DNA of 64,000 bases, from NCBI GenBank assembly GCA_964633205.1, contig CAZWFN010000001.1, positions 114,219 through 178,218 on the forward strand, given 5' to 3'. The position numbers and the translations under genes are program-made. Under the pieces are notes generated by a model. The model ran no database searches, had not been told where the DNA came from, and was given only the letters and a program-made list of their open reading frames with translations. How positions within the stretch are numbered: the first letter of the stretch is position 1; each line of letters begins with the position of its first letter. This DNA is from an uncultured Myxococcales bacterium (GTDB lineage Bacteria; Myxococcota; B64-G9). Below are positions 1 to 64,000 of the stretch, one piece after another.

Positions 1-2132
1 CAGGCGCCGCCCGGCCGACGCTGGTTGCAGCCGCAGCCGCCGCTGATGGCACCCGGGTCGGGGTCGTCTGCGCAGTTCGGATCGGCGCTGCGGCTCCAGC
101 CGCCGGGGTCGGTGGCGGGATCGCAGACCAGGCAAGCATCGCCGGGCGACGCCGCCCCGGCGGCCACGCAGCCGCCGTCGATCAGGCACCAGCCCGGCTG
201 CAGCACTCCGCAACGCCGGCTGGCCTCGTCGCAATCGACGGTACAGGCCAGGCCATCGTCCCCACAAGGCACCCCACCCGCCTCACAAACCCCCGCCACA
301 CACCGCTCCTCCCCATTGCAAAACACCCCGTCGCTGCACGAGGTCCCGTCGGCCGGGCTCCAGGCCTCGGCGTTCTGCTCGGGCTGGCAGGTCGAGCAGG
401 GCGCGTCCGGGGCGGCCGCGCCGGCCTCGACACATCTGCCGTCGATCAGGCACCAGCCCGGCCGCAGCACCCCACAGCTCCGGGTGGCCTCGTCACAATC
501 GGCGGTGCAGTCCAAGCCGTCGTCGACACACGGCGGCTGACCCGACCGGCACTCCCCGGCGGAGCAGTGCTCGGCCCCGTTGCAGTACAGGCCGTCGTCG
601 CAGCTGGCCGCGTCGTCGGCGCTCCAGGCTCGCGGATCGCGATCCGGCTGGCAGCTCTGGCAGGGGTTGTCCGGCCGGCTCTGGCCGGCTGCGATGCAGC
701 TGTCTTCGATCAGGCACCAGCCCGGCTGCAGCACCCCGCAGGCCTGGCCGGCCTCGTCGCAGTCGAGCGTACAGGCCAGCCCGTCGTCGGCGCAGGGCGG
801 CGAGCCGGGCTGGCAAACGCCGCCGGAACAATGCTCGGCCCCGTTGCAGAACAACCCGTCGCTGCAGTCGTTGCTGTCGTCGGCGCTCCAGCCGTTGGTG
901 TCTAGTTCGGGCCGGCACTCCCGGCACGGGTTGCTCGGATCGGGGGTGCCCGCTTCATAGCAGGCCTGGCCGATGAAGCACACGTCACCGCCGGCGGCAG
1001 CGACCGCAACCTGCCAGGTGTGCTCCGCCAGCAGCAACCCGCCGGGATTGTTGCGCACCTGGGCAGTGGCATCGCTCACCTCGACGCGGACCTGGTGATC
1101 GCCCGGAGCCAGGTTCCAACCCTCGAGGAGGTAGCTGCGTTGCCCGCTCTGGACCGGGGCGCCGTCGACCGACCAGGTCACCAGCAGCTCATCCGGCAGC
1201 GGCTCCGGGGTGGCCACGGTCAGCTCCGCGCTGTCGCAGGTGCCAAGCGCGATCGGCGACGCAGGGGTGGTCGCGTCGATCGGCGAGACCTGATCGTAGA
1301 TCGCCAGCACCAACGCTTCGGCGCACACCGCGCAGAAACCCGCGCCCAGCGCGCGCATGGTGCAGTTCAGCTCCGGCCGGTAGACGCCGCTCGATTGATA
1401 GCGGGCACCTTCGAACAGCCCGACCACCGCGGCCCAGCCGGCGTTTTCAGGAGTGGGCAGCGGGGTGGCGGCGTCGATCCAGGGGTTCCACTTGATCAGC
1501 TCGCGCTCGGTCCGGGTGGTGGCGTTGGGCTCCGGGCAATCGGCGCCGCAGCCGGGATAGCCCGGGTAGGGATCCTCGTACTCGTCGGCCAGGCCGCCGA
1601 AGGTGTGGCCGAACTCGTGGACGGCCACCTCGCCGGCCAGATCGTGTATCGAGAACACCGCCATCGGGCCGCCCGAGCCACCGTACTTGGGATCGTTGAC
1701 GATGACGAAGATCACGTCGAACTCAGGCACGTGATCGCTGGCCGCGGCCCAGACCGCGCCCTGGTCGACGCACAGCAGCCGGTCGATGCCGTAGCAGCCG
1801 TAGTTGGCCCCCAGGGCGGTATCCCGATCGGCGCCGTAGCTGCCGTTGTCGGCGCCGCGCTCGTTGGAGACGACGTGCACCAGCGAGACATTGAAGTAGT
1901 AGCGGTACTGGCCGAAGGGCGCCGCTTGCCAGAAGTCGGCCAAAAATGCAGCGGCGTCGTCGCTGAGCTGCTGCTGGTCGACGTCGCGGTAGCCGTCACC
2001 CAGCACCACCAGGTCGATGCGGTTGCCCGGCTCCCCGGCCTGCTGCAGCACCTCGACCTCCCAGGCGCCGGCCGGGCCGGCGATGAACAGAGACACCAGG
2101 GCGGCGGCGAGCCGACAGACGCGGCGGCTCAT
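1..2132 (-). CDS. M64-family (IgA-peptidase-like) zinc metallopeptidase with C-terminal Myxococcus-type cysteine-rich repeats; C-terminus runs off the window start
   Basis: Reverse-strand translation gives a signal peptide (MSRRVCRLAAALVSLFIAGPAGA) and the M64 zinc-site motif VHEFGHTFGGLADEY (nt ~1561-1640). Repeated C.DG.FCNG.E.C / CGVLQPGWCLID units continue to position 1. The ATG at 2132 overlaps the stop of the upstream ORF (ATGA). Absent from the ORF track because no stop lies inside the window. Confidence 0.75.
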   Translation of the reverse strand, partial: MSRRVCRLAAALVSLFIAGPAGAWEVEVLQQAGEPGNRIDLVVLGDGYRDVDQQQLSDDAAAFLADFWQAAPFGQYRYYFNVSLVHVVSNERGADNGSYGADRDTALGANYGCYGIDRLLCVDQGAVWAAASDHVPEFDVIFVIVNDPKYGGSGGPMAVFSIHDLAGEVAVHEFGHTFGGLADEYEDPYPGYPGCGADCPEPNATTRTERELIKWNPWIDAATPLPTPENAGWAAVVGLFEGARYQSSGVYRPELNCTMRALGAGFCAVCAEALVLAIYDQVSPIDATTPASPIALGTCDSAELTVATPEPLPDELLVTWSVDGAPVQSGQRSYLLEGWNLAPGDHQVRVEVSDATAQVRNNPGGLLLAEHTWQVAVAAAGGDVCFIGQACYEAGTPDPSNPCRECRPELDTNGWSADDSNDCSDGLFCNGAEHCSGGVCQPGSPPCADDGLACTLDCDEAGQACGVLQPGWCLIEDSCIAAGQSRPDNPCQSCQPDRDPRAWSADDAASCDDGLYCNGAEHCSAGECRSGQPPCVDDGLDCTADCDEATRSCGVLRPGWCLIDGRCVEAGAAAPDAPCSTCQPEQNAEAWSPADGTSCSDGVFCNGEERCVAGVCEAGGVPCGDDGLACTVDCDEASRRCGVLQPGWCLIDGGCVAAGAASPGDACLVCDPATDPGGWSRSADPNCADDPDPGAISGGCGCNQRRPGGA

Positions 2133-2725
2133 GGCTCCACCTGTTCGCCACCGAGATCGAGCGTGCCCAACTCGCGCCAGGCTGCGGCCGGCGGCTGCGG
2201 GTCGCGGCGCCAGCGTTTCCGGAGTCGTTCGAATACCAAGCGCTGGCCGCCGGCCGCCGGCAGGCGGACGGGGAAGACCACCGGTTTGGTCTGCTCTATG
2301 TGCACCGCCTCGATGCGGCCCGTGGAATCACCGTGGAACTCGCCGCGCAGCACCGTGGGGTCGGCCAGCCCGGCGCGGTAGACCAGCGCGCCGGCGGCGT
2401 CTTCCAGCTTCAAGCGCCAGGGCCGCTGCCGCCGGCCGGCGCGGTGCTTGGGCAGCGGGCTGGCCACGTGCATGTCGCGCACCAGGCTGAAGGCCGCGCC
2501 GTCGAAGCGCACCAGCAGCAACCGGTGGCCGGCCACCGGCGGCCGTCGCTCGGCGTCCGCCGCCGGCGCCTGCTCCCTCTCGGCAGCGCCCCCGGTCGGC
2601 TCCGCAGCACCCATCGGCCCGGCCAGCCCCAATCCCGAGCACAGGATCCCGATCCAAAGCCAGCGACCAACCGCCACGCCACTCCTCCTTCCATCTGCGG
2701 GTCCACCACGCACCGATACTAGCAC
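2129..2725 (-). CDS. hypothetical secreted protein, translationally coupled to the M64 peptidase gene
   Basis: 198-aa ORF with a hydrophobic N-terminal segment (WLWIGILCSGLGLAGPMGAA). Its stop overlaps the ATG of the downstream peptidase gene (ATGA). No recognisable domain. Confidence 0.45.
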   Translation of the reverse strand: MLVSVRGGPADGRRSGVAVGRWLWIGILCSGLGLAGPMGAAEPTGGAAEREQAPAADAERRPPVAGHRLLLVRFDGAAFSLVRDMHVASPLPKHRAGRRQRPWRLKLEDAAGALVYRAGLADPTVLRGEFHGDSTGRIEAVHIEQTKPVVFPVRLPAAGGQRLVFERLRKRWRRDPQPPAAAWRELGTLDLGGEQVEP

Positions 2726-2771
2726 GGAAAACCCGCACTTGCGCTACCGATCGGCACGTTCTCGGGGCGCT

Positions 2772-3680
2772 CTAGAACCGAAGGCGCCAGCCCATGGATG
2801 GGCCGGTCAGGGGTCTCGGGTTCAGGGACCGCACCCGCCCCCGAGCCCGATCGGCATCTGAACCACCGCCGTAGACGATCGCACCGGCGGCCGCCACCCC
2901 CAAGCCGGCCAGCTGGGCGACGGCGTCGAGCAGCAGCAAGACGCCCGGGATGTAATCCACTTCACAGAGCAATCCGGTGCTGCGGTCACGGCAGCGCTCG
3001 ACCTCTCTGAAACACCCGATCCCCTTGGCGGCGGGACCGTAGACCGGAATCGCCAGTTGCCCGTCGAGCAGGGAATCATCCGGATTGACCGCCGCGCCCA
3101 ACTCGACCAGGCTCGGGATGCTCCAGGCCACCGCAAAGGCAGAAAGCCCGGCGATGAGCATGATCCGGCCCACCCGCGAAGGCACCGGCACGGGGTCCGG
3201 GTCCGGGATGGACGCCGGCGCCACCGGCAACCAGGGTGCACCCACGATGCTCGGCGGCTGCAGCGAAGCCGGTTTCAGCGGCCGCCTCGGCGCCGGTGGT
3301 GGACAGGGCCCACTCAGGGCCGCCGGCAGCTCGACGACGAAACTGTGCTCCAGATGCTCGACGGCGATGGCCGGGCTGTCGTAGCCGCTACAGGTACGCG
3401 GGATGGTGATGGACTGGATGCTGGTGGCCAGTTCGGGGCAGCGCTGGCGAAAGGCGAAGGTGCGCCGGCCCCGGACGCAGTCCGACGGCCGGCCGATCAT
3501 GGTCCGGCTCTCCCCCGATTCGGTCACCACGATCGGGGTCTTGCCGAGGTGCCGCCCGTCGGTGGTATACACATCGACACCGCTCGGCTCGGAGTCGACC
3601 CGATAGGCCACGTGAAAGGGACTGCAAGCCACCACCGCCACGGCAGCAGCCACCAAGACTGGTTTGAATCCCCGCGACAT
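2772..3680 (-). CDS. PEGA-domain lipoprotein
   Basis: Lipobox-like signal (LVAAAVAVVAC). A PEGA-like segment (YRVDSEPSGVDVYTTDGRHLGKTPIVVTE) is followed by a Pro-rich linker and a TM helix. Divergent from the kinase gene. Confidence 0.5.
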   Translation of the reverse strand: MSRGFKPVLVAAAVAVVACSPFHVAYRVDSEPSGVDVYTTDGRHLGKTPIVVTESGESRTMIGRPSDCVRGRRTFAFRQRCPELATSIQSITIPRTCSGYDSPAIAVEHLEHSFVVELPAALSGPCPPPAPRRPLKPASLQPPSIVGAPWLPVAPASIPDPDPVPVPSRVGRIMLIAGLSAFAVAWSIPSLVELGAAVNPDDSLLDGQLAIPVYGPAAKGIGCFREVERCRDRSTGLLCEVDYIPGVLLLLDAVAQLAGLGVAAAGAIVYGGGSDADRARGRVRSLNPRPLTGPSMGWRLRF

Positions 3681-3848
3681 GACTTCCCCTTCGATCAGAA
3701 GATATCACACCTTCCATTTCGCGGCAGCTGATCGGTGGAATCCTTTGACCGGCGCGGCGGTCCGTGGTGTGCTCGGGGCCATCGTTGGATGGTGTTTTTG
3801 TCAGCGCTCGATACCGGCCGTCGGGGCCGGGGTCCGGGGAAGACGGGC

Positions 3849-6800
3849 ATGGGCGTGGGGTCCGAGGAACAGCCTGGACAACCGCGGCCGTTGCGGGTGA
3901 CCGGGACGGCCGCCGCGCGTTACCGGTTGCGCGATCGGCGAACCGCCCGGCCGACCGAACGGGCCGCGGCGGCCGAGATCGGCCGCGGCGGCATCGGCCG
4001 GGTGCTGCTGGCCTTCGACGAGGACCTGGGCCGCGAGGTGGCGCTGAAGGAGCTGTTGCCCGGGTCCCGGGCCGTGGGCGCGGGAGCGGATGGGGCGGCC
4101 ACCGCGTCCGGAGCGGATCGCACCGCCGACGCCGCGGCCCGCTTCCTGCGCGAGGCGCGGGTGACCGGCCAGCTGGAGCATCCCAACATCGTGCCGGTCT
4201 ACGAGCTGGGCTGCAACGCCGGCGGCAACCTGTACTACACCATGAAGATGGTCCGCGGCCGCACCCTGGCCGAAGCCCTGGCCGACCGCCGCCGCCTCGA
4301 CGATCGGCTGCGCCTGCTGGGCCACTTCGTCGACCTGTGCCAGGCCATCGCCTACGCCCACTCCCGCGGGGTCATCCACCGCGACATCAAGCCCGAGAAC
4401 GTCATGCTGGGCGAGTTCGGTGAGACGGTGGTGCTCGACTGGGGCCTGGCCAAGGCGCGCGGCGCCGAGGACATCCGCGGCTCGAAGATGGAGCGCGAGA
4501 TCCAGCTGCTGCAGGATGCGGCCAGCGGCCACACCGTCGACGGCACCGCCATCGGCACGCCGGCCTACATGAGCCCGGAGCAGGCCGAGGGCCGCCTGGA
4601 CGCCATCGACGAGCGCTCCGACGTCTGGAGCCTGGGCGCGGTGCTCCACCAGATCCTGACCGGCCGGCCGCCCTACACCGGAGCCAACGCCTACGAGGTG
4701 CTCAAGCGCGCCCTGAGCCAGCCGGTGCCGCCGCTGACCGAGACCTGTCCGGAGGCCCCGCTCGAGCTGGCCGCCGTCTGCCGGCGGGCCCTGCAACGCG
4801 ACCCCGACCGCCGCTACCAGTCGGCGCAGGAGCTGGCCACTGAGATCGATGCCTACCTGACCGGAGGTCGGGTGCGGGCCTACACCTACTCGCTCGGTGA
4901 CATGCTGCGCCGCGCCTATGCCCGCCACCGGATGGCCTTCGTCACCGGCGCCATCGCGCTGGTGCTGCTGCTGGCGCTCGGCGTCTGGTCCTACCTGCGC
5001 CTGGTGGCCGACCGCGATCGGGCCAACCAGCTGCGCGCCGCGGCCGACGCGGCCCGCACGGCCGCCCGGCTGCGGCTGGCCGACGCCCACCTGGAGGGCG
5101 CCCGTGCCGCCCGCCTGCGCCGCGATCTGCTCGAGTCGCGGGCCAAGCTGCGCTCGGCGCTGGAGGTCGGCGACTCGGCCGCCGCCCGCTTGTTGTGGGG
5201 CCAGCTGCAGACCGATCCGCTGATCTGGCGCCGCCGGCTGGGGGCCATCGTCTACGACGTGGCCTTCGCCCCCAGCGGCCGCGAGGTGGCCGCGGCCGGC
5301 CACGACGGCTCGATCTGCTTGATCGACGCGCACACCGCCCAGCTGCGGGTGCTGCGCGGCCACCGGCCCTGGGTGGCCAGCCTGGACTACGCCCCCGACG
5401 GCCGGCGCCTGGCCTCGGCCGGTTCCGACCAGCAGGTGCGCATCTGGCGGGTGGCCGACGGCCGGTTGCTGCACGAGCTGGCCGGCCACCGGGCCGCCAT
5501 CCACGACGTGGCCTTCCACCCCGGCGGCCGCCTGCTGGCCAGCTGCGCCCAGGACCGCAGCCTGCGGCTGTGGGATGCCCGCAACGGCGAGCTGCTGCAG
5601 ACCGTGACCGAACCGGCGGTGATCCACTGGGTGCTGGCCTTCACCCCGGACGGCGAGCGGCTGTGGGCCGGCGGCCGCGACGGCAAGCTGCGCGGCTACC
5701 GGGTGACCAAAGACCGCTTGACCGACCCGATCGCGCTAGCGCAACCGACCGGCGGGGCGGCGGCGCTGGCCATCGACCCCGCCGGCCGGCGCCTGGCCAG
5801 CGGCGGCAACAGCAACATCGTCTACCTCTGGGATCTGACCACCCTCGGCCCCGGCGCAGCACCGCTGCGCGCGCTGGCCGGACACCGAGACGGCATCGCC
5901 GAGCTGGCCTTTCACCCGCGACAACCGCGCCTGGTCTCGGCCAGCTACGACCACAGCGCCCGCATCTGGAACCTGGAATCCCCGGATGCGGCACCGGCGG
6001 TACTGCGCCAGCACGAAGAATGGATGGCCGGGGTGGCATTCGCTCCGGACGGCACGGCCCTGGCCACCGGCGCCGAGGATCGCCTGGTGGCCCTGTGGCG
6101 TTTGCCTCTGGACCAAGCGCACCGATCCGTCCGGCGCGGCCATGGAGACGTGGTCACCGAGCTGGCGGTCGCCCCCGACAGCCGGCTGCTGGCCAGCGGC
6201 AGCGCCGACCAGAGCGTGCGGCTGTGGGATCTGGCCGGCGGCCGCCAGCTGGCGGTGCTCGAGGGCCACGGCGACGACGTCCAGGGTCTCGGCTTCGCCG
6301 CCGACGGCACGCTGCGCTCGGCCGACTGGACCGGCCAAGTCTACCGCTGGCAGCGCACCGACGACCAGACCTGGCGCGGCGAGCCGCGGCGGCTGGCCGG
6401 TGACGCCGACCCCAACACCAGCGTGGAGTTCGGCCCCCAAGGCCGCTGGGCGGCGGCGGCCGACTACGATCGCAGCATCCGCCTGTGGGACCTGCGCAGC
6501 GGACGCGAGCGCAAGCTCGTCGGCCACGGTGATCTGATCCGGGAGCTGGACTTCGGCCCGGCCGGGCGGTTGTTGGCCAGCGCATCCTGGGACGGCAGCG
6601 TGCGCCTGTGGCGAACCGACAGCGGACGCTGCCAGGCGGTACTCGAGGGCCACCAGGGCCAGGTCAACAACGCCGTCATCGCCGACGACGGCCGCCGGCT
6701 CTACTCCACGGGTTGGGATCGGACGATCCGCCGCTGGGACCTGAAAGGCGCCAGCGGCCGGGTGGTCCACCGCGGCGACGCGCGCTACGAGACGCTGGCC

Positions 6801-7949
6801 GTCAGCCCCGACGGCGCCTGGCTCGCCGGCGGCACCGAGGCCGGTGGCATCGAGCTGCTGGCCGTACCGAGCGGTGAGCTGCGCCGGCTGACGGGCCACC
6901 GCGACATGGTGTCCAACCTGGCCTTCGACCCGGCCAGCCGTCACCTGTTGTCGGCCGGCGACGACGGCACGGTACGCTGCTGGGCTTTGCCCGCAGGAAA
7001 ACCCTGTTGGCGGGCACCGCTGCTGCTCCCCGGTGCCGGCCCCCCCCGGATGCTCAGCCACCGCGGCTGGGAGATCCCGGGCGGCGGATCCTGCCCGCCA
7101 CCGCGACCGCGCCGCAACTGGCTGGCGGCCGCCGAGCAATCGCTGCGGGTCTCGCTGACCACCGACAGCGCCTGCCTGCGGCTCGGCGGCGACGCCTTCG
7201 CGCTGTGGGACCGCAGGACCGATGAACGCCGCTATCGCCGGCAGCGCGCCGGCATCGAGCAGGTGCTGGCCCTGCCCGGCGGCTGCGCGGTGCGGTTTGG
7301 CGGCCGGGTGGAGCTGCACGCCGCCGCGGCTGCCCCGCGACCGCTGGCCACCGCGGTGACGGCCATGGCCCGGGTGGATGAACGGTTGCTGCTGGCCGAT
7401 GATCAGGGGGTGGGCATCTTCGAGCCCAGCGGCCTGGATCGCGCCCGGCTGCCGGTGGGTGCCGGTGCCACCGCCCTGACCCTGCTGGCCGCTGCGGCCG
7501 GCGAGCAGCTGGCCATCGGTTATGGCGACGGCACGGTCGAGGTGGCCGCTCTGACCGCCGGCGGCCGGGGCCGCAACCTGTCGCTCGACCAGGTGGCCTC
7601 GTGCCCGGTGGTCGCGCTGCGCCCCGGCCCGCGGGGCACGCTGGTGATCGCCTATGCCAATGGACTGATCGGTCTGTGGGACGTGCGCTCCGGCGCCCGG
7701 CTGGACGCCATCCGGCTGCACGGGCCGCTGGCCCACACGGCCTTGCACGCCGGAAAGCTGTACGTCGTGACCGAGCTCGGCGACCACCTGGCCTGGGACC
7801 TGTCCATCCTGGATTGCGCATACTGCAGTCTGCTGGAGCGCGTCTGGCGGCGGGTGCCGGTGGTCTGGGAGGGCGGTCGCCCAGTGGCCCGCCCGCGACC
7901 GGCCGATCACGCCTGTGGCCGCGCTGGCGCCAGCCCGGCCCGGCGCTGA
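3849..7949 (+). CDS. Ser/Thr protein kinase fused to a long WD40 beta-propeller region
   Basis: Kinase motifs VALKEL, HRDIKPENVML, DWGLAKA and GTPAYMSPEQ. About 20 WD40 units follow (GH...WD patterns, e.g. SASYDHSARIWNL, SADQSVRLWDL). Start taken at the third in-frame ATG (3849); 3735 and 3789 are alternatives. Confidence 0.85.
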   Translation: MGVGSEEQPGQPRPLRVTGTAAARYRLRDRRTARPTERAAAAEIGRGGIGRVLLAFDEDLGREVALKELLPGSRAVGAGADGAATASGADRTADAAARFLREARVTGQLEHPNIVPVYELGCNAGGNLYYTMKMVRGRTLAEALADRRRLDDRLRLLGHFVDLCQAIAYAHSRGVIHRDIKPENVMLGEFGETVVLDWGLAKARGAEDIRGSKMEREIQLLQDAASGHTVDGTAIGTPAYMSPEQAEGRLDAIDERSDVWSLGAVLHQILTGRPPYTGANAYEVLKRALSQPVPPLTETCPEAPLELAAVCRRALQRDPDRRYQSAQELATEIDAYLTGGRVRAYTYSLGDMLRRAYARHRMAFVTGAIALVLLLALGVWSYLRLVADRDRANQLRAAADAARTAARLRLADAHLEGARAARLRRDLLESRAKLRSALEVGDSAAARLLWGQLQTDPLIWRRRLGAIVYDVAFAPSGREVAAAGHDGSICLIDAHTAQLRVLRGHRPWVASLDYAPDGRRLASAGSDQQVRIWRVADGRLLHELAGHRAAIHDVAFHPGGRLLASCAQDRSLRLWDARNGELLQTVTEPAVIHWVLAFTPDGERLWAGGRDGKLRGYRVTKDRLTDPIALAQPTGGAAALAIDPAGRRLASGGNSNIVYLWDLTTLGPGAAPLRALAGHRDGIAELAFHPRQPRLVSASYDHSARIWNLESPDAAPAVLRQHEEWMAGVAFAPDGTALATGAEDRLVALWRLPLDQAHRSVRRGHGDVVTELAVAPDSRLLASGSADQSVRLWDLAGGRQLAVLEGHGDDVQGLGFAADGTLRSADWTGQVYRWQRTDDQTWRGEPRRLAGDADPNTSVEFGPQGRWAAAADYDRSIRLWDLRSGRERKLVGHGDLIRELDFGPAGRLLASASWDGSVRLWRTDSGRCQAVLEGHQGQVNNAVIADDGRRLYSTGWDRTIRRWDLKGASGRVVHRGDARYETLAVSPDGAWLAGGTEAGGIELLAVPSGELRRLTGHRDMVSNLAFDPASRHLLSAGDDGTVRCWALPAGKPCWRAPLLLPGAGPPRMLSHRGWEIPGGGSCPPPRPRRNWLAAAEQSLRVSLTTDSACLRLGGDAFALWDRRTDERRYRRQRAGIEQVLALPGGCAVRFGGRVELHAAAAAPRPLATAVTAMARVDERLLLADDQGVGIFEPSGLDRARLPVGAGATALTLLAAAAGEQLAIGYGDGTVEVAALTAGGRGRNLSLDQVASCPVVALRPGPRGTLVIAYANGLIGLWDVRSGARLDAIRLHGPLAHTALHAGKLYVVTELGDHLAWDLSILDCAYCSLLERVWRRVPVVWEGGRPVARPRPADHACGRAGASPARR

Positions 7950-8068
7950 GCGGCCGTCCCCCCGATTGCCATCCGGCGATCGGAAGTCGCCTTGACGTCG
8001 GGACGAAAACGAGCCAATGATAGCCCCCAAAAGCGACGACCCAAAGCCCCCGGACCGAGGAGAAGACC

Positions 8069-9514
8069 ATGGATTTAGCACACGCCAAGACCAAGACCAT
8101 CGTGGACTGGTTCGAGCAGATCAACCGCATCCCCCGTTGCTCGAAGAACGAGAAGGCCTTCTGCGACTGGTTGCTGAGCTGGGCGAAGGAGCACGGCTTC
8201 GAAGCCCGTACCGACAAGGTGATGAACCTGGTGATCGAGGTGCCGGCCAGCGCCGGGATGGAGGACAAGCCGACCTGCATCCTGCAGGGCCACATGGACA
8301 TGGTCTGCGAAAAGACCAAGGGCTCGCCGCACGACTTCGACAAGGACCCGGTGCCGGTGCGCGAGACCGATGGCTGGCTGCACGCCGACGACACCACCCT
8401 GGGTGCCGACAACGGCATCGCCATCGCCATGGCCTTGGCGCTGGCGCTGGACGACAACACCGCCCATCCACCGCTGGAGCTGCTGTTCACCGTCGACGAG
8501 GAGACCGGCCTGACCGGCGCCACCGCCCTGGAGCCGGGCTTTCTCAAGGGCAAGCTGCTGCTCAACCTGGACTCCGAGGACGAGGGCATCTTCACCGTGG
8601 GCTGCGCCGGCGGCAAGGACGCCCACGTGATCATTCCCGTCAACCCGGTCACCCCGCCCGACGGCTACCAGGCCTTCAAGCTGATCGCCGGCGGAATGCG
8701 CGGCGGCCATTCGGGCGTCGATATCCACGAGCAGCGGGCCAATGCCATCAAGGTGCTGGCCCGGGCGCTGGACGCCATCCAGTCCAAGACCGACCTGCGC
8801 CTGGTCGAGCTGTCGGGCGGCACCGCCCACAACGCCATCCCACGCGATGCCGAGGCGCTGATCGTGGTACCGGCGGCGGGCGCCGAGTTGGCCCAGCAGA
8901 CCGTGGCCGAGCTGGCAGACAAGCTCAAAACCGAGTGCGCCCAGACCGATCCCGGTGTCGTGATCGAACTCGAGGCCGGCGGCCAGGCGGAGCAGGTGCT
9001 GTCGGGCGAGGAGACCCGCCGCCTGCTCGACTGCCTGCTGGTCTTTCCGCACGGAGTGGCCGAGATGTCGAACGACATCGAGGGGCTGGTCGAGACCTCG
9101 AACAACATGGCCACGGTCAAGACCGGTGCCTCGCAGATCGAGCTGCTCAGCTCACAGCGCTCGTCCAACATGGACAAGCTGGCGCTGCTGACCGAGCAAA
9201 TTTGCGCGGTGGCCAGGCTGGCCGGCGGCGAGTGCGAGGTCGGCGGCGGCTACCCGGCCTGGCAGCCCAACATGGACTCGCCGCTGCTGGCCAAGTGCCA
9301 GGCCGTCTACCAGGAGCTGTTCGGCAAGGAGCCGGTGGTCGAGATCATCCACGCCGGGCTGGAGTGCGGCATCATCGGCGCCAAGTACGAGGGCATGGAC
9401 ATGATCTCCTTCGGCCCGACCATCAAGAACCCCCATTCGCCGGACGAGAAGATCGAGGTCGAGACCATCGGCAAGGTCTGGGACTTTTTGGCCGCTCTGC
9501 TCAAAGCCATCTGA
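8069..9514 (+). CDS. pepD: aminoacyl-histidine dipeptidase (Xaa-His dipeptidase, peptidase M20C)
   Basis: Collinear similarity to E. coli PepD from the N-terminus (IPR.S.NE, LQGHMDMV, TTLGADNGIAIA, SEDEG...GCAGG). Local GC (about 60%) is visibly lower than the flanks. Confidence 0.88.
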   Translation: MDLAHAKTKTIVDWFEQINRIPRCSKNEKAFCDWLLSWAKEHGFEARTDKVMNLVIEVPASAGMEDKPTCILQGHMDMVCEKTKGSPHDFDKDPVPVRETDGWLHADDTTLGADNGIAIAMALALALDDNTAHPPLELLFTVDEETGLTGATALEPGFLKGKLLLNLDSEDEGIFTVGCAGGKDAHVIIPVNPVTPPDGYQAFKLIAGGMRGGHSGVDIHEQRANAIKVLARALDAIQSKTDLRLVELSGGTAHNAIPRDAEALIVVPAAGAELAQQTVAELADKLKTECAQTDPGVVIELEAGGQAEQVLSGEETRRLLDCLLVFPHGVAEMSNDIEGLVETSNNMATVKTGASQIELLSSQRSSNMDKLALLTEQICAVARLAGGECEVGGGYPAWQPNMDSPLLAKCQAVYQELFGKEPVVEIIHAGLECGIIGAKYEGMDMISFGPTIKNPHSPDEKIEVETIGKVWDFLAALLKAI

Positions 9515-9540
9515 GCCTAAGCAGATCAAAAGACCCCGGC

Positions 9541-10299
9541 TCAGAAGCGGCGGTCGGCCAGGAAGGGCATCTCCTCGCGGATGGTGGCCACCCGGTCGAG
9601 GTCGATCTCGGCCATGACCAGGTCCTCGCCGCTGCCGGCGAAGGCCAGGCAGTCGCCCAGCGGGTCGTAGATGGCCGAGCCGCCGCGGAAAGCCAGCCCG
9701 CCGCCGCGGCCCACCCGGTTGACGCCGACCACGTAGCACTGGTTTTCCACCGCTCGGGCCGGCAGCAGCAGGTCCCAGTGGCGCTGGCGCGAATCGGGCC
9801 AGGAGGCGATGACGCAGACCAGGGCGCAATCGTCGGCCACCTGCCGGAACAGCTCCGGAAAGCGCAGGTCGTAGCAGACGAAGCAGGCGGCCCGGTGGCC
9901 GTCGAGCGCGAAGGGCTGCGGTCGATCGCCGGGCTGGTGGACCGCGTCCTCGCCCAACAGTCCGATCAGGTGGGTCTTGGCGTAGCTGGCCAGCAGCGCG
10001 CCGCGCTCGTCGACGGCCACCGCGCTGTTGCGCCCCTTGCCGCCGCCGGCCAGCACCACCCCGCCGATCAACCCCAGCCGCAGCTGCTGGGCCAGCTCGC
10101 GCAGAAAGGACATCGTCGGCCCATCCTCGGGCTCGGCGGTCAGCTCCGGCCGCAGGCTGAAGCCGGTGGCGAACATCTCGGGAAGCACCAGCCAGTCCAC
10201 CCCGTGTTCGGCCGCCGAACGCGCCGCCCGCCGCACCCGGGCGAAGTTGGCCGGCTTGTCCTCCCACACCGGCGCGTACTGCAGGCCAGCGATCTTCAT
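9541..10299 (-). CDS. carbon-nitrogen hydrolase (nitrilase superfamily, omega-amidase-like)
   Basis: The E-K-C triad context is present (LVLPEMFATGF, YAKTHL, CYDLRFPE). The ATG at 10299 overlaps the stop of the upstream aminotransferase gene (ATGA). The 5' part of the track ORF (to 11436) is an antisense artefact. Confidence 0.8.
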   Translation of the reverse strand: MKIAGLQYAPVWEDKPANFARVRRAARSAAEHGVDWLVLPEMFATGFSLRPELTAEPEDGPTMSFLRELAQQLRLGLIGGVVLAGGGKGRNSAVAVDERGALLASYAKTHLIGLLGEDAVHQPGDRPQPFALDGHRAACFVCYDLRFPELFRQVADDCALVCVIASWPDSRQRHWDLLLPARAVENQCYVVGVNRVGRGGGLAFRGGSAIYDPLGDCLAFAGSGEDLVMAEIDLDRVATIREEMPFLADRRF

Positions 10300-11477
10300 C
10301 GGTTGTAGACCTCCAGCCGGCGCACCGCCTCGCGCAGCGTCGCCTCCCGTTTGCAGAAGCAAAACCGCACCGAGCGGCGGCCGCCACGGCGGCCGGCGTA
10401 GAAGTTGGAGTTGGGAATGGCGGCCACGCCGGCCTCGGCGGGCAGCCGGCGGCAGAAGTCGACGTCGTCGGCGAAGTCCAGCCCACCCAGGTCGATGTTG
10501 GCGTAGTAAGTGCCCGCCGGCCAGAGCACGTCGAAGCCCACCCGCTCCAGCGCCGTGCACAACAGCTCGCGTCTCCGGCTGTAGTCGGCCAGCAGCTCGT
10601 TCAGATAGGCATCGCTGGACTCGATGGCCTCGGCCATGGCCTGCTGCAGCGGCCCCGGGGTGGCGAAGGTCAGAAACTGGTGCGCGGCCCGCACGCCGCG
10701 CGTCAGCGGCGGCCGGGCCACCGCCCAGCCCACCTTCCAGCCGGTCATGGAGAAGGTCTTGGCGCAGGAGGAGATGACCACCGCCCGCTCGGCCAGCGCT
10801 TCGACTTGCAGCAGGCTGACGTGCCGCCGGTCGCCGTAGACCAGGTGCTCGTAGACCTCGTCGCCGATGGCCAACACGTCGTGGCGCTGGCACAGCTCGC
10901 CGATCCACTCCAGCTCCCGGCGGCTGAACACCTTGCCGCAGGGGTTCTGCGGGTTGTTGATGACGATGGCCCGGGTGCGCGGGCCGAAGGCGGCGGCCAG
11001 CGCGTCGCCATCCAGCTCCCAGCTGCGGTCGGCCAGCGCCACCGGCACCGCCCGGGCGCCGGCCCGGGCCACCACCGCCGGGTAAAGATCGTAGGCCGGC
11101 TCGAGCAGCACCACCTCGTCGTCCGGGTTCAGCAGCCCCAGCAGCGTCGCGCTCAAGCCCTCGGTGGCGCCGGCGGTGACCGTCACTTCGCGGTCGGGGT
11201 CGACGGCCACGCCGTAGAGACGCCGCATCTTGGCCGCCACCGCCCGGCGCAACCGCGGCAGGCCCGGCGAGGGGGCGTACTGGTTGGGCCCGGCCAGCAG
11301 GGCCTCGGCCGCGGCCCGCTTGATCGCGTCCGGACCGTCGAAGTCGGGAAATCCCTGCGACAGGTTGACCGCCCCGTGGCGCTCGGCCAGCTGGCTCATC
11401 TCGGTGAAGATGGTGGTGCCGAATGACCGGATGCACTCGGCCACCGCCGCATCCGCTCGGTCCCTCGCTGCCTCCAT
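10296..11477 (-). CDS. PLP-dependent aminotransferase, class I/II (MtnE/YbdL-like methionine or glutamine transaminase)
   Basis: Aminotransferase motifs LSQGFPDF, NNPQNPCG and SCAKTFSMTGWKVGW (PLP lysine region). Start MEAARDR at 11477. The rest of the 870-aa track ORF is antisense to glpA. Confidence 0.8.
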   Translation of the reverse strand: MEAARDRADAAVAECIRSFGTTIFTEMSQLAERHGAVNLSQGFPDFDGPDAIKRAAAEALLAGPNQYAPSPGLPRLRRAVAAKMRRLYGVAVDPDREVTVTAGATEGLSATLLGLLNPDDEVVLLEPAYDLYPAVVARAGARAVPVALADRSWELDGDALAAAFGPRTRAIVINNPQNPCGKVFSRRELEWIGELCQRHDVLAIGDEVYEHLVYGDRRHVSLLQVEALAERAVVISSCAKTFSMTGWKVGWAVARPPLTRGVRAAHQFLTFATPGPLQQAMAEAIESSDAYLNELLADYSRRRELLCTALERVGFDVLWPAGTYYANIDLGGLDFADDVDFCRRLPAEAGVAAIPNSNFYAGRRGGRRSVRFCFCKREATLREAVRRLEVYNR

Positions 11478-11618
11478 GCGCACTCCTTTGCTCTCCGAAT
11501 CGACCGGGCCCAATGTAGCACGAGCCGAGCGGTGCATTCCAAGGGCCCGCGGTTGAACGCCGCGGCTGGCCGTGGCAAATTGCCCCCAGGTCGGGGGTGG
11601 CGCAGACCGAGGGCGAGG

Positions 11619-13169
11619 ATGAGGATCGAGACCCAGGTGGTGGTCATCGGCGGTGGCTTGACCGGCGCGGGCATCCTGCGCGATCTGGCGCTGCGCGGCG
11701 TGGATGCGGTGCTGCTCGAGCGCCGCGACTTCAACGCCGGCGCCTCGGGCGCCAACCACGGTCTGCTGCACTCGGGTGGCCGCTACCTGGTGACCGATCC
11801 CGACTCGGCCGCCGAGTGCGTTCGGGAAAACGCCGTGCTCAAGCGCGTCGCCGCCGGCTGCGTCGAGGACACCGGCGGTCTGTTCGTGGCGCTGGACGAG
11901 GACGACGAGTCCTACGCCGCCGATTTTCTGGCGGCTGCCGAGCGCGTCGGTCTGGCCGCCGCGCCGATTGCCACCAGCGAGGCGCTGGAGGTCGAGCCCT
12001 TGCTCAACCCGGCCATCCGGGCCGCCATCCGGGTACCGGATGCCGCCATCAACCCCTTCATGGCCACCGCCCGCAACCTGCAAGCCGCCCGGGCCCTGGG
12101 CGCCCGGGTGCTGTTGCACACCCAGGTCATCGGCATGCAGCGCGAGGGCGGGCGCATCGTGCGGGTCGATGCCATCCACAACCCCAGCGGCGATGTGGTG
12201 GAGGTGCATGCCGCTCAGGTGGTCAGCGCGGCCGGGCCCTGGGTAGACCAGGTCGGAGCGCTGGCCGGCGCCGAACTGGACATCGCCTACTCCAAGGGCA
12301 GCCTGCTGATCACCAACACCCGCCTGGTCGACCGGGTCCTCAACCGACTCCGGCCACCGGCCGACGGCGATATCGTGGTCCCGGGCGAGACCGTCACCAT
12401 CACCGGCACCACCTCGATCCGCATCCAGAACCTGGATCACCTGACCACCCCGGCCGCCGAGGTCGATCGGCTGGTGACCGAGGCCGCCAAGCTGGTGCCC
12501 CGGATGGCGGACGTCCGCTACGTGCGGGCCTACGCCGGAGTCCGCCCCCTGGTCCAGAGCGCCGGGGCTGGGGAGGATCGCGGGCTCAGCCGCACCTTTA
12601 CCATCTTCGACCACCGCTGTGACGGCCTGGACAACTTCGCCTCCATCGCCGGCGGCAAGCTGACCACCTACCGGTTGATGGCCGAGAAGCTGACCGATCT
12701 GGTCTGCGCCCGGCTGGGAGTCGGCGTTCCCTGCCGCACGGCTGCGCTGCCGCTGCCCGGCAGCGAGGCCGGCCAGCATCTCGACGCCGCCGCCCGGCTG
12801 GCGCGCCTGCGCGCGCCGCCGCCCGGCGGGGCGGTGCTGTGCGAATGCGAGATGGTCGGCCGCGACGAGGTCACCGCCATCGTCGCCGCGCTGGAAGAGG
12901 CCGGCCACGAGATCGACCCCAACGCCATCCGCCTGCGCTCGCGGCTGGGCATGGGCGCCTGCCAGGGAGGCTTCTGCTCGATGCGCGCCATCGGCTTGCT
13001 CTACGAGCTCGGTCAGATCAAGGGCGCACAGGGCAACGACATGCTGACCGATTTTCTGGAGCGGCGCTGGTCGGGCATCAAGCCGATGCTGTGGGGCGAC
13101 CAGCTGCGCCAGGAACAGTTCCTGGAAGCCATCTACTGCGGCAGCCTGAACATCGACGGGAACCTGTGA
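11619..13169 (+). CDS. glpA: anaerobic glycerol-3-phosphate dehydrogenase subunit A
   Basis: N-terminal FAD fold VVVIGGGLTGAGILRD and a C-terminal BFD-like [2Fe-2S] domain (LCECEMV...GACQGGFC). A GAGGGCGAGG RBS precedes the ATG at 11619. Confidence 0.85.
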   Translation: MRIETQVVVIGGGLTGAGILRDLALRGVDAVLLERRDFNAGASGANHGLLHSGGRYLVTDPDSAAECVRENAVLKRVAAGCVEDTGGLFVALDEDDESYAADFLAAAERVGLAAAPIATSEALEVEPLLNPAIRAAIRVPDAAINPFMATARNLQAARALGARVLLHTQVIGMQREGGRIVRVDAIHNPSGDVVEVHAAQVVSAAGPWVDQVGALAGAELDIAYSKGSLLITNTRLVDRVLNRLRPPADGDIVVPGETVTITGTTSIRIQNLDHLTTPAAEVDRLVTEAAKLVPRMADVRYVRAYAGVRPLVQSAGAGEDRGLSRTFTIFDHRCDGLDNFASIAGGKLTTYRLMAEKLTDLVCARLGVGVPCRTAALPLPGSEAGQHLDAAARLARLRAPPPGGAVLCECEMVGRDEVTAIVAALEEAGHEIDPNAIRLRSRLGMGACQGGFCSMRAIGLLYELGQIKGAQGNDMLTDFLERRWSGIKPMLWGDQLRQEQFLEAIYCGSLNIDGNL

Positions 13170-13171
13170 CC

Positions 13172-14476
13172 ATGGCGAGCGCGTGCGATGTCCTGATCAT
13201 CGGCGGCGGCCTGACCGGTGTGGCTGCCGCCCGGCGGGCCGTGGCGGCCGGCCTGAGCACCGTGATCGCGGCCGACGGCCCGGGCAGTCTGCCGTTCACC
13301 TCCGGGGCCATCGACCTGCTGGCCGTCTACCCCACCGAGACCAAGCGCAACCGCAGCCGGCCCTGGGAGGCCTTGTCGGAGCTGATCGAGCACGAGCCCG
13401 ACCACCCCTACGGCCGGGTCGGACTGGCCGGGGTGCGCCGCAGCATCAAGGAGTTCACCGGCTACCTGGAACGCAGCCCACTGGCCTACACCGAACGCGA
13501 GGCGCAGAACAGCCATTTGATCACGGCGGCCGGCACCATCAAACCCACCTACGCCGTACCCGGCAGCATGCGGGCCAACGCGGCCGCGTTCGCGCAGCGC
13601 CTGCCCACCCTGATCCTGGGTTTTTGCGATCTGGTCGACTTCTCGCCGGAGCAGGTGGTCGGCAACCTGCGCGATCGTTGGCCGGGGCTGCGCGCCGAGC
13701 GGATCGCCCTGACGGACTGTTTCGATCGCGATCGCCGCCTGACGCCGGCCGCTCTGCTGGACGTCTTCGAGCGCCCCGCCTTCCGGGCCGCGGTGGCCGA
13801 GCGGATCCGGCCGCTGCTCGGCCAAGCCCGGTTTCTGGGCTTGCCGGCGGTGCTCGGCATCGAGGGCGTAGCCGACGTGCTGGCCGATCTGCAGCAGCGC
13901 CTCGGCGTCGAGGTGTTCGAGATCCCGCTGCTGTCGCCGTCGCCGCCCGGGATCCGGCTGGCCCGGCAGCTCGAGCGCGACCTGTTGGCCGCCGGTGTGG
14001 TCTACCGGGTCGGAGCCCCGGTCGTGCGGCTCGACAGCGCCGGCCGGCGGATCACGGCGGCGGTCCAGCAAGGCCGGGGCCGGGCCGAGGAGATCCGAGC
14101 CCGGGCGGTGGTGCTGGCCAGCGGCCGCTTCTTCGGCGGCGGTCTGCTGGCCGAGCGTGACCTGGTGCGCGAGCCGCTGCTCGACCTGCCGCTGCGGGCG
14201 CCGGCCAGCCGAGACGACTGGCACATGAACACCTTCCTGGGCGCCCCGGGCCACCCGCTCAACCGCGTCGGGATCCGGGTGGATAGGCGGCTGCGCCCGC
14301 TGGGCGCCGACGGCGATGCATTGTACGAAAACCTCTACGCCGCCGGCGCCATTCTGGCCGATCACGACTGGGTGCGGGAGAAGTCCGGCGCCGGCATCTC
14401 GGTGGCCACCGGAGTCGCTGCCGTCGACTCGTTCCTGGCCGGTGCCGGCCGCAGCGACCCGGGAGCGCGGCCATGA
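13172..14476 (+). CDS. glpB: anaerobic glycerol-3-phosphate dehydrogenase subunit B
   Basis: FAD motif CDVLIIGGGLTGVAAA. Starts 3 nt after the glpA stop. Confidence 0.8.
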   Translation: MASACDVLIIGGGLTGVAAARRAVAAGLSTVIAADGPGSLPFTSGAIDLLAVYPTETKRNRSRPWEALSELIEHEPDHPYGRVGLAGVRRSIKEFTGYLERSPLAYTEREAQNSHLITAAGTIKPTYAVPGSMRANAAAFAQRLPTLILGFCDLVDFSPEQVVGNLRDRWPGLRAERIALTDCFDRDRRLTPAALLDVFERPAFRAAVAERIRPLLGQARFLGLPAVLGIEGVADVLADLQQRLGVEVFEIPLLSPSPPGIRLARQLERDLLAAGVVYRVGAPVVRLDSAGRRITAAVQQGRGRAEEIRARAVVLASGRFFGGGLLAERDLVREPLLDLPLRAPASRDDWHMNTFLGAPGHPLNRVGIRVDRRLRPLGADGDALYENLYAAGAILADHDWVREKSGAGISVATGVAAVDSFLAGAGRSDPGARP

Positions 14477-15708
14477 GCGGACGAGACCCGCGATCGCACG
14501 CGCGCCCGGCTTCCGGCCGGCGGCCGCTGCGCCATCTGCTGTTCGCCGCCGGCGCCGATCGCTGCATCGCCTGCGGCACCTGCGCGGCCGGTTGTCCGGT
14601 GGCCGACTGGGACCAAAACCGGCTGGATCCGCGGCGGATGGTGCGCCTGATCCACTACGGCCGGGCCGACCTGTTGATCGGGCAGGACTGGCTGTTCCAG
14701 TGCACCAACTGCGGCAAATGCACCTTCAACTGCCCGGCCAAGGTCGACCTGGGCCAGATCATCAGCCAGGCCCGCGGGCTGGTGGAACGCCACCGGGATC
14801 CCGGCCCGGCCCAGATCCAGAAGACCGCCGAGTTGCACCGCGACACGGACAACAACATGGGGCTGGCCGAGGAGGACTGGCTCGAGACCGCGGAGTGGAT
14901 GGCCGAAGAGCTGGCCGACGCGATCGGCGATTTCGCGCTGCCGGTCGATCGACCCGGGGCCGAGTACTTCGCCACCTTCAACTCCAAGCTGCCGATGTAC
15001 TACCCGATCGATCTGCAGGACATCTTCAAGATCTTCACCCTGGCCGGGGTCGACTGGACCCTGCCGCGGCACTGGTGGGAAGGCACCAATTACGCCATGT
15101 TCACCCACGACGAAGCCACCTGGGCCGAGACCCTGCGCCGGCAGGTGGCCGAGGCGCAGCGGCTGGGCTGCCGCAAGATGGCCTACACCGAGTGCGGTCA
15201 CGGCTACTACGCCACCCTGAGCGGGCTGCGGCGCTTCGGCATCGAGACCGATCTCGAGGTCATCCACGTGGTCTCGCTGTATGCGCAGTGGATCCGCGAG
15301 GGCCGCTTCGAACTCGACCCCGACCGCAATCCGCAGCGCATCACCATCCACGATCCCTGCAACGCCACCCGCAAGGCGGCCCTGGACGGCTTCCCCTCGA
15401 TCGCCGACGATCTACGCTTCGTGCTCGACCACGTCTGCCGGGAGGTGGTCGAGCCCACCCCCAACCGCGAGGCCAACATCTGCTGCGGCGGCGGCGGTGG
15501 CACCCTGCTGGCCGGGTTCAAGCAGGCGCGGCTGCACTACGGCCGGCCCAAGGTCGATCAGATCGACCGCACCGGCGCCGAGCTGGTCTGCACCCCGTGC
15601 GTCAACTGCCTCGACGCCATCGAAGGCCTGGCCCGGGCCTACGAGCGCCCCTGGAGGCCCATCCACCTCTGGAAGTTGCTGGCCAGGGCCATCGTGGTGC
15701 CCAGCTGA
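14473..15708 (+). CDS. glpC: anaerobic glycerol-3-phosphate dehydrogenase subunit C (Fe-S, CCG domains)
   Basis: Two ferredoxin-type clusters (CIACGTCAAGCP, CTNCGKCTFNCP) and CCG-domain cysteines (HDPCNATR, CCGGGGG). ATGA overlap with glpB. Confidence 0.8.
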   Translation: MSGRDPRSHARPASGRRPLRHLLFAAGADRCIACGTCAAGCPVADWDQNRLDPRRMVRLIHYGRADLLIGQDWLFQCTNCGKCTFNCPAKVDLGQIISQARGLVERHRDPGPAQIQKTAELHRDTDNNMGLAEEDWLETAEWMAEELADAIGDFALPVDRPGAEYFATFNSKLPMYYPIDLQDIFKIFTLAGVDWTLPRHWWEGTNYAMFTHDEATWAETLRRQVAEAQRLGCRKMAYTECGHGYYATLSGLRRFGIETDLEVIHVVSLYAQWIREGRFELDPDRNPQRITIHDPCNATRKAALDGFPSIADDLRFVLDHVCREVVEPTPNREANICCGGGGGTLLAGFKQARLHYGRPKVDQIDRTGAELVCTPCVNCLDAIEGLARAYERPWRPIHLWKLLARAIVVPS

Positions 15709-17303
15709 ACCTGGGGCCGGGGCATCCGGTAGCTGCGTTGGGTGGACTCGGGCTGCTGGCCGATTCCGTGCTCCAGCTTGTAGCGGGTAAGCTGCATCAA
15801 GACCGGAACCACCTTGGCCTGGAGCCGCTGCTTCCAGTTCATGGGGCCGGTCTCGCGCCGGTTTCTCTCCAGCAGCCCCGCCAGCCAATCCCGCACCGGG
15901 GCGTTCAGATAGGGCAGAGCACCCGGCATCAGGACCATGGACTCGTGCGCCGTCTGGCCGTACTTCGCGGCCTTGGCCCGAATCCGTTCATTCCGATGCC
16001 CCCGCAGATTGACGTGTCCGTTCAGGTAATCCTCGACCACCCGGTAGATGGAAGGCCCCAGCCGCTCGAACTCCCGCCGGTAGAGATCGCGGTGGATGGA
16101 CAACAGCTGCTCGGGTTCCATGTGCGGGTGTGTATAGGCGGGGTAGAATCCATCCTGCTTGGAGGTGTCGTCCCTGATCTCGGGCCTGAAACGACCCGCC
16201 TCGACCAGGCGCTTGAAGCCCGGGGTACCGTGGGCCGGGCCGTAGATCAAGAACTGGCTCATGGATGGGCGCAGCCGCATCAGCTCTTCGAACTCCGCCT
16301 CGATGATCTCCGGCGTCTGGTAGTCGAAGCCGATGATCATCGAGGCCAACACGCTGATGCCGTGCTGTTGCAGATCCGCAAACAGATCGCGGTAAGAGCG
16401 GCCCCGCATCTTGTCATACCCGGCCCGTTTGCCCTCGAAGCCGACCCAGATCCAATCGATCCCCATCTCGACCAGCTCGGCGGCGCTGAACTGGGACAGG
16501 GCCTTGACGCTGGAGAAGATGCTCAACGACAGCGGCGGCAGGTCGGAGCGGCGAATGGCCGCCAGGAACTCCCGGCCGCGATTCTCGTCGAGCAGGAAGT
16601 CCTCGTCGTTGATCCAGAAGTCGACCATGTCCGGATAGCGGGACCGGAGATCCTGGATGGCCTGCAGAATCGAGCCGCCATCGGGCAACAAGCGGATGTG
16701 CTCGCGCTTGTAGTAGTGGGAGGTGGCGCAGAAATCGCATCCGTTGGGACAGCCCAGGCCGGCGATGATGTAGCCGACCTGACCCAGCACGGGCATCGAG
16801 AACACCGACTGGCGTTGGGTGATGGCCGGCTGGCGCAGGGGCCGGTCGACGGGCTCACCGAGCAGCCGGCGCATGAAGGCCACCCCTTCGCCCTGGCAGA
16901 TGTGGTCGGCATAGGGAGTCAGATCCTTGTCCATGGCCGTACCGTAACCGCCCAGGATGATCTGCGTCCCGGGCGCGTGCTCACGGATGGCCTCGACCAT
17001 GGGCACCATCTTGTGGAAGGTCGCCACCACGAAAGCGATGCCGATGTAGTCGTAGCCCTTGCGGATCTCGGCGATGAACTGCTCCATGGTCGGGTAGTGC
17101 AAGGTGGTGGTGGGGATCTGCAGGTTCTCGGCGATGAAATCGATGCCCCACTGGGTGGTGGTGGCCCGGGTGCGAAAGATGCCCTGGGCCCACATGATCT
17201 GGTGGCTGCCCTCGTAGGACGCACCGAAGCCGTCACCGTGCTCTTGGCCGAAGGGTTGGCAGACGGAGGTGAGCAGGAGCTTTTGAGAATTGGTTGCAGT
17301 CAT
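15639..17303 (-). CDS. B12-binding radical SAM protein (class B radical SAM, possible methylase)
   Basis: N-terminal cobalamin-binding-like domain, then the radical SAM cluster motif CPNGCDFC. The 3' end overlaps the glpC 3' end by 70 bp. Confidence 0.8.
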   Translation of the reverse strand: MTATNSQKLLLTSVCQPFGQEHGDGFGASYEGSHQIMWAQGIFRTRATTTQWGIDFIAENLQIPTTTLHYPTMEQFIAEIRKGYDYIGIAFVVATFHKMVPMVEAIREHAPGTQIILGGYGTAMDKDLTPYADHICQGEGVAFMRRLLGEPVDRPLRQPAITQRQSVFSMPVLGQVGYIIAGLGCPNGCDFCATSHYYKREHIRLLPDGGSILQAIQDLRSRYPDMVDFWINDEDFLLDENRGREFLAAIRRSDLPPLSLSIFSSVKALSQFSAAELVEMGIDWIWVGFEGKRAGYDKMRGRSYRDLFADLQQHGISVLASMIIGFDYQTPEIIEAEFEELMRLRPSMSQFLIYGPAHGTPGFKRLVEAGRFRPEIRDDTSKQDGFYPAYTHPHMEPEQLLSIHRDLYRREFERLGPSIYRVVEDYLNGHVNLRGHRNERIRAKAAKYGQTAHESMVLMPGALPYLNAPVRDWLAGLLERNRRETGPMNWKQRLQAKVVPVLMQLTRYKLEHGIGQQPESTQRSYRMPRPQVQLGTTMALASNFQRWMGLQGRS

Positions 17304-17466
17304 CGAAGACCTTTCCGCACAGGAATGCTGGCCTGGCTGCCGTGATTCCCCCTGTGACGAGTTGAACCGACCCGTGTCATGGTTCTGTCATACGGGCCGC
17401 GTACCATAACACGAATCCGTTCTCGACAATGGAGATTCTTGCGGTTTTCTCACCGATCGGGCTGGT

Positions 17467-17660
17467 CAGATGCGATCCGCCGGGTAGCTGCCCAGGCGCT
17501 CGGCGGTGGCCTCGTCGAGCTCGTCGACCACCTGGTCGACGTTGAAGGTTCGGCCGCAAGACTTGCAGCGCAGCGCGATGCGCCGTCAGGTGGGATGCAG
17601 CACCAGCACACCGCGGCACTTGGGGCAGGTCGGCTTGCGCTTGCGTCTTTCGGCAACCAT
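17467..17660 (-). pseudogene. small zinc-ribbon ORF (CPKC...CKSC) interrupted by an in-frame TGA
   Basis: Reverse translation: MVAERRKRKPTCPKCRGVLVLHPT-TGA-RRIALRCKSCGRTFNVDQVVDELDEATAERLGSYPADRI, then a stop. Both halves are in the same frame and lie upstream of, and on the same strand as, the radical SAM gene. Confidence 0.3.
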
Positions 17661-17773
17661 GGCCGACGAGTTTATCGTCCCGCACCGGCGCATACAAGAC
17701 CGAATGGCGGTTCTTGACCGCTTGCGGGCGGCGTGCTATCGAGCTTCGCGGTGACCCAGCGCGGGAGGCTGCC

Positions 17774-18880
17774 ATGTCCGAGACCTCTGACGAACGCATC
17801 GTCCGCGGCACCACCTGGGACGAGTTCTGCGACACCTTGAAGACCGCCGGCCAGATCATCCTCGACCCGGAGGCCCCCGACGATGCGCTCACCCGGGCCG
17901 AGGGCTTTCGCTTCCTGAGCCGGGTGGCCCGCGGCGCGCTGGAGGCCTTCGTCGAGTTCGCCGATCCGCGGGCGCCGGTGCTGTTCCGGCCGGTGCACGA
18001 GACGGTCAAGATGGGCGCCGACAATCCCGACAACCACTACCAGTGGGCACGCATCTCGGGTGAGTACGAGTACCGCATCCGCGGCCACCGCGGCACCATC
18101 CCCTACCTCGGCTTCGGCACCTATGCCGGCACCTACGGGGCGCCGGATCGTTCGGCCCAGACCGGTTACCTGGAGGCCCGGGATCTCGAGATCGACGCCG
18201 ACGGCAACTTCGACATCGCCGTCAGCCGCGAGCGGCGGCCCGGCAACTGGCTGCCCATGGAACCGGACACGGCTTCTTTGATCGTGCGCCAGACCCACCT
18301 GGACCGCGTGTCCGAGCGGCGGGCGGTGCTGACCATCGAGCGGGTCGGCGGCGATCCGCGCCCCAGCCCGGTCACCGCCGAGTCGATCGACGTCGGCCTG
18401 GGCACCGCCAGCCGGCTGGTCACCGGCGCGGCCGGCATCTTCGCCGCCTGGGCCAAGGGCTTTCGCGACCACAGCAACGAGCTGCCGCCGTTCGACGACA
18501 GCACCAGCCTGGCGGCCCACGGCGATCCCAACATCAAGTACTACCACTCCTACTGGCAGCTGGCGCCGGACCAGGCCCTGGTGATCGAGACCGAGCCGCC
18601 GGAGTGCGACTACTGGAACTTCCAGCTCAACAACCACTGGATGGAGTCGCTCGACTACCGCCACTTCCGCATCGCCATCAACAAGCACGAGGCCCGGCTC
18701 GAGCCGGATGGAACGCTGCGCATCGTGGTGGCCCACGCCGACCCCGGCCACCCCAACTGGCTCGAGACCGCCGGCCACGACAAGGGCACCATGTGCTTGC
18801 GCTGGGTGCGGGCCAGCAGCCATCCCCAACCGCGCACCCGGGTGGTGGCGCTCGACGAGCTGCGGGACGCGGAGCGATGA
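17774..18880 (+). CDS. DUF1214-like hypothetical protein
   Basis: 368-aa ORF with protein-like composition. Start MSETSDERIV chosen. Its stop overlaps the sulfotransferase ATG (ATGA). Confidence 0.5.
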   Translation: MSETSDERIVRGTTWDEFCDTLKTAGQIILDPEAPDDALTRAEGFRFLSRVARGALEAFVEFADPRAPVLFRPVHETVKMGADNPDNHYQWARISGEYEYRIRGHRGTIPYLGFGTYAGTYGAPDRSAQTGYLEARDLEIDADGNFDIAVSRERRPGNWLPMEPDTASLIVRQTHLDRVSERRAVLTIERVGGDPRPSPVTAESIDVGLGTASRLVTGAAGIFAAWAKGFRDHSNELPPFDDSTSLAAHGDPNIKYYHSYWQLAPDQALVIETEPPECDYWNFQLNNHWMESLDYRHFRIAINKHEARLEPDGTLRIVVAHADPGHPNWLETAGHDKGTMCLRWVRASSHPQPRTRVVALDELRDAER

Positions 18881-20163
18881 GCCGCGGCGCCCGCGCCACT
18901 TCCACCGACTACAGCCGACCTTACCGCCCCTGGCCGATCGCCTGGGCCAACCGGCTGGGCGGACTGCTCGAACCCTTGGGGCTGCGCGCCGACCTCGGGC
19001 CGGCCGGGCTGGTGGCCAGCGCCCGGCGGCGCACCGGCCGGCGATGGCTGGGCGACGACGGTCTCATCGAGCGACTGGCCCTGCTGGTCGATTCCATCGA
19101 GTCCGAGGCCCGGCTGCATCCGGTGGGCCGCGTCATGGCCCGCGAGAACCTGATCCGCATCCTGTCCAACCGGCTGCGCGTCGAAGCCGACATCGAGCAG
19201 CATCCCGAGATCGAGGCGCTACCGATCGAGCCGCCGGTGTTCGTGGTCGGCCTGCAGCGCAGCGGCACCACCATGCTGCACCGGCAGCTGGCCTGCGACC
19301 CGGCCTTTCGCTTTTTGGCCTCCTGGGAGGCCGTGCAACCAGCGCGGCCCGGCAAGCCGGCGGGATGGCGCCGCTTGCTGGCGCCGGCGGCCGACGGGCG
19401 CGATCCGCGGCCCGGCGACGCCGCCACCGCTCAGCGGGCGCTGGGCTACCTGGCGCCCGACTTCGCCGCCATCCATCCGGTCGAGGCCACCGAGCCCGAG
19501 GAGGACTGCCTGCTGTTCGACTACGGGCTGTGGAGCACCGTGTTCGAGGCCACCTGGCACGTGCCGTCCTACTCGGCCTGGCTCGAGCGCCAGGACCACA
19601 CGGAGGCCTACCGCGGCTATGCCCGCCTGTTGCGCTACCTGCAGTGGCAGCGGCCCGGCGGCCGCTGGGTGCTCAAGACCCCCCAGCACCTCGAGCAGTT
19701 CGACGCCCTGTTGGCTACCTTTCCAGAAGCCCGCATCCTGTGGACCCACCGCGATCCCTGCCGCACGGTGGCGTCTTTTTGCTCGATGATGGCCCACGCC
19801 TGGGGGGTGTTCTCCGATTCCGTCGATCCGCGCCGGGTGGCCGCCCACTGGGGCCGCAAGGCCCGCCGCATGGTCGCGCGAGCCCTGGACACCCGCTCGC
19901 GGGTGGGCGATGCGCGCTTTCTGGACGTGGCCTACCAGGATCTGGCGCGCCGGCCCGAGCGCGAGCTCGAGCGCATCTACCGCTTCTTGGATCTGCCCTT
20001 GACCGCTGGCGCCGCCGAGCGCATGCATGCCTGGCGCGCGCGCAACCCGCAGCACAAGCACGGACGCCACCGCTACCGGCTGGACGACTTCGGCCTCGAC
20101 CGGCGCCAGGTCGAGGCCGACTTCGCGGCCTACCGCCGGCGTTTCGACATCCCCCACGAGTGA
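18876..20163 (+). CDS. sulfotransferase-family protein
   Basis: PAPS 5'-phosphosulfate-binding loop VFVVGLQRSGTTMLHRQL and 3'-phosphate motif RDPCRTVAS. Confidence 0.75.
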
Positions 20164-20165
20164 GA

Positions 20166-21151
20166 TGGCCATGCTCCGATTCCCGCACCTCCGTCCCCGG
20201 CCGCCCCGACCCGGCCCGTTCGTCGATCTGACCGGTCGGGTGTGTTTGGTCACCGGGGCGACCTCCGGCCACGGGCTGGCCTGCGCCCGCCGACTGGCCG
20301 AGCTGGGTGCCTCGGTGGTGCTGCTGGGCCGCAATCCGGACAAATGCCGCGCCGCCCGAGACCGGATCGCAGCCGCGGTCGGCGCGGAGCCGGAGATCCT
20401 GGTCTGCGACCTGAGCGCGCGGGCCGACATCGATCGGGCCGCCGCCGAATGGCTGGAACGCGGTCGGCCGCTGCACCTGCTGTTGAACAACGCCGGCGTG
20501 GTCCGCCGCCAGCGCGAGCTGACCGCCGACGGGGCCGAGCGCACCTTCGCCGTCAACTACCTGGCCCCATTCCAGCTCACCCTGCGGCTGCTGCCCCGGC
20601 TGTGCGAAAGCGCTCCGGCACGCATCGTCAACGTGGCCTCGGATGCCCACCGGGTCGTCTCGCTGCCGATCCACGATCTCGATGCGGAACGCCGCTACAA
20701 CTTCATGCTGGCCTACTGCCACTCCAAGCTGGCCATCTTGTACTTCACCTACGAGCTGGCCCGGCGGCTGGCGGGCAGCGGAGTGACGGTCAACGCGGTC
20801 GACCCGGGTCCGGTGGCCTCCGAGATCGCCGACGACAACCCCGGGCTGACCGCGCCGCTGGCTTCCTGGCTGATCAAGCGCATTTTCCCGTCGCCCGACC
20901 GGGCGGCGGCCACCGCCATGCACCTGTGCGCTGCCGCCAATACCCAAAAGCTCAACGGCACCTACTGGCGCTTCATGGCGCCGCAGCAGCCGCGCTTCGA
21001 TCGCCGCCGGCCCTGGCTGGGCGAGACCCTTTGGCGCATCAGCGCCGAACGCACCGGCGCCGACTGGCCGGCCCCGGCAGGCTCCGCACTGCGGTCGGAC
21101 CCGGCCGGGCCCGCTGCTCCCAGTAGGGCTTCGGCTCAGCGATCGGGGTAA
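20166..21151 (+). CDS. SDR-family oxidoreductase
   Basis: TGATSGHGLA (Rossmann TGxxxGxG), NNAG, and catalytic YCHSK. Confidence 0.75.
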
Positions 21152-21948
21152 ATCCGGCGCATGGCGCGGCCCAGCCAGCGCGAGGCCAGCCCGCGCGGCA
21201 GCAGCCGATCGTTGACCAGCTGGGTCAGCCGATAGGACGCGCCGGGGATGAAGCGCGGACCCCGGCCCAGGGCGTCCAGCGCACCGGACGCCACCTGCTC
21301 CGGCCGCAGCACCAACTTCGATTGCAGCCGGCCCAACCGCGGCCCCGAGCGCTCGAATCCCGGGGTGCGGGTCATGCCGGCACAGACGGCCAGCACGTCG
21401 ACGCCGTGCGGGCCCAGCTCTTCCCACAGGGCCTCGGCCAGCAGCCAGTCGAAGGCCTTGGTGGCCCCGTAGGTGGCCACCAGTCCATGGCCGTGGGTGC
21501 CGGCCAACGAGGACATGACGATCAGCCCGCCCCGGCCGCGGCCAGCCATGGCCGCGCCGAAGTGATGGGCCAGCAGCAGCCAGCCGCGGCAGTTGACGTC
21601 CAGGGTGGCGAGCTTGTCATCGAGGGGCTGTTGCAAGAATCCCCCCACCGTCGAGCGGGCGGCGTTGTAGACCACCAGCCCCACCCCGGCATCGCCCAGC
21701 TCGGCTTCCAGGCGCTCGAGCAGGTCGGGCGCACCCAGATCGCAGACGAGCGCACGGCATTCCACCCGGTGCACAGCCCGCAGGCGGGCGGCCAAGGCGC
21801 CGCAGGCCTCGGCCTGCCGGTCCAGCAGCACCAGGCCCAGCCCGCGGCGGGCCAGCTGCTCGGCAAAGGCCGCGCCGATGCCTTCGGCCGCTCCGGCCAC
21901 CAGGGCCAGCGGCCCGTAGCGCTGGAAAAAAGGCTTGCCGTCGCCCAT
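21136..21948 (-). CDS. SDR-family oxidoreductase
   Basis: VAGAAEGIGAAFA, NAAR, YGATK. Start taken at the internal Met (MGDGKPFF). Convergent overlap of 16 bp with the preceding SDR. Confidence 0.7.
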   Translation of the reverse strand: MGDGKPFFQRYGPLALVAGAAEGIGAAFAEQLARRGLGLVLLDRQAEACGALAARLRAVHRVECRALVCDLGAPDLLERLEAELGDAGVGLVVYNAARSTVGGFLQQPLDDKLATLDVNCRGWLLLAHHFGAAMAGRGRGGLIVMSSLAGTHGHGLVATYGATKAFDWLLAEALWEELGPHGVDVLAVCAGMTRTPGFERSGPRLGRLQSKLVLRPEQVASGALDALGRGPRFIPGASYRLTQLVNDRLLPRGLASRWLGRAMRRIYPDR

Positions 21949-22184
21949 CGCGACCTCCGCCGGCAATCTACCATCCCCGCTGCCGGGCACAAGAACCTGT
22001 AACCGTTCAGGGCTTCATGAGGGCATCGCGCCTCAGCCCGTCTGGACTGCGTCAGCTCTGTCGGCCCGATGCTCACGACCCTTAGGTCGCTGCGCTGCGG
22101 GCCTCGTCGCTTCCTTGCCAGACGGGCTGATCCGCGATGCGAGGCGATTCGGGACGTCTGGAGCCTGAACGGGCACAAGAACCT

Positions 22185-22211
22185 TTGCACGGCGGGCGCA
22201 ATCGATATAAT
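22185..22211 (+). promoter_or_regulatory. sigma-70-like promoter candidate (TTGCAC-15-TATAAT) upstream of the 3beta-HSD-family gene
   Basis: TTGCAC at 22185-22190 and TATAAT at 22206-22211. An AAAAAGGAG RBS precedes the ATG at 22260. A GGGCACAAGAACCT motif abuts the -35 element. Confidence 0.35.
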
Positions 22212-22259
22212 TCGTCCGCAGCCAGAACTGGTCACAAGCAGCTGGAAAAAGGAGCGGGC

Positions 22260-23348
22260 ATGACGAGTGGCGGGCCACAGTTCGATTCGCCGGTCAGGGT
22301 GCTGATCACCGGCGGCGCGGGATTTCTCGGCCGGGCGCTGGTGCGCGAGCTGACCGCGCCGCGCGGCGAGCCGGTCTTGCGGGCTGCACACATTCGGCTG
22401 TTCGACCGGGCGGTGCCCGATCACGGATCCGACGAGGTGGAATTCGTCCGCGGTGACATCCGCGATGGCGCCGCGCTCGAACGGGCCTGCCAGGACACGG
22501 ACGTGGTATTTCACACCGCCGCCCTGGTCTCCTGGGGCCAACACCCGGACACGCTGGTCCACGAAGTCAACGTGGGCGGCACCCGGCGCGTCATCGAGGC
22601 CTGCGGCCGCGCCGGAGTTGCGGCGCTGGTGCACACCTCGACGCTGGACGTGGTCTACGACGGCCGCCCGGTGCGCGAAGGCGACGAGCGGCTGCCCTAC
22701 CCGCGCCGTTACTACAACGCCTACGCCGAGACCAAGGCCTTGTCCGAGCAGGCGGCGCTGGCCGCCGACGGCAGCCGGCATGCCGACGGCGCGGGCCGGC
22801 TGCGCAGCTGCGCCCTGCGCCCCTGCGGCATGTGGGGCGAGCGCGATCCGTTCCACATCAGCAACCTGTTGCAGATGGCCCGTGCCGGCAAGTTGCTCTT
22901 TCGCATGGGCAACGGCCGGGCCCGTTTCCAGCACGTCTACGTCGGCAACGTGGCCCACGCCCACCTGCTGGCCGCCCGCTCCTTGCTGGCCGCTGGTGCG
23001 GCCTGCGGCCAGGTCTACCTGATCACCGACTTTCCGCCATCCAACTTCTTCAGCTACTACGCGCCGATCCTCGAAGCCCTGGGCCACCCGCTGCCGCCGG
23101 CCTGGCGCAGCCTGCCCTATCCGCTGATGCTCGGCGTGGCCGGTGCGCTCGAAGGGGTCCAGTGGCTGAGCCGTCCCTTCTTCCGCTTCGCCCCGACCGT
23201 CAACCGCTTCGCGGTCAAGCAGGTCTGCCAGGAGTTCACCTTCTCGGGTGCCAAGGCCGGACGCGATTTGGACTACCGGCCGGTCTACCCGGAGGCCGAG
23301 GCCATCGAGCGCACCATCGACGACTTCCGCCGCTGCGGCCCGGTCTGA
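22260..23348 (+). CDS. 3-beta-hydroxysteroid dehydrogenase/isomerase-family NAD(P)-dependent epimerase/dehydratase
   Basis: LITGGAGFLG Rossmann motif, catalytic YAETK, and the 3beta-HSD-like C-terminal region. Confidence 0.8.
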   Translation: MTSGGPQFDSPVRVLITGGAGFLGRALVRELTAPRGEPVLRAAHIRLFDRAVPDHGSDEVEFVRGDIRDGAALERACQDTDVVFHTAALVSWGQHPDTLVHEVNVGGTRRVIEACGRAGVAALVHTSTLDVVYDGRPVREGDERLPYPRRYYNAYAETKALSEQAALAADGSRHADGAGRLRSCALRPCGMWGERDPFHISNLLQMARAGKLLFRMGNGRARFQHVYVGNVAHAHLLAARSLLAAGAACGQVYLITDFPPSNFFSYYAPILEALGHPLPPAWRSLPYPLMLGVAGALEGVQWLSRPFFRFAPTVNRFAVKQVCQEFTFSGAKAGRDLDYRPVYPEAEAIERTIDDFRRCGPV

Positions 23349-23362
23349 GACGTTCAGCGACC

Positions 23363-24235
23363 ATGGCTCTGCCCGAATCGCGCTTCGTCGCCTCCTTCGA
23401 TGGCGCCCCGATCGCTTACCGCAGCTACGGCTCCGGCCAGCCCACCGTGCTGCTGTCGAACGGCATCGGCTGCAACCAGGCCTATGTCGATCACGCCATT
23501 CGGGCGCTGGCCGCCCAGACCCGGGTGGTGATCTGGGATTACCGGGGCCACCTGGACTCGGCCGCCGTGGACGATCCGCGCGCGTTGACCGTGGAGACCT
23601 GCCTGCGCGACATGCACGCGGTAACGGCAGCGCTGGGCGACGGGCCGCTGGTGCTGGCCGGCTTCTCCATGGGGGTGCAGCTGTCGCTGGAGTACTTGCA
23701 CCGCCATCCGCGGCGGGTGCACGGACTCATCGCCTTGCTGGGCACCTACGAATACCCGCTGCGGTCGTTTTTCCACATGGGCCGCGCCGGCGAGGCCATC
23801 GTGCCGGGCACGCTGGCCGCAGCCCGCCGCTGGCCGCGTGCGGCCCGCCGGGTCTGGCGGTCGGTGCTCGGGGGCGGCTGGGTCTTTCCGCTGGCCAAGC
23901 TGCTGGTGCTCAACCCGGCCGCGGCCGGCCGGGACGACTTCGAGTCCTGGCGCCGCCACCTGGCCGGCGTGGATCCGCTGGTCTTTCTACAGCTCGGGGT
24001 CTATCTCAGCGCCCACTCGGCCGCCCACGGCCTGGAGCGGCTGGCCGGCCTGCCCTGCCTGGTGGTGGCCGGCGACCGCGACAACTTCACCCCGCTGGCC
24101 GTCTGCCGCAAGCTGCACCAGCGGGCGCCGGGTTCGGAGTGGTTCGTCATCCCCGGCGGCAGCCACGGCGGCCTGTTCGAATTCCCCGACGTGGTCGGGC
24201 CCCGCTTGCAGGCCTTCTGGCGCGAGCACTTCTGA
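23363..24235 (+). CDS. alpha/beta-fold hydrolase
   Basis: GFSMG nucleophile elbow and a downstream Asp/His region (GDRD...GGSHGG). Confidence 0.7.
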   Translation: MALPESRFVASFDGAPIAYRSYGSGQPTVLLSNGIGCNQAYVDHAIRALAAQTRVVIWDYRGHLDSAAVDDPRALTVETCLRDMHAVTAALGDGPLVLAGFSMGVQLSLEYLHRHPRRVHGLIALLGTYEYPLRSFFHMGRAGEAIVPGTLAAARRWPRAARRVWRSVLGGGWVFPLAKLLVLNPAAAGRDDFESWRRHLAGVDPLVFLQLGVYLSAHSAAHGLERLAGLPCLVVAGDRDNFTPLAVCRKLHQRAPGSEWFVIPGGSHGGLFEFPDVVGPRLQAFWREHF

Positions 24236-24263
24236 TGTGCCATCCCGGGGCACTCCGGCGCCG

Positions 24264-24710
24264 TCAGGGAAGCAAGCCGGGCGTCAGGCTATCGATCGTC
24301 TCACGCTCGACGCCCGGGCTGAGGCGCTGGTGCAACAGGCGCCAGATCCAGCGCCGCATGCCGGCCGGAGCGCGCTCCAGCAGGTACAACAGCTTACGCT
24401 GGGCCTTGGCCACCGGCAGCGCCCCGCTGCGCAGGTCATCGAGCACCCGCTCCAGCACCCGCCAGGCCATCATCCACTCGATACCGGCGTCCTGGCGCTC
24501 GAAGGTCTCCAGCGGCGGCAGCGCCCAGGGGTAGCGGTAGGCCGGGTCGAAAGTCCACATCAGCCAGCGCTCCAGCAAGGGCCCGGCGGGTCCGTTCAGC
24601 AACCGCCGCAGCACGAAACGCTTGCCGGCCGTGGTCTGGCCCCGGTCGAGCAGCTCCAGCCCGGCGAACAACTCCTGCAGCCTCTCGGTGCTCAGCTCCA
24701 GCGGCGCCAT
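24264..24710 (-). CDS. hypothetical protein
   Basis: 148-aa ORF with balanced composition. No recognisable motif. Confidence 0.4.
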   Translation of the reverse strand: MAPLELSTERLQELFAGLELLDRGQTTAGKRFVLRRLLNGPAGPLLERWLMWTFDPAYRYPWALPPLETFERQDAGIEWMMAWRVLERVLDDLRSGALPVAKAQRKLLYLLERAPAGMRRWIWRLLHQRLSPGVERETIDSLTPGLLP

Positions 24711-24734
24711 GCCGGTCGCCTCCTGGAGATCAGT

Positions 24735-25238
24735 CTAGCGGTGCCGGCGCCGCCCGGCCAGAATGTCTCCCACCAACGGCGCCTCCTCGTCCAGCACCAG
24801 CCAGAGCTTGACATCGCGCCGGCCGTCATCCGGCTCCGGGAAGCGGATCCACTGCACGATGCGCTCGATGCATTGGGCATACGCCGTTCCGGCGAAACGC
24901 GGGGTGAGCAAGCCGACCTGCCGGGCCTTGCCGGCCGAGTCGATCTGGAAGCGGATCCCCAGCCGCTGGCCCTTGAGTTCGGGCGGGTCGATGTCCAGGG
25001 CGCGCTGGGCACAGAGCTTGAAGTTGCTGACGTGGCGCCGGGTGACCAGGTGGTCCGGACCGGCTCGCTCCTGCCCGTGCTGGGACTCGATCCGCACCGG
25101 CTCGGCGCTGAAATCGTTGCTACGCAGCTCCTGCTTGCTACAACCCGCACCGGTCGTCAACAGCAGTCCCGCGATCAGCAGCACTCCGCCGCAGGATCCG
25201 CAAGCCAGAAAGCGACCGGCTGGTTGTTCCCGGTTCAT
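24735..25238 (-). CDS. lipoprotein with AgmX/PglI-C-terminal (TonB-C-like) domain, paralog 1
   Basis: Lipobox LLLTTGAGCS. C-terminal domain RHVSNFKLCAQR...GQRLGIRFQI...AQCIERIVQWIRFPEP, clearly paralogous to the next gene. Confidence 0.55.
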   Translation of the reverse strand: MNREQPAGRFLACGSCGGVLLIAGLLLTTGAGCSKQELRSNDFSAEPVRIESQHGQERAGPDHLVTRRHVSNFKLCAQRALDIDPPELKGQRLGIRFQIDSAGKARQVGLLTPRFAGTAYAQCIERIVQWIRFPEPDDGRRDVKLWLVLDEEAPLVGDILAGRRRHR

Positions 25239-25305
25239 CTTCGAACCTCGCTTCTCCTCCCTTCAATTGGTCGGTCGCGAGGTCCAGCAGCTTACAGATA
25301 CCGAT

Positions 25306-25348
25306 CTACACCCGACGCAAGACTTCGCTTGCGTCGGGTGTTGGCTTA
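25306..25348. repeat. 43-bp REP-like palindromic element, copy 1
   Basis: CTACACCCGACGCAAGACTTCGCTTGCGTCGGGTGTTGGCTTA has a perfect 14-bp stem around a 6-nt loop. The identical 43 bp recurs reverse-complemented at 57576-57618. Confidence 0.7.
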
Positions 25349-25378
25349 GCAAGCGCCTATACGGCTACCGCTGTCGAT

Positions 25379-25819
25379 TCAGGAGCCGTGGCGCAAGGGT
25401 TGGTCCTCGTCGAGGTAGATGCGCAGGCGGACTTGCCGGGAATGCGCGCCCGGGTCGGGGAAGCGGATCCAGGTCAGGATGCGCTGGACGCAGGAGGCGA
25501 AGGCCGAACCCTTGAAGACCGGGCTGACGATCTTGACCTGGTCGGCCCGCCCCCCGGGCTCGATGGTGAACACCACGTCCAGCGGTTTGCCGCGCAGGGA
25601 GGAATCATCGACCAGCTTGCTGCGCTGGACGCAGAGCTTGAAGTTGCTCAGATGGCGCTTGGAGACCATGTCGGTGGCCTCATCGAGTTCCATCACCTCC
25701 TGGGGCACGGCTTCTTCGGCACGCAGCACCGGGCCCCGTGAGCAGCCAGCGGCGAACGCCGTCAGCGCAGCCAGGGCGACCGCTGCGGCTGACCACCCGG
25801 CAATCGACTTGCGCAGCAT
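25379..25819 (-). CDS. lipoprotein with AgmX/PglI-C-terminal (TonB-C-like) domain, paralog 2
   Basis: Lipobox LTAFAAGCS. KRHLSNFKLCVQR...GKPLDVVFTI...ASCVQRILTWIRFPDP aligns residue-for-residue with paralog 1. Confidence 0.55.
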   Translation of the reverse strand: MLRKSIAGWSAAAVALAALTAFAAGCSRGPVLRAEEAVPQEVMELDEATDMVSKRHLSNFKLCVQRSKLVDDSSLRGKPLDVVFTIEPGGRADQVKIVSPVFKGSAFASCVQRILTWIRFPDPGAHSRQVRLRIYLDEDQPLRHGS

Positions 25820-25920
25820 GGTGCGGTTCCTTTCCGCCTCTTGGTCCCCCTCCCGAATACCCCAGCCGCGTTCCGGACGCAAGGCCGATCCCGTAGCCGA
25901 CGCCCCAATCTGCTGGCCGC

Positions 25921-27555
25921 TCAAAAGGTGAACCCGGTGATGGGAGGGCGCTCGCGGTCGGGATCGGCGCGGCCGGCCCGATCGATCGGAAAGGGCGTGG
26001 CGTGCAGCTTGGGTTCGACGGTCAGCTCGGGATCCTTGAACAGGTGGGCCACCGCCGGCCGCTCCGCCAAAACCTCCAAGTCCTTGTTTTCTCGAAGTAA
26101 ACCGCGCAGCATGAAACCCTCTTCGGCCGCGGCCAGCAGCTGCTTCTCGGCCTCGTCCAGCCGCCCCTGGCGTGCGGCCAGGATGGCCAGGTCATAGCGG
26201 GTCCGCCCGCGGGTGCGCCACTCGTTGGGGCCCTGGGCCAGCGCCAGCGCCCGGCCGAGCCAATGCGCGGCGCGTTCGTGGTCGCGCTGCAACAAGTAGA
26301 CGTAGCCCAGCCGCAACAGCACCTCGCCGAAGACCCGCGGGTGGTCGGCCATCGGTCGCAGCAGCTTCTCGGCTTGGTCCAGCTCGCCGGCATCGACCAG
26401 CCGGCTGGCCAGCTCGAGCTTCAGATCCAGATTGCCGGGCTCGGCCCGGCAGGCTTCACGGGTGACGGCCAGCGAGCGTTCCAGCTCACCCAGCCGGGCC
26501 AGGGCGTAGCCCTGCTGGGCCCGGGCATAGGGGCTTCGCTCGACCAGCTGCTGGTAGCGTTCCCAGACCGCCAGCGCCGCGCTGTACTCGCCGCTGATGT
26601 TGAGGTGCTCGCCCAGATAGGTATGGAAGACCAAGGCCCCGGGATGCTGCTGGATGGCCCGCCGCAGCACCGCCGCGCCCTCGGTGCTGGACCGGAAACG
26701 GGTCGCCAGCCAGTAGTGCGCCAGCGTGCGCAGCGGCAGGTAGCCGCTGGTCTGACGGGCCCGGCGCAGGGCGGCGGCCGCCTGCTCGTGCTTGAGCACC
26801 AGCGAGCGGGCCAGGCTCAAGGCCGCCCAGGCCGCGGTCAGACCGGGATCCTGCTCGACCGCCCGCCGGCACTTGCCCAGCGCCCCGGCCAGGCGGTCGG
26901 GATCGACCACGTGCGACTTGCGCAGCCCCATCGGCTGGACGATCAGCACCGCCGCACAGGACAGGTAATCCGCCATGGCGGCCGCGGATTCGCTGGCCGG
27001 CTGAACTCCGTCCCCGGCCGGCAGCTCGACACCGTCGATCGCGGCCACCAGGGCGGCCACCTTCGCCGAACCCTGCGCGACCGCCTGGGCCCGATCGGCC
27101 GGCAGTGCGAACTCCTGCTTCCGTGTCTTGCCCGTACGCAGGTCGAAGGCCACCAGCTGCAGGCGAAACCCGGCCGGCTCCACCGCTCGTACCCGGCCGC
27201 AGACCCCGACCTGGGCGCCCAGCAGCTTCGCCGCGCTGCGGGCGTTGTCGACCTCGGCCAGATCGGCCAACCGCCAACCGTGGCTGCGCCCGAGGGACAG
27301 GGCCTGCTTGAGGTGGACGTGGTTGTAATCGCCGCTGGTCAGCAGCAGGGCACCGGCCCGGTCGGCGATACCGAAGCCCAGCTCGCGGCCGACCGGCCCT
27401 GAGCTCCACAGCGGCAGCACGACCTGGGTGATGCGCTTGGGCGCCGCGGGCTTTTCCGACGGCTGCGTTTTCGTCTCGGCCCGCACCGCGCCCGCCACCA
27501 GCCCCAGCGCCAACACCCCGCTCAGCACCGCTCGACTGCTCACCTCGCATGCCAT
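25921..27555 (-). CDS. secreted TPR-repeat protein
   Basis: Signal peptide, then multiple TPR-like helical repeats (ALARLGELERSLAV..., LLRLGYVYLLQRDHERAAHWLGRALAL...). Confidence 0.7.
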   Translation of the reverse strand: MACEVSSRAVLSGVLALGLVAGAVRAETKTQPSEKPAAPKRITQVVLPLWSSGPVGRELGFGIADRAGALLLTSGDYNHVHLKQALSLGRSHGWRLADLAEVDNARSAAKLLGAQVGVCGRVRAVEPAGFRLQLVAFDLRTGKTRKQEFALPADRAQAVAQGSAKVAALVAAIDGVELPAGDGVQPASESAAAMADYLSCAAVLIVQPMGLRKSHVVDPDRLAGALGKCRRAVEQDPGLTAAWAALSLARSLVLKHEQAAAALRRARQTSGYLPLRTLAHYWLATRFRSSTEGAAVLRRAIQQHPGALVFHTYLGEHLNISGEYSAALAVWERYQQLVERSPYARAQQGYALARLGELERSLAVTREACRAEPGNLDLKLELASRLVDAGELDQAEKLLRPMADHPRVFGEVLLRLGYVYLLQRDHERAAHWLGRALALAQGPNEWRTRGRTRYDLAILAARQGRLDEAEKQLLAAAEEGFMLRGLLRENKDLEVLAERPAVAHLFKDPELTVEPKLHATPFPIDRAGRADPDRERPPITGFTF

Positions 27556-27718
27556 CGTCGCTCTCCCTCTTCGCCAGGATTCCATTTGCATGGTACCGCC
27601 GAGCGGCCGGCGGGTGAAGGGTTATTGCGCCAGGCGCGGTTGCATCCCGGCCAGCGATCGATTTATCTTGCCGGACGGAAAACCAAACACCTTGCAACCG
27701 TGAATGGGGGTCGAGCCC

Positions 27719-28447
27719 ATGAATGCGAATGTCGGCACTGGAGCCCTGGGAACGACGCTGTTGTTGGGCGCCCTGGCGGCCGCACTGGTCGGCGGCTGTG
27801 GGGTCGAGGCCACCCTGCGCCACCACCGGGTATCGCTCGAGCTGGCCGTCGCGGGTGAGGCCGAGCTGGCCCTGGCGGTCCACGACCAGCGGCCCTACGT
27901 GCGCTCGGAGGAAAAGATCCCGGCCTACGTGGGCTCGGTGCGCAAGGCGGGCATACCCTACGACGCCCACACCGCCAGCGGCCGGCCGTTGGCCGCCGAC
28001 ATGGCCCGGGTGGTCGAGCTGGCGCTGGTGAAGCGGGGCTTTTCTATCCGCCGCATCGACAGCCAGCCGGCGCAGATCGAGATCGAGGTGGTCAAGCGCT
28101 TGGTCGCCAACGGTGGCGGACGTTCGCTGCTACTGGTCATCCGCGATTGGCACGCCGACGTTCGTTCCGAACAGACGCTGCTGAAGTATGACCTGGGGCT
28201 GAAGGTCATCAACGCCTACCGGTCGGTGATGGCCGAGACCAACCTGCGCGGCGAGCAGGAGCTGCCGGGCCGGCCCGGCATCGCCCTGCCCCAGGCCTAT
28301 CGCGAAAAGCTCGAGGCCCTGCTCAATGCGCCGGCGGTGGTCGCCGCCCTGTCCGCTCCGCCGCCGAAAAAACCCGCGGCTGAGCGCGAGGAAAAGACGC
28401 CGGCCGCCGAGCCGGCCGGCCCGGAGCCGTCGGAGGCCGCCGAATGA
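27719..28447 (+). CDS. hypothetical lipoprotein
   Basis: Lipobox LVGGCG and a Pro/Ala/Glu-rich C-terminus. Its stop overlaps the next gene's ATG. Confidence 0.5.
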   Translation: MNANVGTGALGTTLLLGALAAALVGGCGVEATLRHHRVSLELAVAGEAELALAVHDQRPYVRSEEKIPAYVGSVRKAGIPYDAHTASGRPLAADMARVVELALVKRGFSIRRIDSQPAQIEIEVVKRLVANGGGRSLLLVIRDWHADVRSEQTLLKYDLGLKVINAYRSVMAETNLRGEQELPGRPGIALPQAYREKLEALLNAPAVVAALSAPPPKKPAAEREEKTPAAEPAGPEPSEAAE

Positions 28448-29535
28448 GGCCCACAGCGGCACTGCTGGCCGCCGTTTGCCTGGCCGGCTGCTCGGCAGCG
28501 GTCGAGCGGAAAATCGGGATCGAGGGACCGGCCGCTGTCACCACGCTGGCGCTGGTCTCGGCTCCCGCGCCGGCGCTGGAGCCCGACCGGGTTCAGGAGC
28601 TGCTGGTCGGCTTGGCCCAACGGCTGCACAAGCGCTACGACATGCCGGTGCTCGCCGGTCGCAGCCTCAACGACGCGGTCTGGGCCGGCCTCGACGACAG
28701 CGGCCCGACCGCCTGCCGCGAGCTCGAGGCCCAGCTGAAGCGCGCCCAGAAGGCGCTGGCCGAGCTGCGCGTCGGCAGCAGCCTGGAAGCGACCGCGGCC
28801 GCCGGCGAGCGCCTCGACCGCTGCGGGCCCGAGCTGGAGTCACCGGAACGGCTGATCGATCTGGCGCTGTTGCGGGCTCGCAGTCTTTTGCTGCGCGAAC
28901 GCCACGACGAGGCGATGGCGGCCTTTCGCTGGGTGGTGGCCCTCGACCCCGAACGGGTGATCGACAGCAGCGGCTTCACCCCGCGCCAGCGCGAGGCGCT
29001 GCAGACCGCCCGGCGCCAGGTGCTTTCGGCCGAGCCGGCCGCCATGCGCATCGACTCCGAGCCGCCCGGCGCCATCATCTGGATCGACGGCCGGCGCCGC
29101 GGGAGCACCCCGGACGAGACCATCCGCCTGTACCCGGGCCGCCACTTCATCCGCTTGCAGCTCGCCGGGCACGGGGCCTGGACCCGGGCCCTGCCGGACG
29201 GGGTGCCGCCGCCGCGGATCAAGGCCTGGCTCTTCCCCACGCCCGAGGGCGAAGCGCCCGCGGCGCTGCTGGCCGCCGTGCGCGAGCAGGCCCCGCTGGA
29301 TGCATCCGCCCGCAGCCAGGCCCGCACGGCCGCGTCCCGGCTGGAGGCCGACGGCCTGCTGCTGGTGCGGCTGGCCGCGACCGAGAGCGGGCTGCAGCTG
29401 GCCGGGCTGCTCTACCTGCCCGAAGCCGACGCCCACAGCGAGTGGCGCGAGTTCGAACTCGGCGCCGGCGGCCGCCAGATCGCCAAAGGCATCGGCCGGG
29501 TGGTCCGGGGATTCGGCGAGCTGCGCCGGCGCTGA
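28444..29535 (+). CDS. PEGA-domain lipoprotein
   Basis: Lipobox LAGCS. PEGA domain IDSEPPGAIIWIDGRRRGSTPDETIRLYPGRHFIRLQLAGHG. Confidence 0.6.
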   Translation: MRPTAALLAAVCLAGCSAAVERKIGIEGPAAVTTLALVSAPAPALEPDRVQELLVGLAQRLHKRYDMPVLAGRSLNDAVWAGLDDSGPTACRELEAQLKRAQKALAELRVGSSLEATAAAGERLDRCGPELESPERLIDLALLRARSLLLRERHDEAMAAFRWVVALDPERVIDSSGFTPRQREALQTARRQVLSAEPAAMRIDSEPPGAIIWIDGRRRGSTPDETIRLYPGRHFIRLQLAGHGAWTRALPDGVPPPRIKAWLFPTPEGEAPAALLAAVREQAPLDASARSQARTAASRLEADGLLLVRLAATESGLQLAGLLYLPEADAHSEWREFELGAGGRQIAKGIGRVVRGFGELRRR

Positions 29536-29545
29536 GAACCCGCGC

Positions 29546-30235
29546 TCAGTCCGCGGGGGGCAGCGGCCGGCAGGCCATGGCCTCCAACCGCCGCCAGCGG
29601 GGCTCGTCCAGCTCCTCCAGCGAAGCCAGCCGATCGTCGGCGATGGCGAAACGGGGATCGGCGGCGGCTGCGGCCGCGGGCACGGCCAGCGCCAGCATGC
29701 CGGCGGCCTTGGCCGCGATCAGCCCGGGCAACGAGTCCTCGACCGCCAGGCAGCGCTCGGGTTCCACCCCCAGGGCCGCGGCCACCAGCAGGTATACCTC
29801 CGGGTGGGGCTTGGACCGCTCCAGCCCGGCGGCCGACTGGATGGCATCGAAGGCCGTCGCCAAACCCAGCCGGCCGAGGGCGGCCCGAATCAGCTCGTCG
29901 TCGGAAGCGGTCGCCAAGCCGATGCGTGCACCATGCCCGCGAGCGAACCGCAACGCCTGCTCGGCCCCGGGCATGGCCCGGCCGCGTTTGGAGATCAGCT
30001 CGGCCACCCGGGCATGGATGCGCCGGGCCACCTCGGCCTGGCTCGTCTCGGCCCACGGCCGCTCTCCATAGCGCAGCGCAACCACCTCTTCGAGGCCCAA
30101 ACCCACCGTCTCGCGACAGCGATCCACATCGAGTGCGATGCCCACGCTGGCGAACACATCGATCTCGGCCTGGGCCCACAGGGGCTCGGAATCGATCAAC
30201 AGACCGTCCATGTCGAACACCACCGCCTCGATCAC
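29546..30235 (-). CDS. HAD-superfamily hydrolase (beta-phosphoglucomutase-like)
   Basis: Motif I VVFDMDGLLIDSEP, motif II LATAS, motif III K...E/D (RSKPHPEVY...AVEDS). GTG start at 30235 chosen. Confidence 0.7.
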   Translation of the reverse strand: MIEAVVFDMDGLLIDSEPLWAQAEIDVFASVGIALDVDRCRETVGLGLEEVVALRYGERPWAETSQAEVARRIHARVAELISKRGRAMPGAEQALRFARGHGARIGLATASDDELIRAALGRLGLATAFDAIQSAAGLERSKPHPEVYLLVAAALGVEPERCLAVEDSLPGLIAAKAAGMLALAVPAAAAAADPRFAIADDRLASLEELDEPRWRRLEAMACRPLPPAD

Positions 30236-30355
30236 GCCTCGCCTCCCGGCAGCCCATCGGCAAAACGGCAGCTGGAATTGGGCCACCACCGATTGACAAC
30301 TCGGATTTGGATCATAAGCAATGCGATGACAAAGGGCCAATGATGGAGGGATGGG

Positions 30356-33085
30356 GTGGGTGAGCCGCCGAACAGGGACTTGGTCGTGCAACAAAGCTGG
30401 CACGCCCTGCCACCGGAGGAGGTCCCTTCGGCGCTGGCCACGGACCCCGAGCGCGGCCTCGACGAGCAGGCGGTCGAGCGCCGCCGCGAGGTCTTCGGCC
30501 CCAACCGGCTGCCGGAACGGGCGCGCGCTCGGGTCTGGCAGGTGTTCCTGCGCCAGTTCAAGGATCCGCTCATCTACATTCTGCTCATCGCCGGCGCCGT
30601 ATCGCTCACCCTCGGCAACCACGAGGACGCCGCCTTCATCTTCGCCGTGCTGCTGTTCAACGCCGTCCTGGGCACCTATCAGGAGTGGAAGGCCGAGAAC
30701 GCGGCCCAGGCCCTGCAAGAGGTGATGCGGATCAGCGCCACCGTGGTCCGTGGCGGCAAGCGGCAGCGGGTCGACAGCGACGCGCTCGTGCCAGGAGACC
30801 TCGTCCTGATGGAGTCCGGCGCCGCGGTCCCCGCCGACATCCGCCTGCTGCAATCCAGAGATCTGCGCGTTGACGAGTCGCTGCTCACCGGCGAGTCCAC
30901 ACCGGTCGACAAGCAAGCCACGGCCGAGCTGGCCGAGGATACAGCCCTCGGCGACCGGGCCACCCTGCTCCACGCCGGCTCGAGCGTCAACAGCGGCCGC
31001 GCGCGGGGCGTGGTCGTGCGTACGGGCCAGCTCACCGAGGTCGGTCGCATCGCCGAGTCGCTCTCCGAGGAGGCGCAGGTGCCTCCCCTGGTGATCCGGT
31101 TGCGCCGCTTCACCCGCATCATCGCGCTGGGGGTGCTCGTCATCATCGTCATCCTCGGCGGCGCCCAGCTCTTGCGCGGCGAAGACTTGACCCAGGTCTT
31201 CTTCCTTGCCGTCGCCCTGGCGGTCTCCGCCATCCCCGCCGGGCTGCCGGTGGCCATCACCGTCGCCCTGTCCATCGGCTCGAGCCGCATGGCCCAGCGC
31301 AATGTCATCGTCCGGCTGCTACCGGCCGTCGAGGGGCTCGGCGCCTGCACGCTGGTGGCGTCCGACAAGACCGGGACCCTCACCGCCAACAAGCTCACCG
31401 TCAAGCGCATCCGCTCCCTCGATGCCGAGGAGGTCGAGGTGGAGGGCGAGGGCTACGAGACGCGAGGAGCCATCAAGCGCGGTGATGAGGAGATCGACCT
31501 GGACCGGGAGCCGTGGCTGCGAGAGCTCGCGGAGTCCGCCGTGCTGTGCAACGGAGCAGAGTTCGAGACGAACGGCGAGACCCGGGCGGAGGGGGATACG
31601 GTCGACGTGGCGTTTTTGGTTCTCGGACGCAAGCTGGGCCTGACCCGCGAGGAGCTGCTCGATCGGCATGAAGAGATCGGGGGCATCCCCTTCGAATCGG
31701 AGCGTCGCTTCGCCGCGACCTTCAATCGTCACGGCGACCGGGTCATCGCCCATGTCAAGGGCGCAGCCAGCACACTGATGGAGATGTGCGCCGTCGACAC
31801 CGACGCGGTGCAGCAACAGGAGCAAACGCTGGCGAACGCGGGCTACCGCGTGCTGGCGGTGGCCCGCGGCGAGGTCGAGGAGCAGGCGGGACGCGACGGC
31901 GACGTAGCGGCGCTGCGGGGGTTGACCTGGCTCGGCCTAGTGGGCCAGATCGACCCGATCCGCTCCGAGGTGCCGGGTGCGATCGCGAAGTCTCGCGCCG
32001 CCGGTATCGACGTGCGCATGATCACCGGAGATCACCCGGCGACGGCGCTCGCGATCGCCCGCTCCCTGGAGCTGGCGGACCAACCGGAGCAGGTCGTCCG
32101 GGGCAAGGAACTCGAACGGGGTGAGCGAGGAGCGGACCGACGGCTGCGCGAAGCGCAGGTCTATGCCCGGGTCGAGCCGAGCCAGAAGACGACCATCGTC
32201 ACCCAGTTGCAGGACGCCGGCCACTTCGTCGCCGTCACCGGCGACGGCGTCAACGACGCCCCGGCGCTGCGGGCGGCCCACATCGGCGTGTCCATGGGCA
32301 AGAGCGGCACCGACGTCGCCCGCAACGCCTCCGACCTCATCCTGACCGACGACAACTTCGCCTCGATCGTCAACGGCATCGAACAGGGGCGCATCGCCTA
32401 CGACAACGTGCGCAAGGTGGTCTGGCTGCTCATCAGCACCGGCGTGGCGGAGCTGCTGCTGTTCACGCTCTCGGTCGCCTTCAACACGCCGCTGCCGCTC
32501 GACCCGGTGCAGCTTTTGTGGCTGAACCTGGTGACCAACGGCATCCAGGACGTCGCCCTGGCATTCGAGAGCGGCGAGCCGGACGTCCTCGGCCGCAAGC
32601 CCCGGTCGCCGGGCGAGCGCATCTTCAACCGGCTGATGATCGAGCAGGTGGCGGTGGCCGGTGTCCATATCGGGCTCGTCGGCTTCGGCGCGTTCTACCT
32701 GTTGACCGAGGTCTGGAACATCGACCCGGCACAGGCGCGCAACCTGTTGTTGCTGCTGATGGTGCTGTTCGAGAACGTGCACGCGGTCAACTGCCGCTCC
32801 GAGACGCGCTCGGTCTTCCAGGTGCCCCTCGGCGCCAACAAGCTGCTGGTGGGCGCTGTCGTCGTCGCGCAGGGCGTGCACATCGCCTCGATGTTCATCC
32901 CGGGCTGGCGCGACGTCCTCGGCATCGAGCCGGTTGCGCTGACGACCTGGCTCTACCTGCTGGGGCTGGCGCTCACGTTGTTGGTGGCCGTCGAGGCCTA
33001 CAAGCGCCTGCGGGGCCAAGCGCTGGCCGAGCGCGGCTACCAGAGTCCGCCGAACCCGACGGCCCGCGCGGCCTCCGGGCACTAG
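30356..33085 (+). CDS. cation-transporting P-type ATPase (P2/P3-like)
   Basis: Phosphorylation motif DKTGTLT, hinge VTGDGVNDAPAL, and a TGES-like actuator motif LTGESTPV. GTG start. Confidence 0.9.
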   Translation: MGEPPNRDLVVQQSWHALPPEEVPSALATDPERGLDEQAVERRREVFGPNRLPERARARVWQVFLRQFKDPLIYILLIAGAVSLTLGNHEDAAFIFAVLLFNAVLGTYQEWKAENAAQALQEVMRISATVVRGGKRQRVDSDALVPGDLVLMESGAAVPADIRLLQSRDLRVDESLLTGESTPVDKQATAELAEDTALGDRATLLHAGSSVNSGRARGVVVRTGQLTEVGRIAESLSEEAQVPPLVIRLRRFTRIIALGVLVIIVILGGAQLLRGEDLTQVFFLAVALAVSAIPAGLPVAITVALSIGSSRMAQRNVIVRLLPAVEGLGACTLVASDKTGTLTANKLTVKRIRSLDAEEVEVEGEGYETRGAIKRGDEEIDLDREPWLRELAESAVLCNGAEFETNGETRAEGDTVDVAFLVLGRKLGLTREELLDRHEEIGGIPFESERRFAATFNRHGDRVIAHVKGAASTLMEMCAVDTDAVQQQEQTLANAGYRVLAVARGEVEEQAGRDGDVAALRGLTWLGLVGQIDPIRSEVPGAIAKSRAAGIDVRMITGDHPATALAIARSLELADQPEQVVRGKELERGERGADRRLREAQVYARVEPSQKTTIVTQLQDAGHFVAVTGDGVNDAPALRAAHIGVSMGKSGTDVARNASDLILTDDNFASIVNGIEQGRIAYDNVRKVVWLLISTGVAELLLFTLSVAFNTPLPLDPVQLLWLNLVTNGIQDVALAFESGEPDVLGRKPRSPGERIFNRLMIEQVAVAGVHIGLVGFGAFYLLTEVWNIDPAQARNLLLLLMVLFENVHAVNCRSETRSVFQVPLGANKLLVGAVVVAQGVHIASMFIPGWRDVLGIEPVALTTWLYLLGLALTLLVAVEAYKRLRGQALAERGYQSPPNPTARAASGH

Positions 33086-33281
33086 CGAGCCCGTCGCCCT
33101 GCTCCCACTCCATCGCCCCGGACTGCCTTGCAGCCCCTCGAAATACCACAGGCCAAGTCTTCGGCTCGGCGCCTTGCCGCTGCGCGGTTCGAGCTGGGTT
33201 GCCGTTTTGCCGCTTGCACATTGCACCCGGGCACGAGCTGGACTACCATCGAACCGACCTCGATATCGGGAGGGATGGTCC

Positions 33282-34127
33282 ATGCGCTTTCCGACATACT
33301 TGCAGGCGTTCGTGCTGTTGGGTCTGTCGCCCCCCCTTGCGGCCACCGCCGCCGAAAAACCCAAGCTGGCGGTGTTGGCGCTGCGGATCGACACCGAGAT
33401 GCCGCCGGGCACCGATCGCACCCTGAACGAGATCCTGCTCGCCGAGTTCGATCAGCAGAGCGACTTCGATGTGCTCGGCTCGAGCGACGTGGCCACGATG
33501 CTCGAGGTGGACTCGCAGAAGATGCTGCTCGGCTGCGACGAGGAGTCGTGCATCGCCGAGATCGGCGGCGCTCTGGGGGTCAGCCTGGTGGCCATGCCGA
33601 GCGTGGGGGCGGTGGGCGATCGCTACGTGATCAATCTCAAGCTGATCGACGTGGCCGCGGTCAAGGTGTTGAGCCGGGTGACCGAGTACGTGCCGCACGA
33701 CGAGTCGAAGCTGGTCGAGGGCATCCGCGGCGCGGTGGCGCAGCTGCTGAGCGCAGTGGGCGCCGGCGCACCATCCCCGCTGGCGGAGCCGGCCGGCAGC
33801 GGCTTTTTGGATGTGGCCCCCTGGGTCGGGCTGGGCCTGGCGGCGGCCGCGGCGGGCACCGGCGGCGCCTTCGCCGGGCTGGCCTACGAAGACGACCAGA
33901 GCGCCCAGGATGCCGTCCACGGCTCGCCCGACTGGCGCGATCACCACGCCGCGGCCCAGGACAAGGCCCTGATCGCCGATGTCATGTTCGGCGTGTCCGG
34001 CGCCGCCGCCATCGCCACCCTGGTGCTGTTCCTGGTCGATGGCGACGAATCCGAAACGGAGGCGGTGGGAGCCGCGGTGGCCCCGGCTCCGGGCGGTGGC
34101 GCGGCCGCGCTGCGGCTGCGCTTCTAG
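33282..34127 (+). CDS. secreted protein with CsgG/LpoB-like periplasmic domain and C-terminal Gly/Ala-rich membrane anchor
   Basis: Signal peptide. KPKLAVLAL...DFDVLGSSDVATMLEVDSQKMLLGCDEESCIAEIGGALGVSLV pattern. C-terminal hydrophobic segment. Confidence 0.5.
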   Translation: MRFPTYLQAFVLLGLSPPLAATAAEKPKLAVLALRIDTEMPPGTDRTLNEILLAEFDQQSDFDVLGSSDVATMLEVDSQKMLLGCDEESCIAEIGGALGVSLVAMPSVGAVGDRYVINLKLIDVAAVKVLSRVTEYVPHDESKLVEGIRGAVAQLLSAVGAGAPSPLAEPAGSGFLDVAPWVGLGLAAAAAGTGGAFAGLAYEDDQSAQDAVHGSPDWRDHHAAAQDKALIADVMFGVSGAAAIATLVLFLVDGDESETEAVGAAVAPAPGGGAAALRLRF

Positions 34128-34203
34128 GTTGGAGCTCGCCCACCCGAAGGGCGGCGGAGCTTCGGTCCAGGCAAGGCTGGCCGGCGAGCGAGGAGGCGAG
34201 ATC

Positions 34204-35886
34204 ATGTCCGAGTCGAACAGGCGAGAGTCGCGAAGGCGAGACCGCTACCCGGTAGCGCCTACGGCTGAGCCGCCCGCTGACAAGGGCGCCACCGGTCCGC
34301 TCCTGGGTGCGGCGATGCTGGGCCTGCTGGCGCTGCTGGCCGCTCCGGCCTGCAGCCTGGTGGTGGGCTCCGACGGCGTGCCTTGCAGCGGCGATGCGGA
34401 CTGCGGCCCGGATCAGCGCTGCCAGGACGGCGCCTGCGTACCGGGCAGCGCCACGGCGAGCTGCGACGACGGCCGGCAAAACGGGTCCGAGACCGATATC
34501 GACTGCGGCGGGCCCGCCTGTCCCGCCTGCGCCGACGGCCAGAGCTGCGCCGCCGACGGCGACTGCCAGAGCGGCTTCTGCGATGCCGGCAGCTGCAGCC
34601 CGCAAGCCGACCACTGCAGCAACGACAGCCGGGACGCCGGCGAGACCGACGTCGACTGCGGCGGCGCGGACTGTCCGCCCTGCCCGCTGGCGGCCGGCTG
34701 CCTGAGCGATTCCGATTGCGACAGCGGACTCTGCCAGCAGGACAGCTGTGCGCTCAGCCGGGGCCAGCCGATGCCCGGCGGCGGCGATCCGGTCGACGCC
34801 CTGGCGGTCGCCATCCTGCGCGAGACCATCCCCGCCTTCGCGGGCGACTACTTGATCGCCACCGGCGCCGACGACCGCCACCCGCGGCTGTTCCGATTCA
34901 GCGCCGCCAACGACGGCGGCATCAGCCAGCTCGTCGTCGATATGGACCACCTCTCCGGGCCCATCATCCAGGTGGCCTTCCAGCGGCAGGGGCTGGACGG
35001 GCAGGACTATCTGTTCAGCATCAACTCCGCCCGCGGCATCAAGCGCTGGGATCCCTACGAGGCCGACTCGCCCTATGTCATCTTCCACAATCTGAGCGGT
35101 GCGGTCTTCGCCACCACCCCGGAAGACGGCCGCTGGGTGGCCGGAGGCCGCATCGGGGTCCTGGGCACCAACGCCGCCGTGATCTGGGACGGCACCGGCA
35201 GCGGCGGCTCGCCCTGTACCAGCGACACCCCCACCGCCTGCGAGGCCATCGTGTACCTGGACGCGGACACCACCATCAGCGGCCTGGCGTTCAGCCCCGA
35301 GTTGTCATTGGGCATGAGCAGGCCGACGCTGTTGGCCGCCGGCTCCAACGATGCCGGGGTGCTCGATGCCGGCCTGCGGCTGTGGAGCTCCAGCGATTGG
35401 GTGGGATGGGAAGGCGGAGCCGGCGGGGTGGACCCGCTGGTGACGCTCGAGCCGGGCAATCAGGTCCACGGCCTGGCCTTCCACCCCGCGCCCCAGACCC
35501 CGCTGCTGGCGGCGCTGATCGAGACCCCGGACAGCGAGCGGGCGATCCACATCTACGATGTGTCCGACTGGCAGAACCCGCCGGCCGAACCCCAGCCGGC
35601 GGTGGTGGCGCTGGAGGCCGGCGTGCGCGCCACGGCGCTGGCATTCGCCCCGGACACAGCCGAGCCGGCCTTGCTGGTCGCCACCGACAGCGGCTTTGTC
35701 AGCGCCGTCTGCGATACCGGCGACGGCTGGCAGCTTCACCACTCGGCCGACGTCCAGGCGCCGGCCGGGATCTTCGATCTGGCGGTCTCGGACGACGGCC
35801 GCTGGTTGGTCAGCGGTGAGCCGGACGCCTTCCGCATCTGGCACCTGCCCAGCCTGCTGGCGCTGCTGGGCTGTACGGGAAGCTGA
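34204..35886 (+). CDS. secreted protein with N-terminal DCGG-type cysteine-rich repeats and a beta-propeller-like C-terminal region
   Basis: A GAGGAGGCGAG RBS precedes the ATG. Signal peptide. Three repeats of the form CxxDxxDIDCGGPxCPxC / DCQSGFC. Confidence 0.6.
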   Translation: MSESNRRESRRRDRYPVAPTAEPPADKGATGPLLGAAMLGLLALLAAPACSLVVGSDGVPCSGDADCGPDQRCQDGACVPGSATASCDDGRQNGSETDIDCGGPACPACADGQSCAADGDCQSGFCDAGSCSPQADHCSNDSRDAGETDVDCGGADCPPCPLAAGCLSDSDCDSGLCQQDSCALSRGQPMPGGGDPVDALAVAILRETIPAFAGDYLIATGADDRHPRLFRFSAANDGGISQLVVDMDHLSGPIIQVAFQRQGLDGQDYLFSINSARGIKRWDPYEADSPYVIFHNLSGAVFATTPEDGRWVAGGRIGVLGTNAAVIWDGTGSGGSPCTSDTPTACEAIVYLDADTTISGLAFSPELSLGMSRPTLLAAGSNDAGVLDAGLRLWSSSDWVGWEGGAGGVDPLVTLEPGNQVHGLAFHPAPQTPLLAALIETPDSERAIHIYDVSDWQNPPAEPQPAVVALEAGVRATALAFAPDTAEPALLVATDSGFVSAVCDTGDGWQLHHSADVQAPAGIFDLAVSDDGRWLVSGEPDAFRIWHLPSLLALLGCTGS

Positions 35887-35922
35887 TATGAACCGCGCTC
35901 TCCATCCAGTCAGGAGCCTGCC

Positions 35923-37332
35923 ATGAAAAAAGACGACTCCCGCGGAACCGGGCTCGACCGCCGGTCCTTCCTGCGCACCGGCGGCGCAGCCCTGGCCGCC
36001 TCGGTGGCCGCCGGCTGCGCCACCGCCACCAGCACCAAAAGCGGCGCCGAACGCGCCCCGGCGCCGGCCGCCGGCGCTGCCGATCGTGCGGCCGAGGCGA
36101 CGGGCCCGCGGGTGCGCGTCCAGCGCCGGCTCGGCCGCACCGGCTTCGAGGTCTCCGACGTGGTCATGGGCTGCGGCTCGATCGCCGAGCCCAACGTGGT
36201 ACGCTACGCCTGCGACCGCGGGGTCAATCTGCTGGACACCGCCGAGGGCTACGAAAACGGCCGCAGCGAGGAAAAGATCGGCCAGGCCATGCCGCACCTC
36301 GAGCGCAAGAGCCTCTTCCTGGTCACCAAGCTCAAGCGCCGGCAGGAAGACACCGAGCAGAGCCTGCTGCAGCGCTTCGCCCGCTGTCTGGAGCGGCTGC
36401 GCACCGACTACGTCGACGCGCTGTACATGCACGCGGTCTCTGACGTGGCCAGCGTCTCGGACGCCACCTTCCACCGGGTGGCGGCGCGGCTCAAGGCCGA
36501 TGGCAAGATCAAGCATCTGGGCATCTCCAGCCATGGCCCGCGCGGAGATACCGGCGACAGCCTGGAAGACGTGCTGCTGGCCGCCGTCGAGGACGGCCGC
36601 TTCGACGTCATGATGTTGGTCTACAGCTTCCTCAAGCCCGAGGCCGGAGCGCGGGTGCTGCGGGCCTGTCGCGAACGCGACGTGGGCGGCATCGCCATGA
36701 AGGTGACCGCCGGGGTGATGCAGGTCGAGCCCTTCGACCCCGAGGCGCCGGCCGGCGAGTACGCCCATGTGCTGGAAAAGCTGCTCAAACGCGGCAAGAC
36801 ACGGGCCGAGGCCATCGATCGCATCCAGCGTTGGGTGGCCGATATGCGGGCGGCCGTGGAGCCCACCCGGCCGTTCATCGAAAAGCACGGCATCAGCAGC
36901 GAGCAGGAGCTGCACCGCTCCAGCATCCGCTGGGTGCTGGCCAACCCGGATGCCGCCGCGGCCTGCGTCTCGATGCGCGACTTCGATGCGGTCAACGCCG
37001 CCCTGGCGGCCAGCGGCGATCCCCTCACCGCCCGCAGCCGCCGCACGCTCGACGCCTGGGCCCGCGCCAGCCGCGCCAGCGCTTGTCCGCCCGGCTGCAC
37101 CGAGTGCGTCGCCGCCTGTCCGCACGAGGTGCCGGTCAACACCATCCACCGCTACGCCTACTACTTCCAGCAACGCCGGCAGCAAAAGCTCGCCATGCAC
37201 AAGTACGCCAGCCTGGGCCACGGCGCCGAGGCTTGCTTCGACTGCTCCGCTCCCTGCCGCGGGGCCTGTCCCGGCGGCCTGCCCATCCAGGCCAGCCTGG
37301 TCCACGCCCACCAGCTGCTGACGCTGGCGTGA
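35923..37332 (+). CDS. aldo/keto reductase with Tat signal and C-terminal Fe-S cluster domain (COG1453-like)
   Basis: Twin-arginine motif DRRSFLRTGGAALAA, an AKR core, and a C-terminal CPPGCTECVAACP...CFDCSAPCRGACPGG region. Confidence 0.8.
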   Translation: MKKDDSRGTGLDRRSFLRTGGAALAASVAAGCATATSTKSGAERAPAPAAGAADRAAEATGPRVRVQRRLGRTGFEVSDVVMGCGSIAEPNVVRYACDRGVNLLDTAEGYENGRSEEKIGQAMPHLERKSLFLVTKLKRRQEDTEQSLLQRFARCLERLRTDYVDALYMHAVSDVASVSDATFHRVAARLKADGKIKHLGISSHGPRGDTGDSLEDVLLAAVEDGRFDVMMLVYSFLKPEAGARVLRACRERDVGGIAMKVTAGVMQVEPFDPEAPAGEYAHVLEKLLKRGKTRAEAIDRIQRWVADMRAAVEPTRPFIEKHGISSEQELHRSSIRWVLANPDAAAACVSMRDFDAVNAALAASGDPLTARSRRTLDAWARASRASACPPGCTECVAACPHEVPVNTIHRYAYYFQQRRQQKLAMHKYASLGHGAEACFDCSAPCRGACPGGLPIQASLVHAHQLLTLA

Positions 37333-37342
37333 GGCACGGCCG

Positions 37343-38194
37343 ATGATTCGTTCGGGAATGCTGTTGCTGGGTCTGCTGCTGACGTCGCCGGCCGTGGCTG
37401 CCGATTTCGTGGAGCTGCCGGGCTGTACGGGCGAAGCGGGCGAGACCTTCGACCGCCGGGGGCTGTTCAAGGCGATCAACGGCGCGGCCGACGTCTTCCT
37501 TGAGTACGGCTTCGAGCGCCTCGATCTCAGGCGCTACGACTGCGGCGCGGTGACCATCGAAGTGAGCAGCTACGACCAGGGCACCCCGCTCAACGCCTTT
37601 GGTGTGTTCGCCCGCGAGCGGCCGGCGGCAGCCCGGGCCGTTGCCGGCGGCCCGGGCCTGGTCGCGCCGCCGCGCCAGTGCCTGCTGCGCCAGGGCCGTC
37701 ACTACGTCAAGATCGGGGCGATGCGCGGCGCGCTCGACGCCGCTGCCTGCAAGCCCTGGCTGCTCGCGCTGGCCGAGGCGCTGCCGGGCTCCAGCGATCT
37801 ACCCAAAGCCTTCGCGGCCCTGCCAGCCGCGGATCGGCTGGCCGGCAGCGCGGGCTACACCCCGGAGTCCTACCTCGGCCTGTCGGAGTTGGGTCCCTGC
37901 GTCCATGCCCGTTATCAACGCGGCGGCCGGCAGATCGAGATCTTCCGCCTGCTGCCCGGCTCGGGCCGCGCGCTTGACAGCAGGTGGCAACGGCTGACCG
38001 AACGCTGGCAGCCGGCTGCCGGCAAACCGCCGCTGCTGCTGCGCGAGGTGCCGTACCGCGGCATCGCCGGCGTCGTGCGCACCCCGCAGGCGGTGCTCGG
38101 CACGATCGGCGCCGGCGACCGAGAAGCCACCATCGAACTGCTGCGCAGCTTGGCCGAACAGCAGGCGGGATCCGCCGCCGGGGCCTCGAACTGA
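37343..38194 (+). CDS. hypothetical secreted protein
   Basis: Signal peptide MLLLGLLLTSPAVAA. No recognisable motif. Confidence 0.45.
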   Translation: MIRSGMLLLGLLLTSPAVAADFVELPGCTGEAGETFDRRGLFKAINGAADVFLEYGFERLDLRRYDCGAVTIEVSSYDQGTPLNAFGVFARERPAAARAVAGGPGLVAPPRQCLLRQGRHYVKIGAMRGALDAAACKPWLLALAEALPGSSDLPKAFAALPAADRLAGSAGYTPESYLGLSELGPCVHARYQRGGRQIEIFRLLPGSGRALDSRWQRLTERWQPAAGKPPLLLREVPYRGIAGVVRTPQAVLGTIGAGDREATIELLRSLAEQQAGSAAGASN

Positions 38195-38243
38195 GTCTGC
38201 GATTTCCCAGCGGGCTGGCCGACCGGCAGCGGTGGAGTCGAGG

Positions 38244-40552
38244 TTAGAAACGCCGGTCGATGATGGTGGTCTCACCCGGTTGGATGCGGACCTCGATCAG
38301 CTCATCGATGCCGTCCGCCTTGCGCACCAAGCGCAGGTGATGGGTGCCGGCCGGCAGGCGTTTGCCGACCAAGGGCGTGCGGCCCAGCCGCTTGCCACCG
38401 AGCAAGACCGTCATCGGCCGCCCCGTGGTCAGCTGCAATTTTCCCCGGCCCCGGCGCCGGCGCTTGTCGGCGCTGGCGGCTGCCTCGATCTTCTGCGGAT
38501 AGAACTCGAGCTCCAGGCGCTCCTCGGCCGACAGCCACACCCGCTGGCGATCCGGCTGATGACCGGAGCAGCGGACCGTGACCTCGAACTCCCGGTTGGC
38601 CGGCAGGATCACGCTGGCCAGCGGCGTTCGGCCGGCCAGTTCCATGCCCGCCAGCTCGACCGCACAGCCGGTAGGCTCGCTGCGAACGGCCAGCTGGGCC
38701 AGCGGCGGCGGAACCGCCAGCGGCCGTGGCTGCAGCCCGGCGGTGGCGGCCGTTGCGGCCTCGTCGAGTTCGGGCTCCGGCTCCGGCTCGGCAGCCGGCT
38801 CGACCGCAGCCGGCTGCACCGGCTCGTCGTCACCCGACGGCCAGACCAGGGCGATGATCAGCAGCAGCAGCACAGCCCCGACGGCCGTGGCCGGCCAATG
38901 CAGGTGGGGCGGTAACCAAGGAGTCGGCGGAGCCGCTGCAGCGCCGGTGGGCTGGGCCGATTCGGACCGCTCGGACACGTTCGCAGCGCCGTCCTCGGCC
39001 ACGGCCAGCTTGACCCGAAATCCCTCCGCTGGACCACCGTCCCCCGCAGCATCAGCCGCTCCCGCCAGGGCTCCGGACGGCGGATCGCCGTCCGTCCCGG
39101 CCGCGGCCGGCCCCGCCTGATCTGCGCCCGCTGCCGCGACCGCCCCCGCGGTCGGCGCCCGGTCATCGACCTTGCGGGCCGCAGCCACTTTCTCGGCACC
39201 CAGATCCTCGAGCGTCGGCGGCATGGTCTCGAACGCCCCGGCCGCTGTTGCCGGCTCGTCCGGCATCCCGGATGCCGCTGGTCGCTCGGGTTGCGCGCGC
39301 TGTTCGGGCTGGTCGGGTTGCCGGGCCTCCTCGGCCGGGGTCTCTGCCGGCGGCACTGAAATCTCCGGCGGCGACACATCCGGCAAGGGATCGTCGCCGG
39401 CTGCGTCGACCGGGCCCGCATTCGCGGCTGTCTCGGCTTCGGCCCGCTCGGCCGCCGCTGGCAGAGGCGGTGGTTGCGGCGGCGGCGCGGCTTCCGGCTC
39501 GGCTTCCGGTTCGGCTTCCGGTTCGGCCGCCGGTTCGGCCGCCGTTCCGGCCGACCGGTCGGGCAGCAGCAATTCCGCGACGTCGCCTTCCAACTCGCCG
39601 GCGGCCGCCCGCTCCAATGCCTCGGCCTTGGCCTGCAAACGGTCCGCCAGGTGCTGCTCGAGCAACGTCGCCACGGTGGCCGGTCCGACCTCCCCATCCA
39701 ACCCGCGGCCCACCTCGGCCAGGGCCGACTCCAAGGCGGCGGCCGAGTCCGGTCGTGCGGCCGGATCGCGGGCCAGGCAACGCCGCAGCAGCGGCTCCAG
39801 GGCGTCAGGGTTTTCGGCGCCGGCGGGCAGCGGTGGCACGTCGCCGGCCAGGATGGCCTTGCGCGTGGCCAGATCGTCACCGCGGTCGAACAGGGATCGA
39901 CCGGCCGCCATTTGCCACAGCACGCTGCCGAGCGAAAACAGATCCGAGGCGGGCCCGGTCTGCTCGCCCAGGCATTGCTCCGGCGACAAATGGGCGGTCA
40001 AGCGGCTCGGGTGGGGACGCTCGGCCGGCCGCTGCAGGTCGAAGTTGATCACCTTGACCACGCCATCGGGCTGCAGGACCAGATTGCGCGGGTTGACGTT
40101 GCGATGGACCAGATGCAGCGGCTCGCCGGTCTTGTCCTTCAGCTGGTGGACGAAAGCCAGCCCTGCCGCAGCTTGCCGGCCCACCGCGATGATCACCGGA
40201 GCCGGCAGCGCGGTGCCGATCGGCCAGCGGCCGAGCAGCAGCCCCAGGCCGTCACCGTCCAGAAACTCGGATACGGTGAACACACCCGCCCTGGACTTGC
40301 CGGCCTCGATGACCCGCGTCAGGTTGGCCTGGGTCAGCCGGACCCCGATGCGGGCTTCGTCGAGAAAACGCCCCACAGCCGCTTCGTCGCGGGCCAGATG
40401 GGCCAACAGCTCGCGGATGACGACGAAACGACCACGGCCGGACTGGCCGGCCACCAGCCCCAGCGAGACCGCGGACAACCCGCTGCGGGTCAGCGGCAAC
40501 AGGATCTGGTACTCGCCCTTGCGCCCCTTGAGCCTGCGCCTCGCTCTTGCCA
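38244..40552 (-). CDS. transmembrane Ser/Thr-kinase-like protein, predicted pseudokinase, with C-terminal PEGA domains
   Basis: Kinase fold with catalytic residues substituted: VAIK to VVIRE, HRD to HRNVNPRN, DFG to NFD. A Pro/Ala/Glu-rich linker, one TM helix and two PEGA-like domains follow. The track ORF upstream of ATG 40552 is antisense noise. Confidence 0.7.
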
Positions 40553-40609
40553 TGGTTTTCCGATCGTAGCCGCTGACTGCCGGCGAAAGCAATGGGCTTG
40601 TCCGCCTCG

Positions 40610-41419
40610 TCAGCCGGAGCGGACTCCGTTCTTGACTCCGAGGATGGCGAACCGCTGCGCCACTCCGGCGGAAAAGGCGAACAGGCACGCCAGGCTGCGA
40701 AACGTCTCGCTGACCGCGGTGACCAACCACGGCGAGGCATCGACCAGGGGCAAAACGGCCAAAGTGCCGTCGAAGAAGAGCCAGGCGATCGAGCTGATGG
40801 TCAGCAGGGCCCAGGGCCAGCCCAGCAGACCCCCGCGCAGCGCCAGGGCGGTCAGCAACAATGGGGCGATCAGCACCAGGATGACCAGATCGCCCAGGCC
40901 GGAGGCGATCCACACCAGTGCCTCGCCCTCGCCGGCGAGCAGCCGTTGGAAGTTGACCACCACCGCCGACCCGGCCGAAGCCAACGACAGCACTACGGCG
41001 GCGGCCAGCACGGCGTGCTGGGCCCAGCGCGGACCGGGCAGCTCGAGCCCGGCCACCTTCCAGGCCCGGGCCAGCATCCAGGTGCCCACCACGGCCGAGG
41101 CATTGGCCAGCAGGGTGGCCCCACCGCGGGCCGCCCCGCGCCAGGCGACGCCCTCGGGCACCGCCAAGCCGAACACCGCGTCGCGCGCCAAGAGCAACAG
41201 CATGGCGGCGCCGTAGAACAGCCAGGCACGGCGCAGATACTCGCCGCGGGAAAAGGCGAATGCCGCCAGGACGGCGCCCACCACGGGCATGGCCTTGGCC
41301 AGCTCCATCTCGGCCCGCATGAAGGTACCGAAAGCGGGCTCCCCGGCCAACGCCAACATGCCCCCCACCAACGCGGCCGCCCAGAGCAGCGGCACCACCA
41401 CCAACACCCGGAACCTCAA
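40610..41419 (-). CDS. integral membrane protein (about 7 TM helices)
   Basis: Hydrophobic periodicity throughout. The start overlaps the stop of the small upstream ORF (ATGA). Confidence 0.55.
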   Translation of the reverse strand: MRFRVLVVVPLLWAAALVGGMLALAGEPAFGTFMRAEMELAKAMPVVGAVLAAFAFSRGEYLRRAWLFYGAAMLLLLARDAVFGLAVPEGVAWRGAARGGATLLANASAVVGTWMLARAWKVAGLELPGPRWAQHAVLAAAVVLSLASAGSAVVVNFQRLLAGEGEALVWIASGLGDLVILVLIAPLLLTALALRGGLLGWPWALLTISSIAWLFFDGTLAVLPLVDASPWLVTAVSETFRSLACLFAFSAGVAQRFAILGVKNGVRSG

Positions 41420-41646
41420 CCCAACACCTCCTCGCGGAGGGAGCGCAGCAAGGCATCTGTCGAATCGGCGCCCACCAGGGTACGCAGCATCGGTCGCAAG
41501 GCCTCGAGCAACGCGGGCGCGTCAGCGGTGGTCACCTGCTCGGGCGCCTTGCCCAGCGCCTTGCGGGCGAAGGTCTGGACCGCCACGCGGGCGGTGTTCG
41601 GCCCCAGGTAGGTACTCAACCGTTCGACGATCTGATCGGCGACACG
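41416..41646 (-). CDS. small hypothetical protein
   Basis: About 77 aa, starting MRVADQIVERL. Stop coupled to the membrane protein gene. Confidence 0.35.
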   Translation of the reverse strand, partial: RVADQIVERLSTYLGPNTARVAVQTFARKALGKAPEQVTTADAPALLEALRPMLRTLVGADSTDALLRSLREEVLG

Positions 41647-42059
41647 CATTCTCTTCTCGACCACTTCACCCGCAGCCGCGGCCCGGTTCTCTCCACCCCG
41701 TTCAGCGCCGGTACAGCACCCGATAAGCCGCCTCGGCGCCAAACCAGGCGACCAGGCGTTCCAGCCGACCCATCGACGCACCGGTTCCCATCAGAAAAGG
41801 GTACGGCAAGGCCTTCCTCCCGCTTGGCTTCGGCTCCAGCATAGAGCTTCGAACCCCGCGGGTCAACGCGCCCCGACTGATTTCCCAACGCGACCGCGAC
41901 CATTGCCGCTTGCGCTCGCAGCGCCAGCGGGCGACTATACCATTACTTCGCAGAAACTGCTTCGATAGCGTATACAGCTCTGGTGGAATGGTACTGCTCT
42001 TGGCTTTGTTTGCGGCGGTAGCAGCGCTGTGACTGTTCGGTCCAGGTGAGGAGAATGCG

Positions 42060-42779
42060 TTGATGGACGTCCAGCGATTCGATTTCGAGCCCGGCACGGT
42101 TCTCAACCGCAAGTACGAAGTGCTCGGCTTCCTGGGCGACGGTTGGGAAGGCGAGGTCTACAAGCTGCGCGAAAGGGCCACCGGCATCCGCCGGGCGGGC
42201 AAGTTCTTCTTCCCGCGCCGCAATCCCCGCAACCGCACCCTGCGCGCCTACGCCAAGAAGCTCCACGCGCTGCGCCATTGCCACGCCCTGATTCAGTACT
42301 ACACCCAGGAGAGCATGCAGTTCCACGGGCGGCGCATCGACTACCTGGTCTCCGAGTACGTCGAGGGCGAGAGCCTGTCGAGCTTCGTCGGCCGCCAACC
42401 GGGCCGCCGGCTGCACCCCTACCAGGCCTTGCACCTGCTGCACGCCCTGAGCAGCGGTGTGGCCGAGATGCACAACCTGCGCCACTCGCACGGCGATCTG
42501 CACACCGACAATATCATCGTGCGCCGCTACGGGCTACGCTTCGAGCTCAAGCTGTTCGATTTCTTCCAGTGGGAGATGTCGACCCAGGATCTGATCCAGG
42601 AGGACGTCTACGACCTGATCCGGATCTTCTACGACGTGCTCGGCGGCAAGCGCACCTACGCCCGGCAGTCACCGACGGTCAAAAACATCTGTCGGGGCCT
42701 GAAGCGCAGCTTGATCCGCCAGCAGTTCCGCACCGCCGGTCAGTTGCGCCAGCACATCGAGACCCTGGAGTGGGAGTGA
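42060..42779 (+). CDS. small atypical protein kinase (Bud32/RIO/Kdo-kinase-like fold)
   Basis: Gly-rich loop GFLGDGWEGEVYKL, AxK (RAGKFFF), catalytic loop HSHGDLHTDNIIV, and DFF in place of DFG. Only 239 aa. GC is lower than the flanks. Confidence 0.65.
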   Translation: MMDVQRFDFEPGTVLNRKYEVLGFLGDGWEGEVYKLRERATGIRRAGKFFFPRRNPRNRTLRAYAKKLHALRHCHALIQYYTQESMQFHGRRIDYLVSEYVEGESLSSFVGRQPGRRLHPYQALHLLHALSSGVAEMHNLRHSHGDLHTDNIIVRRYGLRFELKLFDFFQWEMSTQDLIQEDVYDLIRIFYDVLGGKRTYARQSPTVKNICRGLKRSLIRQQFRTAGQLRQHIETLEWE

Positions 42780-42784
42780 AGCCC

Positions 42785-43627
42785 ATGACCGACGAGATGC
42801 TGGCGACCGGACGCGACCACTTCGCCCCGCAGGCGGCGCGTCTGGCCGGGGGAACCGCGCTGGCCTATACGGCCCGCGATCCGACCGCCGATAGGCCCAA
42901 CGAGGATGCCCTGGCCCTGCTGCCGCTCGACGACGAACGGGCCGTCATCGCCCTGGCCGACGGCGCCGGTGGAGAGCCGGGCGGCGCCGAGGCGGCGGCC
43001 CTGACGCTGCGCACCTTGCAGCAGAGCCTGCGACAAGCGCGGGCCCAGCCGCCGGCCGAGGGGCTGCGCGCGGCGATCCTGGATGCCATCGAGGCCGCCA
43101 ACCGCCAGTTGCTCAACACCCTGCCGGGTGCGTTGACCACGCTGGAGGTGGTCGAGATCGGCGCCTGGCACGTCCGCTCGTATCACATCGGCGATTCGGG
43201 GACGCTGTTGATGGGCGGGCGCGGCCGAGTCAAGTACCGCACCATCTCCCACTCCCCGGTGGGATACGCGATCGAGGCGGGGCTGGTCGAGGCTGGCGAA
43301 GCGCTGTTCCACGAGGACCTGCACCTGGTCAGCAACCTGCTCGGCACCCGCGAGATGCACATCGACATCGGCCCGCGCCTGCGGCTGTCGCCGCGTGATA
43401 CCCTGCTGGTGGCCAGCGATGGATTGGGCGACAACCTGTTGCCGCGCGAGCTGACCGAGCTGTCCCGCAAGAGTCCGTTGGAACGGGTGCGCGACCGGCT
43501 GGCCGCGCTGGGCCGCCGGCGCATGCTGGAGCCGACCGCCGGCACGCCGTCCAAACCGGACGACCTGAGCTTTGTCCTGTTCCGGCCGGACCCGGCCCGG
43601 GGGCCGGGGGCGGAAGGACGGGGGTGA
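42785..43627 (+). CDS. PP2C-family Ser/Thr protein phosphatase
   Basis: PP2C metal-binding motifs NEDA, ADGAGG, HSPVGY and ASDGLGD. Starts 5 nt after the kinase stop. Confidence 0.8.
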   Translation: MTDEMLATGRDHFAPQAARLAGGTALAYTARDPTADRPNEDALALLPLDDERAVIALADGAGGEPGGAEAAALTLRTLQQSLRQARAQPPAEGLRAAILDAIEAANRQLLNTLPGALTTLEVVEIGAWHVRSYHIGDSGTLLMGGRGRVKYRTISHSPVGYAIEAGLVEAGEALFHEDLHLVSNLLGTREMHIDIGPRLRLSPRDTLLVASDGLGDNLLPRELTELSRKSPLERVRDRLAALGRRRMLEPTAGTPSKPDDLSFVLFRPDPARGPGAEGRG

Positions 43628-43631
43628 GTCC

Positions 43632-44048
43632 ATGGGTGAATTCGAGATGCTGGAGCACGCCGCCGACGCCCGGGTCCGCTTGCGCGGCGACAGCCTCGAG
43701 GACGTCTTCGCCACGGCGGCCCGGGCCCTGGTCTGGTTGATGGTCGGAGACAGCCAGCTCGAGCGCAGCCGGTCGCGCAGCCTGGAGCTGGCGGCCGACA
43801 GCCCCACCCAGCTGCTGGTCGACTGGCTCGACGAGCTGATCTTCTTGTTCGAGACCGAAGCCTGGCTGGTGGCCGAGGCCGAGTTGGACATCCAGCCCGG
43901 CTGGCGCTTGCGGGCGGTGATCCGGGGCCAGCCCCACGACGCCCGGCGCCAGCCCATCGAGACCGTGGTCAAGGCGACCACCCACCACCGCCTGAGACTG
44001 GAACGCCGGGATTCGGGCTGGGAGGCCGAAGTCGTGTTCGACCTGTGA
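43632..44048 (+). CDS. archease (RtcB activator)
   Basis: MLEHAADARVRL N-terminal archease motif; length about 138 aa. Starts 4 nt after the PP2C stop. Confidence 0.8.
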   Translation: MGEFEMLEHAADARVRLRGDSLEDVFATAARALVWLMVGDSQLERSRSRSLELAADSPTQLLVDWLDELIFLFETEAWLVAEAELDIQPGWRLRAVIRGQPHDARRQPIETVVKATTHHRLRLERRDSGWEAEVVFDL

Positions 44049-44064
44049 GCCGAGGGGGACCACC

Positions 44065-45525
44065 ATGCAGAACCGAAAGCGGAAGCTGATCCTGGAGCGT
44101 CTGGACGACTGGCGCTGGCGCATCCCGCGGCGTGGCCCCATGCGCTCCGATGGTCTGATCTTCGCCGACGAGACCCTGGCGCGCACCGCCGGCCGGGACG
44201 GCACGCTGCAGCAGGTGGCCGATGTGGCCAGCCTGCCGGGCATCGTCGGTCCGGCCATGGCCATGCCCGACTTCCACCAGGGCTACGGCTTCCCCATCGG
44301 CGGGGTGGCCGCCTTCGACGCCGAGGGCGAGGGCATCGTCTCACCAGGCGGCGTCGGCTACGACATCAACTGCGGGGTGCGCTTGCTGCGCACCCGACTG
44401 GACCGCGACGAGATGGAAGCCCACCTCGACACCTTGATGGTGGCGCTGCTCGGGCACATCCCGGCCGGCGTCGGTTCGCGGCGACCGGACCTGAAGCTCG
44501 CCGAGCGCGATCTCGACCGGGTGCTGGCGGAAGGGGTCGATTGGGCGGTGGGTCGCGGCCTGGCCGGTCGCGCCGATACCGACCGGGTGGAATCGGGCGG
44601 CTGCATCGCCGGAGCCGATCCCGACCGGGTCAGCGGCCGGGCGAAGCAGCGCGGCCACAACCAGCTCGGCACCCTGGGCTCGGGCAACCATTTCGTCGAG
44701 ATCGATGCGGTGACCACCGTATACGACGCCCAGGCGGCCGATGCGCTGGGGCTGGCGCCCGAAGGGGTGGCCGCGCTGATCCACACCGGCTCGCGTGGCC
44801 TGGGCCACCAGGTCTGCTCCGATGCCATCAGGCAAATGGCGCGGGCGGCCGGCCGCTACGGCATCCGCTTGCCCGACCGACAGCTGTGCTGCGCCCCGCT
44901 GGATTCGGATGAGGGCCGCGGCTACCTGGCCGCCATGGCCGCCGCGGCCAACTACGCCTTCGCCAACCGGGCGGTCATCAGCCACTGGCTGGGCCTGGCC
45001 CTGGAGCAGGTGTTCGGTCGATCGGCCGGCGAGATCGGTCTCGGTCTGGTCTACGACGTGACCCACAACATGGCCAAGCTCGAGACCCATCAGGTCGAGG
45101 GCCGCCGACGGCGGCTGTGCGTCCACCGCAAAGGGGCCACGCGGGCTTTCGCCCCGGGACACCCGGAGCTGCCGGCCGCTGTCCGGCCGCTGGGACAACC
45201 GGTGCTCATCCCGGGGGACATGGGCCGCTGCTCCTATGTCCTGCTGGGCACCGAAGGCGCGATGCGCGAGACCTTCGGCTCGTGCTGCCACGGCGCCGGC
45301 CGGGAGCTCAGCCGCAAGCAGGCCCGGCTGCAAGCCCGGGGCCGATCCATCGCCGGCGAGTTGCTCCAGCGCGGCATCCACGTCCAGGGCGCCAGCCGGC
45401 GGACGCTGGACGAGGAGCTCAGCGAGGCATACAAGGACGTCGACCGGGTGGTCGACGTGGTCTGTGGGGCCGGCCTGGCGCGCCGGGTGGCTCGGCTCGA
45501 GCCGCTGGGCGTGGTCAAGGGCTGA
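44065..45525 (+). CDS. rtcB: RNA-splicing ligase RtcB
   Basis: RtcB active-site motifs DFHQGYGFPIGG, GYDINCG, GSGNHF, HTGSRGLGHQ and CCHGAGR. A GAGGGGGAC RBS precedes the ATG. Confidence 0.9.
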   Translation: MQNRKRKLILERLDDWRWRIPRRGPMRSDGLIFADETLARTAGRDGTLQQVADVASLPGIVGPAMAMPDFHQGYGFPIGGVAAFDAEGEGIVSPGGVGYDINCGVRLLRTRLDRDEMEAHLDTLMVALLGHIPAGVGSRRPDLKLAERDLDRVLAEGVDWAVGRGLAGRADTDRVESGGCIAGADPDRVSGRAKQRGHNQLGTLGSGNHFVEIDAVTTVYDAQAADALGLAPEGVAALIHTGSRGLGHQVCSDAIRQMARAAGRYGIRLPDRQLCCAPLDSDEGRGYLAAMAAAANYAFANRAVISHWLGLALEQVFGRSAGEIGLGLVYDVTHNMAKLETHQVEGRRRRLCVHRKGATRAFAPGHPELPAAVRPLGQPVLIPGDMGRCSYVLLGTEGAMRETFGSCCHGAGRELSRKQARLQARGRSIAGELLQRGIHVQGASRRTLDEELSEAYKDVDRVVDVVCGAGLARRVARLEPLGVVKG

Positions 45526-45639
45526 GCGGGGCCGGCACCACCGCTGTTCCAATTGCGCCCACTGCGATTGCCCTGCGGCGCGTTTCCCGGTAAAAGAGCA
45601 TACCGGACCAGCCAGCGGCTTCGGTTCCAGGGGAAGACG

Positions 45640-46530
45640 ATGACCATGCGTACGTGCTTCATTTTGTGCTTGGTGTTCGCGGCGCCGCAGGTGGCAGCCG
45701 CTGAGAGGCCGGCCGCTGAGACGCCGTTGCGGATCGGCGTCAGCATCGCCCCCCAGGCCTGGCTGGTCGAGCGTCTGGCCGGCCAGCCGGTCGAGGTGGA
45801 GATCATGGTGCGACCGGGACAGTCGCCGGCGACCATGGATCCCACCCCGCGCCAGATGGCGGCATTGGCTCGGGTGGTGACCTATATCCGCATCGGGGTG
45901 CCGTTCGAGCGCGGTTTCATCAAAAGGCTGCGGCGCAATCGACCGCAGCTGCCCATCGTCGATCAGCGCCAGGGTGTGGCATTGCTCACCCGGAACGGAA
46001 GGGCCTTGAAGCCGGGAGCCGATCCGAGCGCGGCCGACCCGCACATCTGGCTCGACCCTGGGCGGCTGAGTCGCCAGGCGAATACGGTGGCCCGCGCCTT
46101 GCGCGACCTGGCCCCACGGCGCGCAGCTGCGATCGAGACCCGGCGCCGGCGGCTGGTGGCCGAGTTCGATCGGCTCGATCGCCGCATCGGCCGCCTCCTC
46201 GGCCCCTTGCGCGGTCGCTCCCTGTTCGTTTTCCACCCGGCTTACGGTTACTTCGCCGCGGCCTACGGGCTGGTGCAGGTCGCCGTCCAGACCGGCGGCA
46301 AGGAGCCCAGTGCGCGGCAGCTCGCCCGCCTGATCGAACGCGCCCGGCGGGCCAAGGCGCGGGTCATCTTCGTCCAGCCGCAGTACTCGCGCAAGAGCGC
46401 CGAGCTGGTGGCCGAGGCCATCGGCGGGGCGGTGGTGGAACTCGACCCGCTGGCGCCGGACGTGCTGGACACCTTGCGGCAGGTGGCCGAGCGGGTGGCC
46501 CAGGCCTTCGGGCGGCGGAGCCCGCATTGA
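45640..46530 (+). CDS. znuA: zinc/metal ABC transporter substrate-binding protein (TroA/ZnuA family)
   Basis: Signal peptide and the DPHIWLDP metal-site motif. Operon position ahead of znuC and znuB. Confidence 0.8.
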   Translation: MTMRTCFILCLVFAAPQVAAAERPAAETPLRIGVSIAPQAWLVERLAGQPVEVEIMVRPGQSPATMDPTPRQMAALARVVTYIRIGVPFERGFIKRLRRNRPQLPIVDQRQGVALLTRNGRALKPGADPSAADPHIWLDPGRLSRQANTVARALRDLAPRRAAAIETRRRRLVAEFDRLDRRIGRLLGPLRGRSLFVFHPAYGYFAAAYGLVQVAVQTGGKEPSARQLARLIERARRAKARVIFVQPQYSRKSAELVAEAIGGAVVELDPLAPDVLDTLRQVAERVAQAFGRRSPH

Positions 46531-47294
46531 ACGCCGTGCCGCCGGCGATCGAGTTGGCCGCCGTCTCGTTCGGCTTCGACACCTCACCGGTGTTGCAGGA
46601 TGTCGACCTGCGCATCGAGCGCGGGCAGTTCGCCAGCATCGTGGGGCCCAACGGCGGCGGCAAGACCACTTTGCTCAAGCTGGTGCTGGGTCTGCTGCGG
46701 CCCGCTCGGGGGCGGGTACGAGTCTTCGGCCAGGCCCCTGAACGGGCTCGCCCGCGCATCGGTTACATGCCCCAGCACACGGATCACGACCGGTTGTTTC
46801 CGGCCACTGCGGGCGACGTGGTGCGCATGGGACGCCTGCGCCGCGGCTGGCCGCTGGGGCCGTTTGGCCGCCGCGATCGCCGCGCCGCCAGCGAAGCGCT
46901 GGAGCGGGTGGGCCTGGCCGCAGTCCACGATCGGCCCTTCGCCGATCTGTCGGGCGGTCAACGCCAGCGGGTGCTGATCGCCAGGGCGCTGGCCGGCGAG
47001 CCGGAGATGTTGTTGCTCGACGAGCCGACCTCGAACATCGACACCGCCGCGGTGGACGCCTTCTACGATCTGCTCGAGACGCTCAGCCGCAGCCTGACAG
47101 TGGTTACCGTCACCCACGATATCGGCTTCGTCTCCAGTCGGGTCCGCAGCGTGGTGTGTGTCAACCGCCGGGTGGTCACCCACCCCACCAGCGCGCTGAC
47201 CGGCGAGTGCCTGCGCGACGTCTACGGCACCGATCTGCACCTGGTCCACCACGATCGGCGTTGCCCGGACAAACCCGCCGGAGGTGACCCGTGA
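46527..47294 (+). CDS. znuC: zinc ABC transporter ATP-binding protein
   Basis: Walker A GPNGGGKTT, signature LSGGQRQRV, Walker B LLLDEPTSNID. ATGA overlap with znuA. Confidence 0.85.
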   Translation: MNAVPPAIELAAVSFGFDTSPVLQDVDLRIERGQFASIVGPNGGGKTTLLKLVLGLLRPARGRVRVFGQAPERARPRIGYMPQHTDHDRLFPATAGDVVRMGRLRRGWPLGPFGRRDRRAASEALERVGLAAVHDRPFADLSGGQRQRVLIARALAGEPEMLLLDEPTSNIDTAAVDAFYDLLETLSRSLTVVTVTHDIGFVSSRVRSVVCVNRRVVTHPTSALTGECLRDVYGTDLHLVHHDRRCPDKPAGGDP

Positions 47295-48160
47295 GCACCT
47301 TCGTGCAGGACCTGCTACAGCATGGCTTCTTGCAGAAGGCTTTGGCAGCCGCCCTGCTGTCCAGCGTCGCTTGCGGCATGATCGGCTCATTCGTGGTGGT
47401 CCGGCGCATCTCCTACATCGCCGGCGGCATCGCTCACAGCGTGTTGGGCGGCATGGGCGCGGCACTCTACCTGCGCTCCGTCCACGAACTGGAGTGGCTC
47501 ACCCCCCTGGCCGGTGCGGTGGTGGCGGCCTTGCTGGCGGCCATGGTCATCGGCCTGGTCAGCCTGCACACCCGCGAGCGGGCCGACACCGTCATCGGCG
47601 CTCTGTGGGCCATCGGCATGGCCACCGGCGTGTTGTTCCTGGCGCAGACACCGGGCACCGAGGACGACCTGATGAGCTACCTGTTCGGCAACATCCTGTT
47701 CGTCTCCGGAGCCGACCTGTGGCTGCTGGCCGTCCTGGATGCAGTGGTCTTGACCGGTGGGGTGCTGTTCTACCACCAACTGGTGGCCATCTGCTTCGAC
47801 GAGGAGTTCGCGCGGGTGCGCGGGGTGCGGGTGGATCTGTTCTACTTGCTGCTGCTTTGCTTGACCGCCCTGACCGTGGTGCTGTTGTCGACGGTGGTGG
47901 GCATCGTGCTGGTGATCGCGCTGCTGACCCTGCCCGCCGCCACGGCGGCGCGGTTCACCCGCTCACTGGGCCGCATGATGCTGGTGGCCTCGATCCTGTG
48001 CGCCCTGTTCTCGGTGGGCGGGCTCGCCCTGAGTTACGGCCCCGAGTGGCCGGCCGGGGCCACCATCATCATCACCGCCGGGGCCAGCTACCTCCTGGTC
48101 GCGGCGGCCGCTGCCATGGTTCGCCGGCGGCGGCGGTCGCAGCAGCCCGACCCGCCATAA
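47291..48160 (+). CDS. znuB: zinc ABC transporter permease (ABC-3 family)
   Basis: Polytopic membrane protein with the ABC-3 pattern. GTGA overlap with znuC. Confidence 0.85.
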   Translation: MSTFVQDLLQHGFLQKALAAALLSSVACGMIGSFVVVRRISYIAGGIAHSVLGGMGAALYLRSVHELEWLTPLAGAVVAALLAAMVIGLVSLHTRERADTVIGALWAIGMATGVLFLAQTPGTEDDLMSYLFGNILFVSGADLWLLAVLDAVVLTGGVLFYHQLVAICFDEEFARVRGVRVDLFYLLLLCLTALTVVLLSTVVGIVLVIALLTLPAATAARFTRSLGRMMLVASILCALFSVGGLALSYGPEWPAGATIIITAGASYLLVAAAAAMVRRRRRSQQPDPP

Positions 48161-49366
48161 CCCGCCCAGGGCGGCCGCGTCGCAGGCCACGGCCAGCCCG
48201 ATGAAAAACCAGTTGTCCTGGATGGCGGGACCCAGCTTCAGCCCCACATCGACCGCGATCAGGGCCAGCCCCAACACCAGGGTGGCGCCGACCCAGCGCG
48301 CGCAGCGGCCCAGCCGGCCGAACAAAAGCAGCCGCACTCCGGGAACCACCAACCATAACAATACCGGCGGCGTGACCAACAGGTTCTCGTTGGCATGGGT
48401 GTCCACGTGCTCGGTCAGTGCCCACATCAACGCCAACAGCAGCCCGCCGGCACCGGCCGCCAGCCCCCAGACCAACAGGCCCAGCCCCAGCAACCGGCGG
48501 CCCGCCGCCCGCGGGCCGATCAACAGCGGCAGCCCCAGCCCCAGCAGCAACAGGCCACCGGCCAGCGCCAGCGGCAGCCATTCGGCCAGCGGCACCCGGC
48601 CGCCGACCGGCGGACCGCGCCGCGCGGCGACCACCACCCGCTCGGCCACCAGCGGTCGGGCGGCGGACGGCGCCCGCAGCAGCTCCAGATCGCGGCTCAG
48701 CGGAGCCGGTAAAAAGTACTCCTGCCAGCGGCGCAGCGGCCGATCGACCACGCCGGCCAGCAGGTAATCGATGGCACCGGCGGTCGACCACAGTCCGGCC
48801 AGAGCCCGGCGCGTCCACCAGCGGTAGCTGCGGCCCGTGGCCAGCGGTCGGGCGTGGCGCCGCAAGACGCCATCCAGCACACCATCTAGCAGGTCGCGCA
48901 CCCGGGTGCTGCAGTTGTCCAGGTAGTGGCGGTAGGCGTAGCGACGGTTCTGCGGCTTGGCGTTTTCCCGCAGCAGGGCGACCACCGCAGCGGCCTGCTC
49001 GCGATCCAGGGCCAGCCAGCGGACGACCACCCGCCGATCGCCGCGGCGGTATGCTCGCACCACCGCCGGCAGCGGAGCGACCGACAACCAGTAGATGAGA
49101 TTGCCCCGCAGGTACTGCCAGCGCAGGTCGGGATCATCGAAGTCGAAGGTGCCGTAGTTGAACAGCAGCGAACGTTGGCGTTGCCGCTCCGCGACCACCA
49201 GCCCGATGTGACCGAAGCGGGTGAACAGCGCCTCGCCCGGGCCCACGGTCAGCACCCCGATGCGCCAGCGTCCTTCCGTCTCGGCATCCGGACCGGGCGC
49301 GGGAACCGCAGCCGCGGCCGACCCGAGTGCCAGCAGGATCGAGCAGCCCATCCCCAATACCACCAT
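47963..49366 (-). CDS. DUF4105-like secreted/membrane protein
   Basis: Signal peptide, N-terminal periplasmic domain with FTRFGHIGLVV...LLFNYGTFDF, then C-terminal TM helices. The called 3' end overlaps znuB by about 200 bp. Confidence 0.5.
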   Translation of the reverse strand: MVVLGMGCSILLALGSAAAAVPAPGPDAETEGRWRIGVLTVGPGEALFTRFGHIGLVVAERQRQRSLLFNYGTFDFDDPDLRWQYLRGNLIYWLSVAPLPAVVRAYRRGDRRVVVRWLALDREQAAAVVALLRENAKPQNRRYAYRHYLDNCSTRVRDLLDGVLDGVLRRHARPLATGRSYRWWTRRALAGLWSTAGAIDYLLAGVVDRPLRRWQEYFLPAPLSRDLELLRAPSAARPLVAERVVVAARRGPPVGGRVPLAEWLPLALAGGLLLLGLGLPLLIGPRAAGRRLLGLGLLVWGLAAGAGGLLLALMWALTEHVDTHANENLLVTPPVLLWLVVPGVRLLLFGRLGRCARWVGATLVLGLALIAVDVGLKLGPAIQDNWFFIGLAVACDAAALGGLWRVGLLRPPPPANHGSGRRDQEVAGPGGDDDGGPGRPLGAVTQGEPAHREQGAQDRGHQHHAAQ

Positions 49367-49459
49367 CCAGCAGCTCCCCGGGAAACTCCGACTCGTCGGA
49401 TCCGGTCGGGCTCTCCGGTGCCGGCGGGGATGAAGGGAGCCTGCAGCCACGGGACGATC

Positions 49460-50362
49460 TCAGCCGGCCACGGCCTGCAACAGGCCGCGCAGGCTGTTGT
49501 GCGCGTAGAACCGCTCTCGCTCTTGCACGGCCGGCGCCAATGCCTGAAAGCGCCCGTGGCCGAAGTCGGGGTCCGCGTCCAGCAGCGCGGCGAGCAGTCG
49601 ATCCAGATCCGGCTCGTCCCGGCCAGCGGCACGCTCGGCCACCGCCAGCCAGCGATCGAGCTGCGCCTCGGCCCGCTCGCACCAGCAGCGCACCCCGGGC
49701 GCCCGCTCGTGGTGGGCGAAAGCGCAAATCGCCGGTTCGGGCTCGATGCGGCGCAGGCGAGCGAGCGATTCGGCGAAGACCCGCGGAAAGAATCGCGGCG
49801 GCGTCGCCGGGCGCAGATAGCTACGGCCGTCGGCCAACGGCAGCCGGGTGGCGATGGCTTCGCCGGCGAACAGGACTTCACCGGCGACGAAGCTCAGGTG
49901 ATGAGCGGCGTGGCCCGGGGTCTCGATGGCCTCGACGCCCAGGGCCGGCAGGTCCTCGACCGCGATCCGGCGCCGGGCGGGCAGCGGGCGGGGCTGACCA
50001 TAGGCCTCGGCGACCCGTCCGATGGTGGTCAACGAGCCCCGCCACAAACGGCTCGGCTCCAACAGATGATCCACTCCTTTGGGGTGAGCGCACCAGCGGG
50101 CCTGGGGAAAGGCTTCGAGCACCTCGGCCGTGCCACCGCCGTGGTCCAAATGAATGTGGGTCAGCAGCACCAGGTCGATTTCGCCCCAGCCCGCCCGCCG
50201 CAACCGCTGGCAGAGCGCGGCGGCGGTGGACCGCGGTCCGGGATCCACCAACAGCCGAACCCGCTGATCGCGGTAGGCCCAGCAGGCGATGAAGCCGCCG
50301 TAGCCGGGCAGATCCTGATCCAGGTCGAACAGCGCGAGCGAATTGGCGGTGGGATTCGGCAT
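49460..50362 (-). CDS. MBL-fold metallo-hydrolase
   Basis: THIHLDHGGG metallo-beta-lactamase motif; downstream His/Asp residues (TPGHAAHH). Confidence 0.75.
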   Translation of the reverse strand: MPNPTANSLALFDLDQDLPGYGGFIACWAYRDQRVRLLVDPGPRSTAAALCQRLRRAGWGEIDLVLLTHIHLDHGGGTAEVLEAFPQARWCAHPKGVDHLLEPSRLWRGSLTTIGRVAEAYGQPRPLPARRRIAVEDLPALGVEAIETPGHAAHHLSFVAGEVLFAGEAIATRLPLADGRSYLRPATPPRFFPRVFAESLARLRRIEPEPAICAFAHHERAPGVRCWCERAEAQLDRWLAVAERAAGRDEPDLDRLLAALLDADPDFGHGRFQALAPAVQERERFYAHNSLRGLLQAVAG

Positions 50363-50419
50363 CACGCCGGCGATTATGGCCGATCCACCCGCCGGGGACA
50401 ATGGCCCAGCGGCAGCGGC

Positions 50420-52255
50420 TCAGGTCGCCGCGGTCCGGCCGGTCATTCGGGTCGAGCCGTCGAGCCAGCGGCGGATGGTGCGCTCGAGCGCATTCGGCTC
50501 GAACGGTTTGAACAGGCAATCGTCCATGCCGCACTGCAGACAGCGGGCGCGGTTTTCGTCGGTGACATTGGCGGTCACAGCCAGTATGGGGATCCGCCGG
50601 TCACCGCGCAGGGCCTCGCGCCGGCGGATGGTGGCGGTGGCCTCAAAGCCATCCATCTGCGGCATGTGGCAATCCATGACGATCAGATCGTAGTCGGACA
50701 GGCCGGTGCGCTCGACGGCCTCACCGCCGTCGCCCACCAACTCCACCCGCGCCCCCAGCCGTTCCAGCATCAGCCTCAGCAACAGCCGGTTGTTGGGATC
50801 GTCCTCGGCCACCAGCAGCCGCGCCCCTTCCGCCGCGGCTTCGCTCGCGGCTTCTGCCCCAGCCACCTTCCGCTCCGACTGCCGCGGACCGGGTCCCTCC
50901 GAGACCGTCGCCCCGGCCCGCGGCAAGCGCAGGGTGAACCAGAACCGCGATCCCCGGCCGACCCGGCTGTCCAGCTCGAGCACCCCACCCATGGATTCCA
51001 CCAGCCGCCGGCTGATGGCCAGCCCCAGGCCGACCCCGCCGCGCGGCGACCGTTGCGGGCACTGGCCCTGCTGAAACTCCTCGAATACCCGGACTCGCTG
51101 CTCTGGAGGAATGCCGACCCCGGTATCGCTGACCTCCCAGCGCAACGCGCAGCAACCGTCCCGCCCGGCGGTCGCCGCGATCCGCAGCTCGACCCGACCG
51201 CTCTCGGTGAACTTGATGGCATTGCCCACCAGGTTGTCCAGCACCTGCCGGATGCGGCCCGAATCGCCCAGCACCGCTGGCGGGCAGCCGGGATCGGCCT
51301 CGAGCGCCAGCGTCAAATGCCGCTCCTGAGCTGCCGCGCCGAACAGCGCGCACACCTCGGCCGCCAGCGCCGCCGGCGCGAAAGGCCGGCAGTTGGGCGC
51401 GCTCCCTCCCGCCTGCAAGCGCGACAGCTCGAGCACATCGTCGATGATGGTCAGCAGGTGCTCGCCGGAGCGATGGATGGTGTCGACCAGCTCGCGCTGG
51501 TGCTTCTTGAGCGGGCCGTCCGCCAGAACGCTGTTCAGCCCCAACATTCCGGTCAGCGGGGTGCGCAGCTCGTGGCTCATGGCGGCCAGGAAACGACTCT
51601 CCACCGCCGCTGCCTGCTCCGCCTGGCGGCGGGCGGCGTGGGCCTCCTGCTCGGCCCGCCGCCGTTCCTCGGCCTCGCGCTCCAGGCGCCGCTGGGCCCG
51701 ATCGCGCAGCAGCTCGGAGACGACCGAGACCGCGGTCACGAACACCAGCGCCCCGAACCAGCGCTGGCTGAAGATGGCCGGGTAGTCCACCGGCAACCAA
51801 CCGCTGGGCAGCGCCAGCACCAACCCGGCGACCAGCACGAAGGCGCCGGTCCACAGGCCGCCCCAGCGGCGGCCGAGGCAAAACATGGCCATCGGCGGAT
51901 AGACGAACACCCAGACGGCGCCGGTGCCCCGCACCCCACCGGTGCCCAGCAGGTAGATCAGCAGCCCGGCCACCCCGCTCATGGCCACCATGGTCGATGG
52001 CCAGTAGCGCTTGCTCCAGCGCAGGTGGACGACACAGCCGATCGACATCAGGGCCACTCCGCCCAACACCGCCGACAGCACCGGCTCGCCGGCCAGCAGC
52101 GCAGCGACCAGAAACCAGCAGGTGACCAACAAGCCGACAAAGGCGAACCCCTGGGCCATCAAGACCCGCCGCCGGCACTCGGGATCCGCGGGTTGCGCAC
52201 AGGCGGCCAGCAAGAAGCGCTCGATGCGAGCGCGCATCCCGACTTCATCCCGCGG
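50420..52255 (-). CDS. hybrid sensor histidine kinase / response regulator (membrane-bound)
   Basis: N-terminal TM helices, H-box SHELRTPL, N/G boxes (NLVGNAIKFT, DTGVGI, GGVGLGL), and a C-terminal receiver (LLVAEDDPNNR...DLIVMDCHMPQMDG...K). Confidence 0.85.
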   Translation of the reverse strand, partial: PRDEVGMRARIERFLLAACAQPADPECRRRVLMAQGFAFVGLLVTCWFLVAALLAGEPVLSAVLGGVALMSIGCVVHLRWSKRYWPSTMVAMSGVAGLLIYLLGTGGVRGTGAVWVFVYPPMAMFCLGRRWGGLWTGAFVLVAGLVLALPSGWLPVDYPAIFSQRWFGALVFVTAVSVVSELLRDRAQRRLEREAEERRRAEQEAHAARRQAEQAAAVESRFLAAMSHELRTPLTGMLGLNSVLADGPLKKHQRELVDTIHRSGEHLLTIIDDVLELSRLQAGGSAPNCRPFAPAALAAEVCALFGAAAQERHLTLALEADPGCPPAVLGDSGRIRQVLDNLVGNAIKFTESGRVELRIAATAGRDGCCALRWEVSDTGVGIPPEQRVRVFEEFQQGQCPQRSPRGGVGLGLAISRRLVESMGGVLELDSRVGRGSRFWFTLRLPRAGATVSEGPGPRQSERKVAGAEAASEAAAEGARLLVAEDDPNNRLLLRLMLERLGARVELVGDGGEAVERTGLSDYDLIVMDCHMPQMDGFEATATIRRREALRGDRRIPILAVTANVTDENRARCLQCGMDDCLFKPFEPNALERTIRRWLDGSTRMTGRTAAT

Positions 52256-52430
52256 TCGTTCCATCGCCTGCTCCGGGGCTGGGCGGAGTCGATCCGTCCG
52301 CCAGTATCGACCCTGGCCGGCCCGCCTGCAAGCGCCCGGCACCGGGGGACCCCGGTTTGGCCCCCGCTCTCTTACCTCGACCGCTTTGCCCCCGGCGTCG
52401 ATCTGTGCGAAACAGGCTGCGGGAGACGGG

Positions 52431-54931
52431 ATGCACCGCGGAGCGATCATCGCCGCTGGAAATGCCCATTCGCCGCTGGCGGTGCGGCTGGGTGTGGTCG
52501 TCGGGCTCATCTTGCTGGCGCTGCCGGCCGCGGCTGCGGATCCGCCGCCGGCCCGCAGGCTGCGGGCGGTGCGGCTGGAGCAACGGCCGCAGATCGATGC
52601 CCGGCTGGGCGAGGCGGTCTGGTCGCGGGCGCCGGTGGCCAGCGGATTGATCCAACGCTTCCCCCACACCGGCCGGCCGGCCTCCATGGCCACACGCATC
52701 CAGGTGGCCTATGACGATAACGCGCTTTACGTGGCGGCCCGCTGTCTCGATCCAGAGCCGGAGCACATCGTCGCCCGCACCACCCGGCGCGATCGCTGGA
52801 TCGAATCCGACTGGTTCACCGTGACCATCGACAGCCGCCGCGATCGGCGCACCGCTTACTTCTTCGCGGTCAACGCCGCCGGAGTCCTGCGCGACGGCAC
52901 CCTGCGCGACGAGAACGTGACCGATGACGCCTGGGATGGTGTCTGGTCCGCGGCCGCCAGCGTCGACGCGCAGGGCTGGCTCGTCGAAATGCGGATCCCG
53001 CTGCGCTTGCTGCGCTACAGCTCCGGCAGCGACGTTCGTTTCGGCATCCAGTTCGAGCGCTGGATCAGCCGCCGCAACGAGTCGGACTACTGGCAGCACA
53101 TTCCCCCCGACAGCGGCCGCTGGGTGTCGCGTTTCGGCACCTTGACCGGGCTCGACCTGCCCCCGCCGCCGCTGGCGCTGACGCTGACGCCCTACGCGGC
53201 CGCCCGGCCGCGGATCCACGATGCGGCCCTGACCGGTGAGCGTCCGCTGGAGCTGGGCGCCGACGGCAAGCTCGGGCTGGGCAGCAACTTCATGTTCACC
53301 TGGACCGTCAATCCCGACTTCGGCCAGGTCGAGGTGGACGAGAAGGTGCTCAATCTTTCCACCTACGAGACCTTCTTCCCGGAGAAGCGGCCTTTCTTCC
53401 TCGAAGATCGCTCGCTGTTCCGGCTGAGCGACTCCGGAGGCTACGGCGACGCCCAGCTGTTCTACACCCGGCGCATCGGCCGCCAGCCGCGCTCGCCGCA
53501 GCTGGAAGCTGATCAGCGCTTGATCCGACCGGCGCCGGTACCACGCATCTACGGGGCCGCCAAGCTGGCCGGCGAGACCCGGGGCCAGCTCAAGGTGGGC
53601 TTGCTGCAGGCGATCACCTCGCAGGAGCGGGTCGTGTTGCAGACAGCCGACGGCCGCCGCGCCTCGAAGCCGGCAGAGCCGCTGACATCCCACAGCGTGG
53701 CACGCTTGCAGCAGGGGTTTTGGCGCCACTCCTCGGCGGGTCTGCTGGCCACCGCCATGGCCACCCCGAACGACGGCGCCGCGCTGACCGGCGGCGGTGA
53801 CGTACAGCTCGAGTTGTTCGACGATCAGGCCCAGCTTACGGCACAGGGGCTGGTCAGTTACCTGAGTCGAGCCCGCTTCGGCTGGCAGGACCAGTACCTG
53901 CAGGCGGCGCTCGGTCGCGACGGCCCCTTCGGCTACGGCGGCCGGCTGAAGCTGGCCAAGACCGGCGGCGAGCACCTGGTGGGCTCGGTCAGCACCTTCT
54001 ACTACAGCCCCAACCTGGCCCTGAACGACATGGGCTATCTGGACCGCGCCGACCGTTTCATGCTCAGCGCCAGCCTGCGCCACCACCGCACCAAGCCGCT
54101 GGGTCCGCTGGCGCGCTACGCCATCCAGCTCAACGGCTGGCTCGACCGCAGCGCCGACTTCACCTTCAACCTCGGCGACGGCTTCAGCGTCGACGCCTGG
54201 GTCGACTTCGTCAACGGCTGGTATGCCGGTGCCTGGACCTTCGTCGGCTGGCCCCTGTGCGACGATCGCGAGACGCGCACCGCCGGCCGCATCGCCTTCT
54301 GCGGCCATGATCTGCGCACCAAGGTGGGCTTCTACGGCCAGACCAGTGAAAAGCACCCGGTGGCGGTGGGGCTGGATGCCGGCTGGAAGAGCACCGAACG
54401 GGGGCAGGGTTTCTGGCTGAGCTTGCCGCTGACCTTCAACCCGCTGGCCCGGCTGCAGATCAGCTTGCTGCCCGGCTACGAGCGCACGACCGGTCAGCCG
54501 CGCTGGCTGGAGACCCGCGACGCCGGAGCCGAGCAACGCTTCTCGTTCGCCGATCAGCACGCCGAGATCTGGGACATCACCCTGCGCACCACCTTCAGCT
54601 TCACCCCCCGGTTGAGCCTGCAGGCCTTCGCCCAGCTGTTTCTGGCCGCGGTGGATCACGGCCAAAAGTACAGCGCCACCGTCGCCGGTCGCCGCCTCCG
54701 GCTCGGCGACTTGCAGCCCGATCCGGCGGTGGCGGACGAATACGACTTCACCTCCACCGCGCTGCAGGTCAATTTGATCCTGCGCTGGGAGTTCAAACCC
54801 GGCTCGTTGCTGTATCTGGTCTACAACGGGGCGCTGGGCGACAGCGCCGCGCGGCCGGAGTTCCGCTTCGGCCCTTTGCTCGGTGACCTGTTCGCCGGCC
54901 GGGCCAGCCACCTGCTGGTGCTCAAGCTGAC

Positions 54932-54947
<16 letters not shown>
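52431..54947 (+). CDS. DUF5916 / carbohydrate-binding-family-9-like outer-membrane-associated protein
   Basis: Signal peptide, a CBM9/DOMON-like start (IDARLGEAVWSRAP), a large beta-rich body ending ...LKLTYFFG. A GGGAGACGGG RBS precedes the ATG. Confidence 0.55.
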
Positions 54948-56499
<1,552 letters not shown>

Positions 56500-56526
56500 A
56501 GGTCCCTCCGGAGCCGGCGGCTGCAG

Positions 56527-56579
56527 CGCGATATTTCGAAGACGACGCGAAATAGCATAACCAATTCGCGAAATATCGC
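56527..56579. promoter_or_regulatory. operator-like inverted repeat (GCGATATTTCG ... CGCGAAATATCGC) in the divergent intergenic region
   Basis: Arms at 56527-56539 and 56567-56579, with a third half-site CGCGAAATAGC in between. The local sequence is AT-rich relative to the genome. Confidence 0.4.
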
Positions 56580-56685
56580 AATGGACAGCCCTGGTACACC
56601 ATAACACACAGATTGAAAAGGGATTATTTTGGGCATGCTCCTTGCGACGCAGTCCTCGGAGATTCTGCCACAGGAGGTTTGCGAG

Positions 56686-57444
56686 ATGGAGCGCCACCGG
56701 TCTTTCTTCGCGGCCAGCACCCTGGCGCTGGTGCTGCTCACCGGCCCAGCCGCCGCCGGCGCTGATGCGGGTGAGCGCATCCTGCGCCTGATGGATGCCC
56801 AGCTGACCTCGGCCGACAGCCAGTACTTCGAATACGAGATGATCACCCGCACCCCGGGCCGCGGCCAGCGCAGCACGGTCTTCGAGGTGACCATACAGGG
56901 CGATCAGCGCCGGCGGCTGGAGTTCCTCGCCCCGGGCGACGTCAAGGGCATGCGGGTGCTGATCCTGTCGCTCGACCGGATGTACGTCTACCTGCCGGCC
57001 TACCGCAAGGTGCGCCGGGTGGCCAGCCACGTGCGCGACCAGGGCTTCATGGGCTCGGCATTCAGCCACGACGACATGTCGGTGGTCACCTATGCCGACA
57101 AGCTCAGCGGCCGCCTGCTCGCCGAGGACGACGAGCACTGGACGGTCGAGGCGGTGCGGCGTGCCGACAGCGACTACCGCTACGCCAAGCTGCGCCTCGT
57201 CATCCGGCGCGACATCCGCCATCCGGCGCGCATCGAGTACTTCAACGCCGCTGGCCAAAAGGTCAAGACCGAGACCCGCAGCGCCTATGAGTGCCGCGGC
57301 CAGCACTGCAATCCCAAGCGCATGACCCTGGTGGATCACACCCGCGGCGGGGTGACCAGCGTGCTCGAGCGGCGGGCGTGGAAGATCGAACCCGAGGTGC
57401 CGGCCAACTTCTTCAGCGTCCGCTCGCTGCAGCGCCGTCGCTAA
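56686..57444 (+). CDS. LolA-like outer-membrane lipoprotein-sorting-family protein
   Basis: An AGGAGG RBS precedes the ATG. Signal peptide and LolA-like beta-sheet pattern. Confidence 0.55.
   Translation: MERHRSFFAASTLALVLLTGPAAAGADAGERILRLMDAQLTSADSQYFEYEMITRTPGRGQRSTVFEVTIQGDQRRRLEFLAPGDVKGMRVLILSLDRMYVYLPAYRKVRRVASHVRDQGFMGSAFSHDDMSVVTYADKLSGRLLAEDDEHWTVEAVRRADSDYRYAKLRLVIRRDIRHPARIEYFNAAGQKVKTETRSAYECRGQHCNPKRMTLVDHTRGGVTSVLERRAWKIEPEVPANFFSVRSLQRRR
57408..57437 (+). repeat. 30-bp direct repeat, copy A (3' end of the LolA-like gene)
   Basis: CTTCTTCAGCGTCCGCTCGCTGCAGCGCCG is identical to 57817-57846. Confidence 0.7.
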
Positions 57445-57453
57445 ACCCAAGGT

Positions 57454-57475
57454 CCCCCGCCCGAAGGGCGGGGGA
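57454..57475 (+). terminator. GC-rich stem-loop after the LolA-like gene stop
   Basis: CCCCCGCCC-GAAG-GGGCGGGGG, 10 nt after the TAA stop. No U-tract follows. Confidence 0.45.
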
Positions 57476-57575
57476 TGACAAAATAAATGACTTAGAGAGC
57501 CCATAGGCCCTTGGTGATGCCCGAACGACAACATGTTGGTCGAAACGGATGCAACCACATAAGAGCGGGTACGAT

Positions 57576-57618
57576 TAAGCCAACACCCGACGCAAGCGAA
57601 GTCTTGCGTCGGGTGTAG
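57576..57618. repeat. 43-bp REP-like palindromic element, copy 2 (inverted relative to copy 1)
   Basis: The reverse complement is identical to 25306-25348. Confidence 0.7.
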
Positions 57619-57816
57619 AGTCTTGATCCGTACGTTCTCCGCAGCTTGCGTAGAAGTTGTCGATGCTCGACAACGGTGCATCAACTCCAACGCGGCCCGA
57701 CCTTTTTGGTTGCGGCGGCGGTTTGTGCCGTGCCCTTGGGTGCGGAGCCGCGATGGGGCGGGGAGCTTCGCTCTAGCGCGGCCCGGGACGAGTGGGCCCA
57801 GCTCGCCCGCAGCCAG

Positions 57817-57846
57817 CTTCTTCAGCGTCCGCTCGCTGCAGCGCCG
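57817..57846 (+). repeat. 30-bp direct repeat, copy B
   Basis: Identical to 57408-57437; the 3 preceding bases also match at 2 of 3 positions. Confidence 0.7.
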
Positions 57847-57873
57847 CCGGCGGAAAGCTCCGGGCCTGATGCA

Positions 57874-58911
57874 TCAAGGGGCCGGCCACTCGACCACCTC
57901 GATGCGTTCCACCGCCTGGAGCCAGCGGTCGGCGTGCAGATCGCCCGCCAGCACCAGCTGAAAACGCCCGCCATCCGCGAGCGGCCGGCCGCCGCAGCGG
58001 TCGGCCAGCAGGATGCGATCGCCGCCGGGCGCGTATAGCTCGCCCGCCGACACCAGCACCTGGTAGCCATCGGGGGCCGACAGCACCACCGCCCGCTGCG
58101 GATGGAAGGCGAAGCCAGCCGCCTCCAGCAGCACGCGCAGCCGCACGCCGCTGTAATGCCGCAGGCCGTGGAAGCCGGTGCCCTCGCCGGTGCGCACCGC
58201 CGTCAACTCGCGCCGCGGCAGATCGGCCGGCAAGGCGTCGAAGGTGCGCGCCGCCACCCCTACCCCTTCCAGGCGGACTTCCGCTGCGTAGAGGCGCTGC
58301 CGGGCATCGCGCTTCGGCGCGGGCGACGCCGGGCGCGGCTCCACCACCGCGATCGCGACCACCGGCTCCACGGCCCGGTCGCCGTAGATCACCCCGGACG
58401 GCACCAGCTTGGGCAGGGCCACCCGGCGCTGCAGCTGCTCCAGCCGCGGCCGCGCTTCGGCCGGCTGGTGGCAGCGGCTGCAGGCCTTGTGGGGCCGCAC
58501 CGGGGTCCAGTCGGTGGCCAGAATGAAGCGGCCCGGATCGCTGTAGAACACCTCGCCCCAGGACAGCAGCACCGAGCGCCCCCGCCGATCGCGAACGGCG
58601 ATGGCCAGGTCGGTCGGCTTGCGGAAGGCGCCGGCGCTCTTGCCCAGCCGGGCCAGCTCCAGCACCTGCCGCAGCGACGCACCGCGATAGCGCATGGTGC
58701 CGTGGAAGCTGCCGTCGCGGTGCACCTCGCTGAGCTGAACTGCATGGTGTGGCAGGCGCTGCAAGTCGGCCAAGCGCAGCCGCAGCGGCTGGCCGACCGC
58801 GCCGCTGATGCGCAGTTCGGCCGGCCGGACCGCAGCCCCGGCTCCAGCCCCGGCTGCAGCCACCGCGGCCGCCAGCAGCAAGGCCCCGCTGCCTGTTGCG
58901 TACCGTGCCAT
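57874..58911 (-). CDS. secreted protein with two tandem sulfite-oxidase-fold (molybdopterin-oxidoreductase-like) domains and one CXXCH haem c motif
   Basis: Signal peptide. Two repeats carrying the W.GV.L..LL..AG ... P.RLV.PG....W...V..IEV pattern. CSRCH sits at nt 58468-58482 between the two domains. Confidence 0.55.
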   Translation of the reverse strand: MARYATGSGALLLAAAVAAAGAGAGAAVRPAELRISGAVGQPLRLRLADLQRLPHHAVQLSEVHRDGSFHGTMRYRGASLRQVLELARLGKSAGAFRKPTDLAIAVRDRRGRSVLLSWGEVFYSDPGRFILATDWTPVRPHKACSRCHQPAEARPRLEQLQRRVALPKLVPSGVIYGDRAVEPVVAIAVVEPRPASPAPKRDARQRLYAAEVRLEGVGVAARTFDALPADLPRRELTAVRTGEGTGFHGLRHYSGVRLRVLLEAAGFAFHPQRAVVLSAPDGYQVLVSAGELYAPGGDRILLADRCGGRPLADGGRFQLVLAGDLHADRWLQAVERIEVVEWPAP

Positions 58912-58934
58912 CCCGGACAGGCGCCTCCGTCGCA

Positions 58935-59777
58935 TCAGACCACTCCTTTCTCGGCTCCGGCGTCACGCCGGCGGCGGCCCAGCAGGCCTTCGACGTAGAA
59001 CCACAGCAACAGAATCAGCACCAGCCCGAAGGCCGGCAGGATGATCGGCAACCCCGGGTCGTAGACCACCAGCAGGCTCGGCCGCGGCCCGCTGGCCGCC
59101 GGGGTGGGCCCGGCATGATCGCAGCTGACCGCGCGGTCCGCGGCGGCCGGTCTCTTCTCCAGCGGTCGATCCAGCAGCAGGTGGCGACCGCGGAACGAAG
59201 CGGGGTCCAGGTGGACCACCTCCAACCGATCGCCCCCCGGCCCGCGCAGCCGGACCCGCTGCCGCGCCAGCCACTGGCCCAACCGCGAGCCGGGTGGAAA
59301 GGCCTCGCCCTCGAAGCCGATCACCTGCAGTTCGGCCCCGGCCACCTCGATCCGGCCGCCCGGCCCGGGCAGGCCCAACCGCTGCCAGCTGCCCCACCCC
59401 AGGGTGATCGCATGGCCGACCAGGATCGCCCAGAACAGGATATGGATGGCGGTCGGGATCAGGGCCACCGTCCAACGGTGGCCGCCCAGCTCGCGCCGCC
59501 GGGGCCATAGGGTGCGCAGCCGTTGCAGGGCGCAGACCGCGGTGTTGATCGCCAGCGCCGTCAGGCACAGCAGCAACAACAGCAGCCACCAGCAACGATG
59601 CCACTCATCGGCCAGGTGGCGGGCCAGCCAAATCGGGGTGGCCAGACGGTTGAGCTGGCCGAACAGGGCCTTGTCCGAGGCGTACAGACCGCCGATCAGC
59701 ATGCAGCCGGCCGCCGCCAGCAGCAGCCAGAAGGCCAGCCGCAGGTCCCCCATCGCGCGCCACAGCCGCAGCCACAC
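58935..59777 (-). CDS. compact ResB-like (CcsB-family) membrane protein
   Basis: N-terminal TM, then an LFGQLNRLATPIWLARHL...WWLLLLLLCLTALAINTAVC ResB-like segment, a TM with conserved His (WAILVGHAIT), a periplasmic region, and a C-terminal TM. GTG start is 1 nt after the upstream gene's stop. The track ORF's N-terminal 100 aa is an out-of-frame overlap. Confidence 0.5.
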   Translation of the reverse strand: MWLRLWRAMGDLRLAFWLLLAAAGCMLIGGLYASDKALFGQLNRLATPIWLARHLADEWHRCWWLLLLLLCLTALAINTAVCALQRLRTLWPRRRELGGHRWTVALIPTAIHILFWAILVGHAITLGWGSWQRLGLPGPGGRIEVAGAELQVIGFEGEAFPPGSRLGQWLARQRVRLRGPGGDRLEVVHLDPASFRGRHLLLDRPLEKRPAAADRAVSCDHAGPTPAASGPRPSLLVVYDPGLPIILPAFGLVLILLLWFYVEGLLGRRRRDAGAEKGVV

Positions 59778-59778
59778 C

Positions 59779-60555
59779 TCAGCCTCCGATCCGTGGGAAG
59801 AACAGCTCCTGCACGGCGCTGCTGGCCGATATCGCCAGGCCCACCAACCCGGCCACCACGGCGAAGCCGGCCCGGCGCTGCAGCGGCCAGCGGGGCAGGT
59901 AGCGCAGGTGCAGGTAGGCGGCGTAGAGCAGCCAGACGCCGGCCGAGAACAGGTGGCGCGGGCTGAAGCGGAAGGTGTTGCCCCAGCCCAGATAGCACCA
60001 GGCGAAGCCGACCACCTGGGCGATGCTGAAGGCCACCAGGCCCCAGACCAGGTAGGCGTGGAAGCCGGCGGGCTCACCGCGGTGGGGCCGCAGCAGCGCC
60101 AATGCGGCCCACCAGGCTCCGCCGAGAAAGGCCGCGTAGGCCAGCCCCTCGGTGATGAAGAAGGCGGTGGCCAGCGCGGTGATCTTGCGCGGCTCCGGGG
60201 GCAGGATGCCCTGGGCGTAGGCGATGCTGAAAGCCAGCAGCGCCAGCGCCGGTACCAGCCCCAGGCCCCAATGCGACGACCCCCGGGCCAAGCGTTCCAG
60301 GCCGGCCAGCAGGGCCAGACACCAGGGGATGAAGAAGGTGCCCTCGAATACGGGATTGGCGATCCAGACCCCGCCCAACCAGCCGCGGCCCAGCAGGGCC
60401 AGCGCGTGGATCAGCAGCCCGGCGCAGTAGAACCACCAGGCCGGCCCGAGCCGGCTGCTGCGCCGCGCCGGCCAGCGCCACCAGAGCAGCAGGGCGCCGG
60501 CGTAGCAGAGCAGGGCGATGACCAGGTAGCTGGGCCTGCCGGTGGTGAACACCAT
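59779..60555 (-). CDS. cytochrome c assembly protein family (CcsA/HemX-like) with degenerate WWD motif
   Basis: Polytopic membrane protein. GFAWCYLGWGNTFRFSPRHLF...WLLYAAYLHLRY aligns with the CcsA WG.YWSWDPKE...YLH region, but WDPKE is replaced by RFSPRH. Confidence 0.55.
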   Translation of the reverse strand: MVFTTGRPSYLVIALLCYAGALLLWWRWPARRSSRLGPAWWFYCAGLLIHALALLGRGWLGGVWIANPVFEGTFFIPWCLALLAGLERLARGSSHWGLGLVPALALLAFSIAYAQGILPPEPRKITALATAFFITEGLAYAAFLGGAWWAALALLRPHRGEPAGFHAYLVWGLVAFSIAQVVGFAWCYLGWGNTFRFSPRHLFSAGVWLLYAAYLHLRYLPRWPLQRRAGFAVVAGLVGLAISASSAVQELFFPRIGG

Positions 60556-60565
60556 GCACTCCAGC

Positions 60566-62632
60566 TCAACCGGCGCTCAGCCGGTAGCCGCACCAGACGC
60601 TCAGGCCCCGGTCGGGGAAGCCGTAGCGGGTCTGGTAGTTCATGTCGAGCAGGTTGCCGGCCTTGCAGAACAGGCGCACCCCGGGCGCCGGCTGGTAGGC
60701 CAGGCTGGCGTCCCAGACCACGAAGGTGCCCAGGGTGCCCAGGCCCAGGATGCTGTAGTCGTCGAAGGGCTGCGGCCCGACCACCCGCAGCAAGCTGCCG
60801 ATCTCCCAGCGCTCACCCGGCTCGGCCAACAGCCGCAGGCTGGCCTGGTGGCCGGGGATCTGGGCGATGCGGTCGTCCAGCCGGTCGGCATTGATGGTGC
60901 GCGCGTGCACAAAGGCATAGGCCGCCTGCAGCTGCAGCCAGGGCCAGGGCCGGGCCACCAGGCCGGCCTCGAAGCCGGCCAGCCGCGCCCGGCCGACATT
61001 CCGCTGCTGGCTCAGACCGCGGGTCTCGGGCAGCCAGACGCGCATGATCAGATCGTCGACCTCGGCCTCGAACACGGACAGGTCGAGCCGCAGCGGCGCG
61101 GCCACCTGCCAGGAGACGTCCAGGGCGGTGTACAGGGCCCGCTCCGGCTTCAAGGTCGGGTTGGCCACGGTGAAGCCCTTGGTGGCCGAGTAGCGCTCGC
61201 CCAGCGTGGGCAGCCGGTGGCGGCCGGCCACCGACAACCGCAGCAGCCAGACCGGGCTCGGCTCGTAGCGCAGCGCGATCAGCGGCGCGCACAGCACCCG
61301 GATCGGCGTCTCGGGCTCGTCCTCGCCGGCGCCGGCGGTGCGGCTGGCGTACAGCGGCACGTCCACGTCGAGCTGGGCCGAGCCGATCAGGCCAAGCGCG
61401 TCCGACGCCAGCCACTCCAGCTCCGGCACCAGCCGGGTGAGCAGCCGGCCGGAGGAGCGGCGCGGCTCGTCGCGGTCCAGCCGGTCGTGGTGGTGATCGG
61501 CCCGGGCCTCGAGCCACAGCCGGCCCACCAGCCGGCCCGGCAGCGGCGCGCTCAACCGCAGCCGGGCGCCCAGGCTGCGCTCGTGGTACCAGGAGACGAA
61601 GGCGTTGGGTCCCTGCTGGCTGTTGTAGCCGGCGTCGTCGTAGCCGTCCAGCCGGTTGCCGTAGAAAGCGCCGTAGGCCACCTCGTCGCCCTGCAGCCCC
61701 CCGGCCCGCCAGCGGTGGCCCGCCTGGACCAGCAGCGCCTGCCAGACCGTGAAGCGGCGGAAGAAGGGCCGCATGTCGGTCATGTGCCGCGGCACCCCGA
61801 ACACGCCGTCCAGAAACGTGGCCTGCAGCCACAGCTGCTGGGTCTCGGCGAGGCGGTAGCGCAGCTTGGCGCTAACGTGGGCCATGAACCGATCGCTGTT
61901 GTCCAGCCGGCCACCGTCCTCGATCACCCGCTCGCCGACCGTCACCGGCTCGAAGCGCGACGACAGCTGAACACCGTCCGAGTCCTGCACCCCGGCGCCC
62001 ACCGCGTAGGCCAGTGGACCGGCTTCCAGGGAGTGGGCCAACCAGGTGTGCAGCTCGCCGGCTACACCGAGTTGGGCCAGATGCGCGATCAGCGGTGCCC
62101 GGGCCGGATCGCGGGTCTCGATCAGCACCGCGCCGCCCATGCCGCCCGGAGCGTGGGCGATGGAGGTGGGCCCCTTGAGCAGGCGCACCCGATCGATCAG
62201 CTCCACCGGCAGCTTGCCCAGATCGGTCGAGCCCGAGTAGGGCATGGCCAGCGGCACCCCGTCGAGATAGACCGCCACCCCGCGCTGGTCGAATCCGCGC
62301 AGCCGGATGGTGCGGCGACCGCTGCGGCCGCTGGAGGCGTAGACCGAGGGCTGCTGCTCGATCAGCTCGGCGGCGCTGGTCACCGCCCGCCGCTCGACCT
62401 CCTCGCGCTCCAGCCGCACCCGGCTGGAGCCGCGATCGACCGGCCGCTGCTCGCGGATGGTGAAGACCTCGTCGACCGCCTCGGAACCGTCTGCCGCTGC
62501 GGATGCCTCGCGTTCCCCGTCCTCGGCGTCTTGGTCGCCGGCGGCCAGCACCGGCAGCGGCGCTGCCATCCAGGCGACGCCGGTCAGCAGCCATACGGCT
62601 GCTCGGCCGATACGGGCGAGGGGCGCGATCAC
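60566..62632 (-). CDS. TonB-dependent outer-membrane receptor
   Basis: Signal peptide, plug domain (IRLRGFDQRGVAVYLDGVPL), and a long beta-barrel with Tyr/Gly-rich strands. Confidence 0.85.
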   Translation of the reverse strand: MIAPLARIGRAAVWLLTGVAWMAAPLPVLAAGDQDAEDGEREASAAADGSEAVDEVFTIREQRPVDRGSSRVRLEREEVERRAVTSAAELIEQQPSVYASSGRSGRRTIRLRGFDQRGVAVYLDGVPLAMPYSGSTDLGKLPVELIDRVRLLKGPTSIAHAPGGMGGAVLIETRDPARAPLIAHLAQLGVAGELHTWLAHSLEAGPLAYAVGAGVQDSDGVQLSSRFEPVTVGERVIEDGGRLDNSDRFMAHVSAKLRYRLAETQQLWLQATFLDGVFGVPRHMTDMRPFFRRFTVWQALLVQAGHRWRAGGLQGDEVAYGAFYGNRLDGYDDAGYNSQQGPNAFVSWYHERSLGARLRLSAPLPGRLVGRLWLEARADHHHDRLDRDEPRRSSGRLLTRLVPELEWLASDALGLIGSAQLDVDVPLYASRTAGAGEDEPETPIRVLCAPLIALRYEPSPVWLLRLSVAGRHRLPTLGERYSATKGFTVANPTLKPERALYTALDVSWQVAAPLRLDLSVFEAEVDDLIMRVWLPETRGLSQQRNVGRARLAGFEAGLVARPWPWLQLQAAYAFVHARTINADRLDDRIAQIPGHQASLRLLAEPGERWEIGSLLRVVGPQPFDDYSILGLGTLGTFVVWDASLAYQPAPGVRLFCKAGNLLDMNYQTRYGFPDRGLSVWCGYRLSAG

Positions 62633-63489
62633 AGGTCGGCCAGGTAGACCTTCACCACCGCCTTGACCCGGGCACAGCCGCCGATATCGAGCTCCGGGTC
62701 GAAGGTCAGCTGGCTGGTATCGACCACCAGGCCGCAGCGGCCGGCCAGCGCGCCGTCGACCGGCAAATAGTCGGTGCAGCGGTTGGCGGCGGTGGGCCGA
62801 TAGCCGTCGCTGCCCTCGAAGTCCATGCTGATGGCATTCGGGTCCAGCCCCAGCTCGGAGGCGGCCAGAATGGTCTCCAGCAGCACCACCTGCTCACCGT
62901 CGAGCTCGGCGGCGGCCAGGCCGCCGGCGTCGACCACCACCGCCTGATCGCCGTAGTGGACCTCCACCTCACCCAGCTCCTGGGCGGGATCGGGGTCCGG
63001 ATCCGGATCCTCACCGAGCAGCTCCTCCCGGGTGTCGGCCAGTCGGATCGAGGCCACGTCCTTGACGAACATGCAGCGCTCGAATTCGAGCTCCGGTTCC
63101 CACTCCAGGTTGCGGGTGCCGCGTTCGATGGTGCCGCGGTCGATGACGTCGGTCTGGGCCGGAGCCATGTCGGGCTCGCAGGTGCCGATGGGCGAGAAGC
63201 CGTCCGCGCCCACGAAGTCGATCCACAGCCCGCCGGCGTCGACCACCAGGCCGGAGCCGGCCACCAGCTCGTCGACGTAGACCACCGGCTTGTTGGGACC
63301 GAGCTCCACCGTATTCACATCGTCGAAGTGCACCACCTGGCTGAAGTCGCCGTAGCTGACCTCCACGCTCTGACCGCCCTCGGTCCACTTGTCGTCGCCC
63401 TCGTCCACCGACTGGCTGCAGCCGGCGGTGGCCAGCAGCAGGGCCAGCCCTCCGACCAAGAATCTGAAATAGCTATATTTTGGTGTCAT
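62629..63489 (-). CDS. lipoprotein with internally duplicated domain, first gene of the TonB-receptor operon
   Basis: Lipobox LLLATAGCS. Two repeats (V.VDAGGL...F.G.DG..P...C) and a DPDPDPDP linker. Its stop overlaps the TBDR ATG (ATGA). A GGAGGATGG RBS precedes the ATG. Confidence 0.55.
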   Translation of the reverse strand: MTPKYSYFRFLVGGLALLLATAGCSQSVDEGDDKWTEGGQSVEVSYGDFSQVVHFDDVNTVELGPNKPVVYVDELVAGSGLVVDAGGLWIDFVGADGFSPIGTCEPDMAPAQTDVIDRGTIERGTRNLEWEPELEFERCMFVKDVASIRLADTREELLGEDPDPDPDPAQELGEVEVHYGDQAVVVDAGGLAAAELDGEQVVLLETILAASELGLDPNAISMDFEGSDGYRPTAANRCTDYLPVDGALAGRCGLVVDTSQLTFDPELDIGGCARVKAVVKVYLADL

Positions 63490-63606
63490 GCGTCCATCCT
63501 CCGGCACGGTTGTTCGACTCCCATGGGTGCCCGATCTCGACCCGCTTTTCAAGAAAAAAATAACCAGAATAAACCAAAACGGACAGCGCGGCTTCACCCC
63601 GGAGGC

Positions 63607-64000
63607 TCAGCGCTCGATGCGCACCGCTGCCCGGCCCGTGCCGTCCAGCTGCACCGCCACCGGCGGCAGAAGCTGTTCGCTGCGGGCATCGTAGGCCAGC
63701 AGCTCGATCTCTTCGCCGGGGGCCCCCTGCAGCTCGACCGCGATGGCACCGCCGGCCACCCGTACGGCCGAAAAGCGCCGGTCGGCCAGGGTGACGAACT
63801 TGGCCGGCTCGCCGATCAGGGCCAGGCCGTTGTCCAGCACCGGTGCCAGCACCAGGTAGCCGAAATCGTAGAGATCGGTGAACGGCTCGACCTCCATCCG
63901 GCCGCGGACCAGCCGGGCCGTCCGGTGCCGCCAGTCGTAGGCCACCCGCTCGCGGTCGCAGCCCAACTCCGCCTCCAGATCGACCTGCCAATCGCGCACC
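63607..64000 (-). CDS. 3' part of a gene continuing beyond the window end (C-terminal beta-sandwich-like domain)
   Basis: The open frame runs to the window edge and has protein-like composition. The start is outside the window. Confidence 0.4.
   Translation of the reverse strand, partial: VRDWQVDLEAELGCDRERVAYDWRHRTARLVRGRMEVEPFTDLYDFGYLVLAPVLDNGLALIGEPAKFVTLADRRFSAVRVAGGAIAVELQGAPGEEIELLAYDARSEQLLPPVAVQLDGTGRAAVRIER

Follow-up and report, generated by a model that had tools for sequence, protein, structure and literature searches.

A divergent CcsA/ResB-like pair in a conserved TonB-receptor operon, a candidate module for tungsten or molybdenum acquisition

What might a CcsA/ResB-type membrane pair be doing beside a TonB-dependent receptor (TBDR) and a secreted protein with a single CXXCH motif? 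This question is raised by five genes in a stretch of 64,000 nucleotides from an uncultured Myxococcales bacterium (hereafter, the window), which a first-pass annotation had read as a dedicated haem-trafficking or single-substrate cytochrome-maturation module linked to outer-membrane uptake. The same annotation held that this was not a described system, and indeed the five-gene combination was not found in the literature searched. Since relatives of the operon are controlled by tungsten-type riboswitches and lie beside tungstate transporter genes, it looks like a system for tungsten (W) or molybdenum (Mo) scavenging and not like a haem module.

A five-gene operon and its conservation

All five minus-strand open reading frames annotated in the 57874-63489 region are present. 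The features considered below are the following:

63607..64000, minus strand, 3'-terminal part of a gene encoding a 667-aa lipoprotein, upstream on the same strand (full gene in loci L070 and L073)
63490..63606, minus strand, AT-rich intergenic region 5' of the lipoprotein gene, with two conserved blocks
62629..63489, minus strand, lipoprotein gene (ORF call; 286 aa)
60566..62632, minus strand, TBDR gene (688 aa; Plug and barrel matches)
59779..60555, minus strand, CcsA-like gene (258 aa; PF01578 below gathering score, hhalign)
59953..59985, minus strand, WGNTFRFSPRH, CcsA-like residues 191-201, standing where the WWD signature WGxxWxWDPKE would be
59908..59910, minus strand, His216 (YLHLR) of the CcsA-like protein, counterpart of TM-His2 in CcsA
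58935..59777, minus strand, ResB-like gene (280 aa, GTG start; hhalign)
59412..59444, minus strand, His112 ... Gly121-His122 in TM3 of the ResB-like protein (PTAIHILFWAILVGH), His112 being the TM-His1 counterpart
57874..58935, minus strand, MO2 gene, for a secreted tandem sulfite-oxidase-fold protein (353 aa; PF00174, AlphaFold/Foldseek)
58468..58482, minus strand, CSRCH (MO2 residues 152-156), a motif for c-type haem binding, carried by an insertion in domain 1

The genes are tightly chained, as had been described, including at 59777-59781, where the CcsA-like TGA is followed after one base by the ResB-like GTG, with GGAGG 5' of that GTG. At 62629-62632 the overlap between the lipoprotein stop and the TBDR start reads GTGA, and not ATGA as annotated. 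The TBDR stop and the CcsA-like ATG are separated by a 10-nt gap containing GGAG, while TGATG (58933-58937) forms the overlap of the ResB-like stop with the MO2 start.

This five-gene set is a real and widely conserved operon. In 45 related loci (L009-L053), whose neighbours were called with a custom ORF finder and BLAST, the CcsA-like gene always adjoins the ResB-like one, a TBDR gene lies directly 5' of the pair, or else of MO2, in 34, and MO2 is likewise present in 34. These loci span at least five phyla, namely Spirochaetota, Desulfobacterota (Desulfobacterales and Geobacteraceae), Nitrospirota, Acidobacteriota/Aminicenantes and Myxococcota. Some loci lack MO2, and six carry the pair without TBDR or MO2, an observation that sits poorly with a tungsten module. 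As any CXXCH protein accompanies the module in only 16 of the 45 loci, leaving the pair without one in 29, there is no support for a dedicated cytochrome-c lyase.

Upstream of the operon, the predicted AT-rich promoter region (63490-63606) does stand out from a background of ~70% GC; a consensus scan of it revealed no sigma-70-type promoter and no terminator, and no Rfam family matched it even at E <= 5. Two blocks, TTCTGGTTATTTTTTTCTTGAAAA (63546-63569) and GATCGGGCAC (63527-63536), are identical in L073/L074 (86-91% protein identity), where the flanks diverge. The 667-aa lipoprotein gene that reaches the window end was absent from the first-pass annotation; its product has no family match, it was not found in the more distant loci, and it is possibly co-transcribed with the operon.

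The 286-aa lipoprotein has a lipobox (LATAGC) and two internal repeats of ~110 aa, and matches no Pfam or NCBIfam family. It was found only in the window lineage and in L005; in the latter an orthologue with 42% identity adjoins the orthologous TBDR and two more paralogues occur. It probably acts with the receptor, either at the cell surface or in the periplasm. The window TBDR itself has Plug (4.5e-20) and beta-barrel (3.6e-29) domains; receptor models for B12, haem, siderophores and copper match it only in part and score far under their thresholds. The best of these partial matches are B12 and haem receptors, which speaks against tungsten, BtuB being the top NCBIfam match at a weak 103 bits versus a cutoff of 600.

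A rebuilt membrane pair and its secreted partner

The CcsA identity proposed for the first membrane protein, which has eight predicted helices, was borne out by family-level comparison with canonical CcsA/ResC (hhalign probability 99.6%, E 1.4e-23), although PF01578 (E 7.8e-6, 26.1 bits) did not reach its gathering score of 29.9 and TIGR03144 gave 35 bits versus a cutoff of 188. Fold comparison of its AlphaFold model (pLDDT 82.7) with the PDB ranked CcsBA first (7s9z, E 0.057, TMq 0.46). The protein belongs to a lineage that has diverged within the haem-handling (WWD) superfamily. Its WWD signature had been called degenerate, next to a preserved YLH region; both stretches are present, but the first is a different motif conserved across phyla, WGNTFR(W/F)xxRH, in which W191, R200 and H201 are invariant among 16 aligned sequences (alignments A3 and A4), whereas the canonical CcsA alignment has invariant W-W-D-P-K-E residues. 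His216, which aligns with the canonical YLHLR, is invariant in A3/A4.

Similarly, the second membrane protein is ResB-related and, at 280 aa when read from its GTG (59777), as small as had been noted. The window protein has no Pfam or NCBIfam match, and PF05140 is weak (E >= 0.16) in three of five relatives; nevertheless, 22 family members align with genuine ResB over the N-terminal 161 columns (hhalign probability 97.8%, E 1.3e-12). Three N-terminal TM helices, a periplasmic domain of ~110 aa and one C-terminal TM helix make up the protein, whose family is rare (140 matches in 1.84 billion representatives, nearly all of 240-300 aa). His112, which aligns with the conserved transmembrane histidine of ResB/CcsB (TM-His1), and His122 are invariant in the 22 sequences.

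CcsBA has been described as a cofactor channel that has two sites, one inner and one outer, and its function needs all four conserved histidines (PMC6299221). In contrast to CcsBA, the pair has neither of the periplasmic haem-ligand histidines: alignments and hhalign showed that P-His1, P-His2 and the WWD tryptophans/DPKE are missing throughout the CcsA/ResB-like family, while TM-His1 and TM-His2 are invariant. The pair may yet bind haem or move it.

MO2 had been assigned a double sulfite-oxidase fold, and this assignment holds: PF00174 (35.9 bits) is split over two stretches, and the AlphaFold model (pLDDT 78.5) matches SorA, chicken sulfite oxidase and YedY (E down to 1e-8) as well as the PruR pterin-binding proteins 7kom and 7rkb (TMt 0.64-0.66). 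As modelled, MO2 is composed of two truncated domains of the sulfite-oxidase/PruR (pterin-pocket) type; structures of PruR with pterin have been described (PMC11194511). The hairpin bearing the Mo-ligand cysteine is absent, and with it that cysteine. A stacking tyrosine (DGY) is kept in almost every subtype (20 of the 21 domain-2 sequences aligned), whereas conservation of the stacking tryptophan is not common to all. The relatives of MO2 carry Sec or lipobox export signals and no twin-arginine motif, so that any ligand of MO2 must be acquired in the periplasm. CSRCH is, as annotated, the only CXXCH in the window protein. The motif recurs in 8 of the 9 closest homologues and in 21 of 23 aligned proteins of subtype A, to which the window MO2 belongs, but is absent from the Spirochaetota and Aminicenantes subtypes. 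MO2 is joined to a TP_methylase domain (E ~1e-35) in P0003 and P0007 and in at least 8 loci, and all such fusions keep CXXCH.

Tungsten-type regulation and neighbours in related loci

In five loci (L025, L041, L042, L044 and L053), a Moco riboswitch (RF01055; 63-72 bits, E 1e-12 to 1e-15) lies immediately 5' of the TBDR. All five lack the P3 hairpin and hence are of the tungsten-cofactor type, this class of Moco RNA being correlated with tungsten-cofactor metabolism (PMC2408646). In L041, the TBDR Shine-Dalgarno sequence lies inside the 3' arm of P1 and the AUG just 3' of that arm, a placement which implies an OFF switch. Such a switch would fit a gene for acquisition more readily than one for an enzyme that uses the cofactor.

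Neighbouring genes point in the same direction. TupA-like genes occur in 16 of the 45 loci, TupB-like genes in 13, an HTH_17+PBP_like regulator in 12 and ExbB/ExbD/TonB in 9-12 (raw neighbour counts also took in an extra locus, L006, plus L007 for the regulator), and at least one W/Mo mark (riboswitch, TupA-like gene or regulator type) is found in 28 of 45. The Pfam neighbour counts are headed by PBP_like_2, SBP_bac_11, ABC_tran and TOBE; in NCBIfam, the models that these neighbours match are TupA (233-251 bits) and TupB, the TupA-like proteins falling below equivalog cutoffs. PF12727 is the domain fused to the MoeA required for the tungsten cofactor in Desulfovibrio (PMC10102598). In L033, genes for TBDR, CcsA, ResB, MO2, TonB, TupA, TupA, TupB and an ATPase follow one another in one direction, and in the Myxococcota locus L039, which had the highest identity to the window CcsA-like protein in a genome scan, tupB-tupA diverge from MO2-CcsA-ResB. 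Operons of Aminicenantes/Acidobacteria consist of TBDR-CcsA-ResB-MO2 behind a P3-less riboswitch, with no ABC transporter nearby.

Neither a riboswitch nor a tup/mod gene nor an HTH+PBP_like regulator lies within reach in the window lineage (window, L070, L073) or in L005; for the window locus, the tungsten link rests on orthologues of 37-54% identity. With tungsten-cofactor-type riboswitches, TupABC-like genes and HTH+PBP_like regulators in the relatives, and no haem/iron-type regulation seen, the theme of haem or iron uptake is not supported.

Proposed function and competing readings

Acquisition of W/Mo (or their cofactor) is the probable role of the family as a whole. For the operon itself, we give an even chance to the following scheme taken whole, a TonB-dependent module for W (or Mo) acquisition that reuses a cut-down CcsBA, as opposed to a cytochrome-c maturation unit. 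The lipoprotein and TBDR would carry a scarce or bulky W/Mo-bearing species through the outer membrane, to be taken in the periplasm by MO2, a Sec-exported tandem pocket without the Mo-ligand cysteine, which in the window lineage carries one c-type haem motif. The pair would be the inner-membrane partner, its two transmembrane histidines presumably forming a membrane haem-b site and its periplasmic WWD/P-His haem site apparently rebuilt as an Arg/His/Glu-rich one. Most likely it would hand on electrons from haem b, with MO2 and its ligand as acceptors, and less likely the ligand itself; b-haem electron transfer in CcmF is the model for this redox role, which we advance tentatively and at somewhat less than even confidence, knowing of no case in which W/Mo release involves a redox step. 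The metal would end as tungstate for TupABC-type transporters, or pass straight into the cytoplasm. The transmembrane histidines, CXXCH and the frequent joining of MO2 to a tetrapyrrole-methylase domain hint, against tungsten, at tetrapyrroles over a metal oxyanion.

An unlikely variant is cofactor salvage, in which the TBDR imports pterin-bound W/Mo (Tuco, Moco, molybdopterin or a breakdown product from other cells), MO2 binds the pterin in the periplasm and the pair, as the descendant of a haem channel, translocates this other metallocofactor to the cytoplasm. The Moco/pterin-pocket fold without its Mo-ligand cysteine, the retained DGY tyrosine and Sec or lipoprotein export would suit MO2 for this task; a TBDR is expected for a ligand of 500-1500 Da, and the inner and outer sites of the CcsBA channel are both kept in the pair, in altered form. 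The Aminicenantes/Acidobacteria operons, self-contained behind a Tuco-type OFF riboswitch, also fit, as coenzyme riboswitches govern importers of the sensed cofactor, e.g., a TPP riboswitch 5' of a thiamine receptor. However, a His/His transmembrane site would have no purpose for a pterin cargo, the stacking tryptophan is not universal, PruR-type pockets have been described as too short for Moco, which is moreover very labile, and frequent co-operonic TupABC suggests free tungstate as the end product. It is improbable that MO2 is instead a cofactor enzyme of the MsrPQ (YedYZ) type, with the pair as haem-b donor or periplasmic cofactor loader, the TBDR importing the enzyme's substrate and the riboswitch reflecting its cofactor need. 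The SUOX fold with YedY among its matches, the haem-c motif together with the probable haem-b site, and Moco RNAs 5' of cofactor-using enzyme genes, e.g., putative sulfite oxidases in Syntrophomonas wolfei (PMC2408646), are in its favor. Nevertheless, the hairpin is truncated and the Mo-ligand cysteine lost, the Sec/lipobox signals of its relatives, in place of Tat signals, speak against cytoplasmic loading of a cofactor, the L041 riboswitch has OFF geometry, and co-operonic TupABC and TonB fit uptake better.

The annotated model, a system-II haem exporter/lyase maturing the CXXCH of MO2 and tied to TonB haem/iron uptake, or more loosely a pair supplying haem to MO2, is now very unlikely. True CcsA/ResB homology, the invariant TM-His1 and TM-His2, CXXCH in most subtype-A proteins and all TP_methylase fusions, and the invariant H201 beside the rebuilt loop, a possible substitute haem ligand, are consistent with it, and Wolinella has dedicated CcsBA isoenzymes for unusual haem motifs. 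Single-substrate maturation is nonetheless not supported, given the family-wide loss of P-His1, P-His2 and WWD/DPKE and the loci that keep the pair without a CXXCH protein; in addition, the ResB periplasmic domain, thought to contact apocytochrome, is cut to ~110 aa, and regulation is of the tungsten and not the haem/iron type. Uptake of a corrinoid or other tetrapyrrole, suggested by the precorrin-methylase-type fusion, the BtuB match and the tetrapyrrole-handling ancestry of CcsA/ResB, has a minimal probability: the BtuB similarity is far below cutoff, no cobalamin riboswitch was found in the window or the ~45 loci at Rfam gathering thresholds (at which Moco, TPP and fluoride riboswitches were), and cob/cbi/btuFCD are missing from the top Pfam neighbour families.

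If acquisition of tungsten or molybdenum is indeed its function, this operon would represent a previously undescribed outer-membrane tungsten (or molybdenum) scavenging system.

Layout and conservation of the operon

Five minus-strand ORFs span window positions 57874-63489 and encode a lipoprotein, a TonB-dependent receptor (TBDR), a CcsA-like and a ResB-like membrane protein and MO2, a secreted protein with a tandem sulfite-oxidase (SUOX) fold. The lipoprotein and receptor genes share a GTGA overlap (62629-62632), the receptor gene is separated from the CcsA-like ATG by a 10-nt gap with GGAG inside, the CcsA-like TGA is followed after a single base by the ResB-like GTG (59777-59781), and the ResB-like and MO2 genes share a TGATG overlap. 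Because of these four junctions, the genes are considered to form a translationally coupled operon.

Elements of the operon and its flanks
57874-58935, minus strand: MO2 (353 aa)
58935-59777, minus strand: ResB-like membrane protein (280 aa)
59779-60555, minus strand: CcsA-like membrane protein (258 aa)
63490-63606: operon leader (117 nt)
63607-64000, minus strand, running off the window end: upstream gene for a 667-aa lipoprotein (full gene in the closest relatives, L070:3326-5329)
56629-57444, plus strand: LolA_like protein, operon flank
54932-56602, minus strand: sigma-54 activator whose N-terminal sensor region has no family assignment, operon flank
52440-54947, plus strand: DUF5916/CBM9 protein, operon flank

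The leader is AT-rich against a window background of ~70% GC. Two blocks within it, TTCTGGTTATTTTTTTCTTGAAAA and GATCGGGCAC (63527-63569, minus strand), are identical in the related loci L073 and L074 (86-91% protein identity), with diverged flanks, and are candidate operator or promoter elements. No sigma-70 consensus and no Rfam family was matched by these blocks. A sigma-54 promoter, prompted by the conserved sigma-54 activator gene, finds no support, since on a by-eye reading the blocks misfit the GG-N10-GC spacing. The 667-aa lipoprotein gene, which matches no Pfam or NCBIfam family, is restricted to the closest relatives (L070, L073) and may be co-transcribed with the operon. The LolA-like, sigma-54 activator and DUF5916 genes are conserved neighbours in the window, L070, L073 and L005 and flank the operon in L073 and L074 as in the window; in L070, an insertion of ~5 kb (a CarboxypepD_reg protein and others) lies between them and the operon. 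Elsewhere in the window, a WD40-repeat Ser/Thr kinase of 1404 aa (3735-7949), a kinase with a PEGA domain (38244-41456) and a P-type cation ATPase (30356-33085) are unrelated to the operon. WD40 or PEGA Ser/Thr kinases together with high GC content are typical of Myxococcota-like genomes.

A word-indexed protein search returned one ResB-like and eight MO2 relatives, and the family emerged from an exhaustive HMMER search and from a pattern scan, based on the CcsA-like alignment, that yielded 61 loci in GTDB species genomes. The ResB-like gene directly follows the CcsA-like gene in 45 of them (L009-L053), all from MAGs, which belong to Spirochaetota (Leptospirales), Desulfobacterales, Geobacteraceae, Nitrospirota (Thermodesulfovibrionales), Acidobacteria, Aminicenantes and Myxococcota. 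Genes on these MAG contigs were called with our own ORF finder and BLAST. A TBDR gene lies directly upstream in 34 of the 45 loci and an MO2 gene is present in 34, the module being ordered either TBDR-MO2-CcsA-ResB or TBDR-CcsA-ResB-MO2, while the pair occurs without TBDR or MO2 in six. The same arrangement is found in four metagenomic loci (L005-L008), one of which, L005, has counterparts of all five operon genes, 37-47% identical to those of the window. The first-pass annotation had staked its proposal on gene order being kept in relatives; as it is kept, the module is real.

The membrane pair, MO2 and the outer-membrane components

Profile comparison with hhalign confirmed that the two membrane proteins are CcsA and ResB homologues. 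Sixteen CcsA-like sequences aligned with canonical CcsA/ResC at a probability of 99.6% (E 1.4e-23, 227 columns); the window protein scores 26.1 bits on PF01578, slightly below the gathering score of 29.9, and its relatives carry this domain. For 22 ResB-like sequences against genuine ResB, an alignment built from resB genes that precede resC in Paenibacillus and further loci, the probability was 97.8% (E 1.3e-12), the match being confined to the N-terminal 161 columns, which comprise three N-terminal helices including the conserved transmembrane histidine. The window ResB-like protein has no Pfam or NCBIfam match, and its relatives reach PF05140 only at E ≥ 0.16. They are also rare (140 among the 1.84 billion representatives searched with HMMER) and nearly all 240-300 aa long, as against 377-703 aa for genuine ResB. 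For the CcsA-like protein, AlphaFold predicts eight helices (pLDDT 82.7), and the top PDB match of this model is CcsBA (7s9z), a weak one (E 0.057, TMq 0.46); sequence searches of the three unknown operon proteins against the PDB returned nothing useful.

In CcsBA, all four histidines are required for cytochrome c maturation, and the P-His pair together with the WWD loop forms the external haem site at which haem is attached (PMC6299221). Invariant in the canonical CcsA set are P-His1 (in IHV), W-x-W-D-P-K-E, TM-His2 (in YLHLR) and P-His2 (in GLHSY). In the CcsA-like family, phenylalanine occupies the P-His1 position (aFF.TE), and the C-terminus, FPRIGG, has no histidine and hence no P-His2; H216 of YLHLR (TM-His2), which is invariant, is the sole canonical histidine to survive. 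The WWD loop (canonically WGxxWxWDPKE), which had been read as degenerate, proved to be a distinct motif conserved throughout the family: WGNTFRFSPRH in the window, WGNTFRW(G/S)PRH as consensus and WGNTFR(W/F)xxRH in general form, with W191, R200 and H201 invariant. On the ResB-like side, TM3 carries the invariant motif P(S/T)xxH-x8-GH and H112 aligns with the ResB histidine (TM-His1), while the periplasmic segment that links TM3 to the final membrane helix is ~110 aa long as against more than 250 aa canonically. The pair further contains two invariant cysteines, C82 (ResB-like) and C187 (CcsA-like), and, in addition to the His/His site, a second invariant histidine. By canonical topology, R57, W59, E71, E136, W191, R200, H201 and E250 are all periplasmic, and the predicted external site is rebuilt with Arg, His and Glu. 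As far as conserved residues indicate, the pair is devoid of the defining catalytic features of a cytochrome c synthetase. Since P-His1, P-His2 and the WWD are absent and a conserved motif of its own is present, the pair is regarded as a distinct compact branch of the superfamily.

MO2 scores 35.9 bits on PF00174 in two stretches, and its AlphaFold model (pLDDT 78.5) consists of two similar domains. Foldseek matched SorA, chicken sulfite oxidase and YedY Moco domains at E 1e-8 to 1e-5, the best per-domain fit being to the PruR pterin-binding proteins 7kom, 7kp2 and 7rkb (TMt 0.61-0.66); a profile of domain 2 against the PDB gave only matches to SorA at E 0.5. Both domains lack the Mo-ligand cysteine, and in both the hairpin that would bear it is truncated (TAVRTGEG / LSEVHRDG). 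PruR, from Agrobacterium and relatives, is a periplasmic pterin-binding protein with a truncated SUOX fold lacking this cysteine hairpin, in which the pterin is sandwiched between the Tyr of N-x-Y and a C-terminal Trp and which has a PW motif (PMC11194511). MO2 resembles it in its truncated SUOX fold, Sec export and the putative pterin-stacking Tyr of D-G-Y in domain 2, where D85 and Y87 are invariant and G86 occurs in 20 of 21 aligned sequences. By sequence alignment only, subtype A has the Trp (ADRW), which occupies a shifted position in Spirochaetota and is missing from Aminicenantes, and domain 1 lacks both this Tyr and the Trp. Unlike PruR, MO2 has tandem domains, a CXXCH insertion in the window lineage, frequent fusion to a TP_methylase domain and no PW motif; it is encoded with a TBDR and the CcsBA-like pair, whereas PruR acts with DcpA (GGDEF-EAL), and no GGDEF or EAL family was found among the leading neighbour families of the module.

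Three MO2 subtypes can be distinguished. Subtype A (window, Myxococcota, Nitrospirota, Desulfobacterales and extra Spirochaetota copies) carries the CXXCH, a c-type haem motif, within a domain-1 insertion in 21 of 23 aligned sequences; the Spirochaetota subtype (353-aa lipoproteins encoded between the TBDR and CcsA-like genes) and the Aminicenantes subtype lack it. Signal peptides, judged by eye rather than with a predictor, are plain Sec signals or lipoboxes in the MO2 relatives. Tat export, suggested by the twin-arginine-like MRRRRLSG of the window protein, was rejected: this stretch is not kept in the 86%-identical homologue P0002, and other relatives have lipoboxes. As unfolded export cannot carry a cofactor inserted in the cytoplasm, any ligand of MO2 would be bound in the periplasm.

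Many subtype-A proteins are fused, behind a Sec signal, to a complete, divergent tetrapyrrole-methylase domain (PF00590). The fusions all keep the CXXCH, and a periplasmic TP_methylase fold is unexpected.

MO2-TP_methylase fusions
Homologous proteins: P0003, P0007
Related loci: L014:5440-7203, L018:11533-13296, L022:13596-15416, L028:3215-5017
Further related loci: L030:3973-5739, L031:11491-13236, L036:1723-3477, L048:1379-3142

MO2 domain 2 (GEGTGFHG region, residues 260-297) also weakly matches NF041762, 'GEGP motif-containing diheme protein' (E 2e-3 for the window protein, 2.6e-5 for L031:11491-13236), which may point to a related family of SUOX-like proteins that carry haem.

The window TBDR has a plug (PF07715, 4.5e-20) and a barrel (PF00593, 3.6e-29), in agreement with the 22-strand architecture, and falls below every substrate-specific NCBIfam cutoff (BtuB, 103 bits against 600; haem, 89-94 against ~320). 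Corrinoid uptake, prompted by the fusion of MO2 to TP_methylase and by the weak similarity of the receptor to BtuB, was rejected: Rfam scans at gathering thresholds detected other riboswitches in the ~45 loci but no cobalamin riboswitch, either there or in the window. The window lipoprotein matches no family, and its homologues are confined to the closest relatives and L005. In L005, three paralogues of it surround the orthologous module (4781-5641, 6917-7963 and 9675-10229), two of which have long acidic (Asp-Thr/Asp-Ala)n repeats past the lipobox.

Tungsten and molybdenum context in related loci

The Moco RNA (RF01055) lies directly upstream of the module TBDR gene in five loci, with scores of 63-72 bits and E values of 1e-12 to 1e-15.

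Loci with RF01055 upstream of the module
Aminicenantes: L044, L042, L053
Acidobacteria: L041
Leptospiraceae: L025

All five RNAs lack the P3 hairpin, and the P3-less class has been shown to track tungsten cofactor (Tuco) metabolism (Regulski et al., PMC2408646). In the acidobacterial locus L041, the Shine-Dalgarno sequence of the TBDR gene is inside the P1 3' arm with the AUG just past it, and in the Aminicenantes loci a GGCCTCC...GGAGG element lies 3' of the aptamer; both arrangements point to OFF switches.

Neighbouring genes carry related marks. Among 300 flanking ORFs compared with Pfam, PBP_like_2 and SBP_bac_11 lead (17 and 16 matches), the other leading families being ABC_tran, TOBE, BPD_transp_1, ExbB, ExbD and TonB. 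With NCBIfam, the neighbouring binding proteins were identified as TupA (233-251 bits, the sole family match) and the permeases as TupB. A second count used BLAST with reference proteins.

Genes adjoining the module in the 45 related loci, by BLAST
TupA-like: 16 of 45 loci
TupB-like: 13 of 45 loci
HTH_17+PBP_like regulator: 12 of 45 loci (raw count 14, including the metagenomic loci L006 and L007)
ExbB / ExbD / TonB: 9-12 of 45 loci (raw count 10-13, including L006)

In one Thermodesulfovibrionales locus (L033), the genes follow one another in a single direction as TBDR-CcsA-ResB-MO2-TonB-TupA-TupA-TupB-ATPase. An HTH combined with a PBP_like domain is the architecture of TunR, a tungstate-responsive regulator. 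The PBP_like domain (PF12727) is also found fused to a MoeA required for the tungsten cofactor in Desulfovibrio (PMC10102598). At least one tungsten or molybdenum mark occurs in 28 of the 45 loci, and many of the remaining loci are on short contigs. Some lineages include TupABC in the operon and Geobacteraceae an APC permease, and the Aminicenantes operons under riboswitch control have no such addition.

In the window, RF01055 was found neither at the gathering score over 64 kb nor at E ≤ 5 within 63300-64000, and it was likewise not found in the relatives L070, L073 and L005. No TupA/B-like ORF was detected within the 64-kb window at E 1e-8, and no tup or mod gene and no HTH+PBP_like regulator is within reach in the window, L070 (99%), L073 (86%) or L005. 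The Myxococcota locus L039, which has the top identity to the window CcsA-like protein in the genome scan (50-54%), carries tupB-tupA divergent from MO2-CcsA-ResB, its MO2 being 51% identical and containing the CXXCH. As the window lineage lacks the tungsten marks that L039 possesses, the assignment of the window operon to tungsten rests on orthology. Collectively, these data make it likely that the family serves to acquire tungsten (or tungsten/molybdenum) and that ample cofactor represses its expression.

Several other features were observed around the module. In the Geobacteraceae-type loci, a gene for an APC-family amino-acid permease (L038:11402-12862, L046:11687-13015) separates the ResB-like gene from exbB-exbD-tonB, and MO2 is absent; L040 and L051 likewise have exbB-exbD-tonB and no MO2. 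In L033, a 'selenium metabolism-associated' LysR regulator (6522-7427; NF040786, 253.6 bits, above cutoff) precedes the module, and the TBDR (7796-9883) partially matches the NCBIfam selenocysteine-motif TonB receptors (CU-type, 119 bits). TPP (opposite strand) and fluoride riboswitches occur within a few kb of the pair in some loci (L043:4722-4818, L049:1680-1777, L032:15971-16039, L035:16586-16655) and probably belong to neighbouring operons. In one Spirochaetota-like locus (L006:7252-10252), the module with ExbBD-TonB adjoins siroheme-synthase-like, radical-SAM and NirD/L-like genes on the opposite strand, a set which we take to resemble that of alternative haem biosynthesis.

Proposed role and relation to known systems

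Within tungsten acquisition, the roles of the pair and MO2 are what we infer from these comparisons. Tentatively, the pair would hold a haem b and donate electrons to a ligand bound on MO2 or at the external site, and reduction of this ligand would free tungstate for Tup-type transporters. CcmF, the WWD-family protein of system I, has a stable transmembrane b-haem thought to reduce haem in the external site. It belongs to the same superfamily and has a His/His membrane haem site below an external ligand site, providing a precedent for redox chemistry and not for transport; it differs from the pair in keeping the WWD and P-His, in being much larger and in acting with CcmH and CcmE on cytochromes, and we know of no link between CcmF and TBDRs or tungsten. 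The ferrioxamine system FoxA/FoxB combines a TBDR with an inner-membrane haem-b reductase, FoxB, of the PepSY-TM family, with iron as cargo and iron-dependent control. Similarly to the module, the receptor is encoded with a membrane haem protein acting on an imported metal complex in the periplasm, but FoxB is unrelated to CcsA/ResB.

Other assignments of the pair have to be weighed against such a reductase. It might translocate a pterin-bound W/Mo species, the cofactor or pterin complex being taken up by the TBDR, held by the PruR-like MO2 and passed through a CcsBA-derived two-site channel across the inner membrane. This salvage route, which we judge unlikely, would explain the Tuco-sensing OFF riboswitch heading the operon, and the putative pterin-stacking Tyr of MO2 is in keeping with it. 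MO2 could instead be a periplasmic enzyme served by the pair, as the MsrPQ (YedYZ) system would suggest, in which a periplasmic SUOX-fold protein is encoded beside a membrane protein with transmembrane histidines. MsrP has a Tat signal and contains Moco; it has the Mo-ligand cysteine, unlike MO2, while the MsrQ family (ferric-reductase-like) is unrelated to the pair and MsrPQ has no TBDR, and we consider an enzymatic MO2 improbable. The least probable of these readings, to which we give very little weight, is that the pair provides MO2 with haem or attaches it, close to the cytochrome-maturation module first proposed. The pair shares with CcsBA/ResB-ResC homology over the whole CcsA core and the three N-terminal ResB helices, adjacent, translationally coupled genes and both transmembrane histidines. 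It differs in that P-His1 and P-His2 are lacking, the WWD is replaced, the ResB periplasmic domain is shortened, the CcsA gene precedes that of ResB, and the pair is embedded in a TonB-dependent uptake operon with, in relatives, tungsten-type control. Most loci have no CXXCH partner: any CXXCH among module proteins is found in 16 of the 45 loci, and since the pair is retained in the other 29 without a candidate substrate, a dedicated lyase of that substrate, as in the first-pass annotation, is not supported.

Among known systems, the tungstate and molybdate uptake regulons are also close to the module; TunR/ModE-type regulators are among those that control them. The TupABC/ModABC regulons with Moco/Tuco riboswitches (PMC2408646) share with the relatives the P3-less RNA, the HTH+PBP_like regulator and TupA/B/C. 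Known systems of this kind start at the periplasmic binding protein, whereas the module adds an outer-membrane receptor, a SUOX-like protein and the CcsBA-like pair. Full-text literature searches for modules of TBDR, CcsA/ResB and SUOX-like proteins and for TonB-dependent W/Mo uptake returned nothing relevant. By the features that define them, the operon does not qualify as a system II synthetase, a SUOX molybdoenzyme or a PruR-DcpA system. Its parts come from known superfamilies (TBDR, CcsA/ResB haem-handling, SUOX/PruR), and their combination and regulation are undescribed in the searchable literature. The operon works like a TonB-dependent metal-acquisition locus whose periplasmic and inner-membrane components are new. 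The public annotations 'cytochrome c biogenesis protein CcsA', 'YedYZ catalytic subunit' and 'precorrin-4 methylase' are probably misleading for the module genes.

To our knowledge, no route has been described by which scarce or chemically locked tungsten or molybdenum, for instance in sulfidic sediments, crosses the outer membrane. The module would supply this missing step together with two unexpected helpers. The pair would add to the CcmC/CcmF/CcsA haem-handling superfamily a compact fourth branch, in which the catalytic haem site was lost and the protein recruited to another task, and thereby a natural experiment on what the transmembrane histidine site does alone. If cofactor salvage is right, it would be the first bacterial pathway of its kind and the first non-haem cargo of the WWD superfamily; bacteria would then share the Mo/W cofactor as they do B12 or thiamine, which would bear on auxotrophy and cross-feeding among anaerobes living in communities.

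Follow-up and report, generated by a model that had tools for sequence, protein, structure and literature searches.

The gene at 57874..58935 (minus strand) of the window, the whole stretch of 64,000 nucleotides analysed here, raises the question of what a single c-type haem motif is doing between two domains of a fold that normally binds the molybdenum cofactor (Moco). The first-pass annotation had offered two answers, a haem-only protein built on a Moco fold or a new haem-Moco enzyme. The encoded protein, referred to below as the target, was examined together with its operon and with related loci.

Domain architecture and haem motif of the target protein

The target is an exported protein of 353 amino acids comprising a signal peptide, a first sulfite-oxidase-like (SUOX-like) domain, an insert carrying the motif CSRCH and a second SUOX-like domain. 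The Pfam model PF00174 (Oxidored_molyb) matched the protein in two stretches with E=7e-9, and its two halves, which are duplicated domains, matched each other with an hhalign probability of 99.2%. An AlphaFold2 (AF2) model with a pLDDT of 92.9 and a pTM of 0.87 was compared with solved structures using Foldseek, which revealed matches to SorA, chicken sulfite oxidase, YedY and PruR with E values from 1e-7 to 1e-4; entries 2blf, 1sox and 1xdq each gave an E value of ~3e-7 at a probability of 1.00. Both domains model as the SUOX fold, and the two tandem sulfite-oxidase-fold domains of the first-pass annotation were therefore upheld.

Domain 1 (aa 38-146; 58498..58824, minus strand) resembles the SUOX and PruR folds and contains a conserved S125-W-G-E128. 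Domain 2 (aa 215-352; 57880..58293, minus strand) is the most conserved part of the protein and in relatives spans positions 28-162 of the 169 in the Pfam HMM. Its motifs are G250-E-G-T-G-F-H256-G, S286-A-P-D-G-Y-Q292, E299, G323-R-F, D332 and D336-R337. Across 82 family sequences E128 and R187 are invariant, and the set made up of these two residues with D289-G-Y-R292, E299, D332 and R337 is invariant or nearly so whether the haem motif is present or absent.

The cysteine that ligates molybdenum in SUOX enzymes has no counterpart in either domain. The target contains only three cysteines (152, 155 and 314), of which C314 is not conserved. In a profile alignment the Mo-ligating cysteine of YedY (1xdq) lies opposite R73 of domain 1, in a column occupied by R, S, K, G, Q or A, while an hhalign alignment of domain 2 with domain 1 placed E251 at the equivalent position, within the GEGTGFHG loop (58165..58188, minus strand). 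Cysteine is not a common residue in column 73 or column 251 of the 82 family sequences. Position 251 is variable across the family (E, D, M, T, R, H), with glutamate or aspartate in 34 of 48 haem-bearing members and arginine or histidine in 20 of 34 haem-less members. The absence of a Moco cysteine suspected earlier was thus borne out, and the architecture of a lone CXXCH between tandem domains is as had been claimed.

The CSRCH motif occupies aa 152-156 (58468..58482, minus strand). The codons TGC AGC CGC TGC CAC were read directly at these positions and lie in frame within the target open reading frame, with a local translation of '...PHKACSRCHQP...'. The first-pass annotation had placed the motif in a linker between the domains, a position that was confirmed; this linker corresponds to aa 146-214 and is not floppy but structured with high model confidence. 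In the AF2 model this insert (aa 147-214; 58294..58497, minus strand) forms a helix at 158-167 and strands at 176-179 and 192-198 with pLDDT above 90 for most of its length, and it carries conserved R170, P175, D182, R187 and E190.

Of the 82 aligned family members, 48 have a CXXCH in the same alignment column, and a CXXCH was found at the matching inter-domain position in 78 of 91 homologs from the fetched loci, so that the motif is conserved rather than absent from close homologs. The C-x-x-C-H spacing is strict in all 48 bearers while the x residues vary, and a conserved P148-H-K150 precedes the motif. All nine of the closest sequences have the motif histidine, including P0008, which has lost both cysteines. 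In members without CXXCH the loop has gone, with ~7-16 residues deleted from the insert. The amino acid composition of the target predicts 7e-4 CxxCH motifs by chance, and the CSRCH motif is more than a chance occurrence. The great majority of CXXCH motifs in exported proteins of bacteria are haem c sites, and CSRCH most probably represents a genuine site of covalent haem c attachment with H156 as proximal ligand, haem occupancy itself being predicted from sequence. The most plausible distal ligand is H256; this position is histidine in 90% of the haem-bearing members and in 56% of the haem-less ones. Part of the family can evidently do without the haem.

A Sec-type signal peptide was predicted at ~aa 1-36 (58828..58935, minus strand), with a hydropathy core at aa 18-36 and an N-terminal helix of low pLDDT in the AF2 model, indicating a periplasmic location of the target. 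A hydrophobic N-terminus is present in 112 of 119 full-length family members, and a motif scan gave a Tat-like RR motif in one of the 119. Known periplasmic Moco enzymes are exported in a folded state via Tat.

Operon structure and the membrane proteins upstream of the target

The target gene is the last of an operon on the minus strand in the order lipoprotein, TonB-dependent receptor (TBDT), CcsA-like protein, ResB-like protein and target. Neighbouring genes overlap or lie 1-10 nt apart, and the ATG of the target shares one base with the stop codon of the ResB-like gene; the operon is tightly and translationally coupled. A sigma-54 promoter was considered, there being an activator gene nearby, and was rejected, as -24/-12 matches were fewer than expected by chance and none lay upstream of the operon.

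The first gene (62629..63489, minus strand) encodes a predicted lipoprotein of 286 amino acids with the lipobox LLATAGC and two internal repeats, and its stop codon overlaps the start of the TBDT gene (GTGA). Six homologs were found, and in the locus L052 the lipoprotein gene also adjoins a TBDT and a target. The AF2 model of the lipoprotein (pLDDT 76.5) gave no significant match in the PDB. A fold shared by the lipoprotein and the target found little support in hhalign, where the probability was 2.7% with the lipoprotein as a single sequence and 21% when its family profile was aligned with the domain-2 profile.

The TBDT (60566..62632, minus strand) is an outer-membrane receptor of 688 amino acids in which both domains of TonB-dependent receptors are present, the plug (PF07715, E=4.5e-20) and the 22-strand barrel (PF00593, E=3.6e-29). 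Its nearest solved sequences are BtuB (1e-17) followed by the haem receptors ShuA and PhuR, mostly via the plug domain, and its top NCBIfam matches are B12 and haem receptor families at scores far below every curated cutoff.

The CcsA-like protein (59779..60555, minus strand) is a membrane protein of 258 amino acids related to a haem-handling family. It scored 26.1 bits against PF01578, for which the cutoff is 29.9, and three orthologs of the same subtype scored 40.2-57.7 bits, above that cutoff; against TIGR03144 the window copy scored 35 bits with a cutoff of 187.6. The canonical WWD core of this family is WGxxWxWDPKE, flanked by two periplasmic histidines. The window copy has a degenerate WWD motif (GWGNTFRFSPRH, nt 59953-59988), the consensus of its subtype being GW...F.WS.RH. 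It keeps the histidine of the N-terminal transmembrane segment (LLIHAL) and that of YLHLRY, the LH.R histidine being conserved, while the upstream periplasmic histidine is not conserved in the subtype.

The ResB-like protein (58935..59777, minus strand) has four transmembrane segments and 272-280 amino acids, depending on whether translation starts at GTG 59777 or ATG 59753. Alignment and transmembrane prediction placed two conserved histidines in the third segment (PTAIHILFWAILVGHA, nt 59409-59456). The window copy had no Pfam match, and the best ortholog, from the locus L049, scored 22.9 bits over the N-terminal 84 positions of PF05140 (ResB), with a cutoff of 24.6; the protein appears to resemble ResB only in the N-terminal transmembrane region.

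A second CcsA-like subtype with a canonical WGD(F/Y)WxW was found only in loci where all targets bear CXXCH (17 of 17). The window-type CcsA-like protein also occurs beside CXXCH-less targets with no other CXXCH reading frame nearby (five loci), and since the pair is present without any CXXCH reading frame, the CcsA-like protein cannot be only a lyase for the CSRCH site. The proposal that the pair is merely a dedicated haem lyase for the CXXCH site was ruled out on these grounds. Dedicated lyases encoded beside their substrate are known among paralogs of the System II cytochrome c synthetase CcsBA (ResB/ResC), such as NrfEFG and Wolinella CcsA1, and the pair likewise lies immediately upstream of a CXXCH protein. 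It differs from CcsBA in that both proteins are much smaller (258 and ~275 amino acids), the periplasmic loop of the ResB-like protein is small and the WWD core is replaced; moreover the window-type pair persists beside CXXCH-less targets and in some genomes lies within a modABC-type operon.

Related loci and known systems

The gene cluster recurs in anaerobes, among them Desulfobacterota, Thermodesulfovibrionales, relatives of Geobacter, Syntrophales and Spirochaetota. The family contains at least 127 sequence clusters at E<=1e-30 and ~2,600 at E<=1e-3. Counted by crude ORF calling with one annotated representative per cluster, and over loci that are not phylogenetically independent, a TBDT lies beside the target in 60 of 81 loci and in 40 of the 46 that span at least 12 kb, the ResB-like gene is present in 38 of 81, and the CcsA/ResB-like pair in 26-27 of the 46 long loci. 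Genes related to molybdenum or tungsten were found in 22 of these 46 and include TupA/TupB-like proteins, WtpA, ModA, ModE-domain proteins and regulators of the TunR-like or excisionase-HTH plus PBP type; the TupA-like and TupB-like neighbours score under the NCBIfam equivalog cutoffs. In Desulfarculaceae the CcsA/ResB-like genes lie inside a ModE...ModA-ModB-ModC gene string, and in one locus (L075) a Moco riboswitch (67.9 bits) and a terminator directly precede the TBDT gene, the only such riboswitch found. About half of the long loci are without Mo/W genes. The window has none, nor does its parent contig within 10 kb, so that the link to Mo/W is there by homology only.

In ~58% of loci the target also contains a fused tetrapyrrole-methylase domain (PF00590), of which CbiL/CobI and CbiF/CobM are the closest relatives, and this fusion co-occurs with an APC-family permease. 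ABC importers of the FecCD/BtuF type were found in eight loci, and in some Geobacter-type loci the target lies within such an operon. No cobalamin riboswitch was detected at Rfam gathering thresholds in the window and ~37 loci, at least 20 of them with intact upstream regions, a result that gives no support to a B12 system. Iron regulation of the TBDTs likewise found no support in a crude scan for Fur boxes upstream of these genes, where the density was 0.045 hits per kb and that of the background 0.044.

The gene context, namely the TBDT, the CcsA/ResB-like pair and the Mo/W neighbourhoods of relatives, is the main point that goes beyond the first-pass annotation. Members of the family carry in public databases only the labels 'hypothetical', 'YedYZ catalytic subunit' and 'precorrin-4 methylase', which are probably misleading, and full-text literature searches gave no description of the family or the gene cluster; both are uncharacterised.

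When single domains of the target were compared with solved structures, the best size-matched match was PruR (7kos, 7kom, 7rkb), with target-normalised TM scores of 0.57-0.65. PruR from Agrobacterium and other Proteobacteria is a non-enzymatic periplasmic protein with a Cys-less SUOX fold and Sec-compatible export, and its ligand is free pterin instead of Moco (PMC11194511). The two proteins share a small exported SUOX fold without the Mo-ligating cysteine. PruR differs in being a single haem-free domain of ~146 amino acids with Pro-Trp at the cysteine position, encoded with the diguanylate cyclase/phosphodiesterase DcpA, while the target has tandem domains, R73 and E251 at that position, the haem c insert and a context of TBDT and CcsA/ResB-like genes. 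No dcpA-like gene was seen near the target.

The combination of a SUOX fold with a haem partner is common to the target and to SorAB, SoxCD, animal sulfite oxidase (cytochrome b5) and YedY/MsrP-MsrQ. MsrPQ provides a further parallel, as a periplasmic SUOX-fold protein works with a His-rich haem-binding membrane partner (MsrQ, haem b). These SUOX molybdoenzymes differ in having a Cys-Mo-molybdopterin centre, export via Tat when periplasmic and the haem on a separate subunit or domain; in the target there is no such cysteine, the signal is of the Sec type, the haem site lies between the domains and the domains are shorter. BtuB with BtuG or BtuF and the haem receptor systems resemble the cluster in their plug-and-barrel receptor, upstream lipoprotein and periplasmic partner, with TonB-ExbBD genes present in 11 related loci. 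The cluster is set apart from them by a receptor below all curated cutoffs, a haem-motif partner of another fold and the lack of a B12 riboswitch. TupABC, WtpABC and ModABC with ModE and TunR are recurrent neighbours in relatives, with none in the window; these systems handle free oxyanions, and we know of no need in them for a TBDT, a cytochrome or a methyltransferase.

Function of the target and alternative explanations

The first of the two original alternatives, a protein with haem alone on the Moco fold, is more likely than a new haem-Moco enzyme, on the basis of Sec-type export, the non-Cys columns and the precedent of PruR. We prefer, with roughly even confidence, the explanation that the target has haem as its only cofactor and serves a TonB-dependent uptake system as a soluble periplasmic partner, in redox chemistry or in binding. 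The system would probably be linked to the acquisition of Mo/W, and the target would not be a canonical molybdoenzyme. The TBDT would bring a cargo into the periplasm, where it would be bound by the conserved Arg/Asp/His-rich pocket of domain 2 at the place of the SUOX active site. The haem c beside this pocket, with H156 as proximal and probably H256 as distal ligand, would exchange electrons with the cargo. The CcsA/ResB-like pair would act as a divergent System-II-type haem-handling module, providing the haem or attaching it, and may in addition pass electrons through the membrane. The cargo would be a Mo- or W-containing species, either complexed or thio metal or a pterin-type compound, and the metal would then be handed to Tup, Mod or Wtp ABC importers. 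A Mo/W cargo appears most likely because in relatives the cluster lies among tungstate and molybdate genes and once behind a Moco riboswitch. What the cargo is, which way the electrons flow and what the pair does are in each case our interpretation of the combined analysis. Several observations sit less well with this explanation: the pair occurs beside CXXCH-less targets, the WWD motif is degenerate and the nearest solved relatives of the TBDT are B12 and haem receptors. The methylase-domain fusion in most relatives points to tetrapyrroles, and the location of the target in FecCD/BtuF-type operons of some Geobacter-type loci would fit an organic chelate better than an oxyanion.

Tetrapyrrole trafficking is an alternative that we regard as unlikely, in which the TBDT would import haem or a corrinoid, the fused or partner methylase-like domain and the target would bind it in the periplasm, the pair would move it across the inner membrane or hand it over there, and the CXXCH haem would keep the cargo reduced. 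BtuB, ShuA and PhuR as the best solved TBDT relatives, the B12 and haem receptors at the top of the NCBIfam matches, the PF00590 fusion, the FecCD/BtuF-type importers and the retention of haem-handling families beside haem-less targets are all consistent with it. Yet the similarity of the TBDT is chiefly to a generic plug domain and far below family cutoffs, neither cobalamin riboswitches nor an enrichment of Fur boxes accompanies the cluster in the loci scanned, and the recurrent neighbours are specific to Mo/W (ModE, TunR-like, TupA/WtpA/ModA, Moco riboswitch). The SUOX/PruR fold is moreover a pterin and oxyanion fold for which, to our knowledge, there is no tetrapyrrole binder.

A new enzyme combining haem with Moco or a tungsten cofactor would require domain 2 to hold a pyranopterin on Glu/Asp251, inserted in the periplasm after Sec export and possibly delivered by the pair, with haem c as relay. 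An acidic residue does lie exactly at the cysteine position in most haem-bearing members, but the position is variable, and among SUOX-family enzymes none is known without a Cys ligand (PMC11194511). Domain 2 of relatives covers nearly the whole Pfam Moco-domain model, yet the best structural matches of the small domains are the Moco-free PruR proteins. SUOX enzymes classically transfer electrons via a haem that adjoins the SUOX domain, as in SorAB and animal sulfite oxidase, and Moco riboswitches, one of which precedes the operon in L075, are also found before genes of Moco-using enzymes. The persistence of the pair without CXXCH would suit such an enzyme as well. Set against this, the family is Sec-exported and we know of no pathway for periplasmic Moco insertion, and linkage to a TonB-dependent importer suits the processing of a cargo better than a stand-alone oxidoreductase; we consider such an enzyme highly improbable. 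Scarcely more probable is a CXXCH that serves as a thiol/imidazole metal site or a redox-active disulfide, for instance in thiophilic Mo/W-sulfur binding or disulfide exchange. The metal-acquisition context in sulfidic anaerobes, the degenerate WWD of the window CcsA-like protein, the loss of the motif from members otherwise intact and the histidine without cysteines in P0008 would fit such a role. The strict spacing in all 48 bearers and the prevalence of haem c among exported CXXCH proteins argue for haem attachment instead, as do the adjacent genes of haem-handling families and the restriction of the canonical-WWD subtype to loci with CXXCH-bearing targets.

The haem-only partner of an uptake system can be extended to a more specific proposal, which we put forward as a doubtful one: the cluster could represent an unrecognised TonB-dependent salvage of W or Mo from complexed forms in anaerobes. 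Candidate substrates would be exogenous pyranopterin cofactor and the products of its breakdown, or metal bound in thio form or as a chelate. The receptor would import the complex, the PruR-like domains would bind it and haem c would oxidise or reduce it; in most lineages the fused, Sec-exported SAM-type methylase would modify the complex with SAM supplied via the APC-family permease, and the freed oxyanion would finally pass to TupA, WtpA or ModA. A distant parallel is the human Moco catabolite urothione, the formation of which needs a methyltransferase (PMC9607355). If true, this salvage would imply periplasmic SAM-dependent methylation and the recruitment of a CcsBA-type haem-handling module to metal-cofactor acquisition.

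The passage of W and Mo across the outer membrane of Gram-negative anaerobes is poorly understood, above all in sulfidic settings, which offer few free oxyanions. With a TBDT and a putatively redox-active periplasmic partner lying beside genes of the Tup, Wtp and Mod systems and of their regulators, outer-membrane uptake of Mo/W becomes directly testable. The cluster may also point to functions outside cytochrome maturation for the haem-handling CcsBA family, and outside corrin or sirohaem synthesis for the class III 'tetrapyrrole' methylase fold. On the conservative reading alone, the target would represent a second, haem-bearing branch of the Moco-free SUOX-fold proteins typified by PruR.

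The CSRCH motif and the sulfite-oxidase fold

The CSRCH motif reported in the first-pass annotation was borne out by the minus strand, where positions 58468-58482 read TGC AGC CGC TGC CAC. The motif is in frame in an open reading frame of 353 aa (57874..58935, minus strand; translation '...RPHKACSRCHQPAE...'), hereafter the target, whose amino acid composition (3 Cys, 10 His) gives an expectation of ~7e-4 CxxCH motifs. In the nine closest sequences the motif histidine was invariant and both cysteines were present in eight. C-x-x-C-H occupied the same columns in 48 of 82 aligned members, the loop being deleted in most members that lack it, and was present in 78 of 91 target homologs from the fetched loci; the other 13 were checked for a replacement motif and none was found. 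The motif is conserved yet dispensable in the family.

The target matched PF00174 (Oxidored_molyb) in Pfam over two stretches with an E value of 7e-9. No family-specific model was found in Pfam or NCBIfam, and the public names of its relatives are automatic. A word-indexed search returned only 8 relatives, and an exhaustive profile search gave 2,641 cluster representatives with E<=1e-3, of which 127 reached E<=1e-30. The AF2 model, calculated from 82 sequences, was very confident (pLDDT 92.9, pTM 0.87), and all its confident Foldseek matches in the PDB were proteins of the sulfite-oxidase (SUOX) fold. SorA, chicken and plant sulfite oxidase, SoxC, YedY and nitrate reductase ranked highest (E 3e-7 to 4e-5), ahead of small, pterin-binding PruR proteins free of molybdopterin cofactor (Moco) (E 1e-4 to 2e-3; TM 0.57-0.65 normalised to PruR). 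The two halves of the target are homologous to each other (hhalign probability 99.2%), which together with the fold supports the original description of two tandem Moco-fold domains. The motif does lie between these domains as had been stated, but not in a floppy linker, as residues 146-214 are structured in the model.

Alignment with YedY (1xdq) agreed with the earlier statement that no obvious Moco-ligating cysteine is present. The domain 1 profile aligned over 60 residues and placed the cysteine of 'RMRCVEAW' opposite family position 73, where the window target has R and family members have R/S/K/G/Q/A. For domain 2, the domain 1-domain 2 alignment puts E251 at the equivalent position, within the conserved loop G250-[ED]-G-x-G-[FY]-H256-G, and the sole cysteine outside the CXXCH, C314, is not conserved. 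Periplasmic molybdoenzymes have their cofactor loaded in the cytoplasm and are then exported by Tat. A plain hydrophobic N-terminal signal was found in 112 of 119 full-length target members and a Tat-like motif in 1 of 119, so a canonical Moco centre is unlikely, and the target is probably not a canonical Moco enzyme. PruR provides a direct precedent for a Cys-less SUOX fold in the periplasm, having a truncated cleft and Sec signal peptides and binding free pterins (PMC11194511).

Residues E128, R187, D289-G-Y-R292, E299, D332 and R337 show little or no variation in either the haem-bearing or the haem-less subset, which places the core function in a pocket that is independent of the haem and belongs mostly to domain 2. 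Haem-bearing members were enriched in H149, R170, E190, E/D251 and H256, with histidine at position 256 in 90% of them, compared with 56% of haem-less members. No conserved methionine was found in the family as a candidate distal ligand, and we infer that H256 would be the best candidate for this role.

The operon and its recurrence

The target gene (57874-58935) is encoded on the minus strand with genes for a ResB-like protein (58935-59777), a CcsA-like protein (59779-60555), a TonB-dependent receptor (TBDT; 60566-62632) and a predicted lipoprotein (62629-63489), all on the same strand and spaced by overlaps of 1-4 nt or gaps of 1-10 nt. The CcsA-like protein scored 26.1 bits, just under the Pfam cutoff of 29.9, while orthologs of the same subtype scored 40-58 bits. 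Its WWD core is replaced by 'GW...F.WS.RH', which is conserved within the subtype; the histidine of the N-terminal TM segment and that of 'YLHLR' are kept, and the upstream periplasmic histidine is not conserved. The ResB-like protein is a miniature form with four TM segments and a conserved pair of histidines in TM3, and resembles ResB in its N-terminal region alone, below threshold.

The lipoprotein, translationally coupled to the TBDT, has two internal repeats, each with a 'DFxG(A/S)DG(F/Y)' motif, and four invariant cysteines. It gave 6 relatives in 5.8 billion proteins, no Pfam family and weak similarity to the SUOX-like domain. It is preceded on the same strand by a 667-aa ORF without a Pfam match, the C-terminal part of which (63607-64000, minus) is cut by the window end and which may be the first operon gene; the gap is ~118 nt in L089, another assembly of the same population with a target 99-100% identical to that of the window. 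In L089 the target and the LolA-like gene also have ~5.9 kb (11131-17024) between them, with four genes, one of which encodes a 946-aa CarboxypepD_reg protein. This segment is absent from the window (compare 57445-57873), and the operon's 3' end is marked by this indel. Three genes flanking the cluster (52011-57444) are shared with an 86%-identical relative (L005/L006). One encodes a DUF5916/CBM9 protein (978-aa ORF), another, on the minus strand at 54932-56602, a sigma-54 activator, and the third, on the plus strand at 56629-57444, a LolA-like/TP_0789-like protein. A search for a sigma-54 promoter motif in front of the window operon found none.

To retrieve related loci, one genome for each GTDB species was scanned with two conserved peptides of closer target relatives. 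The 80 loci returned, mostly MAGs, came nearly all from anaerobes: Desulfobacterota (Desulfarculaceae, Desulfobacteraceae, Desulfatiglandales, Desulfuromonadales/Geobacter and Syntrophales), Thermodesulfovibrionales and Spirochaetota/Leptospirales. Window proteins were compared with six-frame locus ORFs, defined crudely as the frames between stops, cut back to the first Met, followed by label-free clustering of all neighbouring ORFs and NCBIfam annotation of one representative per cluster. A TBDT was found in 60 of 81 loci (40 of the 46 of at least 12 kb), a ResB-like gene in 38 (27 of 46), a CcsA-like gene in 36 (26 of 46) and TonB, ExbB and ExbD in 11 each, counts that are not phylogenetically independent. 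The target very probably works together with the TBDT. In several loci (L069 7859-9708, L081 and L083) the cluster TBDT appears split over a pair of neighbouring ORFs, which could reflect frameshifts or in-frame UGA codons; selenocysteine-type TBDT families were among the weak NCBIfam matches of the window's receptor.

The loci contain two CcsA-like subtypes, the degenerate-WWD form of the window and one with canonical WGD(F/Y)WxW. The canonical form was confined to loci with CXXCH in every target (17/17), and among loci with the window's form, 9 had targets that all carry CXXCH, 6 had targets of both kinds and 5 had haem-less targets alone. No other CXXCH ORF was found in these 5 haem-less clusters. 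The CcsA/ResB-like pair is plausibly a maturation module for haem, but this distribution rules out maturation as its only role.

Methylase fusions and molybdenum/tungsten genes

In ~58% of loci the target carries a C-terminal PF00590 (class III 'tetrapyrrole' methylase) domain (for example L012, L022, L023, L062 and L075), closest to CbiL/CobI and CbiF/CobM and under all equivalog cutoffs. It lies behind the Sec signal, with no membrane segment between it and the exported part, and its SAM-site-like motifs look intact, a hint of SAM-dependent periplasmic chemistry. Fusion was associated with an adjacent APC-family permease gene (23/47 vs 1/34; Fisher p=4e-6, uncorrected for phylogeny). The window target has no methylase fusion, and no APC-family permease was found there.

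At least one Mo/W gene or regulator was present in 22 of the 46 loci of at least 12 kb; a rough estimate from typical gene counts is that a few percent of random 16-kb neighbourhoods have such genes. These comprised TupA-like binding proteins in 17 loci (27 copies; NCBIfam 249 bits, cutoff 400), TupB-like permeases in 10 (under the equivalog cutoff), WtpA and ModA in 4 each (above cutoff), ModE repressor domains in 4 (75.4 bits, domain model cutoff 98.5) and, by architecture, TunR-type regulators with excisionase-HTH and molybdate-binding-like domains in 8. In Desulfarculaceae, a ModE...ModA-ModB-ModC string adjoining the target-TBDT pair encloses CcsA/ResB-like genes, placing genes of haem-handling families within a molybdate transporter operon; in four loci (L013, L015, L016, L019) a second such pair occurs in the order ModE-domain, CcsA-like, ResB-like, ModA, permease, ATPase. 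A Desulfuromonadales MAG locus (L075) has a Moco riboswitch (2687-2806, plus; RF01055, 67.9 bits, gathering threshold 36), and no other of its kind was found in a scan of ~37 related loci. A terminator hairpin (~2822-2860) comes next, and the TBDT gene starts at 2912. The riboswitch is predicted to control directly an operon of TBDT, CcsA-like, ResB-like, target-methylase, second target and APC-permease genes. Fur boxes were not enriched upstream of the TBDTs.

Downstream of the cluster, six loci (L022 ~7000-10200, L023, L027, L038, L051, L082) have two to four TupA-like genes in tandem, often after ExbB-ExbD-TonB genes; scoring below the TupA equivalog cutoff, their products could bind a different anion. 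In Geobacter-type loci (L042, L055, L063, L070, L073, L084) the CcsA/ResB-like pair is absent and the target lies within a FecCD/BtuF-type ABC importer operon, whose other products include a TrmO-like (SAM-binding) protein and a CDA-fold deaminase that bears a lipoprotein signal. A fluoride riboswitch in L082 (15197-15266, plus; RF01734, 48.2 bits), ~4 kb downstream of the cluster, is probably unrelated.

For the family as a whole, the case for a Mo/W link is evenly balanced. No Mo/W genes were found in the window or 10 kb further along the parent contig, so for the window locus the link is by homology only and is tentative.

Proposed role and alternatives

The first-pass annotation had left a choice between a haem-only protein and a new haem-Moco enzyme. 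The former is best supported, the Moco cysteine positions being occupied by other residues and the signals being non-Tat, and a novel haem-Moco enzyme with cofactor inserted in the periplasm is very improbable. The haem c site is predicted and likely to be real; that the CXXCH is instead a non-haem metal or thiol site is improbable. A tetrapyrrole trafficking system is unlikely; no cobalamin riboswitch was found in the ~37 loci. A new Mo/W salvage pathway including periplasmic methylation is rather doubtful.

No description of the target family or cluster was found in the literature. The parts are known (SUOX/PruR fold, CXXCH, CcsA family, TBDT); their combination and context are new. Taken jointly, and with middling confidence, the target would be a haem-only protein of the periplasm, built on a Moco-type fold, that serves a TonB-dependent importer as a redox-active partner in binding or processing. 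The CcsA/ResB-like pair would serve as its haem-handling module and possibly also as an electron relay, and the imported cargo would probably be connected to Mo/W acquisition.
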